From positions 28,740 through 92,739 of the forward strand of contig NZ_JAHEBV010000007.1 of NCBI RefSeq assembly GCF_024642085.1: a stretch of 64,000 nt of DNA. The letters are read 5' to 3'. Under the pieces are notes generated by a model. That model was not told the DNA's origin, did not search any database, and saw only the letters and a list, made by a program, of their open reading frames with translations. The stretch is from Novosphingobium sp. GTDB taxonomy: Bacteria; Pseudomonadota; Alphaproteobacteria; Sphingomonadales; Sphingomonadaceae. Shown here one piece after another: positions 1-64,000 of this stretch; the stretch's first letter is position 1; every line of letters starts with the position of its first letter. A program made the translations under genes and the position numbers.

Positions 1-107
1 TTTCACGTCTTGCTGCTGATCGCGGCGTGGCGTGTTCTGCCGCATCACCGGATAGAAGAATTGACCTCGTGATCGCCTAAACCGATCAGAGACTTCATGC
101 GCGTAAA

Positions 108-135
108 CTTGCGCTTCATCCGTGCGCGCTTACAT
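108..135 (+). promoter_or_regulatory. Putative RpoH (sigma32)-type promoter of ftsH
   Basis: CTTG(108-111)-N17-CTTACAT(129-135), one mismatch to the alphaproteobacterial RpoH consensus CTTG-N17-CYTATNT, 25 nt before the ftsH ATG. ftsH is a typical heat-shock gene. Confidence 0.5.
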
Positions 136-160
136 TGGCGGCACGAAAGGAATTGCGCGC

Positions 161-2101
161 ATGAACGACGAACAACCCAGCGGTAACCCGTGGGTCAAGA
201 ACCTGCTGATCTGGGGCGGGGTGTTCCTTGTCCTGTTATCGGTGGTATCGCTGTTCAACGCGCGCGGGGACACTGCCGCGCAGCAGCTGGGCTATTCCGA
301 TTTCCGCACCAAGGTGAACGAAGGCGCAGTCGCTTCGGTCGAAGTCGGTGAAAACCGCATCACCGGGAAACTGAAGACGGGTGAGACATTCTCTACTGTC
401 GCGCTGCCCAAGGATGAAAGCCTGGTTCCGCTGCTGCAGGACAAGGGCGTCAAATATGATGGCAAGGCGCCCGAACAAGGCAACATCGTCTTTGCGCTGC
501 TGTTCAACATCCTGCCCTTCGTCCTGCTGATCGCTCTGGCGTTTTTCGCCATGCGCCAGTTACAGAAGGGCGGCGGATCAGGCGCGATGGGCTTTGGCAA
601 AAGTAAGGCCAAGATGCTCACCGAAAAGCAGGGCCGCGTGACCTTTGCCGACGTTGCCGGGATCGACGAAGCCCGCGAAGAATTGGAAGAGATCGTCGAC
701 TTCCTCAAGGATCCGCATCGCTTTTCCAAGCTGGGCGGGCAGATTCCCAAGGGCGCGCTGCTGGTCGGATCGCCCGGCACTGGCAAAACCCTGCTGGCCC
801 GCGCCATCGCGGGTGAGGCGGGCGTTCCGTTCTTCACCATTTCTGGCTCGGATTTTGTTGAAATGTTCGTTGGCGTCGGCGCCAGCCGCGTGCGCGACAT
901 GTTCGAACAGGCCAAGAAGAATGCGCCGTGCATTGTCTTCATTGACGAAATTGATGCGGTCGGCCGTCACCGCGGCCACGGGCTGGGCAATTCGAACGAT
1001 GAGCGCGAACAGACGCTGAACCAGCTGCTGGTCGAGATGGACGGGTTTGAGGCTAACGAGGGTATCATCATCATCGCCGCCACCAACCGGCCCGACGTGC
1101 TCGATCCGGCGCTACTGCGACCAGGCCGCTTTGACCGCCAGGTGGTGGTGCCCCTGCCCGATATCGAAGGCCGGGAAAAAATCCTGGAAGTCCACATGAG
1201 AAAGGTGCCGCTCGCCCCCGATGTCGAAGCGCGGACGATTGCGCGCGGCACGCCCGGTTTTTCGGGTGCGGACCTGGCAAACCTGGTCAATGAGGCTGCC
1301 TTGCTGGCCGCCCGCCGCAACAAGCGGTTGGTCGCCCGGCAGGAGTTCGAGGATGCCAAGGACAAGGTAATGATGGGCGCCGAACGCCGCTCTATGGTCA
1401 TGACCGACGAGGAAAAGAAAATGACCGCCTATCACGAGGCCGGTCACGCACTCGTCTCGGTGTTCGAAGCGGCGTCGGACCCGATCCACAAGGCCACGAT
1501 CATCCCGCGCGGCGGCGCGCTGGGCATGGTGGTGCGGCTGCCCGAACGCGACCGGTATTCCTACCACCGCGATCAGATGCACGCACAGCTGGCCGTGGCG
1601 ATGGGCGGACGCGTGGCCGAAGAAATCATCTTTGGTCACGATAAGGTTTCGTCTGGCGCATCGTCCGATATCCAGCAGGCCACTTCGCTGGCCCGCAACA
1701 TGGTCACGCGATGGGGCATGTCAGACAAGCTGGGCCCGCTCCAGTATGAGGAACAATCTGAAGGTTACCTTGGCTATGGTTCAGCGCAGCGCACCATGCA
1801 GTCTGCCGATACCAACAAGCTGATCGATGCCGAAATCCGCGGTCTGGTCGAAGGCGGGCACAAGCGCGCGACTGACATCCTCAAAGGCAACGCCGAAAAG
1901 CTTCACCAGCTGGCCCAGGCCTTGCTCGAATACGAAACGCTGACCGGGGAAGAAATCGACGAGCTGGTCGCAAACGGCAAGATCGACCGGCCTGATGCGC
2001 CAAAGGGCGATGCATTGCGGCCCGTACCTGTGCGCGGATCTGCCATTCCCAAGGCCGGAAAGCGGTTTACCGAAGCGGCGCGATCGGCCCACAACGATTA
2101 G
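161..2101 (+). CDS. ftsH: ATP-dependent zinc metalloprotease FtsH
   Basis: Two TM segments, Walker A GSPGTGKT, Walker [17 protein letters not shown] zinc motif. ATG 161 (after AAAGGA) preferred over the ORF start at 122. Confidence 0.98.
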
Positions 2102-2106
2102 GCCGC

Positions 2107-3120
2107 TTACCCGCCTGTTTCAGCCACGATCAGGACAGTAAACAGGATCAGCGCGCTGGCTGCGATGAACAGCAGCGCGCCGGTCCGCCATAGTGCGCCA
2201 AGCCGGCTCAACTGATATGTGCCGCGTAGCTGCCTGTACATGTGAATGGGCGGCACGAGCAGACCGATCCCGGCCAGGAACGATGCGCCGGCCAGGTTTC
2301 CCACGACAATAGCCGTTGTCAGCAGGGTCATGAAGCAAAGCGAATAGGTGACAAATACCGTATGGTCATACAGCCGGAAGCGGCGACTGAACGGGAACAG
2401 CAGCCACACGAACGGCACCGAAATCGGGATCAGCGCCCAGCTGAATTTATAGGCATTTGTCTGCAGCTTGAACAGGCCCAGCCCGGGGTTCGCGCGAAAA
2501 TCCCTGAAGGCCTGTTCGACCGCCGGCAGCTCGCTGTGGATCTTGACATCCTTCGAGTCCGCCGTTGGCTTGCCTGCCAAGGTTGCCTGCACTTCGCGAA
2601 CCGATGCAAGCCCGGCTTCGCGCCCCGAAATCTCGCCATCGATTACGTCGGTCGGCTTGCCCGCCTTGGCCAGGGCATCCCGCTTGATGCGCAATGCCGC
2701 CAGTTCCCTTTCATTGGCCGCAAGGCCTGTCACCGTCTTGCCGTTAACGTCGATCGAGGCGAGATTGTCGAGCGACCCGCCGGCCTGCTTGATCACTGCA
2801 AACATCAGAAACACGCTGAACAGGAACAGCGCGATCGGGCTGATATAGCTGGCGCGGCGTCCGTCGATATATTCGCGGGTCAGCTTGCCCGGCCGCCAAG
2901 CCAGCAGCGGCAGCGTTCGCCAGATCTTGCCTTCGAAATGAAACACCCCGTGCAGCAGATCGTGAAGAAACGCGCCAATCGTCTTGTGAACGTGTGCGGC
3001 CTGGCCGCAGGAGTGGCAATGACTGCCGACCAGTGCGGTCCCGCAATTCAGGCAGGCGCTTTCAGCGGAGTGTCCGTCCGCCGCTTCGCCGTGGGTCGGT
3101 TCGACCGCCCGTGCCGCCAT
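2107..3120 (-). CDS. DUF3667-domain membrane protein
   Basis: N-terminal CLNCG...HCHSCGQ zinc ribbon, then 'FLHDLLHGVFHFEGKIWRTL...PGKLTREYIDGRRASYISP' and several TM helices. Start may be 3198. Confidence 0.75.
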   Translation of the reverse strand: MAARAVEPTHGEAADGHSAESACLNCGTALVGSHCHSCGQAAHVHKTIGAFLHDLLHGVFHFEGKIWRTLPLLAWRPGKLTREYIDGRRASYISPIALFLFSVFLMFAVIKQAGGSLDNLASIDVNGKTVTGLAANERELAALRIKRDALAKAGKPTDVIDGEISGREAGLASVREVQATLAGKPTADSKDVKIHSELPAVEQAFRDFRANPGLGLFKLQTNAYKFSWALIPISVPFVWLLFPFSRRFRLYDHTVFVTYSLCFMTLLTTAIVVGNLAGASFLAGIGLLVPPIHMYRQLRGTYQLSRLGALWRTGALLFIAASALILFTVLIVAETGG

Positions 3121-3255
3121 CGCGCCTTCTGCAATGCCCCCGATGATTTCGCCGCTCCCACTCAAGAAAGATACTCCCCTGTCGATACCGCTGTTCATGG
3201 TCTTGTCAGCTTGCTGCGGTCAAGCCACCGTGAAACATCGGATGGAGAGCGATTG

Positions 3256-3627
3256 ATGAAGCGACTGAGTCTTGCCGTTACGGTTGCACTGACATTCGCG
3301 TCCCCCGCATTGGCCGCCGAACGCACGACAGAAGCGTTCTATGCCGATGCGGCTGCCCTCAAGGCCAAGGGCGCCATGGCCCTGTTTTCGGGCAAGCTGC
3401 GTCCGCTGATGCAAGAGGGTCAAGCCACTGGAGAGGCTTTGCGGCAACAACGGCAAGCGGCGATCAAGCGCGGCGAAAAGCCCACCTACTGCCCGCCCCA
3501 GAATGCCAAAATGGGATCTGAGGAGATGCTAAGCGGATTGGGGGCAATCCCGCAAAATGAACGCAGGGCCCTGCCGCTTAGTGTCGGCATGCTTCGTGTC
3601 CTCCAGGCAAAATGGCCGTGCCGCTGA
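3256..3627 (+). CDS. Secreted hypothetical protein (Rap1a/Tai-like two-Cys pattern)
   Basis: GGAGAG RBS, signal peptide MKRLSLAVTVALTFASPALA, YCPP and C-terminal WPCR cysteines. Confidence 0.7.
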   Translation: MKRLSLAVTVALTFASPALAAERTTEAFYADAAALKAKGAMALFSGKLRPLMQEGQATGEALRQQRQAAIKRGEKPTYCPPQNAKMGSEEMLSGLGAIPQNERRALPLSVGMLRVLQAKWPCR

Positions 3628-3634
3628 AACGGCG

Positions 3635-4384
3635 TCACGGTTCGGCGATACCTAGCGCCGTACGTGTCACGTGAGGCCACCAATCGCTGTACCACAACAG
3701 CATCGCAGCGATCTGTCCTGTAACGAGCAGCAGGATGCCGTTCCGTAAGACCCGGTGCACCATTCCGCGGGTCAACCAGTCGTAACATGCGGCGGCGATC
3801 AGCAGTGCATTCATGCCGCTGTAGAGATGCGCCCAGGAATTGAACGGCCCGGTGCCGGTAAAGGTGTCGATCGCGGATCCCCACCAGCGCTGGTACGGTC
3901 CGCCCATGACCGCGGCCGTGGCGAGGTACATCAGCCGCTTGTGCCTGGGCGAATCGCCGCGATCGCGGATCGCCAGGAACGAGCAAGCAGCAAAGGCAAT
4001 CAGGACATAGAGAGGAAATGTGAAGAACCGGACGTTTTCAGAGTCGGTCTTGGCCCAGAACCGCTGGCTGTAGATTTCTGCCCCCAGCCCCGTTGCGATC
4101 ACCAGCACGGCCAGCAGCGCCCCGCCCATTCCCGCTAGCCGGTGCAGGTCTGGCCGGCCCCGGTTGACCAGGCTGACCTGAAGCGTCAGCAGCAGCAGCC
4201 AGCCGAAATAGACAAAGACATGAACCACCAGGATCGGCGGCGCGGCATAGGGCGCCTGGCCCGCATAGCGCTCGGCAATCGGTTCGCCGAAACCCATCGC
4301 AACAGCCAGCCAAGACGAAGCCACAAACGCCAGCCAGAACGCGCTGTCCCACTGATGTCGCTCTTGAAAACCAGTCTTCTGCAT
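3635..4384 (-). CDS. Multi-pass membrane protein of unknown function
   Basis: About 7 hydrophobic helices with several His residues (VHVFV, LHRLAG, RHKRLM). Start 4384 or 4417. Confidence 0.7.
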   Translation of the reverse strand: MQKTGFQERHQWDSAFWLAFVASSWLAVAMGFGEPIAERYAGQAPYAAPPILVVHVFVYFGWLLLLTLQVSLVNRGRPDLHRLAGMGGALLAVLVIATGLGAEIYSQRFWAKTDSENVRFFTFPLYVLIAFAACSFLAIRDRGDSPRHKRLMYLATAAVMGGPYQRWWGSAIDTFTGTGPFNSWAHLYSGMNALLIAAACYDWLTRGMVHRVLRNGILLLVTGQIAAMLLWYSDWWPHVTRTALGIAEP

Positions 4385-4470
4385 CGCCCCGCCCCCCGGT
4401 TTGAAGCCGGAATGCAAACAGGTTGGCGACGGGCTGTCAAATCAAGGCGGTGCAGCGTTGCAATCTTACG

Positions 4471-4504
4471 AAAAAGCCCGCGCAGCCGGTGGGGCGCGCG
4501 GGCT
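4471..4504 (-). terminator. Intrinsic terminator of rpoZ
   Basis: AGCCCGCGC/GCGCGGGCT stem followed by a U5 tract on the minus strand, 24 nt past the rpoZ stop. Confidence 0.8.
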
Positions 4505-4527
4505 CGAATCGTTCGGATCAGGCCAGT

Positions 4528-4872
4528 TTAGCCTTCGTAATCGCCGCCCAGCGACGTGTTGCGAACCGGAGCCGCAGCTGTGATCCGCAGCGCCTCGGCC
4601 TGCTGGCTGAGCGAACCGATGTCATCGACATCGTCATCATCATCCGGCAGCACGCGCTGAAGCGAATTGACCACCGATTCCTTCAGCGCATCGGGGCGCA
4701 CAGTCTGTTCGGCAATTTCGCGCAAAGCCACGACGGGGTTCTTATCCCGGTCACGGTCGATCGTCAGTTCGGCGCCGCCCGAAATCTCGCGCGCACGTTG
4801 CGCGGCCATCAGGACAAGATCGAACCGGTTGGGGATCTTGTCGACACAATCTTCAACGGTAACGCGCGCCAT
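4528..4872 (-). CDS. rpoZ: RNA polymerase omega subunit
   Basis: [31 protein letters not shown]...[12 protein letters not shown] signature. Confidence 0.98.
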
Positions 4873-4912
4873 CGGGCACTCCTAATTCAGCACAAAAATG
4901 CGGGAATGATCG

Positions 4913-4942
4913 CTGTTACGCGTCGGGCGATTCGCAAGTCAA
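4913..4942 (-). promoter_or_regulatory. sigma70-type promoter of rpoZ
   Basis: TTGACT-N18-TAACAG on the minus strand, with GANTC (4929-4933) in the spacer. Confidence 0.55.
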
Positions 4943-4984
4943 GAAAAATTACTATAAGATGTTGTTTTTATTAGGATAATTCTA

Positions 4985-6493
4985 TCACTCATAACTGTGT
5001 CCTGCCAACGAATCATCGGCCAGGTCGCTGAACCGGGTGATGCGCGATTCAAACCGCATGCGGACCTTGCCGGTCGAACCGTGGCGCTGTTTGGCAACGA
5101 TCAGTTCGGCGGTGCCATAAACCCGCTCCATCTCGGCCTGCCAGGCAGTATGGGCCTCATGCGTCTTAATATCGTCATTGTCCTGCGGCACCTTGGGTTC
5201 GCGCGCGGCGACGTAATAGTCTTCGCGGAACACAAACCAGACCATGTCGGCGTCCTGTTCGATCGAGCCGGATTCGCGCAAATCCGACAGCATCGGACGT
5301 TTCTCTTCGCGCTGTTCGACCGCGCGGGACAGCTGCGACAGCGCGATCACCGGCACGCTCAGTTCCTTGGCAAGTGTTTTGAGTCCCCGGCTGATTTCCG
5401 AGATTTCATTGACCCGGTTGTCGTTGGCCCGGCCCGAGCCCTGCAGCAGCTGCAGATAATCGACCACCACCAGCCCGATATCGTGCCGCCTTTTCAACCG
5501 TCGGGCGCGGGTGCGCAGCGCCGCGATGCTCAACGCCGGGGTGTCGTCGATATAAAGTGGCAATTCGGCCAGACGCTGACTGGCATAGGACAGCTGCTGG
5601 AAATCATCCCGGCTGATCTTGCCCATGCGCAGCGCCTCGCTGCTTATCCCTGACTGTTCCGCCAGGATACGCGTGGCCAACTGATCCGCGCTCATTTCAA
5701 GGCTGAAAAATGCCGTCGCCGCTCCGACCGACTTGTCGGCGTCAATACCGTCGGCGAGGTCGCGGCGCAGGCGGTCGGCCGCGTTGAAGGCAATATTGGT
5801 GGCGAGCGAGGTTTTGCCCATGCCGGGACGGCCCGCCAGGATGATCAGATCCGAATCGTGCAAGCCGCCGATTTTCTCATTCACGCTGGTAAGACCGGTT
5901 GTGGTCCCTGAAATGTGCCCGCCCGACAGCAGCGCCTGCTCTATCATGCCCAGCGCCGTTCGGGTGGCGACGGCAAAACCCTGTGCCTCGCTGCCCGTGC
6001 TCGCTCCCTCGGCCACTTTGTACAGCGCCGCTTCGGCAGCGGCGACCTGTTCCATCGGCTCGACGCTTTCCGAGGTGTCGAGCGCGTTGTTGACCAACGT
6101 GCGGCCGACCGCCACCAGTTCGCGCAGCAGAGCCAGGTCATAGATTTGACCTGCCAGTTCGCGCGGCGCCAGCAGGCCCTGTCCATCGGCTGTCAGCCGC
6201 GCCAGATAGGATGCTCCACCAAGATCCTTGAGCGCCTCGTCCGCCTCGAAATACGGTTTCAGCGTAATCGGCGTAACCACCGCCTTGCGGTCGAGCAGCT
6301 GGAGAATGCGCTCGTATATGCGGGCATGGATGGGTTCGAAGAAATGCTGGGGCAAAACCTGGGTCGTCAGCTCCTCGATCACCCGGTTATCGATCAGCAC
6401 CGCGCCCAGGAACGCGGCTTCGGCCTCGACATTGCTGGGAAGGGCGCGCGCGGCAGTTTCGTCGGGGCGGGTGATGAGTTCGAGTTCGGCCAT
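4985..6493 (-). CDS. dnaB: Replicative DNA helicase DnaB
   Basis: LPSNVEAEAAFLG, Walker A GRPGMGKT, FSLEMSADQL, VDYLQL, LRESGSIEQDAD. No intein. Confidence 0.98.
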   Translation of the reverse strand: MAELELITRPDETAARALPSNVEAEAAFLGAVLIDNRVIEELTTQVLPQHFFEPIHARIYERILQLLDRKAVVTPITLKPYFEADEALKDLGGASYLARLTADGQGLLAPRELAGQIYDLALLRELVAVGRTLVNNALDTSESVEPMEQVAAAEAALYKVAEGASTGSEAQGFAVATRTALGMIEQALLSGGHISGTTTGLTSVNEKIGGLHDSDLIILAGRPGMGKTSLATNIAFNAADRLRRDLADGIDADKSVGAATAFFSLEMSADQLATRILAEQSGISSEALRMGKISRDDFQQLSYASQRLAELPLYIDDTPALSIAALRTRARRLKRRHDIGLVVVDYLQLLQGSGRANDNRVNEISEISRGLKTLAKELSVPVIALSQLSRAVEQREEKRPMLSDLRESGSIEQDADMVWFVFREDYYVAAREPKVPQDNDDIKTHEAHTAWQAEMERVYGTAELIVAKQRHGSTGKVRMRFESRITRFSDLADDSLAGHSYE

Positions 6494-6622
6494 GGTTGCG
6501 CGTTCTTTGCGAAGACCGGCCTGCGGGTGCAAGCAGGGATTGATCCCTTATTACTCCACAGCCTGTGGAAGGCCAGCTGCCCCTTGCCCCGCCATTTTGC
6601 ATCTGCGAAAAGCGCGGCGACC

Positions 6623-7105
6623 ATGGCCGACCCAAGGATCATCGACATCGCGCTGGACGAAGCGACGATCCTGTGGCGCAACGCCGATATCGAGCAAGAG
6701 CGGCGCATCGCGATCTTCGATTTGATCGAGGAAAATACCTTCAAGCCGCTTCGCGCCTGGGACGCCGGACACCAGGGCCCATACCGTCTCAAACTGTCAG
6801 TCGACGATGGCCGCCTGATCATGGAAGCAAGCAGCGATGACGGCGCCGTGCTGGAAACGCTGATCCTTGGCCTGGGCCGGTTTCGCCGCCCGATTCGCGA
6901 ATATTTCGCAATCTGTGACAGTTACTACCAGGCTATCCGGCGCGCTACGGCAAGCGAGATTGAAACCATCGACATGGCCCGCCGCGGCGTCCACAACGAA
7001 GCGGCTGAAATGCTGCTGGAGCGGTTGACGGGCAAGGTCGACACCGACTTTGCAACTGCCCGGCGGCTCTTTACCCTGATCTGCGTCCTGCATATCAGGG
7101 GCTGA
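6623..7105 (+). CDS. UPF0262 family protein
   Basis: 'EQERRIAIFDLIEEN', 'YFAICDSYYQAIR', 'IDMARRGVHNEAA', 'ARRLFTLICVLH'. Confidence 0.9.
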   Translation: MADPRIIDIALDEATILWRNADIEQERRIAIFDLIEENTFKPLRAWDAGHQGPYRLKLSVDDGRLIMEASSDDGAVLETLILGLGRFRRPIREYFAICDSYYQAIRRATASEIETIDMARRGVHNEAAEMLLERLTGKVDTDFATARRLFTLICVLHIRG

Positions 7106-7131
7106 CATAACCGGGGCGCACGCGAAAAGTC

Positions 7132-7833
7132 ATGGCTCGAAAATCACCGTCACGCCGGCTGCGGCTGCGTCTCTTGGGCGTCGCGCTGCTGATTGCGCTG
7201 GCGGGCGGCGCGTGGGGCTGGTGGCAGGTCAAGCACTGGCAACCCGACCGCCGGGTATTCCCGATGCAGGGCGCCGAGGTGGGCAGCGCCGACGGGGTGA
7301 TCGACTGGCGGGCTTTAAAGGCGATCGGCGCAGAGTTTGCCTATCTCGACGCATCGGCCAGCGCCTTTGCCCGTGACGACAGTTTTTCGCGCAATCTTGA
7401 GGATGCCAAAGTGGCGAAAATCCAGGTCGGGGCGCTCCACCGCTATGATCCGTGCCAGCCGGCCGAACGGCAAGCTGCCAATTTCGTCACCGTAGTGCCG
7501 CGCGATCCCAAGATGCTGCCCCCGGCAGTCGAGCTTGACATGCTGGGGGACGATTGTCCCGTGCCGGTCAGCGACCAGAGTATCGAAAGCGAGCTGACAA
7601 CGTTCCTCAACCAGATCGAAAACCACACCGGAAAGGCCGCCATCCTGAAGCTGACTCCGCGGTTTCAGTCGCGTTACCGCATAGCCTCGCAGATCGACCG
7701 CAACCTGTGGCTGGTCCGCACGCGCTTTCAGCCGGACTACGCAGGCCGGCCGTGGATGCTGTGGACCGCCAACGGCCAGCTTAGCAATCAGGCAACCAAG
7801 GATGGCCTGCGCTGGGTTGTCGTGCAGCCATGA
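7132..7833 (+). CDS. Membrane-anchored glycoside hydrolase family 25 (lysozyme-like), degenerate catalytic motifs
   Basis: N-terminal TM, 'IDWRALKAIGAEFAY', 'QAANFVTVVPRD', 'LPPAVELD', 'WMLWT'. Confidence 0.8.
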   Translation: MARKSPSRRLRLRLLGVALLIALAGGAWGWWQVKHWQPDRRVFPMQGAEVGSADGVIDWRALKAIGAEFAYLDASASAFARDDSFSRNLEDAKVAKIQVGALHRYDPCQPAERQAANFVTVVPRDPKMLPPAVELDMLGDDCPVPVSDQSIESELTTFLNQIENHTGKAAILKLTPRFQSRYRIASQIDRNLWLVRTRFQPDYAGRPWMLWTANGQLSNQATKDGLRWVVVQP

Positions 7834-7846
7834 AAGACAACAGGCC

Positions 7847-8266
7847 ATGATTGACCGCGACACTCTTATCGCTGCAGCGAAGGAGGCAGTGTCCCGCGCA
7901 TATGCCCCTTATAGCCGCTTTCAGGTCGGCGCTGCGTTGGGTTTCGCCGACGGCAACATTGTTACCGGCGCGAATGTCGAGAATGCCAGTTACGGGCTTG
8001 CCCTGTGCGCGGAGACAGCGGCAGTGGCGCGCGCCATGAACGACGGGAAGCGCAGTGATCTGGTTGCTATCGCGGTTACGGGAGGGATCGAAGGGGTTCT
8101 TGGGGATCCGGTAACCCCGTGCGGGCGCTGCCGGCAAGTACTGAGCGAATTGGCGCAGCTGGGCCAGACTGATCCGTTAGTGTGGTGTGTTGGATCGCAC
8201 TCAATATCCGAACATAGGCTGTCCGACCTTCTGCCGCACGCCTTTGGCCCTGCCAGCTTGGGTTGA
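7847..8266 (+). CDS. cdd: Cytidine deaminase (tetrameric type)
   Basis: AYAPYSRFQVGAA, NVENASYGLALCAE, PCGRCRQ. Confidence 0.95.
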   Translation: MIDRDTLIAAAKEAVSRAYAPYSRFQVGAALGFADGNIVTGANVENASYGLALCAETAAVARAMNDGKRSDLVAIAVTGGIEGVLGDPVTPCGRCRQVLSELAQLGQTDPLVWCVGSHSISEHRLSDLLPHAFGPASLG

Positions 8267-8306
8267 AAAAGACCGGGCGGCCGGTTTGAATACCACCAGC
8301 CGCCCG
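8266..8306. terminator. Hairpin between convergent cdd and the small-protein gene
   Basis: CGGGCGGC/GCCGCCCG stem with an A5 tract on the left (U-tract for the minus-strand gene). Confidence 0.55.
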
Positions 8307-8315
8307 ATACGTGCC

Positions 8316-8555
8316 TTACTTGGTAGCGTTGTCGGCTGCCTGCTTGGCGGCATCGCCAACGTCCTGCGCGGCAGCACCAACATCCTTCGCGGCATCGGCA
8401 ATCGCGTTGTTCTTGGCCGCGTTGCTGTTCGACTGGTTCATGAAGAACACCACCCCGACGATCAGCGCGATGATCAGCACGATACCGATCAGCCACGATC
8501 CGCCGCCGCTGCGGCCTTCTTCCTTGATGATTGTTACATTGGGTTCATCAGACAT
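8316..8555 (-). CDS. Small single-TM protein with Ala-rich repeat tail (general-stress-type)
   Basis: AGGAGG RBS, 79 aa, TM 'WLIGIVLIIALIVGVVFFM', tail DAAKDVGAAAQDVGDAAKQAAD. Confidence 0.8.
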   Translation of the reverse strand: MSDEPNVTIIKEEGRSGGGSWLIGIVLIIALIVGVVFFMNQSNSNAAKNNAIADAAKDVGAAAQDVGDAAKQAADNATK

Positions 8556-8583
8556 AGTCACCTCCTGCTTTAACAGGGGCAAA

Positions 8584-8608
8584 AACGGACCATGGCGGCA
8601 AATGTTCC
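8584..8608 (-). promoter_or_regulatory. EcfG (sigmaT/RpoE2) general-stress promoter
   Basis: Exact GGAAC-N16-CGTT on the minus strand, 28 nt upstream of the ATG at 8555. Confidence 0.75.
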
Positions 8609-8636
8609 CGCAAATGCACACCAGTGCACGCAGCGG

Positions 8637-9785
8637 TCAGGCGGCTTGGCGCCCTTCCAGCCATTCGAGCAGCGCCCCCAGGCACTCGCGGCCAAGTTGG
8701 GCGGATCGTTCAGGTGACCAGTTCTGCACCAGACACGGCAGGTCGTCGTTGTCCTTGAACGGCATTTCGAGCGTCATGCTGACCGCACCGAACCGCTCGG
8801 CCAGCTGGTTGGTCGACATGGTCAGGTTGGCCTTGCCCGCGCGCGCCGCCGGGTAGCCCAGCCTGGTCTGGAAATCGGGCGTGCGCCGCGCCAGAATCCT
8901 TTTATAACCATCAAACCCGGCCTGCTGCGCCTCGTTCCATGACGGAATCCCTTCAAATCCCGCCAGAAACACTGCCGGGATCGCCTCATCACCATGCACG
9001 TCCATAGCGAAATGCACCCCGGTTTCGTCCATCGCATTGCGGATTGCCAGAACTTCGGGAGAACGTTCCGCAGAAGGGTGGGCCCATTCGCGGTTGAGGT
9101 TCACCCCGGCAAAATTGGTGCGCAGATGACCGCGGCACGACCCGTCGGGATTGGCGTTGGGCACTACATGGAACCGGCACAGCTGGCGCAGCCGCCGCGC
9201 GACCGGATCGGCGGGGTCAGTCAGGCAATCCAGCGCGCCTTCCATCCACCATTCGGCCATCGATTCGCCTGGATGCTGACGGGCATAGAGCCACACCTGC
9301 GTCTCACCTTCGCCCATTTCAAGGCAATCGATCGGCTGTCCTTCAAGGCTGTGTCCAAGACATCGATAGTTCACACCCTGAGAGCCCGCCGCCTGCGCGA
9401 CCAGATCGTGGTGGCGTTCCATCGAATAGGGCGCAAAGTATGCAAACCAGCAAAGGTCGCTTTCGGGGGTATAAGTGATGGTCAATGAGCCATCCGCCGC
9501 TCCCTTGTCGAAACTGCACTCCGCGCGGGCCCAGAACTGGCGGTCTTCGCTGACCGCAGCGCGGTATGCCGGCCAGCCATCGGGATATGCCGAAGCATTG
9601 AGCCCGGTAATCTTCAACGTCAGCGTCTGCCCCGCCGCCCCGGCTGCGCGGAAATGGAACCACTGGAAAAAATCGGATTCGCGATCCTTACGTATCCTGA
9701 GCTGCGCGGTGGTTCCGGAAATGGACAGGACTTCGATGTTGCCGCTATCAAACGCGGCATCGATGCAAAGGGTGGATGCGGTCAT
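8637..9785 (-). CDS. M14 zinc carboxypeptidase (cytosolic CCP/Nna1-like)
   Basis: AAFDSGNI N-domain, YFAPYS, ARQHPGE (HxxE), NPDG, NLNREW, DVHG. Confidence 0.9.
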
Positions 9786-10375
9786 TTAACCTCGATAGTC
9801 TCACCCGATTGACCAGGAAACCCCTCGAACAGCGCCTCAGCCATTTTTGCCGCGGCCAGGTCTGTGCTGGCCAGCGGCGATTTGGCATCAACGCTGAAGC
9901 TGGCACGTCCTTCCCACAGGGTGCGCGCGCTGACGCGGTCCTTGATCACTACACCAAGCTCGGTCTGCATCTGCTGGCCCGATCCGCCGCCCAGATTGAA
10001 GCCCAGACCCAGGCCAAGTCCGCTGCCATAGCTGCCGGTTGACCCGCCCACGCCCACGCTGACCGGTCCTGATTTGCGCGCCGGATCGGACAGGCTGCGG
10101 CTGACCCGCATTTGCGCAATCTGTCCGCCCTGTCCGGCAGCCGCTTCGGCATAGCCCAGCAAAGCAAGCTGGCGCTGCACGGCAAGTCTGTAGGTCTGCC
10201 ATTCCAGCGATTTGCCATCGGTCCCCGGGGCCGGTTCGACCGCCACGGTACCGCGCGAAAGCGAAGCAAACTCAGGCGCATGAAACCGCGTAACCTGAAC
10301 CGGACCGACCGGCGCAACACAACCTGACAGCGCCGCAAAGCCAAGTGCAGCGGCGGCAAGGGGCAGAAACTTCAT
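9782..10375 (-). CDS. DUF4136-like lipoprotein
   Basis: Lipobox ALSGC, G-rich '[21 protein letters not shown]', 'LWEGRA'. 4-bp overlap with the M14 gene. Confidence 0.75.
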
Positions 10376-10446
10376 GGTCCGGCAACCTCTCTTCCGTGTC
10401 ACGTATCCAGACAATGTGTCCCTGAAAGTCGTTTCATGCAAGGATG

Positions 10447-11136
10447 TTAGCGTTTCAGGCTTTCCTCGCCGGTGCGGCCGGGAAAGCCATCGAACAGGGC
10501 TCTGGCAAGGCGCACTGCAACCGCGCCGTCATTCCATTTGTCGTCGCCTTCACGTGTGGCAATGGCGGCGCGGCCTTCCCACAGCACGGTGCCCGAAGCG
10601 CGATCGCGTATGCGCGCTTCCAGCATGGTCGACAGCAGTGCCCGCTTGGGCCTGGTTCCATCGACGTAAAGCCCCAGCCCCAGCATCGAGCCGCGGTTTG
10701 ACAGCCCGACGCTCATCTCGCCGCTGACCGGCTTGCGCTTGACCTCGGCGGGCATCAGTTCGCTGCGCAGGATACGCACTTCGGCCACCTGCCCGCTTCC
10801 AGCAGACGGTGCGGTCCGATAACCTGACTGGATCAGTTCGCTTTCGACCGCCGCCTGGAACGCTGCATCCTGACGCAAGTCCGATCCGCCGCTGCCATCG
10901 GGCATCGCCACCACCGCGATCGTTCCGCTTTGCAGGGCGAAGGCTTCTTCGGCCCGGAACCGCGCCACTTCGATCTTTCCTTCGACGTTGCGGCTTGCGC
11001 GCGAACGCCAGTCGGGCTGATCGTAGCCGCGCCCAAACGTGTCATCCATGCCGCGCCACGGGCCTGCCTGGGCCAGAACCGCGGTTCCGCTCAAGGCCAG
11101 CAGAGCGGCGGCGGCAAAAGACGCTGGGCGGGACAT
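10447..11136 (-). CDS. DUF4136-like secreted protein (paralogue of the adjacent gene)
   Basis: Signal peptide; 'VSGEMSVG...GLGLYV', 'RIRDRASGTVLWEGRA', 'ARALFDGFPG' match the neighbour. Start 11136 or 11142. Confidence 0.7.
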   Translation of the reverse strand: MSRPASFAAAALLALSGTAVLAQAGPWRGMDDTFGRGYDQPDWRSRASRNVEGKIEVARFRAEEAFALQSGTIAVVAMPDGSGGSDLRQDAAFQAAVESELIQSGYRTAPSAGSGQVAEVRILRSELMPAEVKRKPVSGEMSVGLSNRGSMLGLGLYVDGTRPKRALLSTMLEARIRDRASGTVLWEGRAAIATREGDDKWNDGAVAVRLARALFDGFPGRTGEESLKR

Positions 11137-11278
11137 TGGCATGGACGATCTTTCGCAGGGCAAGGCTGACAGCCAGCGCCTTACGCTTTCAGTCCCGCCA
11201 CCTTGCCTTGTGATGAACGCCCCATACTGTATTGCGCCTTTTCCAAGTGTCGGCCTGAAGATCGAAGGACAGCGCCCC

Positions 11279-12283
11279 ATGATCCCTACCCTTCCCGTTC
11301 TTGTCACTGGCGGCGCTGGCTACATTGGCAGCCATGCGGTTCTGGCCCTGACCGATGCCGGCTGGCCCGTCGCGGTGATTGACAACCTGACCACCGGTTT
11401 TCGCTGGGCAGTGCCCGACGGCGTGGCATTCTATCAGGGCGATATCGAGGATGCGGATCTGCTGGCGCGCATTTTTGCCGAACAGAAGATCGGCGCGATC
11501 ATGCATTTTGCCGGATCGATCATCGTTCCCGAATCGGTCGAAAACCCGTTGAAGTATTATCACAACAACACTGCCAAGAGCCGGGCGCTGATCGCCGCTG
11601 CGGTCAAAGCCGGGGTGCCGCATTTCATCTTCAGTTCGACCGCGGCGACCTATGGGATTCCCAGGGTCTCGCCGGTTACTGAAGACAGCGAAAAGGCGCC
11701 GATCAATCCTTACGGGATGTCCAAGCTGATGACCGAGACGATGCTGGCCGATATAGCCGCGGCGCATCCCATCAACTATTGCGCACTACGCTATTTCAAT
11801 GTCGCCGGGGCTGATCCGCGCGCGCGCAGCGGCCAATCCACCGCCGGGGCGACGCACCTGATCAAGGTCGCGGTTGAGGCGGCGCTGGGCAAACGCGGCC
11901 ATGTCGAGGTGTTCGGCACCGATTATGCCACCCCCGACGGAACCGGCGTACGCGATTACATCCATGTCGCTGATCTGGCCAACGCACATGTGCTTGCCCT
12001 GCAGGCACTGATGGCCGATCCAGGCCGCTCGCTGACCATGAACGCGGGATATGGCCGGGGCTTCTCGGTACTCGAAGTGCTCGATGCGGTTGACCGCGTG
12101 ACCAACAATCCGATCTTGCGCAAACTGTCGCCGCGCCGGGCCGGTGATCCCGATGCGCTGATATCGGACAACCGCCGGATCAAGGCGACCTTGCCGTGGC
12201 AGCCGCAATATGCCGATCTTGATACGATCGTCACCCACGCGCTGGCATGGGAACGTCGTTTGTCGGAAATCCGCGACACTTGA
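11279..12283 (+). CDS. galE: UDP-glucose 4-epimerase
   Basis: TGGAGYIGSH, HFAGSIIVPESV, YGMSK, LRYFNVAGAD, DGTGVRDYIHV. Confidence 0.95.
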   Translation: MIPTLPVLVTGGAGYIGSHAVLALTDAGWPVAVIDNLTTGFRWAVPDGVAFYQGDIEDADLLARIFAEQKIGAIMHFAGSIIVPESVENPLKYYHNNTAKSRALIAAAVKAGVPHFIFSSTAATYGIPRVSPVTEDSEKAPINPYGMSKLMTETMLADIAAAHPINYCALRYFNVAGADPRARSGQSTAGATHLIKVAVEAALGKRGHVEVFGTDYATPDGTGVRDYIHVADLANAHVLALQALMADPGRSLTMNAGYGRGFSVLEVLDAVDRVTNNPILRKLSPRRAGDPDALISDNRRIKATLPWQPQYADLDTIVTHALAWERRLSEIRDT

Positions 12284-12352
12284 TAGAGCGCCCTTGGCGA
12301 CCGGGCTGCTTCATGGCAGCACCGCATCCATACCAGACAAGGGGCTCCATCG

Positions 12353-13978
12353 ATGATCAAGCATGCCTTTTTTGCCGGCGCAGCCGCGCTGGCGCTGACC
12401 GCCATCTCCACCGCTGCCCATGCCGATGCCAGCGATGCCCAGATCGATGCGGTGATCGATGAAGGCCTGAACCGCAGCGAAGCGATGACCACTGCCTCGG
12501 CCCTGATGGACGGAATCGGCCCGCGCCTGACCAATTCTGAAGGCTATCGCCGCGCCGCCGACTGGGCGATCGCGCGGTTTGATTCGCTTGGCTTGCAGAA
12601 CGTCCATCGCGAAGCGTTCGATTTCGGCCTGGGCTGGAACATCGACAGCTACAGCGCCCGCATGGTCGAGCCGCGCATGGTCAGCATGACCGCCATACCC
12701 GTGGCCTGGTCTCCGCCGACCAATGGTACGCTGCGCGCGCCGGTCATCGTCGCCCCGGTTGGCAATCCTGCCCGGTTCGAACTTTGGAAGCAGGAATGGA
12801 AGGGCAAGCTGGCGGGCAAGATCGTGATGACATCGATGCCCGGCAGCACGACCGAATCGGACAAGCCGGTGTTCCGCCGCCTGGATGACAAGGACCTTGG
12901 CGGCTATGACAAATACAGCCTGCCCAGCTTTGATCCCGATGCCACCGACCGCCGACTGCGCCGGGTCAACGTACCGCTGGATATCAGCCGCTTTCTGAAA
13001 GACGAAGGCGCACTGGCGATGGTCAAGATCAGCTACCGCGACGGTATGCTGGTCCACGGTGAGGGCTACAATTACCGCGCTGGCGAAACTCTGGCCTTGC
13101 CTGCCTTTGAACTGGCGGCAGAGGATTACCGCCGCCTGGTCCGCCTGGCCAAAACGGGCACCGCGCCGCAGATCGAATTGAACCTTGCCGCCCGCTATGA
13201 CGACAAGGTCACCCGCGCAGAAAACCTGTTCGGCGATATCGCCGGCAGCGATCCCAAGGCCGGATACGTAATGGCCGGCGCACATTTCGATTCGTGGATC
13301 GCCGGCGACGGCGCGGCGGACAATGGCGCGGGCAGCGTGGTGGTAATCGAAGCTGCGCGCATCCTCAAACGTCTGGGCGTCAAGCCGCGCCGCACGATCC
13401 GATTTGCCCTGTGGACCGGCGAGGAACAGGGTCTGCTCGGCAGCCGCGCATATATCGAACAGCATCTGGCTACCCGCCCTGTCGATAGCAAGCTAACCGG
13501 CATCGCCGCCTATTCGGCCTGGGCCAACGCCTGGCCGATCACTCCCAAGGCGGGCTACGGCGATCTCAAGGCCTATTTCAATCTGGACAACGGCGGCGGC
13601 AAGATCCGCGGAGTCTATGCGGAAAACAACATTGCCGCCGAACCGATGCTCAAAAAGTGGCTCAGCCCGTTTGATGGTCTGGGTGCAAGCCGGGTCGTGA
13701 CCAGCAAGACCGGCGGGACTGACCACGTCTTCATGCAGGCGATCGGGCTGCCCGGATACCAGTTCATCCAGGACCCGCTCGACTATGACAGCCGGGTCCA
13801 CCATTCCAACCTGGATACGGTCGACCATTTGCGCGGCGACGATCTGCGCCAGGCGGCCACGATCATGGCCGCGATGCTGCTGCAGGCTGCGAACAGCGAC
13901 AAGGACCTGCCGCGCCAGCCGCTGCCGGCCAAGCCCGTGCCGACCGATCCGTTTAAGGTGGCCGATCCGGATGAATAA
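12353..13978 (+). CDS. Secreted M28 family metallopeptidase (carboxypeptidase Q-like)
   Basis: Signal peptide, GAHFDSW, DNGAG, GEEQGLLGS, NLDNG, TDH, HHSNLD. Confidence 0.88.
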   Translation: MIKHAFFAGAAALALTAISTAAHADASDAQIDAVIDEGLNRSEAMTTASALMDGIGPRLTNSEGYRRAADWAIARFDSLGLQNVHREAFDFGLGWNIDSYSARMVEPRMVSMTAIPVAWSPPTNGTLRAPVIVAPVGNPARFELWKQEWKGKLAGKIVMTSMPGSTTESDKPVFRRLDDKDLGGYDKYSLPSFDPDATDRRLRRVNVPLDISRFLKDEGALAMVKISYRDGMLVHGEGYNYRAGETLALPAFELAAEDYRRLVRLAKTGTAPQIELNLAARYDDKVTRAENLFGDIAGSDPKAGYVMAGAHFDSWIAGDGAADNGAGSVVVIEAARILKRLGVKPRRTIRFALWTGEEQGLLGSRAYIEQHLATRPVDSKLTGIAAYSAWANAWPITPKAGYGDLKAYFNLDNGGGKIRGVYAENNIAAEPMLKKWLSPFDGLGASRVVTSKTGGTDHVFMQAIGLPGYQFIQDPLDYDSRVHHSNLDTVDHLRGDDLRQAATIMAAMLLQAANSDKDLPRQPLPAKPVPTDPFKVADPDE

Positions 13979-14001
13979 GAAGGTGCCGGGGCGCGAATCT
14001 C

Positions 14002-14030
14002 TTGACTTCGCGGCCTGGCACCCATAACGG
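14002..14030 (+). promoter_or_regulatory. sigma70-type promoter of rpmJ
   Basis: TTGACT-N17-TAACGG, with GAATC at 13995-13999. Confidence 0.6.
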
Positions 14031-14074
14031 CCCCACTTCCAATTTCAGCGGGATTTGCCCGCACGAGAGAAACC

Positions 14075-14200
14075 ATGAAGATTCGCAACAGCCTCAAGTC
14101 GCTCAAGGACCGCCACCGGGACAACCGCGTGATTCGCCGCCGTGGCCGGACCTATGTGATCAACAAGACCAACCGCCGCTTCAAGGCGCGCCAGGGCTAA
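14075..14200 (+). CDS. rpmJ: 50S ribosomal protein L36 (zinc-free type B); absent from the ORF track
   Basis: Translates to [41 protein letters not shown]. Confidence 0.97.
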
Positions 14201-14298
14201 ACTGCTCTGGCTGGCGGGCCGGACCCGCCGGTTGCCAACGGCCCGCCTCCGCACAGGGGAGCGGGCCGCTGCCGTTTATGACCGGGAGGTATGGCGCC

Positions 14299-14910
14299 AT
14301 GACACAGATCGAAGCGGTCGTGTTCGATGTCGGCAATGTGCTGGTGCGCTGGGATCGGCGGCTGCCTTTTGTCGGCCATTTTACTGATCCCGAAGACCTT
14401 GATCGTTTCCTTGAGGAGGTTATCCCCCTGTCATGGCACGCCGAGCACGACGCTGGCCGGCCCGCCGCTGAAATGGTGGCTGAACGCAGCGCGCTGTTCC
14501 CGGACCATGCCGCACTGATCGCCCGGTGGTTCACCCATTTTCACGAATCAGTGCCCGGGCCGGTGCCCGGTAGTCCCGAACTGGTGGAAGCCCTGCATGC
14601 CCGCGGCGTTCCGCTTTACGCGATTACCAATTTTGGCGCGGATACCTGGGCCGGATTTTCCCCGACTTTCAACTTGGCACAGCGCTTTCGCGACATCGTG
14701 GTGTCTGGGGTGGAGAAGCTGTCCAAGCCTGACCCGGCGATCTTTGCACTGGCAGCGGGGCGGTTTGGCCATGCGCCAGGGACGATGCTGTTTGTCGACG
14801 ATAGTCTGCCCAATGTGGAGGCCGCCCGCGATTGCGGCTGGCATGCCCATCACTTTGTCGATGCGGACGGGCTGGAGGAAGATCTGCGCAACCGGCGCTT
14901 GCTGGCCTGA
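14299..14910 (+). CDS. HAD family phosphatase
   Basis: VVFDVGNVL motif I, ITNF, KPDPAIF, FVDD. GGGAGG RBS. Confidence 0.9.
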   Translation: MTQIEAVVFDVGNVLVRWDRRLPFVGHFTDPEDLDRFLEEVIPLSWHAEHDAGRPAAEMVAERSALFPDHAALIARWFTHFHESVPGPVPGSPELVEALHARGVPLYAITNFGADTWAGFSPTFNLAQRFRDIVVSGVEKLSKPDPAIFALAAGRFGHAPGTMLFVDDSLPNVEAARDCGWHAHHFVDADGLEEDLRNRRLLA

Positions 14911-14918
14911 TCCCACAC

Positions 14919-14955
14919 AAAAAAGGGCCCCCGTTCAAAGGAACGAGGGCCGTTT
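14919..14955. terminator. Bidirectional intrinsic terminator
   Basis: A6-GGCCC.CGTTC-loop-GAACG.GGGCC-GTTT between convergent genes. Confidence 0.75.
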
Positions 14956-14988
14956 GAGGGTGGGCTGTCAGGATGCCTGGTTTACGCT

Positions 14989-15333
14989 TCAGGCGGCAGC
15001 GTTGCAGTGCTGAAGGTCTTCAGCGCTGAGTTCGCCCTTGGGGGTGGCGAATTTGGTGACGGCGCCAAAAGTCTTGACGACCTGTCTGCATGTGTTGACC
15101 GCGCGCGATCCGTCGACCGGGCCGACGCAGGCATCGCCAGCGCACTTCCACAGAACGCCGTTGACGACCTTCTTGGCCGGGGCTTCAAGCCCGCTGACCA
15201 GAGTGGCGGAATAGGCATTGGTCCCCGCCTTGGCCGGCGAAACAGTCGCGCCGAAGCTGGCGATCGTGCCCGCCATGGCAAGGCCGGCGGCGAACAGCAT
15301 GCGCGGCAGCGGATTCTGGGTCTGGATAATCAT
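14989..15333 (-). CDS. Secreted four-Cys protein (CC_3452-like)
   Basis: Signal peptide, 'VLWKCAGDAC', 'TCRQVVKTFGAVTKF', 'LSAEDLQHCN'. Confidence 0.7.
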   Translation of the reverse strand: MIIQTQNPLPRMLFAAGLAMAGTIASFGATVSPAKAGTNAYSATLVSGLEAPAKKVVNGVLWKCAGDACVGPVDGSRAVNTCRQVVKTFGAVTKFATPKGELSAEDLQHCNAAA

Positions 15334-15529
15334 GGTTATTCCCCTTGTATGTCTGGAACGCAGGGACCGGCATTTCCTGGGAGGGAGGCTGTGTCGATTT
15401 GCGTTGCGAATCACTACCTATCAAGATAAGTTTTTAGTTGCAACCTGAAACTGTTCAGCGGGGCAAAGATTTTTTTGTGCAACCTTAAGCCAGATTGGTT
15501 TAGGGTCGGCCCATAGAAGAGGATCGCCA

Positions 15530-16042
15530 ATGGGAAAGCTTCACGAACCGCTGGATTGCCAGAACTGCGGCCTGCCTGCTGCTCTTGAAGTGATGGGCGA
15601 ACGTTGGTCGTTCATGATTCTGCGCGCCGCATTTAACGGCCTGCATCATTTCGAAGAGTTTCTTGGCGCGCTGGGCATTGCCCGCAACATCCTGTCGAAT
15701 CGTCTGGCCCGTCTGGTCGAACACGGCATCATGAAGCGTGAGGCGCTTCCCGACGATCGCCGCAAGATCGAATATCGCCTGACAGAAAAAGGGCTTGATC
15801 TACTTCCTGCCATGCTGGCGCTGCGCCAGTGGGGAGAAAAGTACGGCGAAGGTGTGCCAAGCAATCCTGTGCTGTGCGATGTCCGAGACGGGCTGCCGAT
15901 CGGCGCTATCAACATTCGCGCCCATGACAGCCGGGTCCTGGGGCCCAAGGATCTGGAATGGCGTGACCGCGCTGATGTGGGCGCAGCCATTCATAACGAC
16001 GACGATGCACCGGTCCGTCCGGCGCTGAACGCATTGGGTTAG
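15530..16042 (+). CDS. HxlR-family winged-helix regulator
   Basis: 'CGLPAALEVMGERWSFMILR', 'ARNILSNRLARLV', 'YRLTEKGLDL'. Confidence 0.9.
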   Translation: MGKLHEPLDCQNCGLPAALEVMGERWSFMILRAAFNGLHHFEEFLGALGIARNILSNRLARLVEHGIMKREALPDDRRKIEYRLTEKGLDLLPAMLALRQWGEKYGEGVPSNPVLCDVRDGLPIGAINIRAHDSRVLGPKDLEWRDRADVGAAIHNDDDAPVRPALNALG

Positions 16043-16110
16043 CAAGCAGCCAGACCAACGCTTACGTATTCCGGTTTGCGTTTCAGTCCATCTTCAATCA
16101 CTATGCTGCA

Positions 16111-16431
16111 ATGCAGCAAGTTCAGAAGCTACCCGATACCGACGAGCGCAAGTTCCTCGAAGCCATTGCCCGGCGTGTCCTGATCCGCGCCGACTATAAT
16201 GGCGCGCAAATGCTGCTGGCCCCTCACCAACTGTTCGAACGGCACGATGAACTCTATGTGGGCGCGCTCAACATGGGCAAGGCCTGGCGCAGCGACGACG
16301 AGCGCCGGCTTGGCTTCTTCAAGCTTAAGGGCCTTGGCAACGTCAGCCTGACCGAAGATGGCTTTGAGCCGCTCGACCTTGAAGCGGCAGCTCTTCCCCG
16401 CCCCGAAGACCGCCTGCTGTTCGCGGTTTAA
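16111..16431 (+). CDS. Small hypothetical protein, WYL-like domain only
   Basis: 106 aa, 'EAIARRVLIRADYN...LAPHQL...ELYVGA...FFKLKGL...TEDGF'. Confidence 0.6.
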   Translation: MQQVQKLPDTDERKFLEAIARRVLIRADYNGAQMLLAPHQLFERHDELYVGALNMGKAWRSDDERRLGFFKLKGLGNVSLTEDGFEPLDLEAAALPRPEDRLLFAV

Positions 16432-16437
16432 GCGCGG

Positions 16438-17946
16438 TTATGCGCGCGGCGCGGTGCGGCGATAACTGAGCGCTTCGGCCACGTGGATGCGCCCGATGCC
16501 TTCGCTGCCCGATAAATCGGCGATGGTGCGCGAAACCCGCAGCATTCGCGTATAGCCGCGCGCTGACAGGCGCATCGCTTCTGCCGCCTGCAGCAGCAGT
16601 TTGCGGCCCGGCTCGTCCGGCGTCGCGTGCGCTTCCAGCAAATCACCATCCAGTTCGGCATTGCTGCGTTTGGCCGTACCGCTAAGCCGCGCCATCTGCA
16701 CTTGGCGAGCGGCAGCCACCCGTGCGGCCACTTCGGCGCTGCCTTCGGCAGGCGGCGGAAGGGCAAGGTCGGCGGCACTGACTGGATCCACCTCGACATG
16801 CAGGTCGATCCGGTCGAGCAGCGGTCCCGATACCTTTCCTTGATAATCGGCGGCGCAGCGCGGCGCGCGGCTGCAACCCAAGGCCGGATCGCCCAGATGC
16901 CCACAGCGGCACGGATTCATCGCAGCAACCAGCTGCACCCGCGCCGGAAACGTCACATGGGCATTGGCGCGGGCGACATCGACCACCCCGGTTTCGAGCG
17001 GCTGACGCAGGGAATCGAGCACGGCGCGCTGAAACTCGGGCAGTTCATCCAGAAACAGCACCCCCAGGTGCGCCAGGCTGACCTCCCCCGGTTTGACCCG
17101 CAGCCCGCCGCCGGTCAGCGCCGCCATCGAAGCCGAATGGTGCGGCGATCGGAACGGCCGGGCACGGCTGATCCGACCTTCTTCCAGCGTGCCGGCGACC
17201 GATGCGACCATCGACACTTCCAGCGCCTCTGCCGGAGACAGTTCGGGCAATATTCCCGGCAGGCACGAGGCAAGAAGCGACTTTCCCGCGCCCGGCGGCC
17301 CGATCAGCAGCAGGTTGTGCCCGCCCGCTGCGGCAATTTCGAGCGCACGCTTGGCCACTTCCTGGCCCTTGACCTGTTTAAGGTCCGGCCCGAAGCCTGG
17401 GGGATCGGCCTGACCGGGCTGCGGCGGGCTGAGCTGCTGGGTCCCCTTCAGATGATTAAGCAGGCTGACCAGATCGGGCGCGGCAACAACGGAAACGCCG
17501 CCCGCCCAGCTTGCCTCTGCCCCCTGGGCCGCGGGACAGACCAGCCCCTTGCCTGCGCTGCCGGCATGGATCGCTGCCAGCAGCACCCCGGGCGTCGCAA
17601 CGATCCGCCCGTCAAGCGCCAGTTCGCCAACCGCGACGAAATCGGCCAGCTGCTCCGCATCGGTGACACCCATCGCCGCCAGCAGCGCCAGCGCTATCGG
17701 CAGGTCATAGTGCGATCCTTCCTTGGGCAGATCGGCAGGGGAAAGATTGATAGTGATCCGCTTGGGCGGCAGCGACAGGCCCATTGAAGCCAGCGCGGCA
17801 TGGACCCGTTCGCGGCTTTCATTCACTGCCTTGTCGGGCAAGCCAACCAGATTGAACCGCGGCATGCCCGGCGCAATCTGGCACTGCACCTCAACACTTC
17901 GCGCCTCTAGCCCGAGATAGGCAACCGTAGAAACCAGCGCGACCAC
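16438..17946 (-). CDS. comM: YifB/ComM Mg-chelatase-like AAA+ ATPase
   Basis: NLSPADLPKEGSHYDLPIA, GPPGAGKS, PFRSPHHSAS, LFLDELPEF, AAMNPCRCG, SGPLLDRID. Confidence 0.92.
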   Translation of the reverse strand: MVALVSTVAYLGLEARSVEVQCQIAPGMPRFNLVGLPDKAVNESRERVHAALASMGLSLPPKRITINLSPADLPKEGSHYDLPIALALLAAMGVTDAEQLADFVAVGELALDGRIVATPGVLLAAIHAGSAGKGLVCPAAQGAEASWAGGVSVVAAPDLVSLLNHLKGTQQLSPPQPGQADPPGFGPDLKQVKGQEVAKRALEIAAAGGHNLLLIGPPGAGKSLLASCLPGILPELSPAEALEVSMVASVAGTLEEGRISRARPFRSPHHSASMAALTGGGLRVKPGEVSLAHLGVLFLDELPEFQRAVLDSLRQPLETGVVDVARANAHVTFPARVQLVAAMNPCRCGHLGDPALGCSRAPRCAADYQGKVSGPLLDRIDLHVEVDPVSAADLALPPPAEGSAEVAARVAAARQVQMARLSGTAKRSNAELDGDLLEAHATPDEPGRKLLLQAAEAMRLSARGYTRMLRVSRTIADLSGSEGIGRIHVAEALSYRRTAPRA

Positions 17947-18031
17947 GCGTAAACCCCCGAACTAACGTATAATTACAGCGTGATGCAGGAGCGATCCCGC
18001 GCTGTCGAGGGGCGCAGCGGTAAAAGTGGCA

Positions 18032-18047
18032 GTAACTCGATTTTAAC
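18032..18047. promoter_or_regulatory. CtrA-like box in the comM divergent intergenic region
   Basis: GTAA-CTCGATT-TTAAC, one mismatch to TTAA-N7-TTAAC. Confidence 0.45.
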
Positions 18048-18094
18048 CGGCCTGCTTGGCAAAGCAGCAACACGCGCGGGCCGATTATGCACTG

Positions 18095-18781
18095 ATGCGC
18101 ACGCTTGCCGCCCTTCTGTTGCCGCTTCTGGCCCTGACCGTTTCGCCCGCCGCCGCGCGGGCAGCGGACGCTGGGTCTGTGGTTGTAACGGTGGAAGAGG
18201 TGGTATTCGAAAGCCAGGGGGGCTCGGAACGGATCGTGGGCGTGGCACCGCCGGCACTGCCGCGCGGCATTGCCACCTACGGTCCGTTCCGGGTGCTGGA
18301 CGCTGGGCATGCCGCGCTGGTCGACGTGACCGACGCGCGCAGTCCGGCGCAATTCGGCGCGATGCTCAAGGCCCATCCCGGCATCGCCGTGATCGAAATG
18401 ATCGAATGCCCTGGCACCGAAGATGACCGCGCCAACCTGCTGCTGGGCCGCATGATTCATGCCCGCGGGATAGCCACGCACGTCCCGGCAGGCGGATCTG
18501 TGCGCTCGGGCGGGGTCGAACTGTTTCTGGCAGGTGCCCGGCGCGTGGCCGATGAAGGATCTGAATTTGCCGTCCACGCCTGGGAAGACGAAGACGGCCG
18601 CGAGGCGACCGACTATCCCGCCGATGCTCCTGAAAACCGTGCCTACCTCGATTATTACCGCGAAATGGGCATGACCGCGCAGCAGGCCGCATCGTTTTAT
18701 GCGATGACCAATTCAGTGCCTTTCGCCAATGCCAGGTGGCTGACCGCCGCCGACATGCGCGGCTGGGTCAGCCTGAACTAG
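18095..18781 (+). CDS. Secreted ClpP/crotonase-like protein
   Basis: Signal peptide, 'CPGT.DD.AN..LGR.I', 'RSGGVELFLAG', 'FAVHAW'. Confidence 0.65.
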   Translation: MRTLAALLLPLLALTVSPAAARAADAGSVVVTVEEVVFESQGGSERIVGVAPPALPRGIATYGPFRVLDAGHAALVDVTDARSPAQFGAMLKAHPGIAVIEMIECPGTEDDRANLLLGRMIHARGIATHVPAGGSVRSGGVELFLAGARRVADEGSEFAVHAWEDEDGREATDYPADAPENRAYLDYYREMGMTAQQAASFYAMTNSVPFANARWLTAADMRGWVSLN

Positions 18782-18794
18782 AGCCAGGCACAGC

Positions 18795-18823
18795 TTGACT
18801 CCGGCACGTCCGTCACGTAACGG
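18795..18823 (+). promoter_or_regulatory. sigma70-type promoter of the rpmH operon
   Basis: TTGACT-N17-TAACGG; GACTC overlaps the -35 element. Confidence 0.6.
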
Positions 18824-18889
18824 CGCGCCTCTGTTATTCGGTCGTCCAGATGGACGGTCTACTTGCCATAGAGATTCGAAGGTTTTGTC

Positions 18890-19024
18890 ATGAAGCGCAC
18901 TTTCCAGCCCAGCAACCTCGTTCGCGCCCGCCGTCATGGCTTTCGCGCCCGGACGGCTACGGTTGGCGGCCGCAACATTCTGCGCGCTCGCCGCGCCCGC
19001 GGACGCAAGAAGCTGTCCGCCTGA
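18890..19024 (+). CDS. rpmH: 50S ribosomal protein L34; absent from the ORF track
   Basis: [44 protein letters not shown]. Confidence 0.97.
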
Positions 19025-19038
19025 GCGAAAAGCCAAAG

Positions 19039-19401
19039 ATGTCGGTCCTGACCAAACGGGCCGATTTTCTTGCTGCAAACCGGGGCTTGCGGGTAGCACG
19101 CCCCGGTTTTGTGTTGTTGGTAAACCGCAACGATTGCGATGCGATCCGCTATGGCATCACCGTGACCAAGAAGATCGGTAATGCCGTTGTGCGCAACCGG
19201 ATGAAGCGCCGCTTTCGCGCACTGCTGCGCGAACTGTTGCCAAGCGCCGGGCTTCCCGCCCATGATCATATCCTGATCGGCCGCGACGGCGGGGTCGAAC
19301 GAGAGTTTGCCAAACTGCGCGAGGAACTGGCCATGGCGCTTTTGCGCGCGGCGCAGGGCAAGGGCGATCCGCCCCGCCGCCCCAGAACCGGCCCGCGATG
19401 A
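19039..19401 (+). CDS. rnpA: Ribonuclease P protein component
   Basis: KRADFL, GITVTKKIGNAVVRNRMKRRFR (RNR motif). Confidence 0.95.
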   Translation: MSVLTKRADFLAANRGLRVARPGFVLLVNRNDCDAIRYGITVTKKIGNAVVRNRMKRRFRALLRELLPSAGLPAHDHILIGRDGGVEREFAKLREELAMALLRAAQGKGDPPRRPRTGPR

Positions 19402-19607
19402 AACAGCTGCTGATCCTGATCGCCCGGGGCTGGCAACTTGGCCCATCACGGATCTTGCCATCAAGCTGCCGTTTCGCCCCGTCCTGCTCGCAATATGCGA
19501 TCGAGGCCTGGAAAAAGCACGGGGCGATTAAGGGTAGCTGGCTGGCGGCGAAGCGTATACTGCGCTGCCATCCGTGGGGTGGGCACGGCCACGATCCGGT
19601 GCCGTAA
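19398..19607 (+). CDS. yidD: Membrane protein insertion efficiency factor
   Basis: CRFAPSCSQYA, RILRCHPWGG. Confidence 0.95.
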   Translation: MKQLLILIARGWQLGPSRILPSSCRFAPSCSQYAIEAWKKHGAIKGSWLAAKRILRCHPWGGHGHDPVP

Positions 19608-19682
19608 CCCGCGCGGCCCGCTTGATCGTAATGCGCTTTCCCCCAATCTGACCTGCAACGACCGACAATACAGGACGCCTTC

Positions 19683-21449
19683 GTGGACAAGACCAATTCG
19701 CGTAACATCATCCTGGCCGTAGTGCTGACCGCGCTGCTGCTGTTCGGCTGGGATGCCGGGGTGCGCTATTTCTACCCGCAGGCGAACAAGCCCAAGCCCG
19801 CGCCCGTTGCCGCCGCATCGGCGCCGTCAGCCGCCGCTCCGGCCAAGCCGACGCGCGAAGGCGGGCTGACCAGCGCGGCCGATCAGGCGCTTGAAGCGCG
19901 TGATCTCAAGGCTGCGCTCAACCCTGCCGGCCGCGTGCCGATTGCGGCACCGGGACTTTCGGGATCCATCAACCTTACCGGCGGCGTGGTCGATGACCTG
20001 ACGCTCAACCGCCATACCGCCGCGATCGACAAGAACAGCGGACCACAGCGGATCTATTCGCCCGCCGGGACGCCTGCGCAGGAATATGCGCAGTTTGGCT
20101 TCCTGGGCCAGGGCATCGGCGCACCCAATGCCGGCACGGTGTGGACTGCGCCCCAAGATGCAAAGCTGACCCCGCAGACCCCGGTCACCCTGACCGCCAG
20201 CAACGGCACTGGCCAGACCTTTACACTGACCTACGCGATCGACGCCGATTACATGATTACGGTTACCCAGACCGCTGCCAATACCGGCACCGCGCCAGTG
20301 GTGGTAAAGCCCTATGCACTGCTCAGCCGGACCAACAAGACCGCCAGCATCGACAGCTTCAACGTGCATTCCGGCCCGTTCGGCGCCTTTGACGGCAAGG
20401 TCAGTTTTGGTCCGAATTACAAGGATGTTTCCGAGGCACAGCAACAGGCCAATCCCGGCAAGACCAACTGGGTCGGTTTCACTGACATCTACTGGATGTC
20501 GGTGCTGATCCCTGACGCTGCCGGGGCGATCAGTGATTTCCGCAGCCTGGGCGCGGGCCAGTTTCGCGCCGATCTGGTCTATGGCGATATCGCCGTGGCG
20601 CCTGGCCGGCAGATCACCCGCACCACGCGGCTTTATGCCGGGGCCAAGGAATCCACTGTGCTCGACCGCTATGAAGATGCGGGCGTCACCAACTTCGGCC
20701 TGGCGATCGACTGGGGCTGGTTCAGCTGGTTTGCCCGTCCGATCTTCTGGCTGCTTAAGGCCCTGTTCGGCGCGGTCGGCAATTTCGGCGTGGCGATCAT
20801 GCTGCTGACGGTGATCGTCAAAGGCATCATGTTCCCGGTATCACAGCGCCAGTTCGCCTCGATGGCGGCGATGAAGGCGATCCAGCCCAAGATGAAGGCG
20901 CTTCAGGACCGCTACAAGGACGACAAGCCGAAGGCCCAGGAAGAGATCATGAAGCTCTACAAGCAGGAGGGCGTCAATCCGCTCGCCGGATGCTTGCCGA
21001 TCTTCCTGCAGATCCCGGTATTCTTTGCCTTGTACAAAACCCTGATCCTGTCGGTCGAAATGCGCCATCAGCCGTTCGTGCTGTGGATCAAGGACCTGTC
21101 TGCGCCCGATCCGGCGCATGTGCTCAACCTGTTCGGCCTGCTCAACTTCACCCCGCCGGCATTCCTTGGCATCGGGGTACTGGCCCTGCTGCTGGGCGTG
21201 ACGATGTACTACCAATTCAAGCTGAACCCGGCGCAGATGGATCCCGTCCAGCAACAGATGTTCGCGATCATGCCGTGGGTGATGATGTTCATCATGGCGC
21301 CGTTTGCGGCTGGCCTGCTGCTTTACTGGATCACCAATAACGTGCTGACCATTGCGCAGCAGACGTATCTCTATTCCAAGCACCCGCAAATGAAGGCGCA
21401 GACCGATAAGGACGCGGCCGACGCCAAACGCGCCAAGGCCAAGGCCTGA
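19683..21449 (+). CDS. yidC: Membrane protein insertase YidC
   Basis: AIDWGWF, GNFGVAI, NPLAGCLP, WIKDLSAPD, GLLLYW. GTG start. Confidence 0.97.
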   Translation: MDKTNSRNIILAVVLTALLLFGWDAGVRYFYPQANKPKPAPVAAASAPSAAAPAKPTREGGLTSAADQALEARDLKAALNPAGRVPIAAPGLSGSINLTGGVVDDLTLNRHTAAIDKNSGPQRIYSPAGTPAQEYAQFGFLGQGIGAPNAGTVWTAPQDAKLTPQTPVTLTASNGTGQTFTLTYAIDADYMITVTQTAANTGTAPVVVKPYALLSRTNKTASIDSFNVHSGPFGAFDGKVSFGPNYKDVSEAQQQANPGKTNWVGFTDIYWMSVLIPDAAGAISDFRSLGAGQFRADLVYGDIAVAPGRQITRTTRLYAGAKESTVLDRYEDAGVTNFGLAIDWGWFSWFARPIFWLLKALFGAVGNFGVAIMLLTVIVKGIMFPVSQRQFASMAAMKAIQPKMKALQDRYKDDKPKAQEEIMKLYKQEGVNPLAGCLPIFLQIPVFFALYKTLILSVEMRHQPFVLWIKDLSAPDPAHVLNLFGLLNFTPPAFLGIGVLALLLGVTMYYQFKLNPAQMDPVQQQMFAIMPWVMMFIMAPFAAGLLLYWITNNVLTIAQQTYLYSKHPQMKAQTDKDAADAKRAKAKA

Positions 21450-21453
21450 TCCG

Positions 21454-22092
21454 GTGGACGAAGCCGAAGTCCTCGCCGAACAGGCGCGCCGCCTGTTTGC
21501 AGGGCGTGTCGAGTTCCTCAAAAGTGCGCCCGGGCTGCAGTTTCTGCCCGATCCTGATTTTCCGGAACTGGCCTTTGCGGGCCGCTCCAACGTCGGCAAG
21601 TCCAGCCTGATCAACGCCGTGACCGGGCGCAAGGCGATCGCCCGCGCCTCGGTCACGCCGGGCCGGACACAAGAGCTGAACTTTTTCGACGTCGGAGAAC
21701 CGACCAAGCTGCGGCTGGTCGACATGCCCGGTTACGGTTTTGCCAAGGCACCGATCAAGGTGGTCGATGCCTGGAAGCGGCTGGTCCGCGATTTCCTGCG
21801 CGGCCGCGCAGTGCTCAAACGCACTCTGGTGCTGATCGACAGCCGCCACGGGGTGAAGGACGTCGACCGCGACATGATGAAGATGCTGGATGAGGCCGCC
21901 GTGGGCTATCGCCTGGTCCTGACCAAGGCGGACAAGATCAAGGCAAGCGAACTGGAAACGGTCCTGATCGCAACCCAGGCCGAAGCGCGCAAGCATTCCG
22001 CAGCCTTTCCGGTGGTCCATGTGACGTCCAGCGAAAAGGGCATGGGCATTGCGCAGTTGCGCGCGGCGATCCTTGAAGACGCGGCGCTATGA
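21454..22092 (+). CDS. yihA: Ribosome biogenesis GTPase YihA/YsxC
   Basis: GRSNVGKSS, TPGRTQ, DMPGYG, TKAD, TSS. Confidence 0.95.
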   Translation: MDEAEVLAEQARRLFAGRVEFLKSAPGLQFLPDPDFPELAFAGRSNVGKSSLINAVTGRKAIARASVTPGRTQELNFFDVGEPTKLRLVDMPGYGFAKAPIKVVDAWKRLVRDFLRGRAVLKRTLVLIDSRHGVKDVDRDMMKMLDEAAVGYRLVLTKADKIKASELETVLIATQAEARKHSAAFPVVHVTSSEKGMGIAQLRAAILEDAAL

Positions 22093-22650
22093 CCCGGAAC
22101 GCTTGAGCACGGTGCGATTGCGGGGCAGCCATTCGTCCTTGCCATCATCCACCGGGTTGACCTCTTTCACTGTGATCATCGAATTGCCGGAACGAGTGGT
22201 TGTTTCGCGTACCTGGGCCATGCCATCGCCGTCGCGTCGCAGCTCGGTTTCCACCAGGATCCAGTGCCGCAGGTCCGTTGCAGGCTGCGGCTGGATAAGC
22301 CGGGCAGTGCCGCTGTCCAGGGGCCGGCCTTTTCGCGCGATGGCATAAGCGATAGCCGCGCTGGCCAGATCGACCTGCCTTACCGTCGTAATCCAGACCA
22401 GACCTGTCTGCGGACCGTCATCGAACTCGGCAGTGCGGACGGTGGTCACGCCGTCGCGCTGAGCGACCACAGAAACGCGAACGGGTAGTCCTTGCCACGC
22501 GTTGCTCTGGTAATCGCGGTATTGCAGTTCGCCGCGCCATTTGCCGGCTGTGCCCGCCAATAACTCATCAGGAGAAAGCGGGGCCTGGCCCGATACAGGC
22601 TGGGCCAGCACGACCAAGGTGGCAATGCCGCTGATAACGGATCGGAACAT
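22087..22650 (-). CDS. Secreted hypothetical protein (beta-rich)
   Basis: Signal peptide, then 'GKWRGELQYRDY'. Converges on yihA with a 6-bp overlap. Confidence 0.65.
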   Translation of the reverse strand: MFRSVISGIATLVVLAQPVSGQAPLSPDELLAGTAGKWRGELQYRDYQSNAWQGLPVRVSVVAQRDGVTTVRTAEFDDGPQTGLVWITTVRQVDLASAAIAYAIARKGRPLDSGTARLIQPQPATDLRHWILVETELRRDGDGMAQVRETTTRSGNSMITVKEVNPVDDGKDEWLPRNRTVLKRSGS

Positions 22651-22780
22651 GTCGGCTACCTTTCGCAAATGGGAAAAAGACCGCCTGATCGGCAGCCCGC
22701 CCTTTGCATTTGCCGGGGGGCGCGGTCGCCTCATTCCAGCGCAACTTCATCTTTTTCAGGATTTGAGACGCGTCAGATCG

Positions 22781-23200
22781 CTATCGGGCAAACAGCTGGC
22801 CCAGATCGGCAAAGGCTTTCATCTCGATCGCGTTGCCCGATGGATCGCGAAAGAACATCGTGGCCTGTTCGCCCGGTTCGCCGCGAAAACGGACGTAGGG
22901 TTCGATGTCGAACCGGGTGCCAGCTGCTTTGAGCCGCGCGGCCAGATCTTCCCAGTCCTTCAGCGCCAGAACGATACCGAAATGCGGCACCGGCACGCCG
23001 TGCCCGTCAACCGGGTTGGTACCGGCGTCTGCGGCGGCCTCACCGGTGCAGTGCGCCACTATTTGATGGCCATAAAAATCAAAGTCGATCCACTGGTCGC
23101 TGCTGCGCCCTTCGGGACAGCCCATGACCCCGCCCCAGAAGGCACGTGCCTCAGCCAGATCGCGGACGGGAAAGGCAAGGTGGAAAGGACGCAGGCTCAT
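22781..23200 (-). CDS. VOC/glyoxalase family protein
   Basis: [39 protein letters not shown]. Confidence 0.9.
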
Positions 23201-23451
23201 GCGCTTACTTGGACCGATTCGTCTTTCCTACACAAGCGTCATTCCCGCATGGCATCGCGATGCTCCTGCGCCGCCCCAAACCTGTCCGCACCCGTATCCC
23301 GAACGCCCATATGCAAAACGGGCGCTGCACCTTGCCCCAGCCGCTTTGCCCGGCACGCGGCGGGGTCCCGTTTCTTCCGCATGGACACTGTGATTTCTGT
23401 GATCATGTTCAGCCTCGACAGGATAAACCTGAACGGTTACGGGTCCGTGGC

Positions 23452-24123
23452 ATGAAGCTGATCCTGGGCAACAAGAACTATTCAAGCTGGTCGCTGCGCG
23501 GCTGGCTGGCGGCCAAGCAATCGGGTCTTCCCTTTGAAGAAATCATGGTACCGCTTTACGGCGATGATTGGGACGAGCGCAAACGCGACAATGATGCGAT
23601 CGCGCCGTCATCGGGTAAGGTCCCGGTGCTGTGGGACGGCGACGCGGTGGTATGGGACAGCCTGGCGATCATCGAGTACCTTGCCGACAAGGTCGGGCGT
23701 GACCGGTTCTGGCCCAAGGGCGATGCTGCCCGGGCCATGGCCCGGTCGATGGTCGCTGAAATGCACAGCTCCTACCTCGCGCTGCGGCGCGAATGCCCGC
23801 TCAACGTGCGGCGCCGGGTTGAAGGCGCGCAAATCAGCGAAGCGGCCAAGGCCGATGTGGTGCGCATCCTGACCCTGTGGGCCGAAGCCCGCGCCCGCTT
23901 CGGCCAAGGCGGACCATTCCTGTTCGGCACCTTTTGCGCCGCAGACATCATCTATGCCCCGGTAGTGAGCCGATTTATCAGCTATGGCATCGGGGTGCCC
24001 GGCTTTGCCCTCGCCTATATGGAAGCAGTGTGGGAGCACGAGTGGATGCAGGCCTGGGTCTCCGCCGCTGAAGCCGAGGACTGGACCATCGAACAGTTTG
24101 AGACCGAGCCGGCGCGCCGTTAA
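23452..24123 (+). CDS. Glutathione S-transferase family protein
   Basis: GNKNYSSWSLRGWL, GKVPVL, WDSLAIIEYL, ADIIYAPV. Confidence 0.92.
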   Translation: MKLILGNKNYSSWSLRGWLAAKQSGLPFEEIMVPLYGDDWDERKRDNDAIAPSSGKVPVLWDGDAVVWDSLAIIEYLADKVGRDRFWPKGDAARAMARSMVAEMHSSYLALRRECPLNVRRRVEGAQISEAAKADVVRILTLWAEARARFGQGGPFLFGTFCAADIIYAPVVSRFISYGIGVPGFALAYMEAVWEHEWMQAWVSAAEAEDWTIEQFETEPARR

Positions 24124-24125
24124 TC

Positions 24126-25262
24126 GTGACTACCGCGCCGCCCCCCGTCCTTCCCCTGGCCGAAGCCCTGATTGCCTGCCCCAGCGTAACCCCGGCAGCT
24201 GGGCTGGTGTTCGATTGCCTGGAAGGCCAATTGGCTCCGCTGGGTTTTGCAGTGCACCGCTTTCATGCGGGTGAGGCGCCCGATGGTCCGGTAGAAAACC
24301 TGTTCGCAATCCGCACGGGGCCTGAAGGTACCCGGCACTTCGCCTTTGCCGGCCATGTCGATGTTGTGCCGCCCGGCGAAGGTTGGGCCAGCGCGCCCTT
24401 TGCTCCCGAAGTGCGCGGCGATCTGCTCTATGGCCGCGGCGCGGTCGACATGAAGGGTTCGATTGCGGCAATGGTTGCTGCGGCTGCCGCGATACCCGCT
24501 GAAGCCGGCACGATCAGTTTCATCATCACCGGGGATGAGGAGGGCCCGGCGCGGTTCGGCACGGTCGCGCTGATCGAACACATGCGCGGACTGGCGTTCA
24601 TCCCTGACCTGTGCCTGGTGGGGGAGCCGACCAGCGTCAACCGGCTGGGTGACATGATGAAGATCGGGCGGCGCGGCTCGGTCAACATCTGGCTGGAGGT
24701 TGAGGGCAAGGAAGGCCATGTCGCCTATCCGCATCTGGCAGACAACCCGATTACCCGGCTGATCAACATGCTTGCTGAACTCAAGGCCATGCCGCTGGAC
24801 GATGGCAACACCTGGTTTCAGCCTTCAAATCTTGAAATTACCGATGTGACCGTGGGCAATCCTGCAACCAACGTCATCCCCAGCCGGGCCGCCGCGCGCC
24901 TGTCGATCCGTTTCAATGATGAACATACCGGGCAGGAACTGGCCGACCGCGTCATTGCCATTGCGGCAAAGCACGGCGGCACCGCACGCCCGGTTATCTC
25001 GGGCGAAGCGTTCATCACCCCGCCTGGTGTGTTCAGCGCGATGATTGCCGATGCGGTCGAAGCCGAAACAGGTTCGCGCCCCGAAGCCAGCACGACCGGC
25101 GGGACCAGCGACGCGCGCTTCCTCAAGAACCTGTGCCCGGTTATCGAGTTCGGGCTGTGCAACGCGACCATGCATAAACGCGACGAAGCGGTGGCAGTTG
25201 ATGATCTGGATACTCTGGCGCGGATCTATGCCCGGATAGCCAGGGCTGCGTTGGCGGGCTGA
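24126..25262 (+). CDS. dapE: Succinyl-diaminopimelate desuccinylase
   Basis: FAGHVDVVP, GRGAVDMKG, GDEE, GEPT, GRRGS, GHVAYP, TGGTSD, MHK. Confidence 0.95.
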   Translation: MTTAPPPVLPLAEALIACPSVTPAAGLVFDCLEGQLAPLGFAVHRFHAGEAPDGPVENLFAIRTGPEGTRHFAFAGHVDVVPPGEGWASAPFAPEVRGDLLYGRGAVDMKGSIAAMVAAAAAIPAEAGTISFIITGDEEGPARFGTVALIEHMRGLAFIPDLCLVGEPTSVNRLGDMMKIGRRGSVNIWLEVEGKEGHVAYPHLADNPITRLINMLAELKAMPLDDGNTWFQPSNLEITDVTVGNPATNVIPSRAAARLSIRFNDEHTGQELADRVIAIAAKHGGTARPVISGEAFITPPGVFSAMIADAVEAETGSRPEASTTGGTSDARFLKNLCPVIEFGLCNATMHKRDEAVAVDDLDTLARIYARIARAALAG

Positions 25263-25327
25263 TTGCATTCGCCGGATCACGCGTTACCATCGCCGGCAAG
25301 ATTGTTACAAGACGGGGAGCAAGCATC

Positions 25328-26677
25328 ATGGCAGAACGGCGATCGGCAATAGGCTGGCTGCTCCACGTGTTGAGCGTCCACCTGACCCGCTGCATCATGA
25401 TCGGGCTGGCGCTGGGAATCGTGGTCGGCTGGATGGTCAACCAGGGCCTGCTTGCCAGTATCGCCACCAATGAAACCTGGGCACGCAGTTTTCAGGTACT
25501 TTCGACCATCTTCCTCAACCTGATCAAGATGCTGGTCGCACCGCTGGTGCTGGCCACGATCATTTCCGGGCTGGCCCATATGGGCGATAGCGCCGCTGTT
25601 GGCCGGATCGGATTCCGTGCGATTGTGTGGTTCATCATCGCCAGCTTCATTTCGATCAGCCTGGGCCTGCTGATGGTCAACCTGTTTCAGCCTGGTGTCG
25701 GGGTTGATCTGACCGCCCCGACCCAAGCCGTGGGCGAGGTGAAGAAGCTCGATATGTTCGAGTTTATCGAACACGTATTTCCAAAGAATATCATCACCGC
25801 CATGGGCGAAAACAACGTTCTGCAAGTGCTTGTTTTCGCGCTGTTTGCCGGGATCGGCCTTACCGCCATCGGCGAAAAGGGCAAGCCGCTGGTCCGTGCC
25901 GCCGAAGCCCTGGCCGAACTGATGCTGCAAGTGACCGGCTATGTCATGCGGTTTGCCCCGTTCGCGGTGTTTGGCGCACTGGCCAAGGTGGTGGCGGAAA
26001 ACGGCCTGGGCATCCTCGTCACCTATGCCAAGCTGCTGGGTGAGTTCTACTTTTCGCTCGGCTTGCTGTGGGCGTTCTTGCTGGGCATCGGCTTCGTCTT
26101 CCTGGGCACGCGCGTGCTGATGCTGGTGCGCTATGTCCGCGAACCCGTGCTGATTGCCTTTTCCACCGCCAGCAGCGAAGCGGCCATGCCCAAGTTGTTC
26201 GAACAGCTTGACCGGTTCGGCGTGCCAAGGCGAATTTCGGGCCTGATGGTGCCGCTGGGCTACAGCTTCAACCTTGACGGGTCGATGATGTACGCCAGCT
26301 TCGCAACAATCTTCATCGCCCAGGCCTATAACGTTGTACCTGATATAGGCACCCAGATCCTGATCCTGCTGACCCTGATGATCAGTTCGAAAGGCATTGC
26401 CGCAGTTCCCCGCGCCAGCCTGGTGGTGATCGCGGCCACGCTTGCCATGTTTGACTTGCCAGTCGAAGGAATCGCGCTGGTACTGGCCATCGACCAGTTC
26501 CTGGATATGGGCCGCACCGCTACCAACGTGCTGGGCAATTCGGTAGCAACGGCCGTGATCACCAAGTGGGAAGGCATGCTCCAGCCCCCGTTCGATCCCG
26601 ACATGGACGAGCCCGACGCGCCCAGCCAGACGCCCGAGCATGGCAAGCGCGGACTGCATCTTGATCCGCGGCAGTAA
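25328..26677 (+). CDS. Dicarboxylate/amino acid:cation symporter (GltP/DctA family)
   Basis: FSTASSEAAMP, GYSFNLDGS, SKGIAAVPRAS, DMGRTATN. Confidence 0.92.
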   Translation: MAERRSAIGWLLHVLSVHLTRCIMIGLALGIVVGWMVNQGLLASIATNETWARSFQVLSTIFLNLIKMLVAPLVLATIISGLAHMGDSAAVGRIGFRAIVWFIIASFISISLGLLMVNLFQPGVGVDLTAPTQAVGEVKKLDMFEFIEHVFPKNIITAMGENNVLQVLVFALFAGIGLTAIGEKGKPLVRAAEALAELMLQVTGYVMRFAPFAVFGALAKVVAENGLGILVTYAKLLGEFYFSLGLLWAFLLGIGFVFLGTRVLMLVRYVREPVLIAFSTASSEAAMPKLFEQLDRFGVPRRISGLMVPLGYSFNLDGSMMYASFATIFIAQAYNVVPDIGTQILILLTLMISSKGIAAVPRASLVVIAATLAMFDLPVEGIALVLAIDQFLDMGRTATNVLGNSVATAVITKWEGMLQPPFDPDMDEPDAPSQTPEHGKRGLHLDPRQ

Positions 26678-26680
26678 CTG

Positions 26681-27331
26681 TCAGCCAGGGCGCACGGGCT
26701 CGCTGCTTTTGGCCTTGAATACGCAAAGGTCGGCCACCGGGCAGCGCCAGCATTCGGGCCGCCGCGCTTTGCAGATGTAGCGGCCGTGCAGGATCAGCCA
26801 GTGGTGCGCGCCAATGCGGAACGGGGCGGGCACTTTCTTTTCAAGTTGTTTCTCCACTGCCAGCGGGGTCTTGCCCCTGGCCAAACCCGTCCGGTTGCCA
26901 ACGCGGAAAATGTGGGTATCGACAGCAAACGTCTCGGCCCCGAAGGCGCAATTCATCACCACGTTGGCGGTCTTGCGGCCAACTCCCGGCAAGGCGGTCA
27001 GGGCATCGCGGTCCGCGGGAACCGCGCCCGCGTAATCGCGCACCAGTATCTCAGAGAGGGCGATGACATTCTTGGCCTTGCCGTTGAACAGACCGATGGT
27101 CTTGATGTGCTCTTTCAGTCCATCGACCCCCAGCGCCGCCATCTGCGCAGGGGTGGTCACATCCCGGAACAGCGCCCGGGTCGCCTTGTTGACGCCCACA
27201 TCGGTGGATTGCGCTGACAGCACTACGGCGACCAGCAGCTGAAAGGTGTTGCTGAATGCCAGCTCGGTTTGGGGGGACGGGTTATCCTCGGCAAGGCGGC
27301 GAAAAAACTCGAACGTGTCGGCCTTGGTCAA
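26681..27331 (-). CDS. nth: Endonuclease III
   Basis: HhH 'LPGVGRKTANV', VDTH, Fe-S CKARRPECWRCPVADLC. Proposed TTG start overlaps the dapB TGA (TTGA). Confidence 0.95.
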   Translation of the reverse strand: MTKADTFEFFRRLAEDNPSPQTELAFSNTFQLLVAVVLSAQSTDVGVNKATRALFRDVTTPAQMAALGVDGLKEHIKTIGLFNGKAKNVIALSEILVRDYAGAVPADRDALTALPGVGRKTANVVMNCAFGAETFAVDTHIFRVGNRTGLARGKTPLAVEKQLEKKVPAPFRIGAHHWLILHGRYICKARRPECWRCPVADLCVFKAKSSEPVRPG

Positions 27332-28056
27332 AGCCCCAGCACCTGTGCCATGGTATAGCGTCCGGCGTCCCGGCCGATCAGCCACTGCGCCGCACGAACG
27401 GCCCCTTTGGCAAAGATACGGCGATTTTCGGCCAGGTGCGACACGGCAATCCGCTCATCGTCACCCAGAAAGTTGACCGTGTGATCGCCTGCCACGGACC
27501 CCCCGCGCAGACTTGCAAAGCCGATTGCGCCCGCAGTACGCGGACCGGTCATGCCGTCGCGCCCTCGCTCGCTGGCCGATGCCAAATCGATTCCGCGTCC
27601 CTGCGCTGCGGCTTGGCCCAGCAGCAGCGCCGTTCCTGACGGTGCGTCTACTTTCATGCGGTGGTGGGTTTCGGAGATCTCGATATCCCAACCCTCGCCC
27701 AATCGGCTTGCCGCCTCGCGCACCAAATGCGCCAACAGGGTCACCCCCAGCGAAGTATTGCCAGTTTGCAGCACGGCCACCTGCTCAGCCGCGTTGTCGC
27801 ACAGGAAATGGTGGCGTTCTTCCAGTCCCGTTGTGCCGATCAAGATCGGAACCCGCGCCGCAACCGACGCATCAAGGTTTGCTTCCAGCGCGTGGGGGCT
27901 CGAAAAATCGACCAGCACATCACTGGCAGCAGCAAGCGCGCCGACATCGTCACCCATGTCGGCCCCGCCGGCGAACACATCGCCTCCAGCAGCAATCGCC
28001 TCGGCGAGTGCCTGCCCCATGCGCCCGGCGCTGCCAATGATGCCGATCCGTGCCAT
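27328..28056 (-). CDS. dapB: 4-hydroxy-tetrahydrodipicolinate reductase
   Basis: GSAGRMG, DFS, GTTG, ETHHRMKVDAPSGTA. Confidence 0.95.
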   Translation of the reverse strand: MARIGIIGSAGRMGQALAEAIAAGGDVFAGGADMGDDVGALAAASDVLVDFSSPHALEANLDASVAARVPILIGTTGLEERHHFLCDNAAEQVAVLQTGNTSLGVTLLAHLVREAASRLGEGWDIEISETHHRMKVDAPSGTALLLGQAAAQGRGIDLASASERGRDGMTGPRTAGAIGFASLRGGSVAGDHTVNFLGDDERIAVSHLAENRRIFAKGAVRAAQWLIGRDAGRYTMAQVLGL

Positions 28057-28091
28057 TGAATGTCCCCTTCAAGCCGTGCTTCATGGGCGAC

Positions 28092-28808
28092 ATGAACCGA
28101 ATCCGCAATATCGTGATCCTGACTGGAGCGGGCGTGTCTGCTGAAAGTGGCATCGACACCTTTCGTGCCGGTACCGATGGCGGTCCCAGCCTATGGGAGC
28201 AGCACCGCATTGAAGACGTTGCAACGCCTGAAGGCTTTGTCCGTGATCCCGATCTGGTCCACCGGTTCTACGACATGCGCCGTGCCGCCATTCAGCAGAA
28301 GCAGCCCAACGCTGCGCATATGGCACTTGCCCGGCTGGACGCTGTCTGGACGGACAATCTGCTGATTGTCACGCAGAACGTCGATGACCTGCACGAGCGC
28401 GCCGGCGCACGCCGCGTCCTGCACATGCACGGCGAGCATCTTAAAGCATGGTGCACCGCCTGCAGGTCACGCAGCGCTTGGCGTGAAGCTCTGTTCGGAC
28501 GGCCCCCCTGCCCCGTGTGTCAGTCGCGGTCACTGCGGCCCGATGTGGTCTGGTTCGGCGAGATGCCCTACGAAATGGACCGGATCCATGCTGCCCTGCT
28601 CGATGCCGATCTGTTTGTCAGCATCGGCACGTCTGGCGCGGTTTATCCTGCTGCCGGATTCGTCCGTAACGCCCGTGATCTGGGTGCGCAAACGCTCGAA
28701 CTAAATCTCGAACCTAGCCAAGGTTCAGCCATGTTCCATGAAACGCGCCTGGGCAAAGCGGGCGATCTGGTCCCAGCCTGGGTAGCGGAGATATTAGGCG
28801 GCGGGTGA
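28092..28808 (+). CDS. cobB: NAD-dependent protein deacylase (class III sirtuin)
   Basis: GAGVSAESG, TQNVDDLHE, HMHG, CxxC..CxxC, RPDVVWFGE, GTSGAVYPA; FYxxR acyl-pocket motif. Confidence 0.92.
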   Translation: MNRIRNIVILTGAGVSAESGIDTFRAGTDGGPSLWEQHRIEDVATPEGFVRDPDLVHRFYDMRRAAIQQKQPNAAHMALARLDAVWTDNLLIVTQNVDDLHERAGARRVLHMHGEHLKAWCTACRSRSAWREALFGRPPCPVCQSRSLRPDVVWFGEMPYEMDRIHAALLDADLFVSIGTSGAVYPAAGFVRNARDLGAQTLELNLEPSQGSAMFHETRLGKAGDLVPAWVAEILGGG

Positions 28809-29567
28809 ACAGCCTCTGCACGAAGGATCTTTGGTGATCCGCATCGTGCGCATGGCCGGCGCGAGCCCTTCGATCACGTGCAGCTTGCCCCATTGCGGAT
28901 CGCCTAGCGATGCGTTTCCTTGTAGCAGTACGCGGATAGCCTGCATCGCTGCAAAGGCACCTATCATTCCAGTCATGGCCCCCAGCACACCGTCGGCAGC
29001 GCAGGTATCGCAATCGTCCACATCAAAGGCGTCGCCAACAAAGCAGCGATAGCAGCTTTCACCCGGCAAGTGACCGGCAAAGTTCGCGACCTGCCCCTGG
29101 AAGCGCCCGATTGCCGCACTTGTCAGCGGAATGCGAAGCGTAACGCAAGCATCCGACACCGCCAGACGCGTCGCGAAATTATCACATCCATCAAGGACCA
29201 GGTTCACACCCTCAAGTATCCGCCCAGCGTTGTTGCCATTTATCCGCCCGCTATGCGCGCGGACATCAAGTCTCTGATCAAATCGCCGGACCCACTGCGC
29301 GGCAAGCTCAGCCTTCGGCTTGCCGACATCGGCGGGGGTGAATACCGTCTGGCGTTGCAGATTGCTGGTCTCGACATGGTCATCGTCGATCAGCAGCAAT
29401 GTACCCACACCTGCTGCGGCAAGATATTGCAGCGCGGGTGACCCAATTCCGCCGCATCCGACCAGCGCGACCGCCGACTTGGCTAAGGCAATCTGTCCCG
29501 CCCCGCCAACTTCGGGCAGCACTATGTGGCGTGCAAAGCGGTCAAGGCGGTCCGGCGGAAGCGTCAT
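28794..29567 (-). CDS. HesA/MoeB/ThiF family adenylyltransferase
   Basis: RFARHIVLPEVG, GCGGIG, SNLQRQ, DGCDN, CYRC, CxxC. Confidence 0.9.
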   Translation of the reverse strand: MTLPPDRLDRFARHIVLPEVGGAGQIALAKSAVALVGCGGIGSPALQYLAAAGVGTLLLIDDDHVETSNLQRQTVFTPADVGKPKAELAAQWVRRFDQRLDVRAHSGRINGNNAGRILEGVNLVLDGCDNFATRLAVSDACVTLRIPLTSAAIGRFQGQVANFAGHLPGESCYRCFVGDAFDVDDCDTCAADGVLGAMTGMIGAFAAMQAIRVLLQGNASLGDPQWGKLHVIEGLAPAMRTMRITKDPSCRGCSPAA

Positions 29568-29672
29568 ACGAGCCGCCTTACGCATAATCGCCGCGTGAGG
29601 CGAGACTATCGCTGCTTGCCCCATTGGCTCGTCTGCGGCATGCCTGTCACAAAGAATAAGACGGGATGAGCG

Positions 29673-31370
29673 ATGCACTATGCCGAGCTGCGTCAAGCGC
29701 GCGCGGAACTGACCGGACCGGGCGGCCAGTTCGAAATTGTCAAAGAGGATATCCTGGGCAATCAAATCCTAGGCTACAAGAATGCCCCGTCTTCGGTGCG
29801 CGAACTGTGGCTGGCCTCGGCCGTCTTCGCTGACCGGACCTATTTGGTGTATCAGGACGAGCGGTTAAGCTATGCCGAGGCGCATAAGCAGGTCGCGGCC
29901 GTGGCTGCTTGGCTGTGGAACCAAGGCGTCCGTGCAGACGACCGCGTCGCTATTGCCATGCGTAACTATCCCGAATGGATGATAATTTACTGGGCCTGCG
30001 CCTGCATAGGCGTAGCGGCTGTGGGGATGAACGCATGGTGGACAAGCGAAGAAATTGATTATGCGCTGAAGGATGCTGATCCCAAGGTGCTGTTCTGCGA
30101 TCAGGAACGCCTGACTCGTATTCGCGAAAGCGGCGATATTGCCGCAGCTTTGCCGCTGGTTGGCGTCAGGGTGACCGGCCACGCAGAAGGCGTAACCGAT
30201 TGGAGCGAGGTACTGGCCCAGTCCGGCTCTATGCCTGCAGTGACGGTCGATCCCGATTCGGATGTCTGCATTTTCTACACCAGCGGCACAACTGGCTTTC
30301 CCAAGGGTGCGCAGTTGACCCATCGCGGCTGCGTGGCAAACCTCATGAACCTGCTGTATGCCGGGCTTTCGACTGCGACGGCCATGCAGCACGCCACCGG
30401 TGACCCGATCCCTGCCGATCCGCCGTTGCCGGTCACTCTGATCACGACGCCGCTGTTTCACGTTACCGCCAACAATTGCGGCGCCTATCCGGTGACAGCA
30501 CTAGGCGGCACAATGGTGTTGATGTTTCGCTGGGACGCGGGTGAAGCTTTGCGCCTTATCGAACGCGAAAAGGTCACCACAATGAGCGGCGTGCCGATAA
30601 TGGCGCGTGAAGTGATCAGCCACCCCGATTTCGCAAAACACGATACATCCAGCCTGCTCGCTTTGTCCGGCGGCGGTGCCCAGGTGCCGCCCGACCAAGT
30701 GCTGGAGATTGACCGCAAAGTGCCTGGCGCGCGGCCGACTACCGGCTATGGCATGACCGAAACTTGTGGGGTTATCACCTCAAACGGCGGCGATTTCTTC
30801 GTCGACCGGCCAGACAGTGCCGGACCAGCGCTGCCCAATTTTGAAACCCGCCTCGTCGACGATGACGGCAGCGAGGTAGCGCCGGGCGAAGCAGGCGAAT
30901 TATGGGTTCGCGGATCTTCTGTAATCAAGGGCTACATCAATCGACCCGAAGCCACCGCAACCACGATCACCGATGGCTGGCTCCACACCGGCGACGTCGC
31001 CCGGATCGACGAGAACGGGTTCATTTATATCGTCGACCGCAAAAAGGACATCATCATCCGGGGCGGCGAAAACGTCAGCTGTAGCGAGGTCGAGGCCAGC
31101 CTGTATCGCCACGCAGCGATCGCCGAATGCTGCGTGTTCGGGGTGCCGGACGACCGAATGGGCGAAGAAATCGCCGCCGCCGTGGTGCTCAAGCCTGGTC
31201 AGACTGTCGATGCAGCTATGCTGGCGGATCATTGCGGCGTGCATCTTGCCAAGCACAAGGTTCCCCGCCACGTCACCTTTTTCACCGATCCGCTGCCGCG
31301 AAACGCCAGCGGGAAGTTCCTGCGCAAGGACCTGCGCGACATTTTGAGCCGGGAACTCAACAAGGTATAA
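29673..31370 (+). CDS. Class I adenylate-forming enzyme (acyl-CoA ligase)
   Basis: YTSGTTGFPKG, YGMTE, TGDVA, DRKKDIIIRGGEN, GKFLR. Confidence 0.92.
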   Translation: MHYAELRQARAELTGPGGQFEIVKEDILGNQILGYKNAPSSVRELWLASAVFADRTYLVYQDERLSYAEAHKQVAAVAAWLWNQGVRADDRVAIAMRNYPEWMIIYWACACIGVAAVGMNAWWTSEEIDYALKDADPKVLFCDQERLTRIRESGDIAAALPLVGVRVTGHAEGVTDWSEVLAQSGSMPAVTVDPDSDVCIFYTSGTTGFPKGAQLTHRGCVANLMNLLYAGLSTATAMQHATGDPIPADPPLPVTLITTPLFHVTANNCGAYPVTALGGTMVLMFRWDAGEALRLIEREKVTTMSGVPIMAREVISHPDFAKHDTSSLLALSGGGAQVPPDQVLEIDRKVPGARPTTGYGMTETCGVITSNGGDFFVDRPDSAGPALPNFETRLVDDDGSEVAPGEAGELWVRGSSVIKGYINRPEATATTITDGWLHTGDVARIDENGFIYIVDRKKDIIIRGGENVSCSEVEASLYRHAAIAECCVFGVPDDRMGEEIAAAVVLKPGQTVDAAMLADHCGVHLAKHKVPRHVTFFTDPLPRNASGKFLRKDLRDILSRELNKV

Positions 31371-31381
31371 GGACCGGGTGG

Positions 31382-32152
31382 ATGGCTGATCTGGATGGAC
31401 GCTTCGCACTGGTTACCGGCGCCTCACGCGGGCTAGGCGAGGCCGCCGCACGGGCACTGGCAGCGGCAGGAGCCAAAGTCGCGGTCACAGATCTGGCGGC
31501 GCCGCTTGATCTTGCTGCCGAAATCGGCGGTATTGCCCGTGCCCAAGACGTGACAAGCGAAACCGGCTGGGACGAAACCATTAGCTGGATTCGCGCCGAG
31601 TTCGGCGGGCTAGACGTACTGGTAAACAACGCAGGTCTCTGGTTATTTAGACTGATTACAGAAACTAGCTTGGACGACTGGCGCCGACTGCACACGGTCA
31701 ATGTCGAGGGCGTATTCCTGGGTACCCGGGCAGCTATCCCTTTGCTTGCCGAGCGCGCGCACCTGTGGCGCGGAGGTACTTCAATCGTCAATATGTCCTC
31801 GGTCGCCGGGATCGAGGGTGCGGCTGGTGCGACCTGCTACAATTCGACAAAAGGTGCGGTGCGGCTATTTACCAAGGGTTGCGCCAAAGAACTCGCGGCA
31901 TCCCGTATCAGGGTCAACTCGATTCACCCTGGAGTGATAGACACCGCGATGGGCCGCAATTTAATTGATGATTTTGCGGGGGCCCTAGGCGTAGGTAACA
32001 ACGAAAGCCTTAATAACGTAGCCGCGCTACATCCCCTTGGTCACTTGGGCGAGGCGCAGGATGTAGCCAACGCAGTCGTCTATCTGGCGTCGGATCGCGC
32101 AGCGTTTTCTACTGGAAGCGAACTGGTGGTCGACGGCGGCTTTACTGCCTGA
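31382..32152 (+). CDS. SDR family oxidoreductase
   Basis: TGASRGLG, NNAG, YNSTK, RVNSIHPG, VDGG. Confidence 0.92.
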   Translation: MADLDGRFALVTGASRGLGEAAARALAAAGAKVAVTDLAAPLDLAAEIGGIARAQDVTSETGWDETISWIRAEFGGLDVLVNNAGLWLFRLITETSLDDWRRLHTVNVEGVFLGTRAAIPLLAERAHLWRGGTSIVNMSSVAGIEGAAGATCYNSTKGAVRLFTKGCAKELAASRIRVNSIHPGVIDTAMGRNLIDDFAGALGVGNNESLNNVAALHPLGHLGEAQDVANAVVYLASDRAAFSTGSELVVDGGFTA

Positions 32153-32159
32153 TCGTAGC

Positions 32160-32783
32160 TTAGCGCTGCGCGAACGCCAGGCGCAGTCCGAATCCGACAA
32201 GGACAAAACCCGTCATCCGGTCCAGCCAGCGTATCACGGCCGGGCGGCGCATGACCTGAGCCAACGGAACGGTAGCCGCGATGAGAATGCCGAACCAGGC
32301 TAGACCAAGCAGCACATGGACCACGGCAAGCAAGAATGTGCCCAGAGCGACAGACATTCCAACCGGCACGAACTGCGGCAGGAAGGTAACATAAAAAACA
32401 CCGATCTTTGGGTTCAGCAGATTTGTCGCCAAACCCTTGTGAAAGGCGCTGCCATTGCCGACTGGCTGGACGCTGGAATTGCTAACCAGTCCGCTTCGCG
32501 GACGGATCACCAAGGCAATGCCGAGCCAAAGAAGATAGGCCGCCCCTGCTAACTTGACCATGGTATAGGCCAGCTCCGATGCGCGAAGCACTGCCCCCAA
32601 TCCCAGAGCTACTGCTGCGCCCCAGACCAGACAGCCCACGCCGATGCCCGCCGCCGTTAAGGCCGCCGCGCGCCGGCCCTCAATCGTGGCGGCGCGCAAA
32701 ACCATCGCGGTGTCCGCCCCTGGCGTCACGGTCAGGATGGATACAGCTCCCAAGAACGCCAGGAAGAGCGGCAAATCTTTCAT
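32160..32783 (-). CDS. LysE/RhtB family translocator
   Basis: TPGADT, GAAYLLWLG, NLLNPK, FYVTFLPQF. Confidence 0.9.
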   Translation of the reverse strand: MKDLPLFLAFLGAVSILTVTPGADTAMVLRAATIEGRRAAALTAAGIGVGCLVWGAAVALGLGAVLRASELAYTMVKLAGAAYLLWLGIALVIRPRSGLVSNSSVQPVGNGSAFHKGLATNLLNPKIGVFYVTFLPQFVPVGMSVALGTFLLAVVHVLLGLAWFGILIAATVPLAQVMRRPAVIRWLDRMTGFVLVGFGLRLAFAQR

Positions 32784-32880
32784 CTAGCCTGCCTGACGGA
32801 GAAATCGCGACTGTGAGCAGACCTGTCCATAATGCTGTTGATGAGTGGTGGACGATCACGCGAAATGCCGCGGAGGAGTT

Positions 32881-34326
32881 TCAGCTTTCGAGCTGGCGTA
32901 ACAAGCTACGAACGTCGCCGTCCATATCGGCATCGCGCGTGCGCAAATCCTCAATCAGGCGAACTGCATGGATCACGGTGGAATGATCACGACCGCCGAA
33001 CTTACGGCCAATTTCAGGATAGCTGCGCGGGGTCAGCACCTTAGCGAGGTACATTGCCACCTGGCGCGGGCGGACCACAGCGCGAGCGCGGCGTTTTGAC
33101 GACATTTCAGTCCGGTCCACGCGATAAAATTGACAAACAGTACGCTGAATTTCGTCGATCGTTATCCGGCGGCGGTTAGCCGAAAGGATATCGGTAAGCT
33201 GTTCTTCGGCCAACTGAAGCGAAACGGCTTGGCCCGTCAGCTGCGCATAGGCGATCAGCTTGTTGAGGCCGCCAACCAGTTCGCGCACGTTGCGGTTTAT
33301 GGTCCGGGCCAGAAACTCAATCACGTCAGCCGGCACATTGGTCGGGCTGAAGCGCTGCAGGCGATGTTCCAGGATCGAGCGACGCAATTCGATGTCAGCT
33401 GGCTGAATATCGGCAACCAGTCCCATCGACAGGCGCGAAAGTAGCCGCTGCTCTACTCCGTCAAGCGCCTGGGGCGCGCGGTCGGCGGCAAAAACCAGGC
33501 GCTTGCCTTCGGCCAGCAAAGCATCGATCGTGTAGAGCAGCTCTTCCTGAGCGCTAGCCTTGCCGATGATGAACTGAATATCATCGACGAGCAGCAGATC
33601 GAAACCGCGCAGCCGCGCCTTGAACTCGATCGTCTGATTCTGGCGCAAGGCCTGAACAAACTCGACCATGAAGCGTTCGGCGCTGCAATAGAAGATCCGC
33701 GCCCGAGGATGGGCGGCGAGATAGGCATGGCCTATGGCATGAAGCAGGTGCGTCTTACCCTGACCCGTTGCTGCTTTAAGATAAAGTGGGGCGAACTGCG
33801 GGGTTTCCGTAGCTGCCATGCGCTGCGCAGCATTGGCGGCCAATACGTTGGCCGCGCCGCTCACAAATGTTGTAAAGGTCAGCGATGGGTCGAGCCCGAT
33901 CGAGGCCATGCCAAGCCCGTTGGCACCCAGCCCGCCCAGTTCGGCCGCGCCCATGCCCAAGGCATCGCCGGGCTGTGACAGCATCGCCCGGTCGTTGGCA
34001 GGACGTCGCACACCGTCTTCGCGACCAAGACGCAGGCCGGTCAGCGCACGGCGGCTGGGCATCACGGAGATACGGACGTGGCGTACATCCGGGCGCGCGA
34101 TCTTCCAGGCCAGCGAAAGGCGGTCTAAAAAACGGTCAGCCACCCAGTTTGCTGAGAACTCGGTCGGAAGGAACATATCCAACGTCCCAGTTTCCTTACA
34201 GAAGGTGCCCAATTGGATCGGTTTGATCCACTGGCTGTGCAACTGGTGACCCAGATCCTTGCGCAGCCCCTGGCTGATGTCAGCCCAATCCGCAGCAAGA
34301 TCGAGCGCTTCCTGTTCTTCCATCAT
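32881..34326 (-). CDS. dnaA: Chromosomal replication initiator DnaA
   Basis: Walker A ATGQGKT, DDIQF, RELVG, RPRQVAMYL, GRDHSTV. Start uncertain; the frame is open to 34440. Confidence 0.97.
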   Translation of the reverse strand: MMEEQEALDLAADWADISQGLRKDLGHQLHSQWIKPIQLGTFCKETGTLDMFLPTEFSANWVADRFLDRLSLAWKIARPDVRHVRISVMPSRRALTGLRLGREDGVRRPANDRAMLSQPGDALGMGAAELGGLGANGLGMASIGLDPSLTFTTFVSGAANVLAANAAQRMAATETPQFAPLYLKAATGQGKTHLLHAIGHAYLAAHPRARIFYCSAERFMVEFVQALRQNQTIEFKARLRGFDLLLVDDIQFIIGKASAQEELLYTIDALLAEGKRLVFAADRAPQALDGVEQRLLSRLSMGLVADIQPADIELRRSILEHRLQRFSPTNVPADVIEFLARTINRNVRELVGGLNKLIAYAQLTGQAVSLQLAEEQLTDILSANRRRITIDEIQRTVCQFYRVDRTEMSSKRRARAVVRPRQVAMYLAKVLTPRSYPEIGRKFGGRDHSTVIHAVRLIEDLRTRDADMDGDVRSLLRQLES

Positions 34327-34742
34327 GCGCCCTACATCGTTCCTGTTTCCGTCCACCGCGTTGCCGCGTTGTCCGCCAATACCAGTGCCATTCACTTGGT
34401 ACGCCCCCAAAGTTAGTTCTGTCCTGCCCCATACGGCCACGCCGCATAAGGTAACCCATCACCAGCTGCCCAAGCCGATGCGTGCATTCGCGATTTTTTG
34501 TGATGCCCTGCACGAAGAACCCGTGCCGGACAGTTGTTGTGTTATGGACGAGGGGGCGTTCAGAGCAAGGCGTTGGACGTAAAAAAAATGAAATAAACCG
34601 CCTTGACGCGGGCAAGTGGCAGAGAATCCGGGGGTATATCCCTAACTATCTGTAAAGATGATTAATTATTTGGGGGATCGGCGCGAATCGCCGAATTTCA
34701 CCGGGTTACCGCTCTGCAGCATGGTGCACATACGATTGCATG

Positions 34743-34770
34743 AAAAAGGCCGGCGAAAACCTCGCCGGCC
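34743..34770 (-). terminator. Intrinsic terminator of rpsT
   Basis: GGCCGGCGA/TCGCCGGCC stem with a U5 tract on the minus strand. Confidence 0.8.
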
Positions 34771-34842
34771 CAATTATTCCGATGTTCTATATTCGTCCCA
34801 GCCAATGCGTCCCGATGCGGGACGAATCAACCGCAAAACGAA

Positions 34843-35103
34843 TCAGATCGACGCGACTCGCTTGGTTAAACGCGAGAGTTTGCGCGAAGCTGTATTCTTG
34901 TGCAGCACGCCCCGAGCAACGCCGCGGGCCAGTTCCGGCTGGGCCGCCTTTAGTGCATCAGCCGCAGCAGATTTGTCGCCGCCTTCGATTGCCGCTTCCA
35001 CCTTCTTTACGAAGGTGCGGATGCGACCGAGGCGATTGCCGTTGATCTCGGCGCGACGATCGTTGCGGCGGATGCGTTTGCGGGCTTGCGGCGTATTGGC
35101 CAT
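34843..35103 (-). CDS. rpsT: 30S ribosomal protein S20
   Basis: [12 protein letters not shown]...[12 protein letters not shown]. Confidence 0.98.
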
Positions 35104-35169
35104 GTTCGTCCTTGTAAAACTCGTGCAAAACCGGGGCGCCGAATGGAATCGGCACCGCGGGAAGCGCGG

Positions 35170-35198
35170 CCCTTAACTGGGGGTCGGCGAATCGTCAA
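35170..35198 (-). promoter_or_regulatory. sigma70-type promoter of rpsT
   Basis: TTGACG-N17-TAAGGG; GANTC (35189-35193) abuts the -35 element. Confidence 0.6.
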
Positions 35199-35207
35199 GC
35201 GTGGCGC

Positions 35208-36023
35208 TTATTTTTGGCACTTTCCACAGAACCAAGTGCTTCGTCCGCCTTGTACAATGCGCCGGATTGCAGCGCCATCACGTATGCAAGGTTTGCCAGC
35301 GCGATCGTAGACATCGAAACGCTTAGAAAAATAGCCCAGCTCACCGTCGGGCCGTGCATAATCGCGCAGACTGGACCCTCCAGCTTGGATCGCTTCAGCA
35401 AGCACATCTTTTATCGCCGGAACCAGGCGGGTAAGAGCCGCACGGCTGACCAACCCGGCAGCCTTGCGCGGGTTGATCCGCGCCCGGAACAGCGCTTCGC
35501 ACACATATATGTTGCCAAGGCCGGCTATGATACGCTGATCGAGCAGCATCAGCTTGATTGCCGCACTGCGGCCTGCCAGCGCACTGACGAGGTGGCTTAC
35601 ATCCAGCAAGTCGCCAAGCGGCTCGGGACCAAGCGCTGCAAAGCTTGGCCACCTTTCAAGCAAGCATGTGTCCACTAGATCGACCGAACCGAAGCGCCTA
35701 GGATCGCAAAGGGCAAGGCGCTGGCCAGCCACCGTTTCGATCACGAGATGGTCGTGAGGACCCAGTTCATCGGGCTCGATTCTCCAACGCCCTGACATGC
35801 CGAGATGAAAGATCAGCGACTGACCACGGTCGATATGGATCATCCCGTACTTGGCCCTGCGCCCCAATCCAATCACGGTTGCCCCGGTCATTGTCTGGAT
35901 CAGGTTCTCAGGGAACGGTCGGCGCAGATCGGCCCGCCGTGTGGCGATCCGTGCGATAGTTTGACCGTCAAGAACACGTTCAAGCCCTCGAACAGTGGTT
36001 TCGACTTCGGGAAGTTCTGGCAT
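35208..36023 (-). CDS. mutM: Formamidopyrimidine-DNA glycosylase
   Basis: MPELPEVE, HLGMSG, GLGNIY, zinc finger ending CGKCQK. Confidence 0.97.
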   Translation of the reverse strand: MPELPEVETTVRGLERVLDGQTIARIATRRADLRRPFPENLIQTMTGATVIGLGRRAKYGMIHIDRGQSLIFHLGMSGRWRIEPDELGPHDHLVIETVAGQRLALCDPRRFGSVDLVDTCLLERWPSFAALGPEPLGDLLDVSHLVSALAGRSAAIKLMLLDQRIIAGLGNIYVCEALFRARINPRKAAGLVSRAALTRLVPAIKDVLAEAIQAGGSSLRDYARPDGELGYFSKRFDVYDRAGKPCIRDGAAIRRIVQGGRSTWFCGKCQK

Positions 36024-36145
36024 GATTGGGTTTGGCCTAGGACCGCTCGCAAACGATGTCCATGCGAGTAAGATACGTTTCTCATTGAAACCGTTTGTGC
36101 CCGGTCGTAAGTGTCGCGAAATCCGTATCCGCTAGGAGATATGCC

Positions 36146-36676
36146 ATGCCCGCTGCGCCTTATGATTCGTTCGTGCCGCACGTCGTTGCAATGCTGGGCA
36201 ACATGAAAGCTTGGCTCGACAAAGCTGCCGCGCAGGGGGACGAAACCGTGATGCTGAACGCACGCCTGGCACCCGATATGCATCCCCTGCCCCGCCAGAT
36301 TCAAATGGCGTCGGATGGCGCCAAGGGTGCGGCAGCCAGGATGATCGGGGACGATGCGCCCGCAATGCCGGATACCGAAAATAGCTTTGCCGAGCTAAAA
36401 GATCGCTGTGACAAGACTATAGCTTATCTCAGATCATTCGATCCTGCCTCATTCAATGCCGGCGCCCAGCGGGAGATTGTTCTGACCTTTCCCAATGGCG
36501 CGGGCATCAAGTTCGATACTGCTGAGCGGTTCCTGAATGGCTTCGCCCTACCCAACTTCTATTTCCACGCTACCGCGACATATGCGATCCTTCGCCAGCA
36601 AGGCGCAGAACTGGGCAAGGCAGATTTCCTGATGCATCTGGCACCGTTTATGTTTGCACCGCCTGCATCCACCTGA
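36146..36676 (+). CDS. DUF1993 family protein
   Basis: [26 protein letters not shown]...YAILR, GKADF. Confidence 0.88.
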
Positions 36677-36740
36677 CCAAAGGGGGAAACAGGCAGTCTT
36701 TAGTGGCACCGCGCCGAACGACCGGCTAAGGCCCGCAGCC

Positions 36741-37472
36741 ATGAGTGAACAGGTATCCTTTGGCTACGAGACAGTGACCCCCGAAGAAAAGGTTGAGCGC
36801 GTCGGCGCCGTCTTTTCTAGTGTCGCGCGCAAGTACGACATCATGAACGATGCGATGTCTGCCGGGATGCACCGGCTTTGGAAAGACAAGTTCGTGCGGC
36901 GAATCAAGCCCCAGCCAAACGAGCAGGTCCTTGATATGGCGGGCGGAACGGGCGACATTGCGTTTCGTCTTGCTGCGGCAGGTGCGCAGGTCACCGTATC
37001 AGACATCAACCAGGACATGCTTGACGTCGGGATCGGACGGGCGATGGACAAGGGTGTCGACAGTCTGGTTTGGTCGCGCCAGAATGCTGAGGAATTAAGC
37101 TTTCCCGACCGTTTTTTCGATGCCTACACAATCGCTTTTGGCATTCGTAACGTCACGCACATCGACAAGGCCCTGTCGGAAGCGCACCGGGTGTTAAAGC
37201 ATGGTGGGCGGTTCTATTGCCTTGAGTTTTCGACGACCGAATGGCCAGGGTTCAAGGAGGTCTACGATTTATATTCGCACAAGCTGGTGCCTAGGATTGG
37301 TAGCGCAATTGCAGGGGATGCCGACAGCTATCGTTATTTGATCGAATCGATCCGTAAGTTCCCTGCGATGCCGCAATTTGATGCGATGATCCGCAGCGCA
37401 GGCTTTGCCCGTACCCGGATCGAACCCATCCTGGGTGGACTGGTTGCCATTCATTCGGGTTGGAAAATCTGA
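36741..37472 (+). CDS. ubiE: Ubiquinone/menaquinone C-methyltransferase
   Basis: [42 protein letters not shown]. Confidence 0.95.
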
Positions 37473-37473
37473 A

Positions 37474-39027
37474 GTGACGGCTGCGTCGACGCATATTTTC
37501 CGGCTGTTGCGCTGGGGCCGCACGCTGGCCCGCCACGGCGCGCTGCGTGGGATTGAGAAGGATCCCAACACACCGCCTCAGGTCCGCCGCCTGACCCGGA
37601 TCGCACGCTTCGCTGCCGCGCAACCACGGGTGCCTGACTATGCCGGTGCGTTTCAGGATATCGGCCCTGCCGCAATCAAACTGGGCCAAACGCTGGCAAC
37701 ACGCCCCGACATCGTCGGTGACGAGGCAGCAACCAACCTGCTTCTGCTGCAAGACAGTTTGCCGCCCGTGCCTTACGCGGCGATCAAGGCCGAGATCGAA
37801 CGCAGCTTTGCCAAGCCGCTAAGCGCGCTGTTCGCCTCCATTGAAGAGGAGCCGGTCGGCGCCGCTTCGATCGCACAAGTCCATCGTGCGGTTACGACAG
37901 AGGGACGCACTGTCGCGGTCAAGGTCCTCCGCCCAGGCATCCGCGAAAAGTTTGCCGAAGACATCCAGACTTACGAATGGGCCGCCGCACATCTCGAAGC
38001 ATTAGGCGGTGAGGCGACCCGTCTGCGTCCGCGACTTGTGATTGCAAACTTCAAACGATGGACGCTGCGAGAGCTTGACCTGCGGCGAGAGGCAGCGTCG
38101 GCGTCGGAACTTGCCGAGAAAATGGCTACTACCGAAGGGTATCGTGTACCCGGTATCGATTGGGACCGGACCAATGGCCGGGTCATGACTATCGACTGGA
38201 TCGACGGGATAAAGATTAGTGAAACCGATGCTCTACGCGCCGCCGGTCACGATCTGAATGCCTTGGCGCAGCATCTGGTGCTGACGTTTCTAAAACAGGC
38301 AATCAGCATGGGCTATTTTCACGCTGACATGCATCAGGGTAACCTGTTCGTAGAACCCGACGGAACGATTGCCGCAATCGATTTTGGCATCATGGGACGC
38401 ATCGACCGCCGCGCCCGGCTGTGGCTTGCCGAGATACTTTATGGCCTGACCACTGGAAACTACCGGCGCGTCGCCGAAATCCATTTCGAGGCGCAATACG
38501 TGCCAAGTTATCATTCAGTCGACGAGTTCGCGACCGCGCTGCGCGCCGTCGGCGAACCAACGCGAGGCCGCCCGGTTAGCGAACTTTCGGTGGGCCAGAT
38601 GCTCGACAGCCTGTTCGCCATCACGCGCGAGTTCGATATGCAAACGCAGCCGCACCTGTTGTTGCTGCAAAAGACCATGGTTATGGTCGAAGGGCTCGCA
38701 ACTCAGCTCAACCCTCAGATCAATATGTGGGATGTCGCATCTCCCTATGTTCGGGAATGGATCCGTGACGAACTTGGGCCCGAGGCGGCGATTGCCGACC
38801 GGCTCCGCAAAGATGCCGAAACGCTGCTGCGCCTGCCCGATCTGGTCCGGCGAATGGAAGAGAAGTACCCGCCCAAGGGCGGGGCGCCGGAACCGCCGCC
38901 GCTTCCGCAGGTTGACTTGATCTGGGACCGCCGCAAGGCCCAACGGCGCTGGCCGGGCTACCTGATTGCCGCGCTGGCTGGTGGCGGAGTGGTATGGGGG
39001 GTTCAGGCGCTGAACCTGTTGGGCTGA
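37474..39027 (+). CDS. ubiB: Ubiquinone biosynthesis protein kinase-like UbiB
   Basis: IKLGQTLATRPD, AASIAQVH, VAVKV, FHADMHQGN, DFG. GTG start. Confidence 0.95.
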   Translation: MTAASTHIFRLLRWGRTLARHGALRGIEKDPNTPPQVRRLTRIARFAAAQPRVPDYAGAFQDIGPAAIKLGQTLATRPDIVGDEAATNLLLLQDSLPPVPYAAIKAEIERSFAKPLSALFASIEEEPVGAASIAQVHRAVTTEGRTVAVKVLRPGIREKFAEDIQTYEWAAAHLEALGGEATRLRPRLVIANFKRWTLRELDLRREAASASELAEKMATTEGYRVPGIDWDRTNGRVMTIDWIDGIKISETDALRAAGHDLNALAQHLVLTFLKQAISMGYFHADMHQGNLFVEPDGTIAAIDFGIMGRIDRRARLWLAEILYGLTTGNYRRVAEIHFEAQYVPSYHSVDEFATALRAVGEPTRGRPVSELSVGQMLDSLFAITREFDMQTQPHLLLLQKTMVMVEGLATQLNPQINMWDVASPYVREWIRDELGPEAAIADRLRKDAETLLRLPDLVRRMEEKYPPKGGAPEPPPLPQVDLIWDRRKAQRRWPGYLIAALAGGGVVWGVQALNLLG

Positions 39028-39031
39028 ACCA

Positions 39032-39310
39032 ATGGACCTCGACGCCCTTTTGCTCCACTTTTTCGGAACTGACGATCCTGAAACTCTTACCGCCACCGAG
39101 TTCGACCGCGCGGCCGAACAAATGAAAGTAGCCTTCGGCGTGGAACGCGAACCGGGCCGCAAGTTCGCATTGTGGACTTTGCTGCATGCATTCGACATGG
39201 CCCCATTGCCCGCCGAAGCCTTTGCCAAGGAGCCGGAGCTGAGAGCAGCCGCCGACGAATACATGTCGGCGGCTTTTCGATTGGAGCGGTTTGGCGACAG
39301 CGATGGTTAA
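39032..39310 (+). CDS. Small hypothetical protein (92 aa)
   Basis: Fills the ubiB-PTP gap in-strand, with 4-nt spacing on one side and an 8-bp overlap on the other. Confidence 0.75.
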   Translation: MDLDALLLHFFGTDDPETLTATEFDRAAEQMKVAFGVEREPGRKFALWTLLHAFDMAPLPAEAFAKEPELRAAADEYMSAAFRLERFGDSDG

Positions 39311-39767
39311 GCCGGCGGTGCTGTTCGTGTGCTTGGGCAATATCTGTCGCTCGCCGCTGGCCGAAGCAGCGTTTAGGCAGCAGGCATCGGCGGCGGGCCT
39401 TGATGTGCTGGTCGATTCGGCCGGCACCGCTGACTACCATGTCGGCGAACCACCTGACCCACGCGCCATTCGCACGGCATTGCGTTTCGGAATGGATATG
39501 GCGGACTATCGCGGCCGCCAAGTGAGCGCAGATGATTTCGTGCGCTTCACTCACATCTTCGTTGCCGACCGATCCAACCTTCTCAACCTGCACCGTGTGG
39601 CGCCACAAGATCACGCGGCGCAAATCGGCTTGCTCCTCGATCTGATTCCGGGTCGCGAAGGCATGGACCTGACCGACCCGTGGTACGGAGATGAGGCTGG
39701 CTTCCTTGAGACTTGGTCCGACGTTTCCGCCGCAGCTCGGCACTTGGTGGCGCTATTGGAACGGTAA
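39303..39767 (+). CDS. Low-molecular-weight protein-tyrosine phosphatase
   Basis: CLGNICRS P-loop, DSAGT, DPWYG. Confidence 0.95.
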   Translation: MVKPAVLFVCLGNICRSPLAEAAFRQQASAAGLDVLVDSAGTADYHVGEPPDPRAIRTALRFGMDMADYRGRQVSADDFVRFTHIFVADRSNLLNLHRVAPQDHAAQIGLLLDLIPGREGMDLTDPWYGDEAGFLETWSDVSAAARHLVALLER

Positions 39768-39889
39768 GCGCATCACGCCTTCGCGCCTGGCCGGCCGGAT
39801 CACTGAACAGCTTGGCAGTAGTGGAGCCCAAGCATTCGGCGGCGCTGGTCGATTCACGACAGACTAGGCTTTGCCAGACCGTTTGATGC

Positions 39890-39923
39890 AAAACGCCCCA
39901 ACCCGATTACCGGGCTGGGGCGT
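39890..39923 (-). terminator. Intrinsic terminator of the TonB-dependent receptor gene
   Basis: ACGCCCCA..CCCG/CGGG.TGGGGCGT hairpin followed by U4 on the minus strand. Confidence 0.75.
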
Positions 39924-39949
39924 CCACAGATAATCCCAGGTGTGACTAC

Positions 39950-42325
39950 TTAAAAGTCGACGCCGACCTTGACCCCGAAAAGTTGCGGCCGAGTTGGATA
40001 GGTTCGCGCATAAGGTGCGCAGAACCCCGTCGCGCAGAACGTGCCGCGTCCCAGTTCGCCGCGCGTGTCGAAGGCATTTTGGATGAACGCTTCGACACGC
40101 CATTTATCCCAATGGACTCCGGCGGAAAAATCGACGGAAGTGAACGCTTTGGTAAAACCAAGGGCGATGGCTTCGGAGTCAAGCAAAGCGGACCGTGTGC
40201 CGCCTTGGTGGCTGACGACTGTCTGGATGAAGCCCTTGCCGTTCGCCATCGGCGCTTCGTAACGTGCGGTAACGCTGCCCTTGAACTTGGGCATTACCGG
40301 CAGCCTGGTGCCCGCAGGTGCCACCGGCGGCACCAGAGGATCGCAGACAATGTTCTTGGTGACCGGGTCGACAGCGCAAAGATCGGTTGTGGTTTTGGCG
40401 TCGACATAGGTCCCTGACGCCGACAGCGAAAGGCCGCCAATCCGCGTCGAAATATCACCTTCGATACCATAAATGCGCGCATTGCCGGCGTTATAGGTGT
40501 TGGTGATGCCGTTGTTGTTGAGCGGTACCAGCCCGAATTGCACGTTCTTCCACTTTTCGTAGAATGCCGCGCCGTTGAAATAGACGTTGCCGAAATGCGT
40601 CTTCCAACCAACCTCATAATTGTCGAGCTTGTCGGACTTGAATGGGTCAACCCCGGGTCGGCGATTGTTTCCGCCGGGGCGGAAACCGCGTGAAACGGTG
40701 GCGTAAAGCATCAGGTTATCGCTCGGCTTGAAACGAAGGCCACCGCGCCAGATCACACCGCTTTCGACTTGTTTCTTGTCAATGCTAACGCACGGCGATT
40801 CAGGATATGTCGTACCCGCAATGCAAGCGCGCACACTGCTTCCGCCATTAAAACCCGAAAATCCGTACAAGGTATTGTCAGCAATATAACCACGGATGCC
40901 CGCGATCGCAGTAAGCGTAGGGGCCAGATCGTATTCGGCCTGCGCGAACATCGCGTAGTCCCGGTCTTTGCGGAAGATTCGTGAACGAAACACCGTGTCA
41001 TTGTCAAAAACGCCCGGGAACCAGCTTGGCAAAGGCGCAGCTGTGATCCCTGCAACCTTGTAGTCGGCCCTGACCGTGTCGGTCTGGTGCTGCATGAACA
41101 GACCGGCGGTCAGGCGAAACGGCATGTCGCTTGGTGAGGAGACGCGTAGTTCCTGGGTCAGCTTGGTGTACTTGTCCCCCAGAACAACGCTTTGTGTCGG
41201 GTCGAGGAACCCGCCTTTCCCGTCAGGGAAGTAGGTCGCATAAGAACCATAGGTGTCATAGGCGACCGAATAGTAGGAATAGTCCGAAGTGCTATCGACC
41301 TTGCGTTCAAAATAGCCTCCCGAATAGGTCACGTCCCAATCGCTCAGCTTGCCTTGGATGGTTAGTGCAGCCTGCCACCAACGATCGTGGTTGCGGCTAG
41401 GCAGGAAGTCGGTAACGGCAAGGTCACCCTTGGTCGGATCGAACAAGAACCCGCCATTCGCGACCTGATTCTGATAGATGAACTGCGTCGTCGCGGTCCA
41501 GTTGTCATCCAGATCGATTTTCAGTGCCGCGCGGCCACCATAGGTTTCGACATCGTTGTAGTCGTTTTTGACCAGTGCGCTGTTGTTGACGGTCACGTTG
41601 GTAGTTGGGTCTGGATCGTCGAGCGTAAAGGTACGGGTATTTGGAAGATTGTCGATGTAGCCGCCCTGGCGGTCATAGAAGCCTACCACGCGAAGAGCCG
41701 CACTGTCGCCTAGCGGAAAATTGACATAGCCCTCGGCCGAGCCGCCGAAATCGCCCTTGCCATATTTGCTGAGTTGCAAGTCGACGCTGCCCGACGTCTC
41801 GCCGAGCTTTGGTGCGTTAGTGATCAGGCGCAGCACGCCCGACAGTGAGCTCGCGCCGAAGAGGGTACCCTGGGGGCCAGCCAGCGCTTCGACACGGGCT
41901 ACGTCATAAACGTGGAAATCAACCGTTCCGCCGATCGTGGTGACCGGGATTTCATCGATGTACATCGAACTGGTCGGCAGCGGACCGATATGAAGGCCAT
42001 CACCGCCGGACGATACGCCGCGAAAGAAGATTTGCGCCTGGCTGGGACCGAAAGACTGGAAGCTGACGCTGGGCAGCAACTTGGCATAGTCGTCAAAAGA
42101 CTGGACGTTGGCCTGTTCAAGCTTTTGCGCACCCAATGCAGTTATGCTGATGGGGACGTCCTGCAACCGTTCTTCACGGCGCTGCGCAGTCACCACGATC
42201 GCATCGTCGTCACTTGCTTCGTCAGTCGCCGAAGCGTCCTGCGCAAAGGCCGCAGATGGGATAATCAAGGCAGTCGAGGACAGCAGGGCGAACAGGCTGC
42301 GTCGAAATTTCAAATGAGTCTTCAT
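39950..42325 (-). CDS. TonB-dependent receptor
   Basis: Signal peptide, TonB box 'IVVTAQRRE', plug 'EALAGPQGTLFG', C-terminal 'FGVKVGVDF'. Confidence 0.95.
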   Translation of the reverse strand: MKTHLKFRRSLFALLSSTALIIPSAAFAQDASATDEASDDDAIVVTAQRREERLQDVPISITALGAQKLEQANVQSFDDYAKLLPSVSFQSFGPSQAQIFFRGVSSGGDGLHIGPLPTSSMYIDEIPVTTIGGTVDFHVYDVARVEALAGPQGTLFGASSLSGVLRLITNAPKLGETSGSVDLQLSKYGKGDFGGSAEGYVNFPLGDSAALRVVGFYDRQGGYIDNLPNTRTFTLDDPDPTTNVTVNNSALVKNDYNDVETYGGRAALKIDLDDNWTATTQFIYQNQVANGGFLFDPTKGDLAVTDFLPSRNHDRWWQAALTIQGKLSDWDVTYSGGYFERKVDSTSDYSYYSVAYDTYGSYATYFPDGKGGFLDPTQSVVLGDKYTKLTQELRVSSPSDMPFRLTAGLFMQHQTDTVRADYKVAGITAAPLPSWFPGVFDNDTVFRSRIFRKDRDYAMFAQAEYDLAPTLTAIAGIRGYIADNTLYGFSGFNGGSSVRACIAGTTYPESPCVSIDKKQVESGVIWRGGLRFKPSDNLMLYATVSRGFRPGGNNRRPGVDPFKSDKLDNYEVGWKTHFGNVYFNGAAFYEKWKNVQFGLVPLNNNGITNTYNAGNARIYGIEGDISTRIGGLSLSASGTYVDAKTTTDLCAVDPVTKNIVCDPLVPPVAPAGTRLPVMPKFKGSVTARYEAPMANGKGFIQTVVSHQGGTRSALLDSEAIALGFTKAFTSVDFSAGVHWDKWRVEAFIQNAFDTRGELGRGTFCATGFCAPYARTYPTRPQLFGVKVGVDF

Positions 42326-42418
42326 CTCATATCCCCGAATTTTGATACCGTAGAGCGGGTGTGAGTCAGCGTGCAGCGCGAAACAATCGACAAATCGACT
42401 TACTGCACACTTTTCGGA

Positions 42419-44056
42419 TCAGGCGTTGCCCGCTTGCCACGCATCCGGCACGTCTGGATAGCAGCGTAACACATCACCAAGCGCGATTTTGAGCGGATCA
42501 AGCTGGTGATCGATATTGCGCCACCGGCCCTCGCCGCTGCGATTTATTGGCTGACGCACTTGTTCACTGCTGGGCGTACGAACCGGTCGGCGATTGCTGG
42601 CAAAATCGATACAGGCACGCTCGAACGGAAGGTTCAGGGCGGAGAGCAAAAGACCGATTTCCTGTTCTGGATCGTCGAGCAGGCGCTCGTGGATCACCCG
42701 GTGTATCCGTCCCGGCAGGACACGGTCGAAGTGCGCCATCAGGCGAACATAGTCGCCATAGTAATGACCGATGTCACCAAGATCATAGGAAAATGCCTGA
42801 CCGCGGGCAAAATGCTGGCGGAAATTGGAGTAGCCGCAATCAAGCGGGTGTCGCCTTGCATCGATGATTCGTGCGTTCGGCAAAATCAAGTGGATCAAGC
42901 CGGCATGCATCCAGTTGTTGGGAAGCTTATCGATGAACAACGGCTTGCCTTCACGGCGCTGAATCCGGGTTGTCGCGAGATAGCTCTCGCCCAGTGCGGA
43001 CAACTGGGCTGGCGCAAGGGAATCCAGGAGACGCGGGTATGCACCTTCACGGGCAAGCCGATTGACGATGCCTGGTATGTCGGGAAGTTCCATCGTTCCT
43101 TCTACCATGCTGTGGCTGGACAGGATCTGCTCGACAAGGGTCGATCCGGCTCGCGGCATGCCAACGATGAAGACCGGATCGGGCGCCTGGCATCCCTGTC
43201 CCTTGCGCCTGGCCACAAACTCGGGCGTGAACAGTTCGATGATCCGGTCAACCGCGCGCGCGGTGTCTGCGGCATCATAGGGCAACTCGCAGCGCCGTAG
43301 GCGATTGGCTTCCAGATAGTGATCGAACGCCGCCGCAGCCTGGCCGGAATCTTCGAGCGACTTGGCCAGCGCGAAATGCAGATGGTAGCGGTCGTCCGCG
43401 CTAATGCCCTGATCGCCAAGCGCGGTTTCGATCGCAGCACGGTCGGCCGCATCCATCCGGGCGGTCTTGAGGTTGGCGATGCTCCACCATGCTTCGCCGA
43501 AACCAGGGCGTTTGGCGATCGCAGTGCGGTATGCGGCAATTCCATCATCCAGCCTGCCAACGGTCTTGAGTGTATGCCCGTAGCTGAGCCAGATCGGCGC
43601 AGGGCTGTGTTCGCGCGACAGGATGTCCTCATACAGCGCAAGCGCTTCGTCGAACTCGCCGATGCGGCCCGCAACTGCCGCGCGCAGGGTCGCATGTGAA
43701 GGATCGTCAGGCTCCTCGCGGGATACCAGGTCCAGCTCGTTCAATGCCTCCGCCTCACGGTTTTGGCGGTGCAGCAACAGAGCCAGGTTTGAGCGAGCCG
43801 CTGTAAAACCGGGGGCGATCTCAAGCGCCCGGCGTAGTAACGTCTCTGCATCGCGCAGCCGCCCGATCCGTCCGGCCAATTCGGCTAGCATCCGGATAGC
43901 GTACACATCGAACGGATCAGCCTTGAGATGCTGGCGCAAAAGGGGTTCGGCCCTGCTCAGTTCGTTGGCATTGAGCGCCGCGGCTGCCTCGATCAGGCGA
44001 GGATGGTAGCCAGACGGATCCAGTTTGGGCGGCACGGCAAAGCGATCATCGGTCAT
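42419..44056 (-). CDS. TPR-repeat sulfotransferase family protein
   Basis: N-terminal TPRs, 5'-PSB 'GMPRAGSTLVEQIL', 'DKLPNN', 3'-PB 'RHPLDCGYSNF'. No signal peptide. Confidence 0.9.
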   Translation of the reverse strand: MTDDRFAVPPKLDPSGYHPRLIEAAAALNANELSRAEPLLRQHLKADPFDVYAIRMLAELAGRIGRLRDAETLLRRALEIAPGFTAARSNLALLLHRQNREAEALNELDLVSREEPDDPSHATLRAAVAGRIGEFDEALALYEDILSREHSPAPIWLSYGHTLKTVGRLDDGIAAYRTAIAKRPGFGEAWWSIANLKTARMDAADRAAIETALGDQGISADDRYHLHFALAKSLEDSGQAAAAFDHYLEANRLRRCELPYDAADTARAVDRIIELFTPEFVARRKGQGCQAPDPVFIVGMPRAGSTLVEQILSSHSMVEGTMELPDIPGIVNRLAREGAYPRLLDSLAPAQLSALGESYLATTRIQRREGKPLFIDKLPNNWMHAGLIHLILPNARIIDARRHPLDCGYSNFRQHFARGQAFSYDLGDIGHYYGDYVRLMAHFDRVLPGRIHRVIHERLLDDPEQEIGLLLSALNLPFERACIDFASNRRPVRTPSSEQVRQPINRSGEGRWRNIDHQLDPLKIALGDVLRCYPDVPDAWQAGNA

Positions 44057-44131
44057 GGGCCCAGCAACAAACATGGTGACGCCGTTCGATCAAGCGGTAG
44101 GTTGCGCGTCATCACCGGCGAGGAGCGATAG

Positions 44132-45439
44132 ATGACGGGGCCGAACAAAGCCAAGCTGGGTTTCTGGGCGCTGCTGGCGCTGGTAGTCGGCAACATGATT
44201 GGATCGGGCATCTACCTGTTGCCGGCCACGCTGGCCCCGTTGGGCTGGAATCAGGCGGCGGGATGGATCGTGACCCTTGGCGGCGCGCTGTGCCTGGCGG
44301 CAGTGTTCGCCGGACTGGCGGCGCGCGTACCGCGCGCCGGCGGGCCCTATGCCTATGCCGATGCCGCGTTTGGCCCGGTGACCGGTTATACTGCGGCCTG
44401 GGCATATTGGGTGATGACCTGGGTGGGAAATGGAGCCATCGCGATTGCAGTGGTCAGCAACCTCAGCCTGATCTTTCCGGTTATTGGCACGATCGCCGGT
44501 TTGCCCGCCCTGCTGGCCATCGCCTTTGTCTGGCTGCTCACCCTGGTTAACCTGCGCGGGGTGCGCGAAGCGGGGCAGGTGCAGACCGTCACCACCGTGC
44601 TCAAGGTTCTGCCGCTGATCGCGCTGATTATCCTGGCGCTGTGGTTTGTGCTGAGCGGAGCGCCCCGCGCACCAGATCCTGGAATAGCGCTTTCGGGCAG
44701 CACGATAGCAACGGCTGCGGGACTGACCTTCTGGGGATTTCTTGGCCTTGAAAGCGCAACTGTCCCTGCCGACAAGGTTGAGAATGCCGCACGCAACGTG
44801 CCCCGCGCGACGATGATTGGCGTTGTCCTGACGGGCCTTGTGTACCTCGGCATATCGCTGGCATTCGCACTTTATATGCCGGTGGACGAGGCGGCCCGAT
44901 CGCCCGCGCCGGTGGCAGATTTCCTGGGCAAGACGTTCGGCGCTGGTGTGGCAGTAGTGGTCGCCCTGTTCGCCGCGATCAGCGCCTTCGGCGCGCTTAA
45001 CGGCTGGATCCTGGTTCAGGGCGAAATGCCCTGGGCAATGGCGCGGGGCGGTGTATTCCCGCGCTGGTTCGCCAAAGAAAATGCCAACGGCACTCCGGTG
45101 CGCGGACATCTGGTGTCCAGCGTGCTGCTGACCGGCATGATCCTGATCAATTCGCAAAAGGGCATGGGCAAACTGTTTGAGTTCATCGGCTCGGTCAGCA
45201 TCGCCGCCGGGCTGGTCGCCTACCTTCTCAGCGCCCTGGCGGCGATCCGCTTGGTCGGGGATGACCGGCGGCTGACCGCCGCCGCGCTGGTCGCCGCTGC
45301 TTTCACGTTGTGGGCCGAATGGGGCCTTGGCTGGCAGGCAAACCTTTATGGCGGGGCGCTGATCCTGGCCGGACTGACGCTTTACCCCTTGGTCAGGACC
45401 GCAGGATCTTCCGGATCAGCGGCCGGTCAGCCAGGATAG
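44132..45439 (+). CDS. APC-superfamily basic amino acid/polyamine (APA) permease
   Basis: NMIGSG (TM1), WGFLGLESA (TM6) and GALNGWIL (TM8) align with the AdiC/PotE substrate-site motifs. Confidence 0.9.
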   Translation: MTGPNKAKLGFWALLALVVGNMIGSGIYLLPATLAPLGWNQAAGWIVTLGGALCLAAVFAGLAARVPRAGGPYAYADAAFGPVTGYTAAWAYWVMTWVGNGAIAIAVVSNLSLIFPVIGTIAGLPALLAIAFVWLLTLVNLRGVREAGQVQTVTTVLKVLPLIALIILALWFVLSGAPRAPDPGIALSGSTIATAAGLTFWGFLGLESATVPADKVENAARNVPRATMIGVVLTGLVYLGISLAFALYMPVDEAARSPAPVADFLGKTFGAGVAVVVALFAAISAFGALNGWILVQGEMPWAMARGGVFPRWFAKENANGTPVRGHLVSSVLLTGMILINSQKGMGKLFEFIGSVSIAAGLVAYLLSALAAIRLVGDDRRLTAAALVAAAFTLWAEWGLGWQANLYGGALILAGLTLYPLVRTAGSSGSAAGQPG

Positions 45440-46991
45440 CCCGCGCCGCGTTGTGGCCCGGAGCGCCCGTGACCCCGCCGCCGGGGTGCGTACCGGAACC
45501 GCACATGTAAAGTCCCCTGATCGGCCCGCGATAATCGCCATGGCCCAGCACCGGGCGCGCCGCCCACAGCTGGTCGATGCCCATCGTGCCGTGGAAGATG
45601 TCCCCGCCGATCAGTCCGAACTTGCGTTCCAGGTCAAGCGGCGAATGGATCTGCCGGGCGATCACCGATCCCTTGAAGTTTGGCGCGTGGTCGGTGACCG
45701 TGTCGATGATCAGATCAGCCACTTCTTCACGGTGCGCATCCCAGTCCAGCGTGGGATCGAACTGCTGGCAGAACAGCGATGCGACGTGCTGGCCGGGCGG
45801 GGCCAGGCTGTCATCGACGGTCGAAGGGATCTTGATCTCGACAATCGGCTTTTTCGACCAGCCGTGCTGCTGCGCATCGATAAAGGCCTGGTCCATGTAA
45901 TCCATACCGGGCGCGATAATGATCCCGGCGGTGTGATGCTCGCCTTGCGCCTTGCCCGGAAGGACCGAAAAGCTGGGCAGCTCGGAAAGTGCCACGTTCA
46001 TGCGGAAGGTGCCCGACCCGGTCTTGTATGTCTTCATCCGCCGCTTGAAATCATCGTCCAGATCGGCCCCGTCAACCAGCTGGCGATAGAGCAGCGCCGG
46101 GCCGACATTGGCCGCCACGATCGGCGCGACCAGTTCCTCGCCGCCGTCAAGCTTGACCCCGCGCACCTTGCCGCCATCGACCAGCAATTTTGCCACCGGC
46201 GCTTCCAGGGTGATTTCTACCCCGGCATCTTCGCAGGCGCGGGCCATGGCCTGCGTAATTGCGCCCATGCCGCCAACCGCGTGGCCCCAGGCACCCAGCT
46301 TGCCGTTAACTTCACCGAACACGTGGTGCAGCAGGACATAGGCACTTCCCGGCGTTGACACCCCGGCGTAATTGCCAACCACCGCGTCAAAGGCGAAGGC
46401 AGATTTGACGTGGTCGTCCTCAAACCAGGCGTCCAGAAAATCGCGCGCCGACTTGGTGAAGATCGCCAGCAGATCGCGCTGGGTGGCCATGTCCAGCCTG
46501 GCCATCGGCCAGCCCTGCTTTGCTGCCGCCAGCAGCGCATTCAGCCCGCCGCCGACATTGGGCGGTGCCTGCAGCGACAGTTCGCGCAAAACATTGGCGA
46601 CCTTTTCCAGAGCGGCATCGTAGGCGGGATACGCTGCCGCATCCTTTTTGGAGAAACGGGCGAACTCGGCCTCGGTCCGGCCCGGACCTCCACCAAGCTT
46701 GAGGTACGTGTCGGGGAATGGAAAAAAGTTGCTGATTGTCCGTTCGATCACGCGGTAGCCATAGTCGTGCAGCTTCATGTCGGCGATGACCTTGGGCCGC
46801 AGCAGGCTGACGGTGTAACTGGCGGTTGAATTGCGGAAACCGGGATGAAACTCTTCGGTCACTGCCGCCCCGCCGACAATATGGCGCCGCTCCAGCACAC
46901 GTACCCGCATTCCTGCCTTGGCCAGGTAAAAGGCGCAGGTCAGGCCGTTGTGGCCCCCACCGATAATCAGCGCGTCATAGGTCTTGGTCAT
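45393..46991 (-). CDS. COG1233/PYROXD2-like FAD-dependent oxidoreductase
   Basis: GGGHNG, LERR..VGGAAVTEE, GMGAITQAM, GDIFHG, GLYMCGSGTHPGGGVTGAPG. Confidence 0.9.
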   Translation of the reverse strand: MTKTYDALIIGGGHNGLTCAFYLAKAGMRVRVLERRHIVGGAAVTEEFHPGFRNSTASYTVSLLRPKVIADMKLHDYGYRVIERTISNFFPFPDTYLKLGGGPGRTEAEFARFSKKDAAAYPAYDAALEKVANVLRELSLQAPPNVGGGLNALLAAAKQGWPMARLDMATQRDLLAIFTKSARDFLDAWFEDDHVKSAFAFDAVVGNYAGVSTPGSAYVLLHHVFGEVNGKLGAWGHAVGGMGAITQAMARACEDAGVEITLEAPVAKLLVDGGKVRGVKLDGGEELVAPIVAANVGPALLYRQLVDGADLDDDFKRRMKTYKTGSGTFRMNVALSELPSFSVLPGKAQGEHHTAGIIIAPGMDYMDQAFIDAQQHGWSKKPIVEIKIPSTVDDSLAPPGQHVASLFCQQFDPTLDWDAHREEVADLIIDTVTDHAPNFKGSVIARQIHSPLDLERKFGLIGGDIFHGTMGIDQLWAARPVLGHGDYRGPIRGLYMCGSGTHPGGGVTGAPGHNAARAILADRPLIRKILRS

Positions 46992-47109
46992 GAAGGGTTC
47001 GATCTCGCTTGGAAGTTCACACAAACATCACAGGGTACTGGAAATAAAAAATGCGCCGATTCCCGCGGCAAAGCGGATGATGACAGCGGCCGGCAAAGTA
47101 GGAAAGCGA

Positions 47110-48309
47110 TCACCGCCGGCTCCACCCTGGTGCAGGGGCAAAGGGCTGGCGCGCTTCGGGGATCAGGGTGCGGATCTTGCGGGCAAAGCTGCGCAGGCAA
47201 ACCTCGCTTTGTGCAATCGGTCCGGTGCCATAGGTCTTGCTGGCCATACCTTGCTGGACGCGCGAAATCAGCCAGGTGTCCTCGGCATTGACGACGCGGT
47301 TGATCCGCCAGTTGGCATAGCGCGCCAGTTTCATTGCACGCTGCTGGCCCGGCGGGGTGTAGGTATCGGGCAGGCAATAGGCCACTTCGCGCAGCATGCA
47401 GGTGGTCGGCGTCAGCGGCAGCCACTGCATGAAATCGATCTGATCGGCATAGATGTCAAAGGCCATGTTGGGCCACAGCTTGTAGTACAGCCAGCGCCCC
47501 TGCGCCTCGGCAGGCAGGTGATCCGCGCTGGGCCGGTGCGCGGCATAGAAGCGCTCCCAGAAGTTCTGCCGGCTTGACCTTTCGACATCGCCGTACAGCC
47601 GGTCGGCCCAGCCGTGCGCTTCGATCCGGTAGCTTTTGCCGACCAGCCGGGTCAGCCCGTCGTGCGCGACGGGAATGTGGAGGTTGTCCGAATAATTATC
47701 GCCGACGTTCTTCCAGTTGACCCCGCGCGGGCGCAAGCGAACCTGGCCCATCGGCTGCATTTCGGCAAAGCGGTAGGGCGCAATCTCGGCCTCGAAGGGC
47801 GCCATCATTTCAGCTACCGAGGGAAAGCCGCGATCTTCCAGCCGGACGAACACAAATCCGTTCCATTGTTCGACGGCAACCGGCGCCAGGCCGTTTTCTT
47901 CAAGCTTCAGCGCCGGGTATTCGCCCTTCATCGGCACCCCGGTCAGCCGCCCGTCAGTTTCATACGTCCAGGCGTGATAAGGGCAGACAAGCTTGCGGGT
48001 GCAGCCAGCCGGGCCTTCTACCAGCCGCATCGCACGGTGGCGGCAGACATTGGTGAAAGCGCGCACTGCGCCGTCTTCACCCCGGATGACAATTACGCTT
48101 TCGCCGCAAAAATCGATCGTGCGGTAATCGCCGGGCTGCGCCAGCTCGTTTAGATGGCAGACGATTTGCCAGCTGGGACGGAACACGCGGTCAAGCTCAA
48201 GCGCGAAGAACTCGGGATCGGAATAGATCCAGCCCGGCAGGCTGACATCGGCGTCGGGGTCGGGCGCAGCGCTGACGATATCGGCAAAGGCGTGTTCAGG
48301 ATTGCCCAT
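47110..48309 (-). CDS. Rieske non-heme iron oxygenase alpha subunit (choline monooxygenase/GbcA/Stc2-like)
   Basis: CRH...CPYH Rieske motif, NWK, DNLHIPVAH, C-terminal ED. No beta subunit or reductase adjacent. Confidence 0.9.
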   Translation of the reverse strand: MGNPEHAFADIVSAAPDPDADVSLPGWIYSDPEFFALELDRVFRPSWQIVCHLNELAQPGDYRTIDFCGESVIVIRGEDGAVRAFTNVCRHRAMRLVEGPAGCTRKLVCPYHAWTYETDGRLTGVPMKGEYPALKLEENGLAPVAVEQWNGFVFVRLEDRGFPSVAEMMAPFEAEIAPYRFAEMQPMGQVRLRPRGVNWKNVGDNYSDNLHIPVAHDGLTRLVGKSYRIEAHGWADRLYGDVERSSRQNFWERFYAAHRPSADHLPAEAQGRWLYYKLWPNMAFDIYADQIDFMQWLPLTPTTCMLREVAYCLPDTYTPPGQQRAMKLARYANWRINRVVNAEDTWLISRVQQGMASKTYGTGPIAQSEVCLRSFARKIRTLIPEARQPFAPAPGWSRR

Positions 48310-48329
48310 GGCGGCGCACGACTCCGAAA

Positions 48330-48355
48330 GCTTGTTGGACAAATGTACAACAAGC
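48330..48355. promoter_or_regulatory. Palindromic TetR/BetI-type operator
   Basis: GCTTGTTGGAC-AAAT-GTACAACAAGC (one mismatch) in the 61-bp divergent gap. Confidence 0.8.
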
Positions 48356-48370
48356 GTTAGACCGGCGCAA

Positions 48371-48967
48371 GTGAACACGATCCCTGCCTTCACCCGCGCC
48401 GAACCCGATGCCCGCCGTGCCAGCCTGATCGCCGCCGCCGCGCAGGTACTGGCGCGTCACGGCGTCGCCGGCACCAGCGTGCGCGCAATCGCTGTTCAGG
48501 CGGGGGTATCGCCCGGTCTGGTCGGTCACTATTTTGACGGAATCGACGCGCTGATCGCGGAAACCTATGCGCATGTCGAAGCGCAAGTCGCCGCTGCCAT
48601 CGATGCTGCTGTGGCCAGCGCCGGACCGGACCCGCGCGCCCGGCTTGATGCCTTCGTTACCGCCAGCTTTGCTCCGCCCGTCGCCTCTCCCGACCTGCTC
48701 GCAACATGGATCGCGTTCTGGAGCCTGGTGCCTTCGCGTCCTGCCATCGCCGGCCAGCATGATGAGCAATACGCTCAGTTCCGCGCGCGGGTGGAAGGGC
48801 TGCTGGGCGATTGCGGACTTGCCCGCGAACGGCAGCGCCTTGCTGCCATCGCCATCACCGCACTGGTGGATGGATTGTGGCTGGAACTGTGCCTTTCCCC
48901 CCACGCCTTCAGCGCGCAAGAAGCGGGGGGAATCGCACGCGCAAACCTTGACGCGCTACTTCGATAG
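48371..48967 (+). CDS. TetR family repressor with BetI-type C-terminal domain
   Basis: HTH 'SVRAIAVQAGVSPGLVGHYF', 'WIAFWS', 'ALVDGLWLE'. GTG start. Confidence 0.9.
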   Translation: MNTIPAFTRAEPDARRASLIAAAAQVLARHGVAGTSVRAIAVQAGVSPGLVGHYFDGIDALIAETYAHVEAQVAAAIDAAVASAGPDPRARLDAFVTASFAPPVASPDLLATWIAFWSLVPSRPAIAGQHDEQYAQFRARVEGLLGDCGLARERQRLAAIAITALVDGLWLELCLSPHAFSAQEAGGIARANLDALLR

Positions 48968-50362
48968 GGCCGTGAACAGGCTGGTGTAATAAATCAGCGC
49001 CGGGCGCGTGTTGCGCAAGGCAATGCGTTCGTTAAGCCCGTGCGAGAAATCATCCGAATCCTTGGAAAACAGGGGGCTGGCGCCATAGCTTGGCACGCCG
49101 AGCGCGCGGAACCACATCGAATCGGATGCGCCCGATGCCTGCGAAGGAAACATCGGCGTCCCCGGCCATGCCTTGGCCAGCGCGGTTTGCGCCGCAGCGA
49201 TGAAATCCGGGCGCAGCGGCGACGCCGGCGATGCGATCGAATCCTCACCCGATACAGCCGTGACCTTCAGCCCCGGCATGGCCGCGATCTTTTCCAGCGC
49301 TGCGCGGATTTCCTCGCGACTGTGGCCGGGAAAAATGCGGCAATTGACGTTGGCGGTGACCCGCTGGGGCAGCGCATTCTGCGCATGGCCACCCGAAATC
49401 ATTGTGGGCACGCAGGTTGTTCCCACCTTGCCCACATAGGCCGGATTGGCGCGCAAGGTTTCCAGCGCCGCCGCGTCCTGGGGGTTGGCGGCAAAGGCGC
49501 GCATCGCCCCGGCCAGCGCGGGGTTTACCTCGAACCGGGCGGCCTGTTCGAAATAGGCCTTGGTCAGCGGGCTGAGTTCAGCCGGGAAGCGATAAGACCC
49601 GACCCGGTCCAGCGCCTGGGCGAGCTGGACGATGGCGTTGTCGGGCCGCGGGGCGGAACTGTGCCCGCCGGGATTGGTCATTTCCAGTTCGTAATCGTCG
49701 TAGGTCTTCTCGGCACCTTGCCAAGTCCAGTACAGCGGCTTTCCGCTTGTCTCATCAAAGGTGCCCCCGCCGCCGTCTATGTTGATTACCATTTCGGCAT
49801 TCTTCAACCGCTCGGCGATCAGCCGGCTGGTTTTCATCGTTGTTTCCTCGTCGCCCGAAAACTCAAGCACCACAGTCCGGCGCGGCCGGTAACCCGCCTG
49901 GCGCAAGGCAATCAGCGTGGCTGTGCCCAGCGCCGCATCGAACTTCATGTCGCTCGCCCCGCGGCCAAACAGGTAGCCGTTTTCAACCACCGGGGTGAAG
50001 GGATCGCGGGTCCAGTCCTTGGGATCGGCTGCGACCACGTCGATGTGCCCGGAAATGACCAGCGGCCCCAGCGAAGGGTCGCTGCCCGGCCAGGTCGCCA
50101 CCAGATAGGCCGTATCGTCGACCGGCACGATCTCGACATCCTTGTCCAGCCATCCCGCCTGGGTAAGCGCGGCCTTGACCACCTGCTGCGCCTCGGCCGT
50201 GCGGTTTTCCGGCCCGCGCACCGAGCGGATCGCGATCAGCCGCTTGGCCAGATCAAGCGTTTGCGCCTCGGCTTTCGTCAGGTCCGCAGCACGCTGACTG
50301 GCAACAGCGGGGCTGGCAGCAATGGCAAGGATCGGGATGAACGGCGCAATAATCTGACGCAT
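48956..50362 (-). CDS. Secreted M20/M25/M40 metallo-hydrolase
   Basis: Signal peptide, SGHIDVV, GRGASDMK, GDEE, GGHSSAP, GASDS, HGLNERI. Confidence 0.9.
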   Translation of the reverse strand: MRQIIAPFIPILAIAASPAVASQRAADLTKAEAQTLDLAKRLIAIRSVRGPENRTAEAQQVVKAALTQAGWLDKDVEIVPVDDTAYLVATWPGSDPSLGPLVISGHIDVVAADPKDWTRDPFTPVVENGYLFGRGASDMKFDAALGTATLIALRQAGYRPRRTVVLEFSGDEETTMKTSRLIAERLKNAEMVINIDGGGGTFDETSGKPLYWTWQGAEKTYDDYELEMTNPGGHSSAPRPDNAIVQLAQALDRVGSYRFPAELSPLTKAYFEQAARFEVNPALAGAMRAFAANPQDAAALETLRANPAYVGKVGTTCVPTMISGGHAQNALPQRVTANVNCRIFPGHSREEIRAALEKIAAMPGLKVTAVSGEDSIASPASPLRPDFIAAAQTALAKAWPGTPMFPSQASGASDSMWFRALGVPSYGASPLFSKDSDDFSHGLNERIALRNTRPALIYYTSLFTALSK

Positions 50363-50471
50363 GGCATTTCCTTGTGTCTAAAACCGTGTTCCAATTATTC
50401 GCTGGCTTAGCGAAGCATTTACTTATCCACGATATTTCGCCTCAGTAACAAAACAGGGGCGCGCGTTAATA

Positions 50472-52847
50472 ATGGTTAGCAGACAGGCCGTGCTGCGCAC
50501 CGCCGTAGCGCCCGAGTTGCGGGATTGGGTCGATAACCGACTCATCAGCGCACACATTCGAATCGTCAAGCCGATGGTTGCCGGCACACTTTTGAACGCG
50601 GCGGTGATCGTTGCCGCCCTGATCGGTCAGATCGGCGCACTGCATATCGCCATGTTCGCCGTTTCAAGCATCGCTGCCGCTTATCACCGCATGTGGCTCG
50701 CCGAAGGGATCGCCCGGGGACGCCGGCAGAAACGTCTGCACAAGATTGCTGCCGCCTTTGCCAGCAATACGGTCTGGATGGGGCTAAACATGGGCGTGCT
50801 GCTGGCGATCTGGCTGCCGGCAGTATCGACTGACACCCAGATCCTGCTGGCGATTTCGGCCACTACACAGATTGCTTCGGCGGCCTACACGGTTCGCACT
50901 CTGCCGCGTTCGGCCGCGGTCTATGTAGCCAGCCAGGCGCTTGGCCTGACCATGGGTCTGGCGCGCATGCCCACCCCCACGACGCTGGGTGCGATCGCGA
51001 TCCTGCTGGCCGCGAGCGCCTTGCTGATCCGCATGGCCTTTACCGCGCGGGACCTGTTCATCACCCGCATCCTGTCCGATCGCGAGCTGGCCGCAAGCGC
51101 CCGCACCGTGAAACTGCTGCTTAATGAATATGAGGAAAGCGGATCGGACCTGTTGTTCGAAACCGACCGCGACGGCCGGCTTGTGGGCGTTTCGCAGCGG
51201 CTCGCCGCGGCTATCGGACGACCGGCTGAGGAACTGGAAGGCGCGCTGCTGAGCGAAATATTGAAACGCGATGCCGCAATCGATGAATTGCAGGGTGCGA
51301 TTGCCGGCCGCAAGCGGATTACCGACCTTGTCGCCACCCTTGACGGGACCGACGGGCAATCACGCTGGTGGTCGATCACCGGGCGGCCGTGCTTCCCGGT
51401 TGACGGTGATCGGGCGGCTTTTCGGGGGGTCATCACCGACGTGACATCGCAGCGCATTGCCGAAGGGCGCGCCCAGCGCATGGCACAGTTCGATACGCTG
51501 ACCGGCTTGCCCAACCGGGCCAGCTTTGATCTGGCTCTTGAGCACGTACTGGCACAACGATGCCAGGATGATCAGGTGGCCCTGTTGCTGGTCGATATCG
51601 ATCACTTCAAGCATATCAACGATGTTCATGGCCACCCCGTTGGCGACGCATTGCTGCGTTTGCAGGCAGAAGCGATGGCAGGTTATGTCGAGGAAAGCGG
51701 GCTTGGCGGCATTGCGCCCGTGGTCGCCCGCCTGGGCGGCGACGAGTTCGCGATCATCGTGACCGGTGAGGACGCCTGCGACCATGCCGTGCGCCTTTCA
51801 GAGATTCTGATCGATGTGCTGTCCCAGCCGATCATGGTTGAAGGCCATGATCTGGCGGTAACGGTTTCGATCGGGGTTGCCCTGGCACCTTATCACTCCG
51901 ATCAGAAGCTGCAGCTGCAGTCCTATGCCGGGATCGCCCTGCACAGCGCCAAGCAAGGCGGCCGGGCAACATGGGAAATGTTCGAACCGGGCATGGACGC
52001 CGTGCTGCACGAACGTCACTCGCTGGCCCTGGACCTGCGTTATGCCGTGCCGCGCGGTGAATTGCGCCTGTTCATTCAGCCGCTGGTCGACGTGGCGAGC
52101 GAAGCGATGACCGGTTACGAGGCGCTGCTGCGCTGGCAGCACCCGACCCGCGGGCTGGTAGCGCCCGACACGTTTATCCCGATTGCCGAGGAAACCGGCC
52201 TGATCGTGCCAATCGGCGAATGGGTCATCCGTTCCGCCTTTGCCGAAGCGGCATCATGGGAAGGCGACCAGACCATCGCGATCAACCTGTCGGCCGTGCA
52301 GATCGCCAACGCCAACCTGCTGCCGGTGATCGTCAATGCCCTGGGCGAAACCGGCCTTGACCCTGCCCGCGTCGAGTTCGAAATTACCGAAAGCGTGCTG
52401 CTGCACAATTCGGAAGCCAATATCGAAGTGCTCAACCGCCTGCACAGCCTGGGTGTAAAGATTGCGCTGGACGATTTTGGCACCGGCTATGCATCACTTA
52501 CCTATTTGCTGACTTTCCCGTTCGACAAGATCAAGATCGATCGCCGCTTCATCTCGGAATTGTCAACGCGCGAGGAATCGCGGGCGATTGTCGGCGCAGT
52601 CATCGCGCTGGCCAACCAGCTGGGGATGTGCACCCTGGCCGAAGGGGTCGAGGAACCCGAACAGCTGGACGCGCTTCGCCAGCACGGCTGCCGCATGGTC
52701 CAGGGCTGGCTTTTCGGCAAGGCGCTGCCTTCAGAGGAATACCACCCGCGCCGTGAAATCGCGCTGGCCGCCCCTGCGCCGGTGCGCTTGCCCCGCACGC
52801 GCAAGGTCCGCATTGCGCAGACGTCTGCCCGCCGCGCGCGGGCCTGA
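50472..52847 (+). CDS. Membrane PAS-GGDEF-EAL diguanylate cyclase/phosphodiesterase
   Basis: N-terminal TMs, PAS, intact GGDEF, EALLRW, EITE, DDFGTG, KID, EGVE, QG. Confidence 0.93.
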   Translation: MVSRQAVLRTAVAPELRDWVDNRLISAHIRIVKPMVAGTLLNAAVIVAALIGQIGALHIAMFAVSSIAAAYHRMWLAEGIARGRRQKRLHKIAAAFASNTVWMGLNMGVLLAIWLPAVSTDTQILLAISATTQIASAAYTVRTLPRSAAVYVASQALGLTMGLARMPTPTTLGAIAILLAASALLIRMAFTARDLFITRILSDRELAASARTVKLLLNEYEESGSDLLFETDRDGRLVGVSQRLAAAIGRPAEELEGALLSEILKRDAAIDELQGAIAGRKRITDLVATLDGTDGQSRWWSITGRPCFPVDGDRAAFRGVITDVTSQRIAEGRAQRMAQFDTLTGLPNRASFDLALEHVLAQRCQDDQVALLLVDIDHFKHINDVHGHPVGDALLRLQAEAMAGYVEESGLGGIAPVVARLGGDEFAIIVTGEDACDHAVRLSEILIDVLSQPIMVEGHDLAVTVSIGVALAPYHSDQKLQLQSYAGIALHSAKQGGRATWEMFEPGMDAVLHERHSLALDLRYAVPRGELRLFIQPLVDVASEAMTGYEALLRWQHPTRGLVAPDTFIPIAEETGLIVPIGEWVIRSAFAEAASWEGDQTIAINLSAVQIANANLLPVIVNALGETGLDPARVEFEITESVLLHNSEANIEVLNRLHSLGVKIALDDFGTGYASLTYLLTFPFDKIKIDRRFISELSTREESRAIVGAVIALANQLGMCTLAEGVEEPEQLDALRQHGCRMVQGWLFGKALPSEEYHPRREIALAAPAPVRLPRTRKVRIAQTSARRARA

Positions 52848-52956
52848 ACCCGCTCCTGAATTGGTTTGCGCCGCACTGGCGCGCAGGTCCCGGCGCTGCT
52901 AATCAGCAGTTGCGTGAAGCGGCGGAAGGCCGGGTCATGCTCCGGGAGAATCGACG

Positions 52957-54396
52957 ATGACTTTCACAGCGGACCGCTTGCTGCTGTTCGGCGCGACCGG
53001 CGATCTTGCCCAGCGAATGCTGCTCCCTTCGCTGTGCGCGCTGCACGACGACAAGCTGATTGCGCCTGAACTGAAGATCATCGGAACGGCCCGGTCCGAC
53101 TACGACGACGACAGCTACCGCAGCTTTGCGCGCGAGGCGCTGAACAAGCACCTGCCCGATTTTCGCAAGGCTGCGATCGACAGTTTCCTGCCGCGGCTGT
53201 CCTACCAGACGCTCGACGCCAACGAGGCGGATCATTTTGCCGACCTGTCCGACGAGATCGGCACGATCGACAAGGGCATGGCGATTTTCCTGTCGACCGC
53301 GCCCAGCCTGTTCGAGCCGACCATTGCCGGGTTGACCCAAGCCGGGCTGACCGGCGACAAGGTCCGTATCGGGCTGGAAAAGCCGCTCGGTGACAGTCTG
53401 GCGTCCAGCCGCGAGATCAACGACGCGGTTGCCCGCGCCTTTCCCGAAGACCGGATTTTCCGCATCGACCACTACCTGGGCAAGGAAACCGTCCAGAACC
53501 TTTTGGCGCTGCGCTTTGCCAACATCCTGTTTGAACCGCTGTGGAACGCGGCCCATATCGACCACGTCCAGATCACCATCGCCGAGACCGTAGGGCTGGA
53601 AAGCCGCGTCAGTTATTATGACGGCGCCGGAGCGCTGCGCGACATGGTGCAGAACCACATGCTGCAATTGCTGGCGCTGGTGGCGATGGAACCGCCCGCA
53701 AACTATGATGCCACTGCAATCCGCGATGAGAAGGTGAAGGTGCTGCGCGCGCTGCGTCCGATCCATCTCAACGAATCGGTAACCGGCCAGTACCGCAAGG
53801 GCGCGATCGACGGCCAACCGGTGCCCGGCTATGACGATGAACTGGGCAAGGACAGCGACACCGAAACCTTTGTCGCGCTGAAGGCCCATGTCGACAACTG
53901 GCGCTGGAAAGGCGTGCCGTTTTACCTGCGCACGGGCAAGCGTCTGCCAGAACGCAAGACAGAAATCGTCGTCAATTTCCGCTGCATCCCGCATTCGATC
54001 TTTGCCTCGCGCGGCGCCAAGACGCAGCCCAATGCGCTGGTCATCGGAATCCAGCCCGAAGAAAACGTGCAGCTGCAATTGATGTCCAAAGTGCCAGGCC
54101 TTGATCGCGAAGGCATCCGCCTGCGCGCGGTTCCGCTCAACATCACGATGCCCGATGCCTTTGCCGGTCCAAAAAAGCGGATCGCCTATGAGCGCCTGCT
54201 GCTTGATCTGATCGAGGGCGACCAAACCCTGTTCGTGCGCCGCGACGAGGTTGAGGCCCAGTGGAACTGGATCGACGAAGTGCGCGCGACCTGGGCCGAA
54301 CACAGCCACAAGCCCAAACCCTATTCGGCCGGCAACTGGGGCCCATCGGCTGCCATCGCCCTGGCCGAACGCGATGGAGTGACCTGGCATGACTAA
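52957..54396 (+). CDS. zwf: Glucose-6-phosphate dehydrogenase
   Basis: [39 protein letters not shown]. Confidence 0.98.
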
Positions 54397-56203
54397 GCTT
54401 CATCCGGTGGTCGAACGCGTTACCGACCGGATCATCGACCGGTCGAAAGACGGCCGCCGCCGTTACCTTGACCTGATGGACCGCGAGGCGGAACGCTTTC
54501 CCGGACGCGGCGCACTGTCGTGCTCCAACCTGGCCCACGGTTTTGCCGCATCGGAAGGCGACAAGCCGGCAATTGCCAGTGGACGCGGCGCTAACCTGGC
54601 GATTGTCACCGCCTACAATGACATGCTGTCGGCGCATCAGCCCTATGCCCGCTATCCCGATGCGATGAAGCTTTACGCGCGCGAAGTCGGCGCCACCGCG
54701 CAGGTTGCCGGCGGCGTGCCGGCAATGTGCGATGGGGTTACCCAAGGGCAGGACGGCATGGAACTGTCGCTGTTCAGCCGCGACACGATTGCCTTGTCTG
54801 CGGCCATCGCGATGAGCCACGCGATGTTTGACGGCATGGCCTTGCTGGGCATTTGCGACAAGATCGTTCCCGGCCTGGTGATCGGGGCGCTGCGTTTTGG
54901 CCACTTGCCGGCGATCTTTGTTCCGTCCGGTCCGATGCCGTCGGGATTGGCCAACCGCGAAAAGCAGAAAGTCCGCCAGCTCTATGCCGAAGGCAAGGCC
55001 ACCCGCGCAGACCTGCTGGCCAGCGAAAGCGCCAGCTACCATTCGGCCGGGACCTGCACGTTTTATGGCACCGCCAATTCCAACCAGATGATGATGGAAA
55101 TGATGGGGCTGCATGTGCCGGGCGCTTCGTTCATTCCGCCTGGCACCCCGCTGCGGTCGGCTTTGACGCGAGAGGCGGTGCAGCGTCTGACCCGGATCGG
55201 GCGGGGCAGCGACGATTACCGCCCGATGGGCCGGGTGGTTGATGAAAAGGCTATCGTCAACGCGGTAGTCGGCCTGCTCGCCACCGGCGGATCGACCAAC
55301 CACGCGATTCATCTGCCCGCTATGGCCCGGGCGGCGGGCATCCGGCTGGACTGGCAGGACATCGATGAACTGAGCGCCGCCGTACCCCTGATTGCGCGGG
55401 TCTATCCCAACGGCGCGGGCGATGTGAACCATTTCCACGCCGCCGGCGGCATGGGCTTTGTCGTGCGCGAATTGCTGGATGCAGGGCTGGCCCACGCAGA
55501 TGTGCTGACCGTGGCAGAAGGCGGCATGGCTGCCTATGCCCAGGAACCGCACCTTGATGGCGATGCCCTGGTCTGGCGGCCTGCACCGATGCAAAGCGGC
55601 GATGATGCAATGCTTCGTCCGGTGGAAGGCGCGTTCCTGCCCGATGGCGGGATGCGGCTGGTCAAAGGCAATCTGGGCCGTGCAACGTTCAAGACCAGCG
55701 CGGTCGACGCAGCCCGCTGGACCATTGAGGCACCGTGCCGGGTGTTCGAAACGCAGGAAGCCGTGCAGGCCGCATTCAAGGCCGGAGAGCTTGAGCGCGA
55801 TGTCATCGTTGTCGTCCGGTTCCAGGGACCGCGGGCCAACGGCATGCCCGAACTGCACAAGCTGACACCGCCGCTGGGGGTGCTGCAGGACCGCGGCTTC
55901 AAGGTCGCGCTGGTCACCGACGGACGCATGTCTGGCGCGTCGGGCAAAGTGCCGGCCGCGATCCATGTCACGCCAGAGGCACTGGGCGGCGGCGCGCTCG
56001 CGCGGCTGCGGGATGGCGACGTGATCAGACTGTGCGGTCATGACGGCACGCTCGAGGTCAAGGCCGATCTGGCGGGCCGCGTCGCGGCGCAGGCTCCGCG
56101 CGAAGACATGGGCATGGGCCGTGAACTGTTTGCCATGCTGCGCCGACACGCCGACGGCGCGGAACAGGGCGGATCGGCCATGCTGGCGGAGGCAGGACTA
56201 TGA
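54389..56203 (+). CDS. edd: Phosphogluconate dehydratase
   Basis: [47 protein letters not shown]. Confidence 0.98.
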
Positions 56204-57177
56204 CCACGGCGCTTGTCACGGTCGACATTGGCGGCACCCATGCGCGATTTGCGCTGGCCAGCATCGCGGAAAACGGCGCAATCACGCTGGGCGAACCGGT
56301 TACGCTTCACACCAGCGAACATGCCAGCTTCCAGACCGCGTGGGAACATTTCGCCCAGATCCAGGGCGGCAAGCTACCCCTGGCAGTGGCGATTGCCATT
56401 GCCGGGCCGGTCGGCGGCGAAGTGATCCGCTTTACCAACAACCCATGGGTGATCCGCCCGGCACTGATCCCCGAAAAGCTGGGCGCTGACCGCTATACCG
56501 TGATCAACGATTTCGGCGCGGTCGGCCATGCGGTGGCGCGGGCCGATGCCGACCATTTCCTGCATCTGGCCGGACCTGACGAGGCCCTGCCAACGGCCGG
56601 CACGATCAGCATTGTGGGGCCCGGCACCGGGCTTGGCGTCGCGCATATCTGGCGCGACGGCGCGGGCGGCTATCGCGTCCAGGCGACCGAGGGCGGGCAT
56701 ATCGACTATGCCCCTGTCGACACCATCGAAGACGCGATCCTGGCCCGGCTGCGGCTGCGCTATCGCCGCGTGTCGGCCGAACGCGTCGTCTCCGGGCCCG
56801 GCCTGGTCGATATCTACGAGGCACTGGCCCAGATGGAAGGCCGCGCAATCCAGCAGATTGACGACCGCACGCTGTGGCAGCTTGGCACCAGCGGCGAAGA
56901 CAGCCTGGCGGCCGCCGCGGTTGACCGGTTCTGCCTGTCGCTTGGCTCGTTCGCCGGCGACGTGGCCCTGGCGCAAGGGGCGGGCGCAGTCGTCATCGCG
57001 GGCGGTCTGGGCCTGCGCATCAAGGATACGCTGCTCAGCTCCGGCTTTGCCAACCGGTTCATCGCCAAGGGGCGCTTTGAAGGCCTGATGGCCGCGCTTC
57101 CCGTGCGCCTGATCACCCATCCGCAGCCGGGCCTGTTCGGTGCCGCCGCTGCCTTTGCCAAGGAACACCTGTCGTGA
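56200..57177 (+). CDS. glk: Glucokinase
   Basis: [35 protein letters not shown]. Confidence 0.97.
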
Positions 57178-57788
57178 GCCCAATCGAAGCCATCATGCGC
57201 AAGGCGCCAGTCATTCCGGTGCTGGTGATCGACAATGTTGCCCACGCCCGCCCGATTGCCGAAGCCTTGGTTGCCGGCGGCCTGCCGGTGCTGGAAGTGA
57301 CCCTGCGCACCGCCGACGCGCTCGACGTGATCCGCGAAATGAAGCAGGTCCACGGTGCGATTGTTGGCGCAGGAACGGTGCTCAACCCCCACGCTCTTGA
57401 AGATGCCCTCAACGCCGGGAGCGAGTTCATTGTCTCGCCCGGGCTGACCGACGGCCTGGCCAAGGCCGCGATTGCTGCCGGGGTACCCTTTCTGCCCGGC
57501 ACGGCGACATCGTCTGACATCATGCGCGGGCTCGACCTGGGGCTGGACCGGTTCAAGTTCTTTCCGGCCGAAGCCAACGGCGGCATTCCGGCGCTGAAAG
57601 CGATCGCCGCCCCGTTCGGCGCGGTACGGTTCTGCCCGACGGGCGGGATCACGGCGGCATCCGCGTCTGATTGGCTGGCGCTTGATGCGGTGCTGTGCTG
57701 CGGGGGATCATGGATCGTGCCAAAGGGTCCGCCCGATGTCGCTGCGATCACGGCCGCGGCCCGTGCAGCGGCGGCTCTGGCGCAGTGA
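57174..57788 (+). CDS. eda: KDPG/KHG aldolase
   Basis: PVIPV, EVTLRT, GAGTV, KFFPAE, FCPTGGI. Confidence 0.97.
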   Translation: MSPIEAIMRKAPVIPVLVIDNVAHARPIAEALVAGGLPVLEVTLRTADALDVIREMKQVHGAIVGAGTVLNPHALEDALNAGSEFIVSPGLTDGLAKAAIAAGVPFLPGTATSSDIMRGLDLGLDRFKFFPAEANGGIPALKAIAAPFGAVRFCPTGGITAASASDWLALDAVLCCGGSWIVPKGPPDVAAITAAARAAAALAQ

Positions 57789-60556
57789 CGCTTAGCGCCC
57801 GGCTCGACGCGCGGCTTCAGGCGCTTCATCCGCAGACAGCGGAAACGCCGCTGTTCAACCCGGTTTTCCAGTTGGGGCTCGAACTTTCTCGCGAGATCGA
57901 GAATGGCGAGCTGACCCTCGACACGATCGCCGCCTTGGTGAACGAGCTGGAATGCGAAGGCTTGGTGGCCCGGGCAGCGCGGCTCAACCGCCTGGTAGCC
58001 CCGGTCGCGCCCGCCGACAACCAGGCCCGCCTCGCCCAGCTCGGCCGCGCCGACACGTTCGCCGATTACGCGGCGCACTGGGGCCGCCCGCTGATCCACG
58101 TGGTGTTCACCGCGCACCCCACTTTCCTCCTTACCCAGCGCCAGTCCGAAGCGGTAGTCGGCGCCGCATCATCGGGAAATATCGGGGCGCAGACCGCCTG
58201 CGTCGCGCCGCACGAGCGCGATGCGATCACGCTGGATACCGAGCACGCGGCCGCGATGGCCGCGCTGGCCCGCGCGCAGGACGCCCGCGACACGATCAAC
58301 GCCGCGCTGCTCAGCCAGGCCAGAGCCGCCTGGCCCGAAGACTGGCGCGGCCTCAATCCGGTGCCGATGCGCTTTGCCAGCTGGGTCGGCTATGACATGG
58401 ACGGGCGCACCGATATTTCGTGGTTCACATCGCTGCGCTATCGCCTGTCGGAAAAGGCTGAGCGGCTGGCCCGCTATGCCGCGCAATTGCGCGGCTTTGC
58501 CCCTGTCGTCTCCGCTGCCCTGGCCCGCGCCGCCGACCGGGCTGACGAAATGGCCGCGCTGTTTGCGCAGGACCTGTCCGCGCCCGAGGCGCTGTCATCG
58601 GCGGCAGACACGCTGACCGCCGATCACTCCGACAAGCTGACCAGCCTGACTGCAACAATTGCCGAGCTTGAAGGGCTGGCGGGCGAATCCGACGATGCCA
58701 CTGCGCAGGTCCTTCTTGTCGTTGCTGCCGCGATGCGCGCAGACGGGCTTGGCATGGGCTGGATTCACTTCCGTGTGAACTCCAGCCAATTGCAGAACGC
58801 GATCCGCCGCCGCATCGACCCCGACGGCAAGCTTGACCTAGCCAGCCAGGCCGCGCTGGTCCGGATGCGCGAGCTGCTGGCCGAGGCGAAGCCGCTGCGC
58901 ACCAATTTCGCCGCCCTGGCGATAGAGAACAGCACCGCCGTGCGCCAGTTTCTGGCGATGGCGCAGATCCTCCACCACGTCGATGCGGACACCCCGATCC
59001 GGATGCTGGTGGCCGAATGCGAACAGCCGACCACGGTGCTGGCCGCGCTGTATTTCGCGCGGCTGTTTGGGATCGACGACAAGGTCGACGTATCGCCGCT
59101 GTTCGAAACCGAAAGCGCGCTGGAACACGGCGGCCGCTTCCTTGACGCCCTGCTGGCCGAGGATGCCTATCGCACCTATGCCCGCACCCGTGGCCGGGTG
59201 GCGATCCAGACCGGCTTTTCCGATGCCGGACGCTTTGTGGGGCAGATTCCCGCCGCCCTTGCCATCGAACGCCTGCAAGGCCGCCTGTCCGAAGCCATGG
59301 CCGCCAACGGTTTGACCGATGTTGCCGCGCTGGTGTTCAACACCCACGGCGAATCGATGGGCCGCGGCGCGCACCCGTCGTCCTTTGCCGACCGGATCGA
59401 ATGGCCGCTGTCCCCCTGGGCGCGGCGCCGCTTTGCCCGGGCTGGGATCAAGATGGAACCCGAAGTCAGCTTTCAGGGCGGCGACGGATATCTGTTCTTC
59501 GGCACGCCCGAATTGGCGCTGGCCACGCTGACCCGCTTTGCCGAGGCGGCCCCGGCCGAAACCGATGCTGCTGCACCAACCGATCCGTTTTACCGCCGCA
59601 CCGACCTTTCCCTTGATTTCTACCGCGCGATCCGCCGGGTCCAGCAGGAATACTTGCACAGCCGGACTTATCCCCGCGCGGTGACCGCCTTTGGTCTGGG
59701 CCTGCTCAATGATACCGGCAGCCGCAAGAGCCGCCGCCAGTCTGATCTTGCCGCCGACCGCGAGATGAGCCTGCGCCAGATCCGCGCCATTCCGCACAAC
59801 GCGGTGCTGCAACAGCTGGGCTATCCGGTAAACGTCATTGCCGGGTTCGGCACTGCAGCGGACGGCAATTACGAAGCTGTAGCCGGTCTGCTGCGCGAAA
59901 GCCCGCGTGGGCGCCAGCTGGTCCGCCTGGTCCGCGCCGCCAACGCGCTGGCCAGCATCAAGACGGTGGCCGCCTATGGCGAACTGTTCAATTCCGCCTA
60001 CTGGTCCAGCCGCCCCTATCGCGGGGACGAAGATCACATTGCCGATGCCTGCCTGGCCCTGGCCGAATACCTCACTACCGATGACCGTGTCGGGGTATTC
60101 CGCCGCCTTGCCTCGCGCCTGCGGGTCGATGCGCTCAAGCTGCACCGCCTGCTCGATCTGATCCCGGACGAAGCGCCCTTGCCTGATCGCGAACACACCC
60201 GGCGGATGCTTGGCGTGCTCCAGGCGCTGCGGCTTGCATTGCTGCAGCACATGTTCCTCAAGGCCGTGTCAGCGCCGGCCTTCAGCCGCGCCAATGACAT
60301 CAGCCGCGACGACGTGCTGGAAATGGTCTTTACCCTGCGCGTGGACGAGGCCCTTGCCCAGCTGCGCCGTGCCTTCCCGGTCCACTTTCCCAGCATCAGC
60401 GATTTCACCGTGACCGAACCAAGCGACTATCCCGACGAAGCCGCGGTGGGGTACGAGGCGATCCACCGCGACTTCATTGAACCGATCGAACGCGCGCAGG
60501 CATTGTCGCTGCGGATTACGACCGCGATTGCGAACGTGTTCGGGGCGCATGGGTGA
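57785..60556 (+). CDS. ppc: Divergent phosphoenolpyruvate carboxylase
   Basis: FTAHPT, PLFET, GFSD, GRG, RAIP, terminal Gly. GTG overlaps the eda stop (GTGA). Confidence 0.85.
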   Translation: MTLSARLDARLQALHPQTAETPLFNPVFQLGLELSREIENGELTLDTIAALVNELECEGLVARAARLNRLVAPVAPADNQARLAQLGRADTFADYAAHWGRPLIHVVFTAHPTFLLTQRQSEAVVGAASSGNIGAQTACVAPHERDAITLDTEHAAAMAALARAQDARDTINAALLSQARAAWPEDWRGLNPVPMRFASWVGYDMDGRTDISWFTSLRYRLSEKAERLARYAAQLRGFAPVVSAALARAADRADEMAALFAQDLSAPEALSSAADTLTADHSDKLTSLTATIAELEGLAGESDDATAQVLLVVAAAMRADGLGMGWIHFRVNSSQLQNAIRRRIDPDGKLDLASQAALVRMRELLAEAKPLRTNFAALAIENSTAVRQFLAMAQILHHVDADTPIRMLVAECEQPTTVLAALYFARLFGIDDKVDVSPLFETESALEHGGRFLDALLAEDAYRTYARTRGRVAIQTGFSDAGRFVGQIPAALAIERLQGRLSEAMAANGLTDVAALVFNTHGESMGRGAHPSSFADRIEWPLSPWARRRFARAGIKMEPEVSFQGGDGYLFFGTPELALATLTRFAEAAPAETDAAAPTDPFYRRTDLSLDFYRAIRRVQQEYLHSRTYPRAVTAFGLGLLNDTGSRKSRRQSDLAADREMSLRQIRAIPHNAVLQQLGYPVNVIAGFGTAADGNYEAVAGLLRESPRGRQLVRLVRAANALASIKTVAAYGELFNSAYWSSRPYRGDEDHIADACLALAEYLTTDDRVGVFRRLASRLRVDALKLHRLLDLIPDEAPLPDREHTRRMLGVLQALRLALLQHMFLKAVSAPAFSRANDISRDDVLEMVFTLRVDEALAQLRRAFPVHFPSISDFTVTEPSDYPDEAAVGYEAIHRDFIEPIERAQALSLRITTAIANVFGAHG

Positions 60557-60586
60557 GATGAACGTCAACGGTTGCACAGGAATGGA

Positions 60587-61165
60587 TCAGGTTCCGGGAT
60601 GGACCATACGGTTCACAACCCACTTGTGCTTTCCGATCAGTCGCACCCGCTCAAACTGAAGGCGCTCAAAGATCGATAACGAGCCGTTGAACAGGAAGGA
60701 CGGGGATGCCTTGCGCCCTTCGGTGTCTTCGGGATAGCCTTCGACGCGTCCGCCGCCCATCTGCTCAATTTGCTCGATCGCACCGCTCAGCGCCGCAAAA
60801 GCCACGCCCTTGCCGCGATAGCCCTTGCTCGAGAAAAAGCAGGTGATGCGCCAATCTGGCAGTTTCGGCTTGGCTGCCAGATAAGCGCGCGAATTGTGAA
60901 TGCAGGGAAGCTCTTCGGGCGAACCGAACTGGCACCAACCGGTGCACTTGGTCCCATCGTACACCAGCGCGGCATGGGCGCGGCCCTCTAGTACGAGGCG
61001 TTCCTTGGCCTCACGCTTTTTCGCCGGCGTTTCGCCAGTGTCCTTGCGGTGATACCACATGCACCAACACCCGCCCCAAATGCCATTGTTCGCTTCAACT
61101 AATGCGGCAAAGTCCGCCCACGTCGTCTGATCAAGCGGCTTGGTCTCATACGCGGTCATCGACAT
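60587..61165 (-). CDS. GNAT-fold acetyltransferase (Cys-rich subgroup)
   Basis: CWCMWY, GWCQFG, ITCFF, motif A 'YRGKGVA', EGYP. Confidence 0.8.
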   Translation of the reverse strand: MSMTAYETKPLDQTTWADFAALVEANNGIWGGCWCMWYHRKDTGETPAKKREAKERLVLEGRAHAALVYDGTKCTGWCQFGSPEELPCIHNSRAYLAAKPKLPDWRITCFFSSKGYRGKGVAFAALSGAIEQIEQMGGGRVEGYPEDTEGRKASPSFLFNGSLSIFERLQFERVRLIGKHKWVVNRMVHPGT

Positions 61166-61201
61166 CAGACTGACAGCTTTTCAACAGTGGTCAACGCTGC
61201 C

Positions 61202-61609
61202 TTAATTGGACGGCTGAAGCACGGCGGAATCGAAAATTACTTGCTCCTCGATCGCCATTCCATCCTTGATTCGAAAGCGATCCACGCCCAGCCAATTGCG
61301 GCGCGTTCCATCGATCAACGCCGAACTCTCCCATGCAATGTAAAGCCGGTCGCCGTTCCCCGCGCAGTCGATTGGCGTGACAGTCAGGTCAACCATTGCG
61401 GTAAGCATGCCGGCCATGACGTCGATGTATTCGGCCCCCGAAAATGTGCCCGCACCGGAGAAATGGATGGTGGCCTCCGGTGCGATAAGTTCGCGCACGC
61501 GCGGACCTGTGGGAGCAGCCCAGAAAGACTTGAAACGGTCGAAGAAGTCCTCGTGTTCAGGCGTAAGCCCCGTTGCATGCATTTCGGACATTTCGGTCTC
61601 CGGTGCCAA
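61202..61609 (-). CDS. NTF2/SnoaL-like protein
   Basis: 'FWAAP...LIAPEATIHF', 'LYIAWES', 'GVDRFRIKDG.AIEEQVIFD'. Confidence 0.8.
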   Translation of the reverse strand: MAPETEMSEMHATGLTPEHEDFFDRFKSFWAAPTGPRVRELIAPEATIHFSGAGTFSGAEYIDVMAGMLTAMVDLTVTPIDCAGNGDRLYIAWESSALIDGTRRNWLGVDRFRIKDGMAIEEQVIFDSAVLQPSN

Positions 61610-61633
61610 GGTGAATCCGCGCCGGACATTTAT

Positions 61634-61681
61634 GTGCCTTGCGCACGTAACAGGTCAAGTTGAAAATGGTGCGTAATGCAC
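61634..61681. promoter_or_regulatory. Two GTGC-N5-GCAC palindromes (putative MarR operators)
   Basis: GTGC-CTTGC-GCAC (61634-61646) and GTGC-GTAAT-GCAC (61669-61681). Confidence 0.6.
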
Positions 61682-61694
61682 ATATGTTCGGGTC

Positions 61695-62210
61695 ATGCTT
61701 GATCGAACTGCTAACCTGCTAGGTGCTGTCGGACTGGCCGTTTCTGATCGCATCAAACAAACTGCACGCAACGTCCTCAATCACGCGGGCGAAACGCCGG
61801 CGGCGATGGTCATCATTGGGTACGGACTTGGACCTTCCAACGACCAGCTGCGAAGCATTCTGGGTTTATCGCACCCTGGATCAGTAAGGCTTGTTGATCG
61901 ACTGGTCGCAGACGGGTTGGTCGAGCGACGCCAGGGCCGCGACAAGCGCGCTGTCGCGCTATACCTGACAAACCACGGCACGGCCCTTCGACGCAAGCTC
62001 CTGAAAGACCGCGTCGCTGCAATTCGCCCACTGTTAGACCCGTTGGATGAGGGCGAACAGGCAGCCTTGGCGGCGCTCTTGGGGAAGATGTTAAGCTCAA
62101 CCGGCTCTTCGGACGCCGAACGCTGCAGGCTGTGCCGGCTGTGCGACGACAGTGTTTGCACTGACTGCCCGATTCCTGCCAACTTCAGGTGTGACAACAG
62201 TGCTGATTGA
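61695..62210 (+). CDS. MarR family regulator with C-terminal five-Cys cluster
   Basis: 'LSHPGSVRLVDRL', 'DKRAVALYLT', tail CRLCRLCDDSVCTDCP. Confidence 0.88.
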   Translation: MLDRTANLLGAVGLAVSDRIKQTARNVLNHAGETPAAMVIIGYGLGPSNDQLRSILGLSHPGSVRLVDRLVADGLVERRQGRDKRAVALYLTNHGTALRRKLLKDRVAAIRPLLDPLDEGEQAALAALLGKMLSSTGSSDAERCRLCRLCDDSVCTDCPIPANFRCDNSAD

Positions 62211-62250
62211 ATGTCCGCAGCGGTCCCGTAACCTGGCTTGACATAGTCCT

Positions 62251-63375
62251 TTATTCGCTCACCGGCCAATCAATAACTCTAACCGGCCCATGCCGCAGCC
62301 TTGCCAGCGCCGCGTCCGCAAACTCCAGCGCCAGCCTTCCGCGCAGTTTGCGCCAGGCTGGAATCTTCAGTTCCGCCGCCGCCATTGCGTTTTCCCGCGC
62401 CGGGCCGAGCAGCTCGCGCTCGAACGCCGCGATAAGCGCCGGATCGCGCAGCACGGCGACGTAATCGCTGCTGGTGCGGTAGCTGGCGAAGTTGAAATTG
62501 CTCGATCCCAGCAGCAGCGTTTCGCCGTCGATCAGCAGCGCCTTGGCGTGGGTCATGTCCGGGGTCAGGCGCAGTTCAACCCCGGCGGTTCCGGCCACAC
62601 CGATCAGGTAATCGCGCACCACCGGCTTGTTGCTTGCCGCCGAGGTATAGATTGTTGCCCGCGCCCCGGCCCGCGCGGCCTGCGCAAAGGCTGCAACGAA
62701 GGGCATGGTCGGATAAGCGCTGATCATGTCGACCGAACGCTTTGCCCCGCGCACCAGATCGAGCAGCGGTTCGAACAGGGCCGCGTTGCGGGCGCCGTCG
62801 CCATCGAAACTGATCAGCTCTATCGGACCGAACGCCGCCTTGGCCGCCATGGGCCGGCCCGCCCAGTCAGCAGCGAAATCAGCGGCAAGCCAGTCAGCCA
62901 TGGCCGGGCTTTGGATACGCAGCATCAGATCGTGCCAGGCGAAGTTGTGATCGGAAAAGTTGATCCCGCCGATGTAGGCGGCATCATCCAGCACCAGCAG
63001 CTTCTTGTGGTTGCGCAAGGGATAGCGCAGCGGATGGCCCAGCACCGGGTTGGTGATCCGCACGCCCACGCCCTGCGCCGCCATGTCGCCGAACATCGCC
63101 AGGGTATCGGCCGCCTCCTGCTTCACCGCCGCGGGGCGGAAGGGCAGCGGCAGCATGGTATCGTTGATGACGTTGCGGGTGTAATCGTCAACCAGCACGC
63201 GGCGATCGGCGGCGCTGGCCGCCAGCACGGCATCAGCGACGCTCCGCCCGGCTGCATCCGCTTCAAACGTCATCGCCTGGACCAGGACGCGTCTGCTTGC
63301 GGCGGCCATATCGGCTTTTGCCCGATCCCAGAACGCTGCAGCGCCCACCAGCAGTTCCAGTTTCGGCTCGCTCAT
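62251..63375 (-). CDS. Phospholipase D/cardiolipin synthase-like protein
   Basis: Two HKD motifs (HKKLLVLD + GGIN; HAKALLID + GSSN). No N-terminal TM. Confidence 0.88.
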   Translation of the reverse strand: MSEPKLELLVGAAAFWDRAKADMAAASRRVLVQAMTFEADAAGRSVADAVLAASAADRRVLVDDYTRNVINDTMLPLPFRPAAVKQEAADTLAMFGDMAAQGVGVRITNPVLGHPLRYPLRNHKKLLVLDDAAYIGGINFSDHNFAWHDLMLRIQSPAMADWLAADFAADWAGRPMAAKAAFGPIELISFDGDGARNAALFEPLLDLVRGAKRSVDMISAYPTMPFVAAFAQAARAGARATIYTSAASNKPVVRDYLIGVAGTAGVELRLTPDMTHAKALLIDGETLLLGSSNFNFASYRTSSDYVAVLRDPALIAAFERELLGPARENAMAAAELKIPAWRKLRGRLALEFADAALARLRHGPVRVIDWPVSE

Positions 63376-63543
63376 CGTTTGCGCCACTGGCAGGTGGCAA
63401 GGCCCAAGGCAAGGCGGCTGCGCCTTTAACCTTTGTCCCGCGCGAAGTCCCGCTGCGAAACGCCGTCCATTCCGCGCTGGCCTTTCAGGCGGAGGTACGG
63501 TTAGGGATACTGCACGCATGTGTTCGCAAGGGATCCCACCGCG

Positions 63544-64000
63544 ATGAAGCCCAGTTCAACCGCAGCCCTGATCGGCGGCATCGGCCTTGCTGCACTGGCT
63601 TTGGTGGGGATGGTCGTATCGCCGCTTGCCACTGCACCCGAAAAAGCGCTGCCGCCAAGCCGCAACGGCGCGTTTGCCGTAGCTGACAAGGCTGGCCCCA
63701 AGCCCGCTCCCGCGCCAGCCCCCACACCTGCAGCGCCGAAGGACGAAGGCCTGGTGATCAAGCGGATCCTGCCGATCACCGGTCCGATCAAATACGGCGA
63801 ATGGCACTGGGACGACAAAGGCGTGGCCGACGGCCCGTTGGTTGTTACGGTGGATCTGGATGCGCGGGTGCTGTCGGTGTTCAAGGGCGGGTACGAAATC
63901 GGCGCTACCGCAGTCCTGCTTGGCACCAGCGAAAAGCCCACGCCGCTGGGGGTCTTCCCGGTCAAGTGGAAGCACAAGGACCACTATTCATCCACCTATG
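63544..64000 (+). CDS. L,D-transpeptidase (YkuD) family protein, truncated by the window end; absent from the ORF track
   Basis: ATG 63544, signal/TM, Pro-Ala linker, 'VTVDLDARVLSVF', 'GT...PTPLGVF.V..K..DHYSSTY'. Confidence 0.85.
   Translation, partial: MKPSSTAALIGGIGLAALALVGMVVSPLATAPEKALPPSRNGAFAVADKAGPKPAPAPAPTPAAPKDEGLVIKRILPITGPIKYGEWHWDDKGVADGPLVVTVDLDARVLSVFKGGYEIGATAVLLGTSEKPTPLGVFPVKWKHKDHYSSTY

Follow-up and report, generated by a model that had tools for sequence, protein, structure and literature searches.

A conserved Novosphingobium locus with a Rieske oxygenase and a PYROXD2-family flavoprotein, proposed to import and demethylate methylated basic amino acids

Methylated lysines and arginines are released at every protein degradation, and we found no account in the literature of their breakdown by bacteria. 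A locus of Novosphingobium sp., lying within the 64,000-nucleotide stretch of DNA analysed here (the window, to which all coordinates refer), raises the question of whether its transport, oxidation and regulatory genes could together form such a route. A sequence-only reading had proposed six of these genes as a utilisation locus for an N-methylated basic amino acid or amine. Each of the six was found at its given position, with three starts shortened, and an M20 peptidase gene is probably a seventh that travels with the set; no published account of such a gene cluster was found in the literature. The features of the locus are:

39950–42325, minus strand: TonB-dependent receptor (TBDR) with Plug (PF07715) and barrel (PF00593) domains and a signal peptide
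42419–44074, minus strand: leaderless TPR and Sulfotransfer_3 (TPST-like) protein (PF13469 at 1.2e-42, TPR repeats)
44132–45439, plus strand: APA-family (AdiC-like) inner-membrane permease (TIGR00905 at 3.7e-82, AdiC at 8.5e-73)
45393–46991, minus strand: COG1233/PYROXD2-family FAD flavoprotein, 532 aa (start trimmed from 47024)
47110–48309, minus strand: Rieske non-heme-iron oxygenase alpha subunit, 399 aa (PF00355 and PF00848; start trimmed from 48393)
48331–48354, no strand: palindromic operator CTTGTTGGACAAATGTACAACAAG, an inverted repeat in the divergent TetR/Rieske promoter region
48371–48967, plus strand: BetI-like TetR, about 198 aa (PF00440 and PF13977; start trimmed from 48302)
48956–50362, minus strand: periplasmic M20 metallopeptidase with a signal peptide (PRK09133 at 561 bits)

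The starts of the Rieske and flavoprotein genes (48309 and 46991) were read from homologues, and the TetR gene, judged from the sequence, most likely begins at GTG 48371. As a result of these corrections, the Rieske and TetR genes do not overlap and are separated by 61 bp. The permease gene converges on the flavoprotein gene and overlaps it by 47 bp at its 3' end. The low GC content previously pointed out for the TBDR (0.568) and sulfotransferase (0.605) genes, compared with 0.63–0.67 in the other four, was confirmed, but both have the same GC3 (0.67) as ubiB, a housekeeping gene on the flank. The description of the genes as accessory holds for those of the Rieske, TetR, permease, sulfotransferase and receptor proteins, whose presence varies within genera, but not for the flavoprotein gene, which is nearly core and encodes the best-conserved enzyme of the cluster.

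The flavoprotein has one N-terminal FAD motif and lacks a second dinucleotide fold. Over its full length it is more similar to animal PYROXD2 than to CrtI, CrtO and other named subfamilies. In a search of 1.84 billion representative proteins an animal PYROXD2 cluster ranked 18th among its matches, and identity in this one-directional comparison, with the bacterial protein as query against animal sequences, was 43% both to the oyster cluster (428 bits, residues 3–522) and, at full length, to mayfly PYROXD2. Close homologues in UniRef carry the name PYROXD2. Assignments to CrtI (TIGR02734, 122.5 bits versus a cut-off of 238.1) and to CrtO (NF045689, 257.3 bits versus 1000, although this was the top NCBIfam match) were rejected, and by its sequence the flavoprotein is a member of the PYROXD2 family. 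A missense SNP in human PYROXD2 explains 50% of the variance in plasma N6-methyl-lysine and 48% of that in N6,N6-dimethyl-lysine, and trimethyl-lysine and N-methylpipecolate are further metabolites linked to the PYROXD2 locus (PMC8109053); another source describes the PYROXD2 reaction as not established (PMC8777681). A flavoenzyme activity of rat kidney converts free N6-methyl-lysine to lysine and formaldehyde, and the authors of the review equate the old epsilon-alkyllysinase activity with LSD1 (PMC3936616). We infer a tie between epsilon-alkyllysinase activity and the PYROXD2 gene, and propose that the locus flavoprotein is an N-methyl amine oxidase or dehydrogenase (N6-methyl-lysine type) that would release formaldehyde.

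The Rieske protein matched PF00355 with 76 bits and PF00848 with 146 bits. Its closest solved relative is CntA (PDB 6y8j; 1.4e-35, residues 16–287 aligned), and the alignment contains the motifs CRH and CPYH (CXH/CXXH cluster ligands) and HIPVAH (HX4H iron motif). IadD and HcaE-type aromatic dioxygenases scored almost as high as CntA. The bridging residue is Asp (DNYSDNLH versus DNYMECYH of CntA), where CntA and Stc2 have Glu; Glu205 of CntA is the residue that we take to bridge the Rieske and iron sites. With aromatic dioxygenases as next-best relatives and Asp as bridging residue, an amine and an aromatic substrate cannot be told apart from the Rieske sequence by itself. The protein was assigned neither to GbcA (NF058607, 139.7 bits versus a cut-off of 670, residues 45–247 only) nor to HcaE (109.5 bits versus 830). 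No beta subunit or reductase gene lies near it at the locus, the reductase family PF00175 is without a match in the entire genome, and the only three PF00111 (Fer2) proteins are encoded away from the locus. We propose that the Rieske enzyme would oxygenate a methyl group that the flavoprotein cannot remove, i.e. a quaternary or guanidino N-methyl.

Conservation of the neighbourhood, suggested earlier as a check on the locus, was evident. The core of TetR, Rieske–flavoprotein and APA permease genes occurs in 80 Novosphingobium loci and, reordered and reoriented, in many of the family's genera; it recurs across Sphingomonadales and is also found, together with an operator-like palindrome, in one genome of another alphaproteobacterial family. 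The Rieske and flavoprotein genes abut or overlap in several genera. Among the 201 genomes sampled from the order, 120 have a flavoprotein match (threshold E<=1e-60, paralogues included) and 47 the Rieske gene (raw counts, kinship ignored); an orthologous flavoprotein is encoded in 43 of these 47, with the two genes adjacent in 27. Within the family, all 28 Rieske-positive genomes carry the flavoprotein, while 21 genomes have the flavoprotein without the Rieske gene (kinship again ignored). This nested presence fits an optional upstream step by the Rieske enzyme feeding a core enzyme, the flavoprotein. Outside Sphingomonadales, the flavoprotein orthologue is mostly solitary with unrelated neighbours.

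The neighbours of the core in relatives bear on its chemistry. The gene order in family f2 is GGT-Rieske-flavoprotein-FrmA-FghA, with FrmA scoring 639.6 bits to TIGR02818 (cut-off 544) and FghA 390.1 bits to TIGR02821 (cut-off 281.7). FrmA is S-(hydroxymethyl)glutathione dehydrogenase (glutathione-dependent formaldehyde dehydrogenase) and FghA is S-formylglutathione hydrolase. At three further loci, a zinc alcohol dehydrogenase with 77–80% identity to this FrmA is encoded near a flavoprotein gene without a Rieske gene, with or without an adjacent FghA-like esterase. In total, five genomes from three families have frmA/fghA next to the flavoprotein gene, and formaldehyde genes beside the Rieske–flavoprotein pair or beside the flavoprotein alone fit N-demethylation. 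Family f4 has an operon of APA, DDAH/ADI-like and Rieske genes, and f8 one of flavoprotein, TetR, APA and DDAH-like genes. Recurrent neighbours are genes of the M20, S9, S10, M24 and Xaa-Pro-dipeptidase types and TonB receptors. The neighbourhoods examined contained no aromatic or carotenoid genes, beta subunit or ring-cleavage gene, and the informative partners were APA permeases, the DDAH/arginine-deiminase-like hydrolase and peptidases.

The permease scored 276.6 bits to TIGR00905 (cut-off 409) and 245.6 bits to AdiC (cut-off 574). As had been claimed from its motifs, it conserves the equivalents of AdiC N22, S26/G27, Y93, N101, W202, E208, W293 and Y365, whose roles in the substrate site we take from AdiC structures. 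A cationic amino acid or amine is its proposed cargo. APA permeases are rare in the order sample (0–2 per genome), and 35 of the 69 genomes that have such a permease encode it at most 8 kb from the Rieske or flavoprotein gene. The TetR protein has the ligand domain PF13977 (79.7 bits, 2.4e-22), and its assignment as a BetI equivalog was rejected (TIGR03384, 111.7 versus 201.3 bits; NF001978, 107.2 versus 118). The 24-bp sequence CTTGTTGGACAAATGTACAACAAG sits inside 15-nt inverted arms in the 61-bp TetR/Rieske intergenic region. This operator, also recognised in the sequence-only reading, is kept in nearly all of 68 orthologous Novosphingobium intergenic regions, and related palindromes occupy the same position in further genera and, outside the order, in one genome. 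Its strict pattern has a single match in the 2.9-Mb genome, before the Rieske–flavoprotein genes, and is absent before the permease, receptor and peptidase genes.

The TonB receptor contains a Tyr-rich acidic segment (residues 333–367) and probably admits the substrate, likely a peptide, through the outer membrane. It keeps adjoining the cluster in several genera despite rearrangement. The TPR-sulfotransferase, encoded by a single-copy gene in the Novosphingobium sp. genome, has a TPR arm like that of OGT and only a weak match to tyrosine sulfotransferase; it is paired with the receptor and may serve it rather than the small molecule. The two form a two-gene module: adjacency of a TBDR and a leaderless TPR-Sulfotransfer_3 gene held at every locus having both, and the module is present in 145 of the 201 order genomes in up to seven copies. 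We found no published function for it in the literature. Of 75 genomes of the family, 26 had both the sulfotransferase orthologue and the Rieske gene, two the Rieske gene alone, one the sulfotransferase alone, and 46 neither (raw counts ignoring kinship). The idea that receptor and sulfotransferase joined the locus separately was thus not upheld, as their co-occurrence with the Rieske gene is the tightest of all cluster genes. The M20 peptidase, well over the PRK09133 cut-off of 349 bits, adjoins the cluster in 68 of the 80 Novosphingobium loci and, after rearrangement, in further genera, and M20 paralogues are found in receptor-sulfotransferase-peptidase loci of other families. It is the probable source of amino acids freed from imported peptides or N-acyl amino acids.

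Conserved neighbourhood, formaldehyde genes, basic amino acid context and the relationship to PYROXD2 support the earlier suggestion of a methylated basic amino acid as substrate. We favour, with a confidence that is evenly balanced, a locus that would import and oxidatively N-demethylate methylated basic amino acids, most likely N6-methylated lysines and next methyl-arginines, which would probably arrive as peptides. DDAH-like partners point to arginine derivatives and human genetics to lysine derivatives. The substrate, order of reactions and repression that we infer from the gene identities, operator, conservation, co-occurrence and neighbourhoods would be as follows. Peptides would cross the outer membrane through the TonB-dependent receptor, their amino acids would be freed in the periplasm by the M20 peptidase, and the cationic amino acid would enter through the AdiC-like permease. 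The Rieske enzyme would hydroxylate an N-methyl inaccessible to the flavin, e.g. on the quaternary nitrogen of trimethyl-lysine, with release of formaldehyde, and the PYROXD2-family flavoprotein would oxidise the resulting tertiary and secondary N-methyl amines to lysine and more formaldehyde, which is the chemistry of the old ‘epsilon-alkyllysinase’ reaction (EC 1.5.3.4). The BetI-like TetR on its 24-bp palindrome would repress the divergent Rieske–flavoprotein promoter until a methylated amine binds. A wider and tentative reading, which we consider possible though somewhat improbable, is that the PYROXD2 family represents the long-missing gene for oxidative demethylation of free N6-alkyl-lysines and that bacteria have in the locus a complete route, so far undescribed, by which methyl-lysines are scavenged from peptides. 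With the Rieske enzyme this route would reach trimethyl-lysine, and that enzyme might take electrons from amine oxidation by the flavoprotein, in which case the two would need no NAD(P)H; entry would be through a dedicated TonB receptor, possibly sulfated on tyrosine.

Four other explanations were weighed. The physiological substrates may be guanidino-methylated arginines (MMA, ADMA, SDMA) or another guanidino compound, with the Rieske enzyme removing guanidino N-methyls, as suggested by a Rieske orthologue (about 50% identity) in the f4 operon of many genomes, by the f8 flavoprotein clustering with TetR, APA and the same DDAH-like gene, and by AdiC, the arginine/agmatine antiporter, as top permease match. 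We regard this as rather unlikely, since the Novosphingobium sp. genome lacks a DDAH-like gene, found only in the clusters of relatives, the DDAH-like proteins of these relatives score far under the dimethylargininase cut-offs (about 100 versus 340–450 bits), and the sole functional clue for the flavoprotein family is lysine derivatives; in addition, guanidino N-methyl groups are hardly suited to attack by flavin amine oxidases. Quite unlikely in our judgement is a flavoprotein that acts as redox partner of the Rieske enzyme, with electrons from NAD(P)H or the oxidised amine, and not as a second catalytic step: it has a single FAD motif and lacks a second fold for NAD(P)H, is found by itself in most genomes and also in animals, where such Rieske enzymes are missing, and in f4 its gene is distant from the Rieske operon. 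We also know of no CrtI-family protein that serves as reductant of a Rieske oxygenase. Such a partnership would nevertheless suit a locus without ferredoxin, reductase and beta-subunit genes in a genome with three Fer2 proteins and no PF00175, as well as the constant company of a flavoprotein of the same family with the Rieske enzyme in the genomes sampled, their abutting or overlapping genes in several genera, and the position of flavoprotein orthologues beside unrelated Rieske paralogues (24–34% identity).

The functional unit may also be smaller, comprising TetR, Rieske and flavoprotein, perhaps with the permease, next to an independent peptide-uptake locus of receptor, sulfotransferase and M20 peptidase. 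Confinement of the operator to the TetR/Rieske promoter is consistent with this, as are the widespread, multi-copy receptor-sulfotransferase pairs, their presence in other families in peptidase/permease loci without Rieske orthologues, and the identity of only about 42% between the TBDR of Novosphingobium sp. and the same-position TBDR of most congeners. However, gains and losses of the orthologous sulfotransferase coincide with those of the Rieske gene in at least eight of the family's genera, a link that persists at separations of 50–650 kb; three congeners keep the flavoprotein gene with both its flanks deleted, and the receptor-sulfotransferase pair still adjoins the core after rearrangements. 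This division of the locus is, in our view, unlikely. A non-amine substrate in an aromatic or isoprenoid oxidation pathway is very unlikely. It agrees with the source annotations (‘aromatic ring-hydroxylating dioxygenase’, ‘phytoene desaturase family’), with CrtO as best NCBIfam match of the flavoprotein, and with aromatic dioxygenase alpha subunits as close second for the Rieske protein and its classical bridging Asp, but all these scores (CrtO, CrtI and HcaE) are far under their cut-offs, and the neighbours encode amino acid permeases, enzymes of formaldehyde detoxification, a DDAH-like hydrolase and peptidases, with no beta subunit, ring-cleavage or carotenoid gene in the neighbourhoods examined.

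Demethylation of methylated basic amino acids, the preferred reading, would matter beyond this genome. Human PYROXD2 is mitochondrial, has a very strong metabolite association and is tied to a severe infantile disorder. The flavoprotein is its bacterial counterpart, encoded in a cluster under predicted repressor control together with a basic amino acid permease and an oxygenase of the quaternary-amine type, and in relatives beside formaldehyde-detoxification genes; it therefore suggests a testable function for PYROXD2, and an orthologue-level bacterial relative offers a concrete and cheap biochemical test of the PYROXD2 reaction. Through the locus, one lineage of the TonB-receptor/TPR-sulfotransferase module is also linked with a defined catabolic core, a starting point for working out what this module does.

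Among known systems, glycine betaine catabolism of Pseudomonas (GbcAB, then DgcAB and SoxBDAG) has the same logic: a stand-alone Rieske enzyme takes the first quaternary methyl and flavoproteins the rest, with release of formaldehyde. Among NCBIfam models, that of GbcA matches the N-terminal half of the locus Rieske protein best, with a score far under its cut-off. The Pseudomonas system has the reductase GbcB, like CntB/YeaX a dedicated FNR-type partner with a plant-type ferredoxin domain; no GbcB-type reductase is present in the Novosphingobium locus or genome. It also differs in its flavoproteins (DgcA or Sox versus a PYROXD2/CrtI fold) and transport (BCCT or ABC versus an APA antiporter-type permease); the regulator of the locus is a TetR. 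CntA of CntA/CntB is, like the locus Rieske enzyme, a homomeric alpha-only protein with conserved Rieske and 2-His motifs, but it has the bridging Glu205 and a CntB/YeaX partner where the latter has Asp and no such partner. CntA cleaves a C-N bond to yield trimethylamine, whereas the formaldehyde-detoxification neighbours in relatives of the locus suggest methyl hydroxylation. With BetI, the TetR repressor of the bet genes that responds to choline, the locus TetR shares the PF13977 ligand domain, divergent repressor arrangement and palindromic operator, but it controls other genes and falls under both BetI cut-offs. The DDAH pathway differs in its DDAH gene, which the Novosphingobium locus lacks. 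Animal PYROXD2/epsilon-alkyllysinase is the full-length relative of the flavoprotein and has the same proposed reaction, without a Rieske partner in animals. The receptor and sulfotransferase, with the Tyr-rich acidic receptor segment, are the same pair as in the TonB-receptor/TPR-sulfotransferase module of Proteobacteria; unlike the module in general, one orthologous lineage is here tied by position and presence/absence to a Rieske/flavoprotein catabolic core.

ORF listing and profile searches recovered all six genes of the cluster at the coordinates proposed in a sequence-only reading of the window, and a seventh gene, encoding an M20 peptidase, adjoins the TetR gene. The starts of the flavoprotein and Rieske genes were set from homologues, and that of the TetR gene was read from the sequence.

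Genes of the cluster and the adjoining peptidase gene
39950-42325, minus strand: TonB-dependent receptor
42419-44074, minus strand: leaderless TPR and Sulfotransfer_3 protein
44132-45439, plus strand: APA-type permease
45393-46991, minus strand: COG1233 flavoprotein, 532 residues, start at 46991
47110-48309, minus strand: Rieske alpha subunit, 399 residues, start at 48309
GTG start at 48371: BetI-type TetR
48956-50362: periplasmic M20 peptidase, convergent with the TetR gene

The cluster is flanked by the housekeeping genes mutM, ubiE, and ubiB and a low-molecular-weight phosphatase gene on one side and by zwf and a GGDEF/EAL protein gene on the other. The phosphatase gene, of the phosphotyrosine type (39291-39767, plus strand), separates ubiB from the receptor gene. 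The convergent 3' ends of the permease and flavoprotein genes overlap by 47 bp (45393-45439) and those of the TetR and M20 genes by 12 bp (48956-48967). Neither convergent pair has a terminator-like structure between its genes, a promoter and terminator scan gave signal no better than shuffled sequence, and positions 39000-51000 had no riboswitch match in Rfam at E<=0.1. With the corrected starts, the Rieske and TetR genes are divergent and 61 bp apart. Their spacer contains the palindrome CTTGTTGGACAAATGTACAACAAG (48331-48354), which is kept in almost every one of 68 orthologous spacers and has related palindromes at the equivalent spot in other genera and in one genome outside Sphingomonadales. 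Because its strict pattern had no further match across the 2.9-Mb genome, direct control of the permease, receptor, or peptidase promoters by TetR was dropped.

Among solved structures, the carnitine monooxygenase CntA is closest to the Rieske protein, with aromatic dioxygenases next and stachydrine demethylase after them. The protein has both the Rieske cluster ligands and the iron ligands, and its bridging residue is an Asp, whereas CntA and Stc2 have Glu. This residue and a score of 139.7 against the GbcA model (cut-off 670) indicate a stand-alone Rieske oxygenase outside all characterised amine-oxygenase equivalogs, and the case for an amine substrate is built on gene context. The flavoprotein, judged from its sequence, is a PYROXD2: close homologues bear this name in UniRef, an oyster PYROXD2 cluster ranked 18th when 1.84 billion representative proteins were searched exhaustively (43% identity across residues 3-522), and mayfly PYROXD2 is likewise 43% identical. 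It has a single FAD motif without a second nucleotide-binding fold and scores far under the cut-offs of the CrtI and CrtO models. A human PYROXD2 missense variant accounts for 50% of the variance in plasma N6-methyl-lysine and 48% of that in N6,N6-dimethyl-lysine, and the locus is also tied to trimethyl-lysine and N-methylpipecolate (PMC8109053). Since 1963, a flavoenzyme activity has been known from kidney that turns free N6-methyl-lysine into lysine and formaldehyde (PMC3936616). A further source still describes the PYROXD2 reaction as unknown (PMC8777681), and no PYROXD2 reaction is described in the publications we found.

Scanning one genome per species yielded 451 Rieske relatives, the best 80 of which all belong to Novosphingobium or unnamed sphingomonads and have identical gene order on nearly all contigs. 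As this shared order is within-genus synteny, a wider sample of 201 Sphingomonadales genomes was taken. The flavoprotein had a match in 120 of these (E<=1e-60, paralogues included) and the Rieske in 47, of which 43 also encode an orthologous flavoprotein, adjacent to the Rieske in 27. In several genera the Rieske and flavoprotein reading frames touch or overlap. Adjacency of the pair extends to a second family of the order and, beyond the order, to two alphaproteobacterial genomes; one of these, G427, has the full permease-flavoprotein-Rieske-TetR arrangement. Neighbourhood conservation, which the sequence-only reading had named as a check, is borne out for the core of TetR, Rieske, flavoprotein, and APA permease, which recurs across Sphingomonadales and in one other alphaproteobacterial family. 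Presence is nested among the 75 genomes of Sphingomonadaceae, where the flavoprotein is found in all 28 Rieske-positive genomes and alone in 21 more. Outside Sphingomonadales, none of the partner genes turned up at 20 loci of flavoprotein orthologues, taken from other families and one other class, and ten Pfam-annotated neighbours were all unrelated; within the order, too, solitary copies have housekeeping genes around them. In families f8 and f2, certain genomes encode five to seven COG1233 flavoprotein paralogues that share 36-45% identity with that of the window (G096:C161:19867-42873; also G111, G123, G081, G026, and G112); several of their genes are packed into about 25 kb, pointing to a large island made up of related oxidoreductases.

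Gene neighbourhoods provide clues to the chemistry. In family f2, genes for gamma-glutamyltranspeptidase and the Rieske precede the flavoprotein gene, and those for S-(hydroxymethyl)glutathione dehydrogenase (639.6 bits, cut-off 544) and then S-formylglutathione hydrolase (390.1 bits, cut-off 281.7) come after it. Three more genomes, from three families, have a dehydrogenase sharing 77-80% identity with the f2 enzyme close to a flavoprotein gene that stands without the Rieske, accompanied by the esterase in two of the three. Such formaldehyde-gene neighbours fit what is expected for a formaldehyde-releasing enzyme. The permease retains the AdiC binding-site residues, as had been claimed from the sequence; AdiC-like APA permeases are rare in genomes of the order, yet in 35 of 69 genomes they lie no more than 8 kb from the Rieske or flavoprotein gene. 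Family f4 has an operon of Rieske orthologue, APA permease, and DDAH/arginine-deiminase-like hydrolase, and in family f8 the same hydrolase occurs with the flavoprotein, TetR, and APA permease. Genes of the M20, S9, S10, M24, and Xaa-Pro-dipeptidase types, together with additional amino acid permease genes, surround both the Rieske or flavoprotein genes and the receptor-sulfotransferase pairs. At locus L122 (G217:C83, 3950-7467), a more distant Rieske homologue (about 45% identity) has as neighbours an MTHFR-like gene and one for a PotD/PotF-type polyamine-binding protein, another one-carbon and amine context for this Rieske clade.

In the mechanism we propose, the receptor would let peptides in, the periplasmic M20 peptidase would free amino acids from them, and the APA permease would import a methylated cationic amino acid. 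The Rieske would attack a methyl group out of the flavin's reach, on a quaternary or guanidino nitrogen, the remaining methyls would leave as formaldehyde via the PYROXD2-type flavoprotein, and TetR would let go of its operator in the presence of the amine. This mechanism would account for three observations: the flavoprotein forms a widespread core to which the Rieske is added, formaldehyde genes come after the two, and animals have the flavoprotein only. We see an even chance that the locus takes up and oxidatively N-demethylates methylated basic amino acids in this general sense; methyl-lysine as the specific substrate is a tentative, rather doubtful proposal. Methyl-lysines agree with the human PYROXD2 data, methyl-arginines with the DDAH-like partners.

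That the receptor and peptidase genes form an independent locus is, in our view, unlikely. TPR-sulfotransferases are multi-copy in the order (145/201 genomes, up to seven copies), and the orthologous lineage was defined at >=53% identity. Within the family, this lineage and the Rieske occur together in 26 genomes, the Rieske only in 2, the sulfotransferase only in 1, and neither in 46 (Fisher test ~1e-16, descriptive only because it is not corrected for phylogeny). This almost perfect tracking does not bear out the earlier suspicion that receptor and sulfotransferase had joined separately; the pattern recurs within at least eight genera and persists in six genomes with the genes 50-650 kb apart. 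In other genera the receptor-sulfotransferase pair and M20 gene still lie beside the core with changed order and orientation, and three congeners have retained the flavoprotein gene with both its sides deleted. The lower GC noted in the same reading stands (0.568 for the receptor, 0.605 for the sulfotransferase), yet GC3 equals that of ubiB, so composition is no sign of foreign origin, and horizontal transfer of the two genes was rejected. The window receptor is about 42% identical to that of most congeners versus 80% in two loci, a pattern suggestive of in-place allelic replacement. The sulfotransferase, whose TPR arm is OGT-like and which matches tyrosine sulfotransferase weakly, is apparently built like a protein-modifying enzyme and would have no place in the proposed demethylation chemistry. 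A Tyr-rich acidic receptor segment, TYSGGYFERKVDSTSDYSYYSVAYDTYGSYATYFPDG (residues 333-367, window 41225-41329, 8 Tyr in 30 residues), encoded beside this TPST-like sulfotransferase, is compatible with receptor sulfation by that enzyme. Receptor/TPR-sulfotransferase pairs also occur within larger loci of families f4 and f8 (L191, G055:C16; L192, G118:C1; L193, G031:C1) that look like peptide utilisation loci, together with an S9 prolyl-oligopeptidase-type peptidase, a PD40 beta-propeller protein, an amino acid permease, an M20 peptidase, and an Xaa-Pro-dipeptidase-type amidohydrolase.

The flavoprotein might instead be the electron donor of the Rieske, for which no reductase was found: none is encoded near the Rieske gene, and the whole genome (G000) has no PF00175 (FNR-type) reductase domain and three plant-type ferredoxin domains only. 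This role would also suit flavoprotein orthologues that, in other genera, adjoin Rieske alpha subunits of a different clade, 24-34% identical to that of the window (L134, 6940-8151; L154, 10317-11579; L155, 9661-10968; L192, 1792-3042; L151, near 7903), so that the pairing extends beyond a single pair of orthologues. Against a donor role stand the flavoprotein's single FAD fold and its numerous solitary copies, and we consider such a role decidedly improbable. G000 encodes five Rieske alpha subunits, the other four on contigs C55 (at ~20.7, 41.0, and 49.0 kb) and C10 (~4.2 kb). An aromatic or isoprenoid substrate has the slimmest chance: ring-cleavage, beta-subunit, and carotenoid genes were absent from every neighbourhood examined, and a carotenoid or aromatic role was rejected from model cut-offs and neighbourhood context.

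For N-demethylation of basic amino acids by this gene set, the literature (Rieske with arginine, guanidino, or trimethyl-lysine; TonB receptor with sulfotransferase) yielded no described pathway, in agreement with the sequence-only reading. The locus ties a Rieske-PYROXD2-type pair to a basic amino acid permease and couples this core to a receptor-sulfotransferase-peptidase set; with its relatives, it also contributes direct formaldehyde-detoxification neighbours and the nested presence pattern. The proposed sequence of a Rieske step and then flavoprotein demethylation resembles glycine betaine catabolism, but every component here comes from another family or subfamily, and the type of transporter is indicative of basic amino acids.

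Follow-up and report, generated by a model that had tools for sequence, protein, structure and literature searches.

A conserved Rieske oxygenase–PYROXD2-like flavoprotein gene pair in Novosphingobium sp. and its possible role in sequential N-demethylation

The window, i.e., the whole 64,000-nucleotide stretch of Novosphingobium sp. DNA analysed here, carries a gene for a Rieske non-haem-iron oxygenase alpha subunit (47110..48309, minus strand, 399 aa, ATG at 48309) followed on the same strand by one for a PYROXD2-family FAD flavoprotein (45393..46991, minus strand, 532 aa, ATG at 46991), with a 118-bp intercistronic gap between them (46992..47109, minus strand), exactly as given in the preliminary description. 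The two genes are paired far beyond chance and, with a probability that we put at about 55%, they stand at the cytoplasmic core of a conserved utilisation locus under TetR control, in which the Rieske oxygenase catalyses the first step of a sequential oxidative N-demethylation and the flavoprotein the second. Their substrate would be a cationic amino acid or amine, N-methylated and taken up from outside. The Rieske oxygenase would hydroxylate an N-methyl group not open to attack by a flavin, most probably a quaternary or hindered one, as with the glycine betaine, stachydrine, and carnitine oxygenases, and would draw its electrons from a shared, unlinked ferredoxin reductase and a ferredoxin of the Rieske or adrenodoxin type. 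The flavoprotein, predicted to be cytoplasmic, would act on the product of this step, a tertiary or secondary N-methyl amine, and oxidise it to an iminium, whose hydrolysis would yield the demethylated amine and formaldehyde; the flavoprotein would be a pathway partner and not a reductase. We infer N-demethylation from gene context and genetics, and the reaction order and the substrate are likewise inferences.

The leading guess for the substrate is N6-tri-, di-, and mono-methyl-lysine, because variants of human PYROXD2 explain about half of the N6-methyl- and N6,N6-dimethyl-lysine variance. The genome-wide association of PYROXD2 given in the preliminary description is borne out by the literature (PMC8109053, PMC13352909, PMC3169529): rs2147896 in PYROXD2 accounts for ca. 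50% of N6-methyllysine variance, and a common missense variant for about half of the variance of plasma N6-methyl- and N6,N6-dimethyl-lysine (PMC8109053). In humans, PYROXD2 counts among the mitochondrial disease genes (PMC8777681). No reaction has been established for any member of the family, the literature up to 2026 comprising genetics and localisation. The locus offers a simple bacterial version of the PYROXD2 gene context, with one flavoprotein (41% identical to oyster PYROXD2), one Rieske partner, and no GcvT, in bacteria of a group that can be cultured and is amenable to genetics, and the conserved candidate operator of the TetR regulator is a direct route to the inducer, and hence to the substrate. 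Should the flavoprotein prove to be an oxidase or dehydrogenase of N-methyl amines, a function could be assigned to the PYROXD2 family, the chemistry of the CrtI fold would be extended by a new type, and a new bacterial route for the breakdown of methylated amino acids would be defined.

Family and fold of the flavoprotein

Judged by its sequence, the flavoprotein is a true member of the PYROXD2 family. It is 41–43% identical over its full length to animal PYROXD2, the oyster and mayfly proteins being database-verified examples (oyster XP_011443058: 41% identity, E 8e-133, residues 2–522 against 40–580), and shares with it the motifs GGGHNGL and GSGTHPGGGV. In a search of 1.8 billion representatives, animal PYROXD2 clusters rank in the top 20–40. 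In the phylogenetic tree, eukaryotic PYROXD2 and the bacterial flavoproteins fall into a single ingroup, with branches >4 between it and CrtI; the genome's real CrtI, encoded on another contig, is 25% identical to the flavoprotein and set apart by a very long branch. The preliminary description had called the protein PYROXD2-like and named grouping with the carotenoid enzymes as the outcome that would speak against it; the protein groups with eukaryotic PYROXD2, far from CrtI, so this objection falls. It differs from the animal proteins by the absence of a mitochondrial presequence and by its operon-like pairing with a Rieske oxygenase, which animals do not have.

The NCBIfam score profile is the same for the flavoprotein and animal PYROXD2. 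The nearest named bacterial family is the CrtO ketolase, matched by the flavoprotein over its full length with 257.4 bits (cut-off 1000); the scores are lower for crtI_fam (122.6 vs 238.1) and carot_isom (74.8 vs 586.9). With the scores far below all family cut-offs, assignment as a carotenoid desaturase, isomerase, or ketolase (CrtI, CrtISO, CrtO) was rejected; the flavoprotein shares with these enzymes the superfamily and the overall fold, but its locus has no carotenoid gene context.

The fold is predicted to be of the amine-oxidase/CrtI type, without an NAD(P)H domain. The match to Pfam Amino_oxidase (PF01593, 55.6 bits vs a gathering score of 19.8) and the two-domain FAD/substrate fold are those of the flavin amine oxidase superfamily, and dinucleotide-binding models match residues 6–44 only, i.e., a single N-terminal motif. 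A Foldseek search with the AF2 model (pLDDT 92) gave CrtD/CrtI as the best matches, with flavin amine oxidases next (MAO, NicA2, and putrescine oxidase at E ~1e-19, TM 0.6–0.7); the other matches in the top 50 were uncharacterised oxidoreductases and Rab GDI chains, with no reductases or two-Rossmann NAD(P)H reductases among them. Profile and Foldseek searches found no Fe-S or separate NAD(P)H domain in the protein. Lacking a separate NAD(P)H-binding domain, it does not qualify as a Rieske reductase of the FNR or glutathione-reductase type.

The Rieske oxygenase and the conserved locus

The Rieske oxygenase comprises Rieske (PF00355, 76.5 bits) and Ring_hydroxyl_A (PF00848, 146 bits) domains, both above cut-offs, and its 399 residues contain the CxH...CxxH motif, the 2-His-1-carboxylate set, and the bridging carboxylate that define an alpha subunit. 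By sequence alignment, the Rieske ligands are C89/H91/C109/H112, the iron ligands H211/H216, and the bridging Asp D208; the third iron ligand is probably D344, aligned with the iron-binding region of Stc2 in a weak second alignment segment. The motif NWKNVGDNYSDNLHIPVAHD is kept in orthologues. The best NCBIfam match is GbcA (139.6 bits, below the 670 cut-off), and the nearest solved structures are CntA (6y8j, 126 bits) and Stc2 (3vca, 105 bits). Group V is marked by a bridging Glu (E205 in CntA), next to which members such as CntA and Stc2 have a Cys-x-x-Cys pair (PMC10952381). The motif DNYSDNLHIPVAH of the present enzyme, with Asp208 and no Cys or CxxC, differs from ECYHC in CntA. Given the Asp bridge, the missing Cys pair, and the sub-cut-off GbcA score, membership in the quaternary-ammonium Group V (GbcA/CntA/Stc2) was rejected, even though these three enzymes are the nearest characterised relatives. 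Without these hallmarks of Group V, the Rieske clade is less certain to act on a quaternary amine.

Several genes travel with the pair. An APC-superfamily permease of the basic amino acid/polyamine antiporter (APA) type (44132..45439, plus strand; AA_permease_2 187.7 bits), syntenic in 24 loci, is convergent with the flavoprotein gene, their 3' ends overlapping by 47 bp; it matches TIGR00905 with 276.6 bits and the AdiC, CadB, and PotE models with 191–246 bits, all below cut-offs. Divergent from the Rieske gene lies a gene for a BetI-type TetR-family regulator (48371..48967, plus strand; Pfam TetR_N and TetR_C_6), with 111.7 and 107.2 bits against BetI models, the second near its cut-off of 118; its GTG start at 48371 is presumed, the ORF being open from 48302. 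The candidate palindromic operator of this regulator (inverted repeat I1, 48327..48358, with the core TTGTTGGACAAATGTACAACAA at 48332–48353) is situated 23–44 nt upstream of the Rieske ATG. The 24-bp palindrome cTTGTTrTACnnnnGTAyAACAAg recurs between the TetR and Rieske genes in at least 10 loci belonging to several genera; in the window it occurs once (0.02 expected), and the genome has no second copy.

Further components are a putative periplasmic M20 metallopeptidase/deacylase (48956..50362, minus strand, 468 aa; Pfam M20 and M20_dimer) with an N-terminal signal peptide (N-terminus MRQIIAPFIPILAIAASPAVASQ), matching NF006596 with 561 bits (cut-off 349) and syntenic in 13 loci, a TonB-dependent outer-membrane receptor (39950..42325, minus strand; Plug and TonB_dep_Rec_b-barrel), and a TPR and Sulfotransfer_3 protein recognised by domain matches (42419..44074, minus strand), whose gene keeps its synteny with the pair in the majority of Sphingomonadaceae loci and also in one Steroidobacteraceae locus. 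A hydrolase added in some orthologous loci is an Xaa-Pro dipeptidase equivalog, which does not point to lysine. Neither lipid or isoprenoid genes nor a GcvT or formaldehyde-handling gene are present at the locus; the genome does contain three genes of the GcvT family, all unlinked to it. The APA-type permease, BetI-like regulator, and periplasmic peptidase are consistent with demethylation.

Demethylation by a Rieske oxygenase and then a flavoprotein has precedents in GbcAB followed by DgcAB/SoxBDAG (glycine betaine) and Stc2 followed by Stc3/4 (stachydrine). In these systems, as here, a related Rieske enzyme is coupled with a flavoprotein in one locus, and a BetI-type regulator and a dedicated transporter have counterparts in the window. 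The present locus differs in the fold of its flavoprotein (CrtI/PYROXD2, not DAO/DadA or OYE), in lacking both a dedicated reductase gene and a folate domain of the GcvT type, and in the Asp of its Rieske enzyme in place of the bridging Glu, with no Cys pair.

PYROXD2-like genes are independently neighbours of other Rieske subtypes, among them Group V enzymes with ECxHC (loci L038 and L015) and an enzyme with a bridging Glu (L103). Elsewhere, in Acidobacteriota and one gammaproteobacterium (L097, L111–L123), they adjoin genes of GcvT-family folate proteins, whose best NCBIfam matches are the TMAO demethylase C-terminal region, GcvT, SoxA, and DmdA. The acidobacterial clusters (L111–L123) combine GcvT with two PYROXD2-like paralogues and a Rieske oxygenase, and also contain a threonine-aldolase-like gene. 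The flavoprotein family, the Rieske linkage, and an APC permease are common to them and the window locus. The latter contains a single flavoprotein gene and a Rieske gene of another subtype (ca. 30% identity), lacks GcvT, and adds the TonB receptor, sulfotransferase-like protein, M20 peptidase, and TetR regulator. With GcvT linkage confined to such distant relatives, the flavoprotein was not assigned to the folate-coupled N-demethylases of the DMGDH, SARDH, and SoxABDG type.

It is unlikely that the flavoprotein, as a pathway partner, performs other chemistry on the Rieske-hydroxylated compound—desaturation, isomerisation, or ketolation of the carbon skeleton, or oxidative deamination. The closeness to CrtO, the carotenoid desaturases among the best structural matches, the Rieske enzyme without Group V hallmarks, and the acidobacterial threonine-aldolase-like gene, which hints at hydroxy-amino-acid chemistry, would agree with it; it is at odds with the low carotenoid-family scores and the identical profile of animal PYROXD2, with a locus of amino-acid-type permease, BetI-like regulator, and peptidases rather than lipid or isoprenoid genes, with GcvT partners elsewhere, which are one-carbon acceptors of demethylases, and with the human genetics pointing to N-methyl-lysines (PMC8109053).

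Co-occurrence of the two genes and electron supply

Among 151 Sphingomonadaceae genomes, the flavoprotein was found in 67 and the Rieske orthologue in 44, all 44 of them flavoprotein-bearing (hypergeometric p = 2e-21, phylogeny ignored). The genes are adjacent and co-oriented, Rieske first, in 40 of the 44 genomes and unlinked in four. The flavoprotein occurs without the Rieske orthologue in 23 of the 67 genomes, and in 83 of 115 loci overall it has no Rieske neighbour and no conserved neighbour; it is also alone in animals. This asymmetry fits an upstream accessory step, that of the Rieske enzyme, feeding a general downstream enzyme, the flavoprotein. Of the two roles proposed in the preliminary description, an oxidase acting on the demethylated product or an unusual electron partner, the former is favoured by the solo occurrence, the amine-oxidase-type fold, and the GcvT links.

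The window indeed contains no ferredoxin or FNR-type reductase. Genome-wide profile scans with PF00111, PF00175, PF00970, and PF14759 gave no match on the contig holding the window (C13) and found no FNR-type domain anywhere in the genome. The search for orphan reductases suggested earlier yielded one PF14759 gene, coding for an unlinked glutathione-reductase-type ferredoxin reductase on contig C33, as well as ferredoxins of the Rieske type on C64 and the adrenodoxin type on C19, so a canonical reductase is available; its counterparts are present in 42 of 43 pair-bearing genomes and 39 of 42 others. All eight Rieske oxygenases of the genome are without a local reductase, therefore this absence is not specific to the paired enzyme: the reductase-less state is real but ordinary in this genome. 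The earlier interpretation is partly supported: it holds for the family, the conserved Rieske link, and the informative context, and its argument from the missing reductase to an unusual electron partner is weakened.

A role of the flavoprotein as electron partner is improbable, though some room for it is left by the ca. 40 orthologous loci, which have no recurrent ferredoxin or reductase gene, unlike GbcAB, CntAB, and Stc2–4, where such genes are adjacent. An unconventional reductase passing electrons from NAD(P)H directly to the Rieske centre, in place of ferredoxin and reductase, would account for this and for the prevalent adjacency in a genome without FNR-type domains, and 'phytoene dehydrogenase' genes figured among the possible reductases for Rieske enzymes in an in-silico survey (PMC5209329). 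We consider it quite improbable in view of the many loci, and animals, with the flavoprotein and no Rieske neighbour, its single dinucleotide-binding motif and amine-oxidase/CrtI fold, the seven other Rieske oxygenases equally devoid of a local reductase, and the widespread ferredoxin reductase; GcvT linkage elsewhere also argues for substrate chemistry. Very unlikely, too, is a redox-coupled machine in which the flavoprotein would oxidise the partly demethylated amine and return the two electrons to the Rieske centre, directly or via ferredoxin and without NAD(P)H, the next pathway step thereby powering oxygenation; the PYROXD2 family, the human protein included, would then represent the N6-methyl-lysine oxidase/dehydrogenase (EC 1.5.3.4), to our knowledge long unassigned.

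The intercistronic gap

The 118-bp gap contains a hairpin with a 5-bp stem (47070–47054, minus strand) followed by CATTTTTTAT, which the preliminary description regarded as a possible sign of independent transcription. The hairpin and the T-run are there, but as a terminator they are weak: terminator-like sites are at chance level (three found vs 3.0 expected) and the gap folds no better than shuffled sequence. The gap sequence is not conserved among close relatives, in which GC-rich hairpins are present. Given this gap and its weak hairpin, co-transcription in this Novosphingobium strain is unproven. The orthologous pairs are separated by a median of 23 bp (n=21), and gaps of 2–25 bp in 12 of the 21 imply co-transcription; as the hairpin is weak and unconserved and the orthologous genes mostly abut, independent transcription is unlikely as a rule. 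That the genes are independently transcribed neighbours without shared function, kept together by inherited synteny, is suggested by the gap with its hairpin, the GC-rich hairpins of close relatives, and the four unlinked cases, but is highly improbable given the short gaps, the chance-level hairpin, the strict co-occurrence, and an adjacency that outlasts repeated reshuffling of all surrounding genes and extends to Hyphomonadaceae-like and Steroidobacteraceae genomes.

The two genes and the identity of the flavoprotein

The Rieske oxygenase gene runs on the reverse strand from an ATG at 48309 down to 47110 and codes for a protein of 399 amino acids that combines a Rieske [2Fe-2S] domain with the catalytic domain of ring-hydroxylating alpha subunits. 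It is followed, after a gap of 118 bp (46992-47109), by the gene of an FAD flavoprotein of 532 amino acids (46991-45393, reverse strand); re-reading of the open reading frames reproduced exactly the positions in the preliminary description. The GC hairpin with a U-run that had been placed in the gap, as a possible sign of independent transcription, is present at 47070-47054, but its stem is just 5 bp long. Three terminator-like sites were found in the region against 3.0 expected by chance. Folding of the gap is no more stable than that of shuffled sequence, and close relatives do not share its sequence. Being at chance level and unconserved, the hairpin was counted as evidence neither way. The long gap is a trait of the Novosphingobium relatives. 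At four loci of such relatives (L004, L005, L006, and L044) a GC-rich inverted repeat, different in each, lies directly past the Rieske stop codon in otherwise unrelated spacers; these repeats may be intercistronic stabilisers or attenuators. The flavoprotein gene is convergent with that of a permease, and the 3' ends of the two share 47 bp (45393-45439). The corresponding overlap is ca. 40 bp in L004 and ca. 20 bp in L007, another locus of a relative, which leaves no room for terminators in between. The TetR and M20 peptidase genes on the other side are also convergent, with a 12-bp overlap (48956-48967).

The flavoprotein is 94% identical to a protein of Novosphingobium kunmingense, and its best matches in an exhaustive HMMER search include clusters with oyster PYROXD2, mayfly PYROXD2, and a choanoflagellate protein. 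In a pairwise alignment, oyster PYROXD2 shows 41% identity over residues 2-522 (E 8e-133), and in a maximum-likelihood tree the eukaryotic PYROXD2 proteins are nested within the bacterial PYROXD2-like group. The curated carotenoid models score far under their cut-offs, with 257 bits for CrtO (cut-off 1000), 123 for crtI_fam (cut-off 238), and 75 for CrtISO (cut-off 587), a profile shared by animal PYROXD2. The CrtI of the same genome, encoded on another contig (C15), is 25% identical to the flavoprotein and split off from it in the tree by branches of more than 4 substitutions per site; this CrtI and the curated cut-offs serve as the carotenoid references, in place of CrtO, CrtISO, and RetSat sequences. 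A true carotenoid enzyme was therefore rejected, and the original assignment of the protein as PYROXD2-like, apart from the carotenoid enzymes, holds. The closest structural matches of its AlphaFold model (pLDDT 92) are carotenoid desaturases, followed by flavin amine oxidases, i.e., monoamine oxidase, nicotine oxidoreductase NicA2, putrescine oxidase, and cyclohexylamine oxidase.

Conservation of the pair and its surroundings

Among 151 Sphingomonadaceae genomes searched for orthologues, the flavoprotein was found in 67 and the Rieske oxygenase in 44; the flavoprotein is present in each of the 44 (hypergeometric p = 2e-21, with no correction for phylogeny). In 40 of these 44 genomes the Rieske gene directly precedes the flavoprotein gene on the same strand. 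Over 21 orthologous pairs the median intergenic gap is 23 bp; in 12 of them it does not exceed 25 bp, which, judging from the spacing, implies co-transcription of such pairs. One hit (G121:C1:664536-666664), in which the flavoprotein is split in two and the Rieske match cut short, comes from a genome 86% complete and 7% contaminated and may reflect gene decay or faulty assembly. The flavoprotein family reaches much further, being found also in animals. Of 115 loci sampled over Proteobacteria, Acidobacteriota, Planctomycetota, Nitrospirota, and others, 83 have the flavoprotein with neither a Rieske nor another conserved neighbour, and the stand-alone genes show no conserved neighbours past lineage-level synteny (PrmA, a SpeE-like gene, housekeeping genes). 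The flavoproteins of paired and solitary loci are mixed together in the tree.

Several genes recur around the pair in shuffled order and orientation: an APA-type (basic amino acid/polyamine) permease, a BetI-like TetR regulator, an M20 peptidase with a signal peptide, and a TonB-dependent receptor with a TPR-sulfotransferase-like protein. This set was found in many genera, also in Robiginitomaculum, two Steroidobacteraceae, and an unclassified proteobacterium, and some loci add a periplasmic amidohydrolase meeting the Caulobacter Xaa-Pro dipeptidase model. In one locus (L036 9185-15480, G051:C16) the sulfotransferase-like/TonB-receptor pair adjoins the flavoprotein with no Rieske gene, so that this link outlasts the absence of the oxygenase. 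The spacer between the TetR and Rieske genes contains a palindrome at 48332-48353 (TTGTTGGACAAATGTACAACAA) with the consensus cTTGTTrTACnnnnGTAyAACAAg, which is shared by ten or more loci of several genera. It is likely an operator, and its position would then imply that TetR starts at the GTG at 48371 and that the regulated promoter is that of the Rieske gene. No further copies were found in the window or the genome, so the permease, the peptidase, and the reductase could not be added to the regulon.

Electron supply and the part played by the flavoprotein

The genome (2.9 Mb, 99.99% complete) contains eight Rieske-oxygenase-sized genes on five contigs. Whole-genome scans gave no match on the window's contig to plant-type ferredoxin (PF00111), to FNR-type domains (PF00175 and PF00970), or to PF14759, the C-terminal domain of glutathione-reductase-type ferredoxin reductases, and the FNR-type domains are missing from the entire genome. 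There is one ferredoxin of the Rieske type (C64) and one of the adrenodoxin type, encoded next to a cysteine desulfurase (C19). The search for orphan reductases yielded a single ferredoxin reductase, of the glutathione-reductase type (C33:~13300-14572), which closes a thiolase/enoyl-CoA-hydratase cluster and is linked to none of the eight oxygenases. PF14759 reductases occur in 42 of 43 genomes with the pair and in 39 of 42 without it; being near-universal, they mark availability only and do not discriminate. Thus the oxygenase is indeed 'reductase-less' within the window, as first described, but this is usual in this family of bacteria and does not single it out. In the pair loci a regex scan detected only scattered, non-recurrent, low-specificity matches to ferredoxin or reductase reading frames. 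In one genome without a Rieske orthologue (G074:C17:12631-15852) a glutathione-reductase-type ferredoxin reductase lies ca. 1.4 kb from the flavoprotein gene, which, as a single case, is probably a coincidence.

The flavoprotein had been proposed to be either an oxidase of the demethylated product or an unusual electron partner of the oxygenase. The former, a pathway partner, is favoured by the 83 Rieske-free loci, the mixed tree, the amine-oxidase-type structural matches of the model, its single dinucleotide-binding region, and the links to GcvT-family proteins described below. That the flavoprotein would itself reduce the Rieske centre is unlikely: the missing FNR-type reductase was rejected as support because a glutathione-reductase-type reductase and ferredoxins are present, the protein stands without a Rieske neighbour at most loci and in animals, no two-Rossmann reductase is among the top 50 structural matches, and dinucleotide-binding models match residues 6-44 only. 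A redox-coupled version of the electron-partner idea is slightly more improbable still.

The pathway-partner reading has a precedent in betaine catabolism, in which a quaternary nitrogen, not open to oxidation by a flavin, is first demethylated by a Rieske oxygenase and a flavoprotein then takes the tertiary and secondary amines, as with GbcAB followed by DgcAB/Sox and Stc2 followed by Stc3/4. The gene pattern here matches this logic, and the Rieske enzyme is most closely related to CntA, GbcA, and Stc2. By analogy, the oxygenase would take a methyl group off a quaternary nitrogen and the flavoprotein would then oxidise the resulting tertiary or secondary amines. Group V Rieske oxygenases have a bridging Glu and a Cys pair (PMC10952381), whereas the window enzyme has Asp208 and no Cys pair; it thus belongs to a clade of its own, with a less certain substrate class.

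Candidate substrate and other partners of PYROXD2-like genes

The leading substrate candidate is N6-methylated lysines, owing to the type of permease and to human genetics; the Xaa-Pro dipeptidase of some loci is one reason against committing to lysine. The PYROXD2 variant rs2147896 accounts for ca. 50% of N6-methyllysine and 48% of N6,N6-dimethyllysine variance, and PYROXD2 signals have also been reported for trimethyllysine, N-methylpipecolate, and trimethylamine (PMC8109053, PMC13352909, PMC8777681). No paper was found in the literature that assigns PYROXD2 a reaction, connects PYROXD2-like genes to a Rieske oxygenase, or describes the pair. By analogy, the locus would be a case of N-demethylation by a Rieske oxygenase plus a flavoprotein, the latter with a fold not yet tied to such chemistry.

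PYROXD2-like genes have also become linked, independently, to other partners. In loci L038 and L015 the neighbouring Rieske oxygenase carries the canonical Group V motif ECxHC, and in L103 it is E-bridged. The gene in L038 (7941-10787, G051) and that in L015 (12690-17497, G112) are second, divergent copies, with 59% and 39% identity, respectively, to the window protein, each with an ENYxECYHC Rieske enzyme; in L015 it belongs to a full second cluster with a permease, TetR, an amidohydrolase, and a sulfotransferase-like gene. Six loci of Acidobacteriota and one of a gammaproteobacterium encode, beside PYROXD2-like genes, a free-standing GcvT-family protein best matched by the folate domains of TMAO demethylase, GcvT, SoxA, and DmdA. 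In the known flavoprotein N-demethylases, the one-carbon unit is accepted by a folate-binding GcvT module. In a conserved module of L111, L112, L114, L119, L120, and L123 (Acidobacteriota) and L097, the Rieske and GcvT-family genes are divergent from a PYROXD2-like gene and its paralogue, with an APC permease, and L112 and L120 also contain a threonine-aldolase-like PLP enzyme. In L077, L083, L085, L090, and L094 (Nitrobacteraceae/Xanthobacteraceae), L019, and L038, the PYROXD2-like gene has prmA immediately downstream or close by. PrmA, the ribosomal protein L11 methyltransferase, makes trimethyl-lysine residues, and this neighbourhood is suggestive of a methyl-lysine link, although it may reflect lineage synteny alone. 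In the Hyphomicrobiales loci among these, a fused MFS/spermidine-synthase-like gene is situated divergently upstream of the PYROXD2-like gene.
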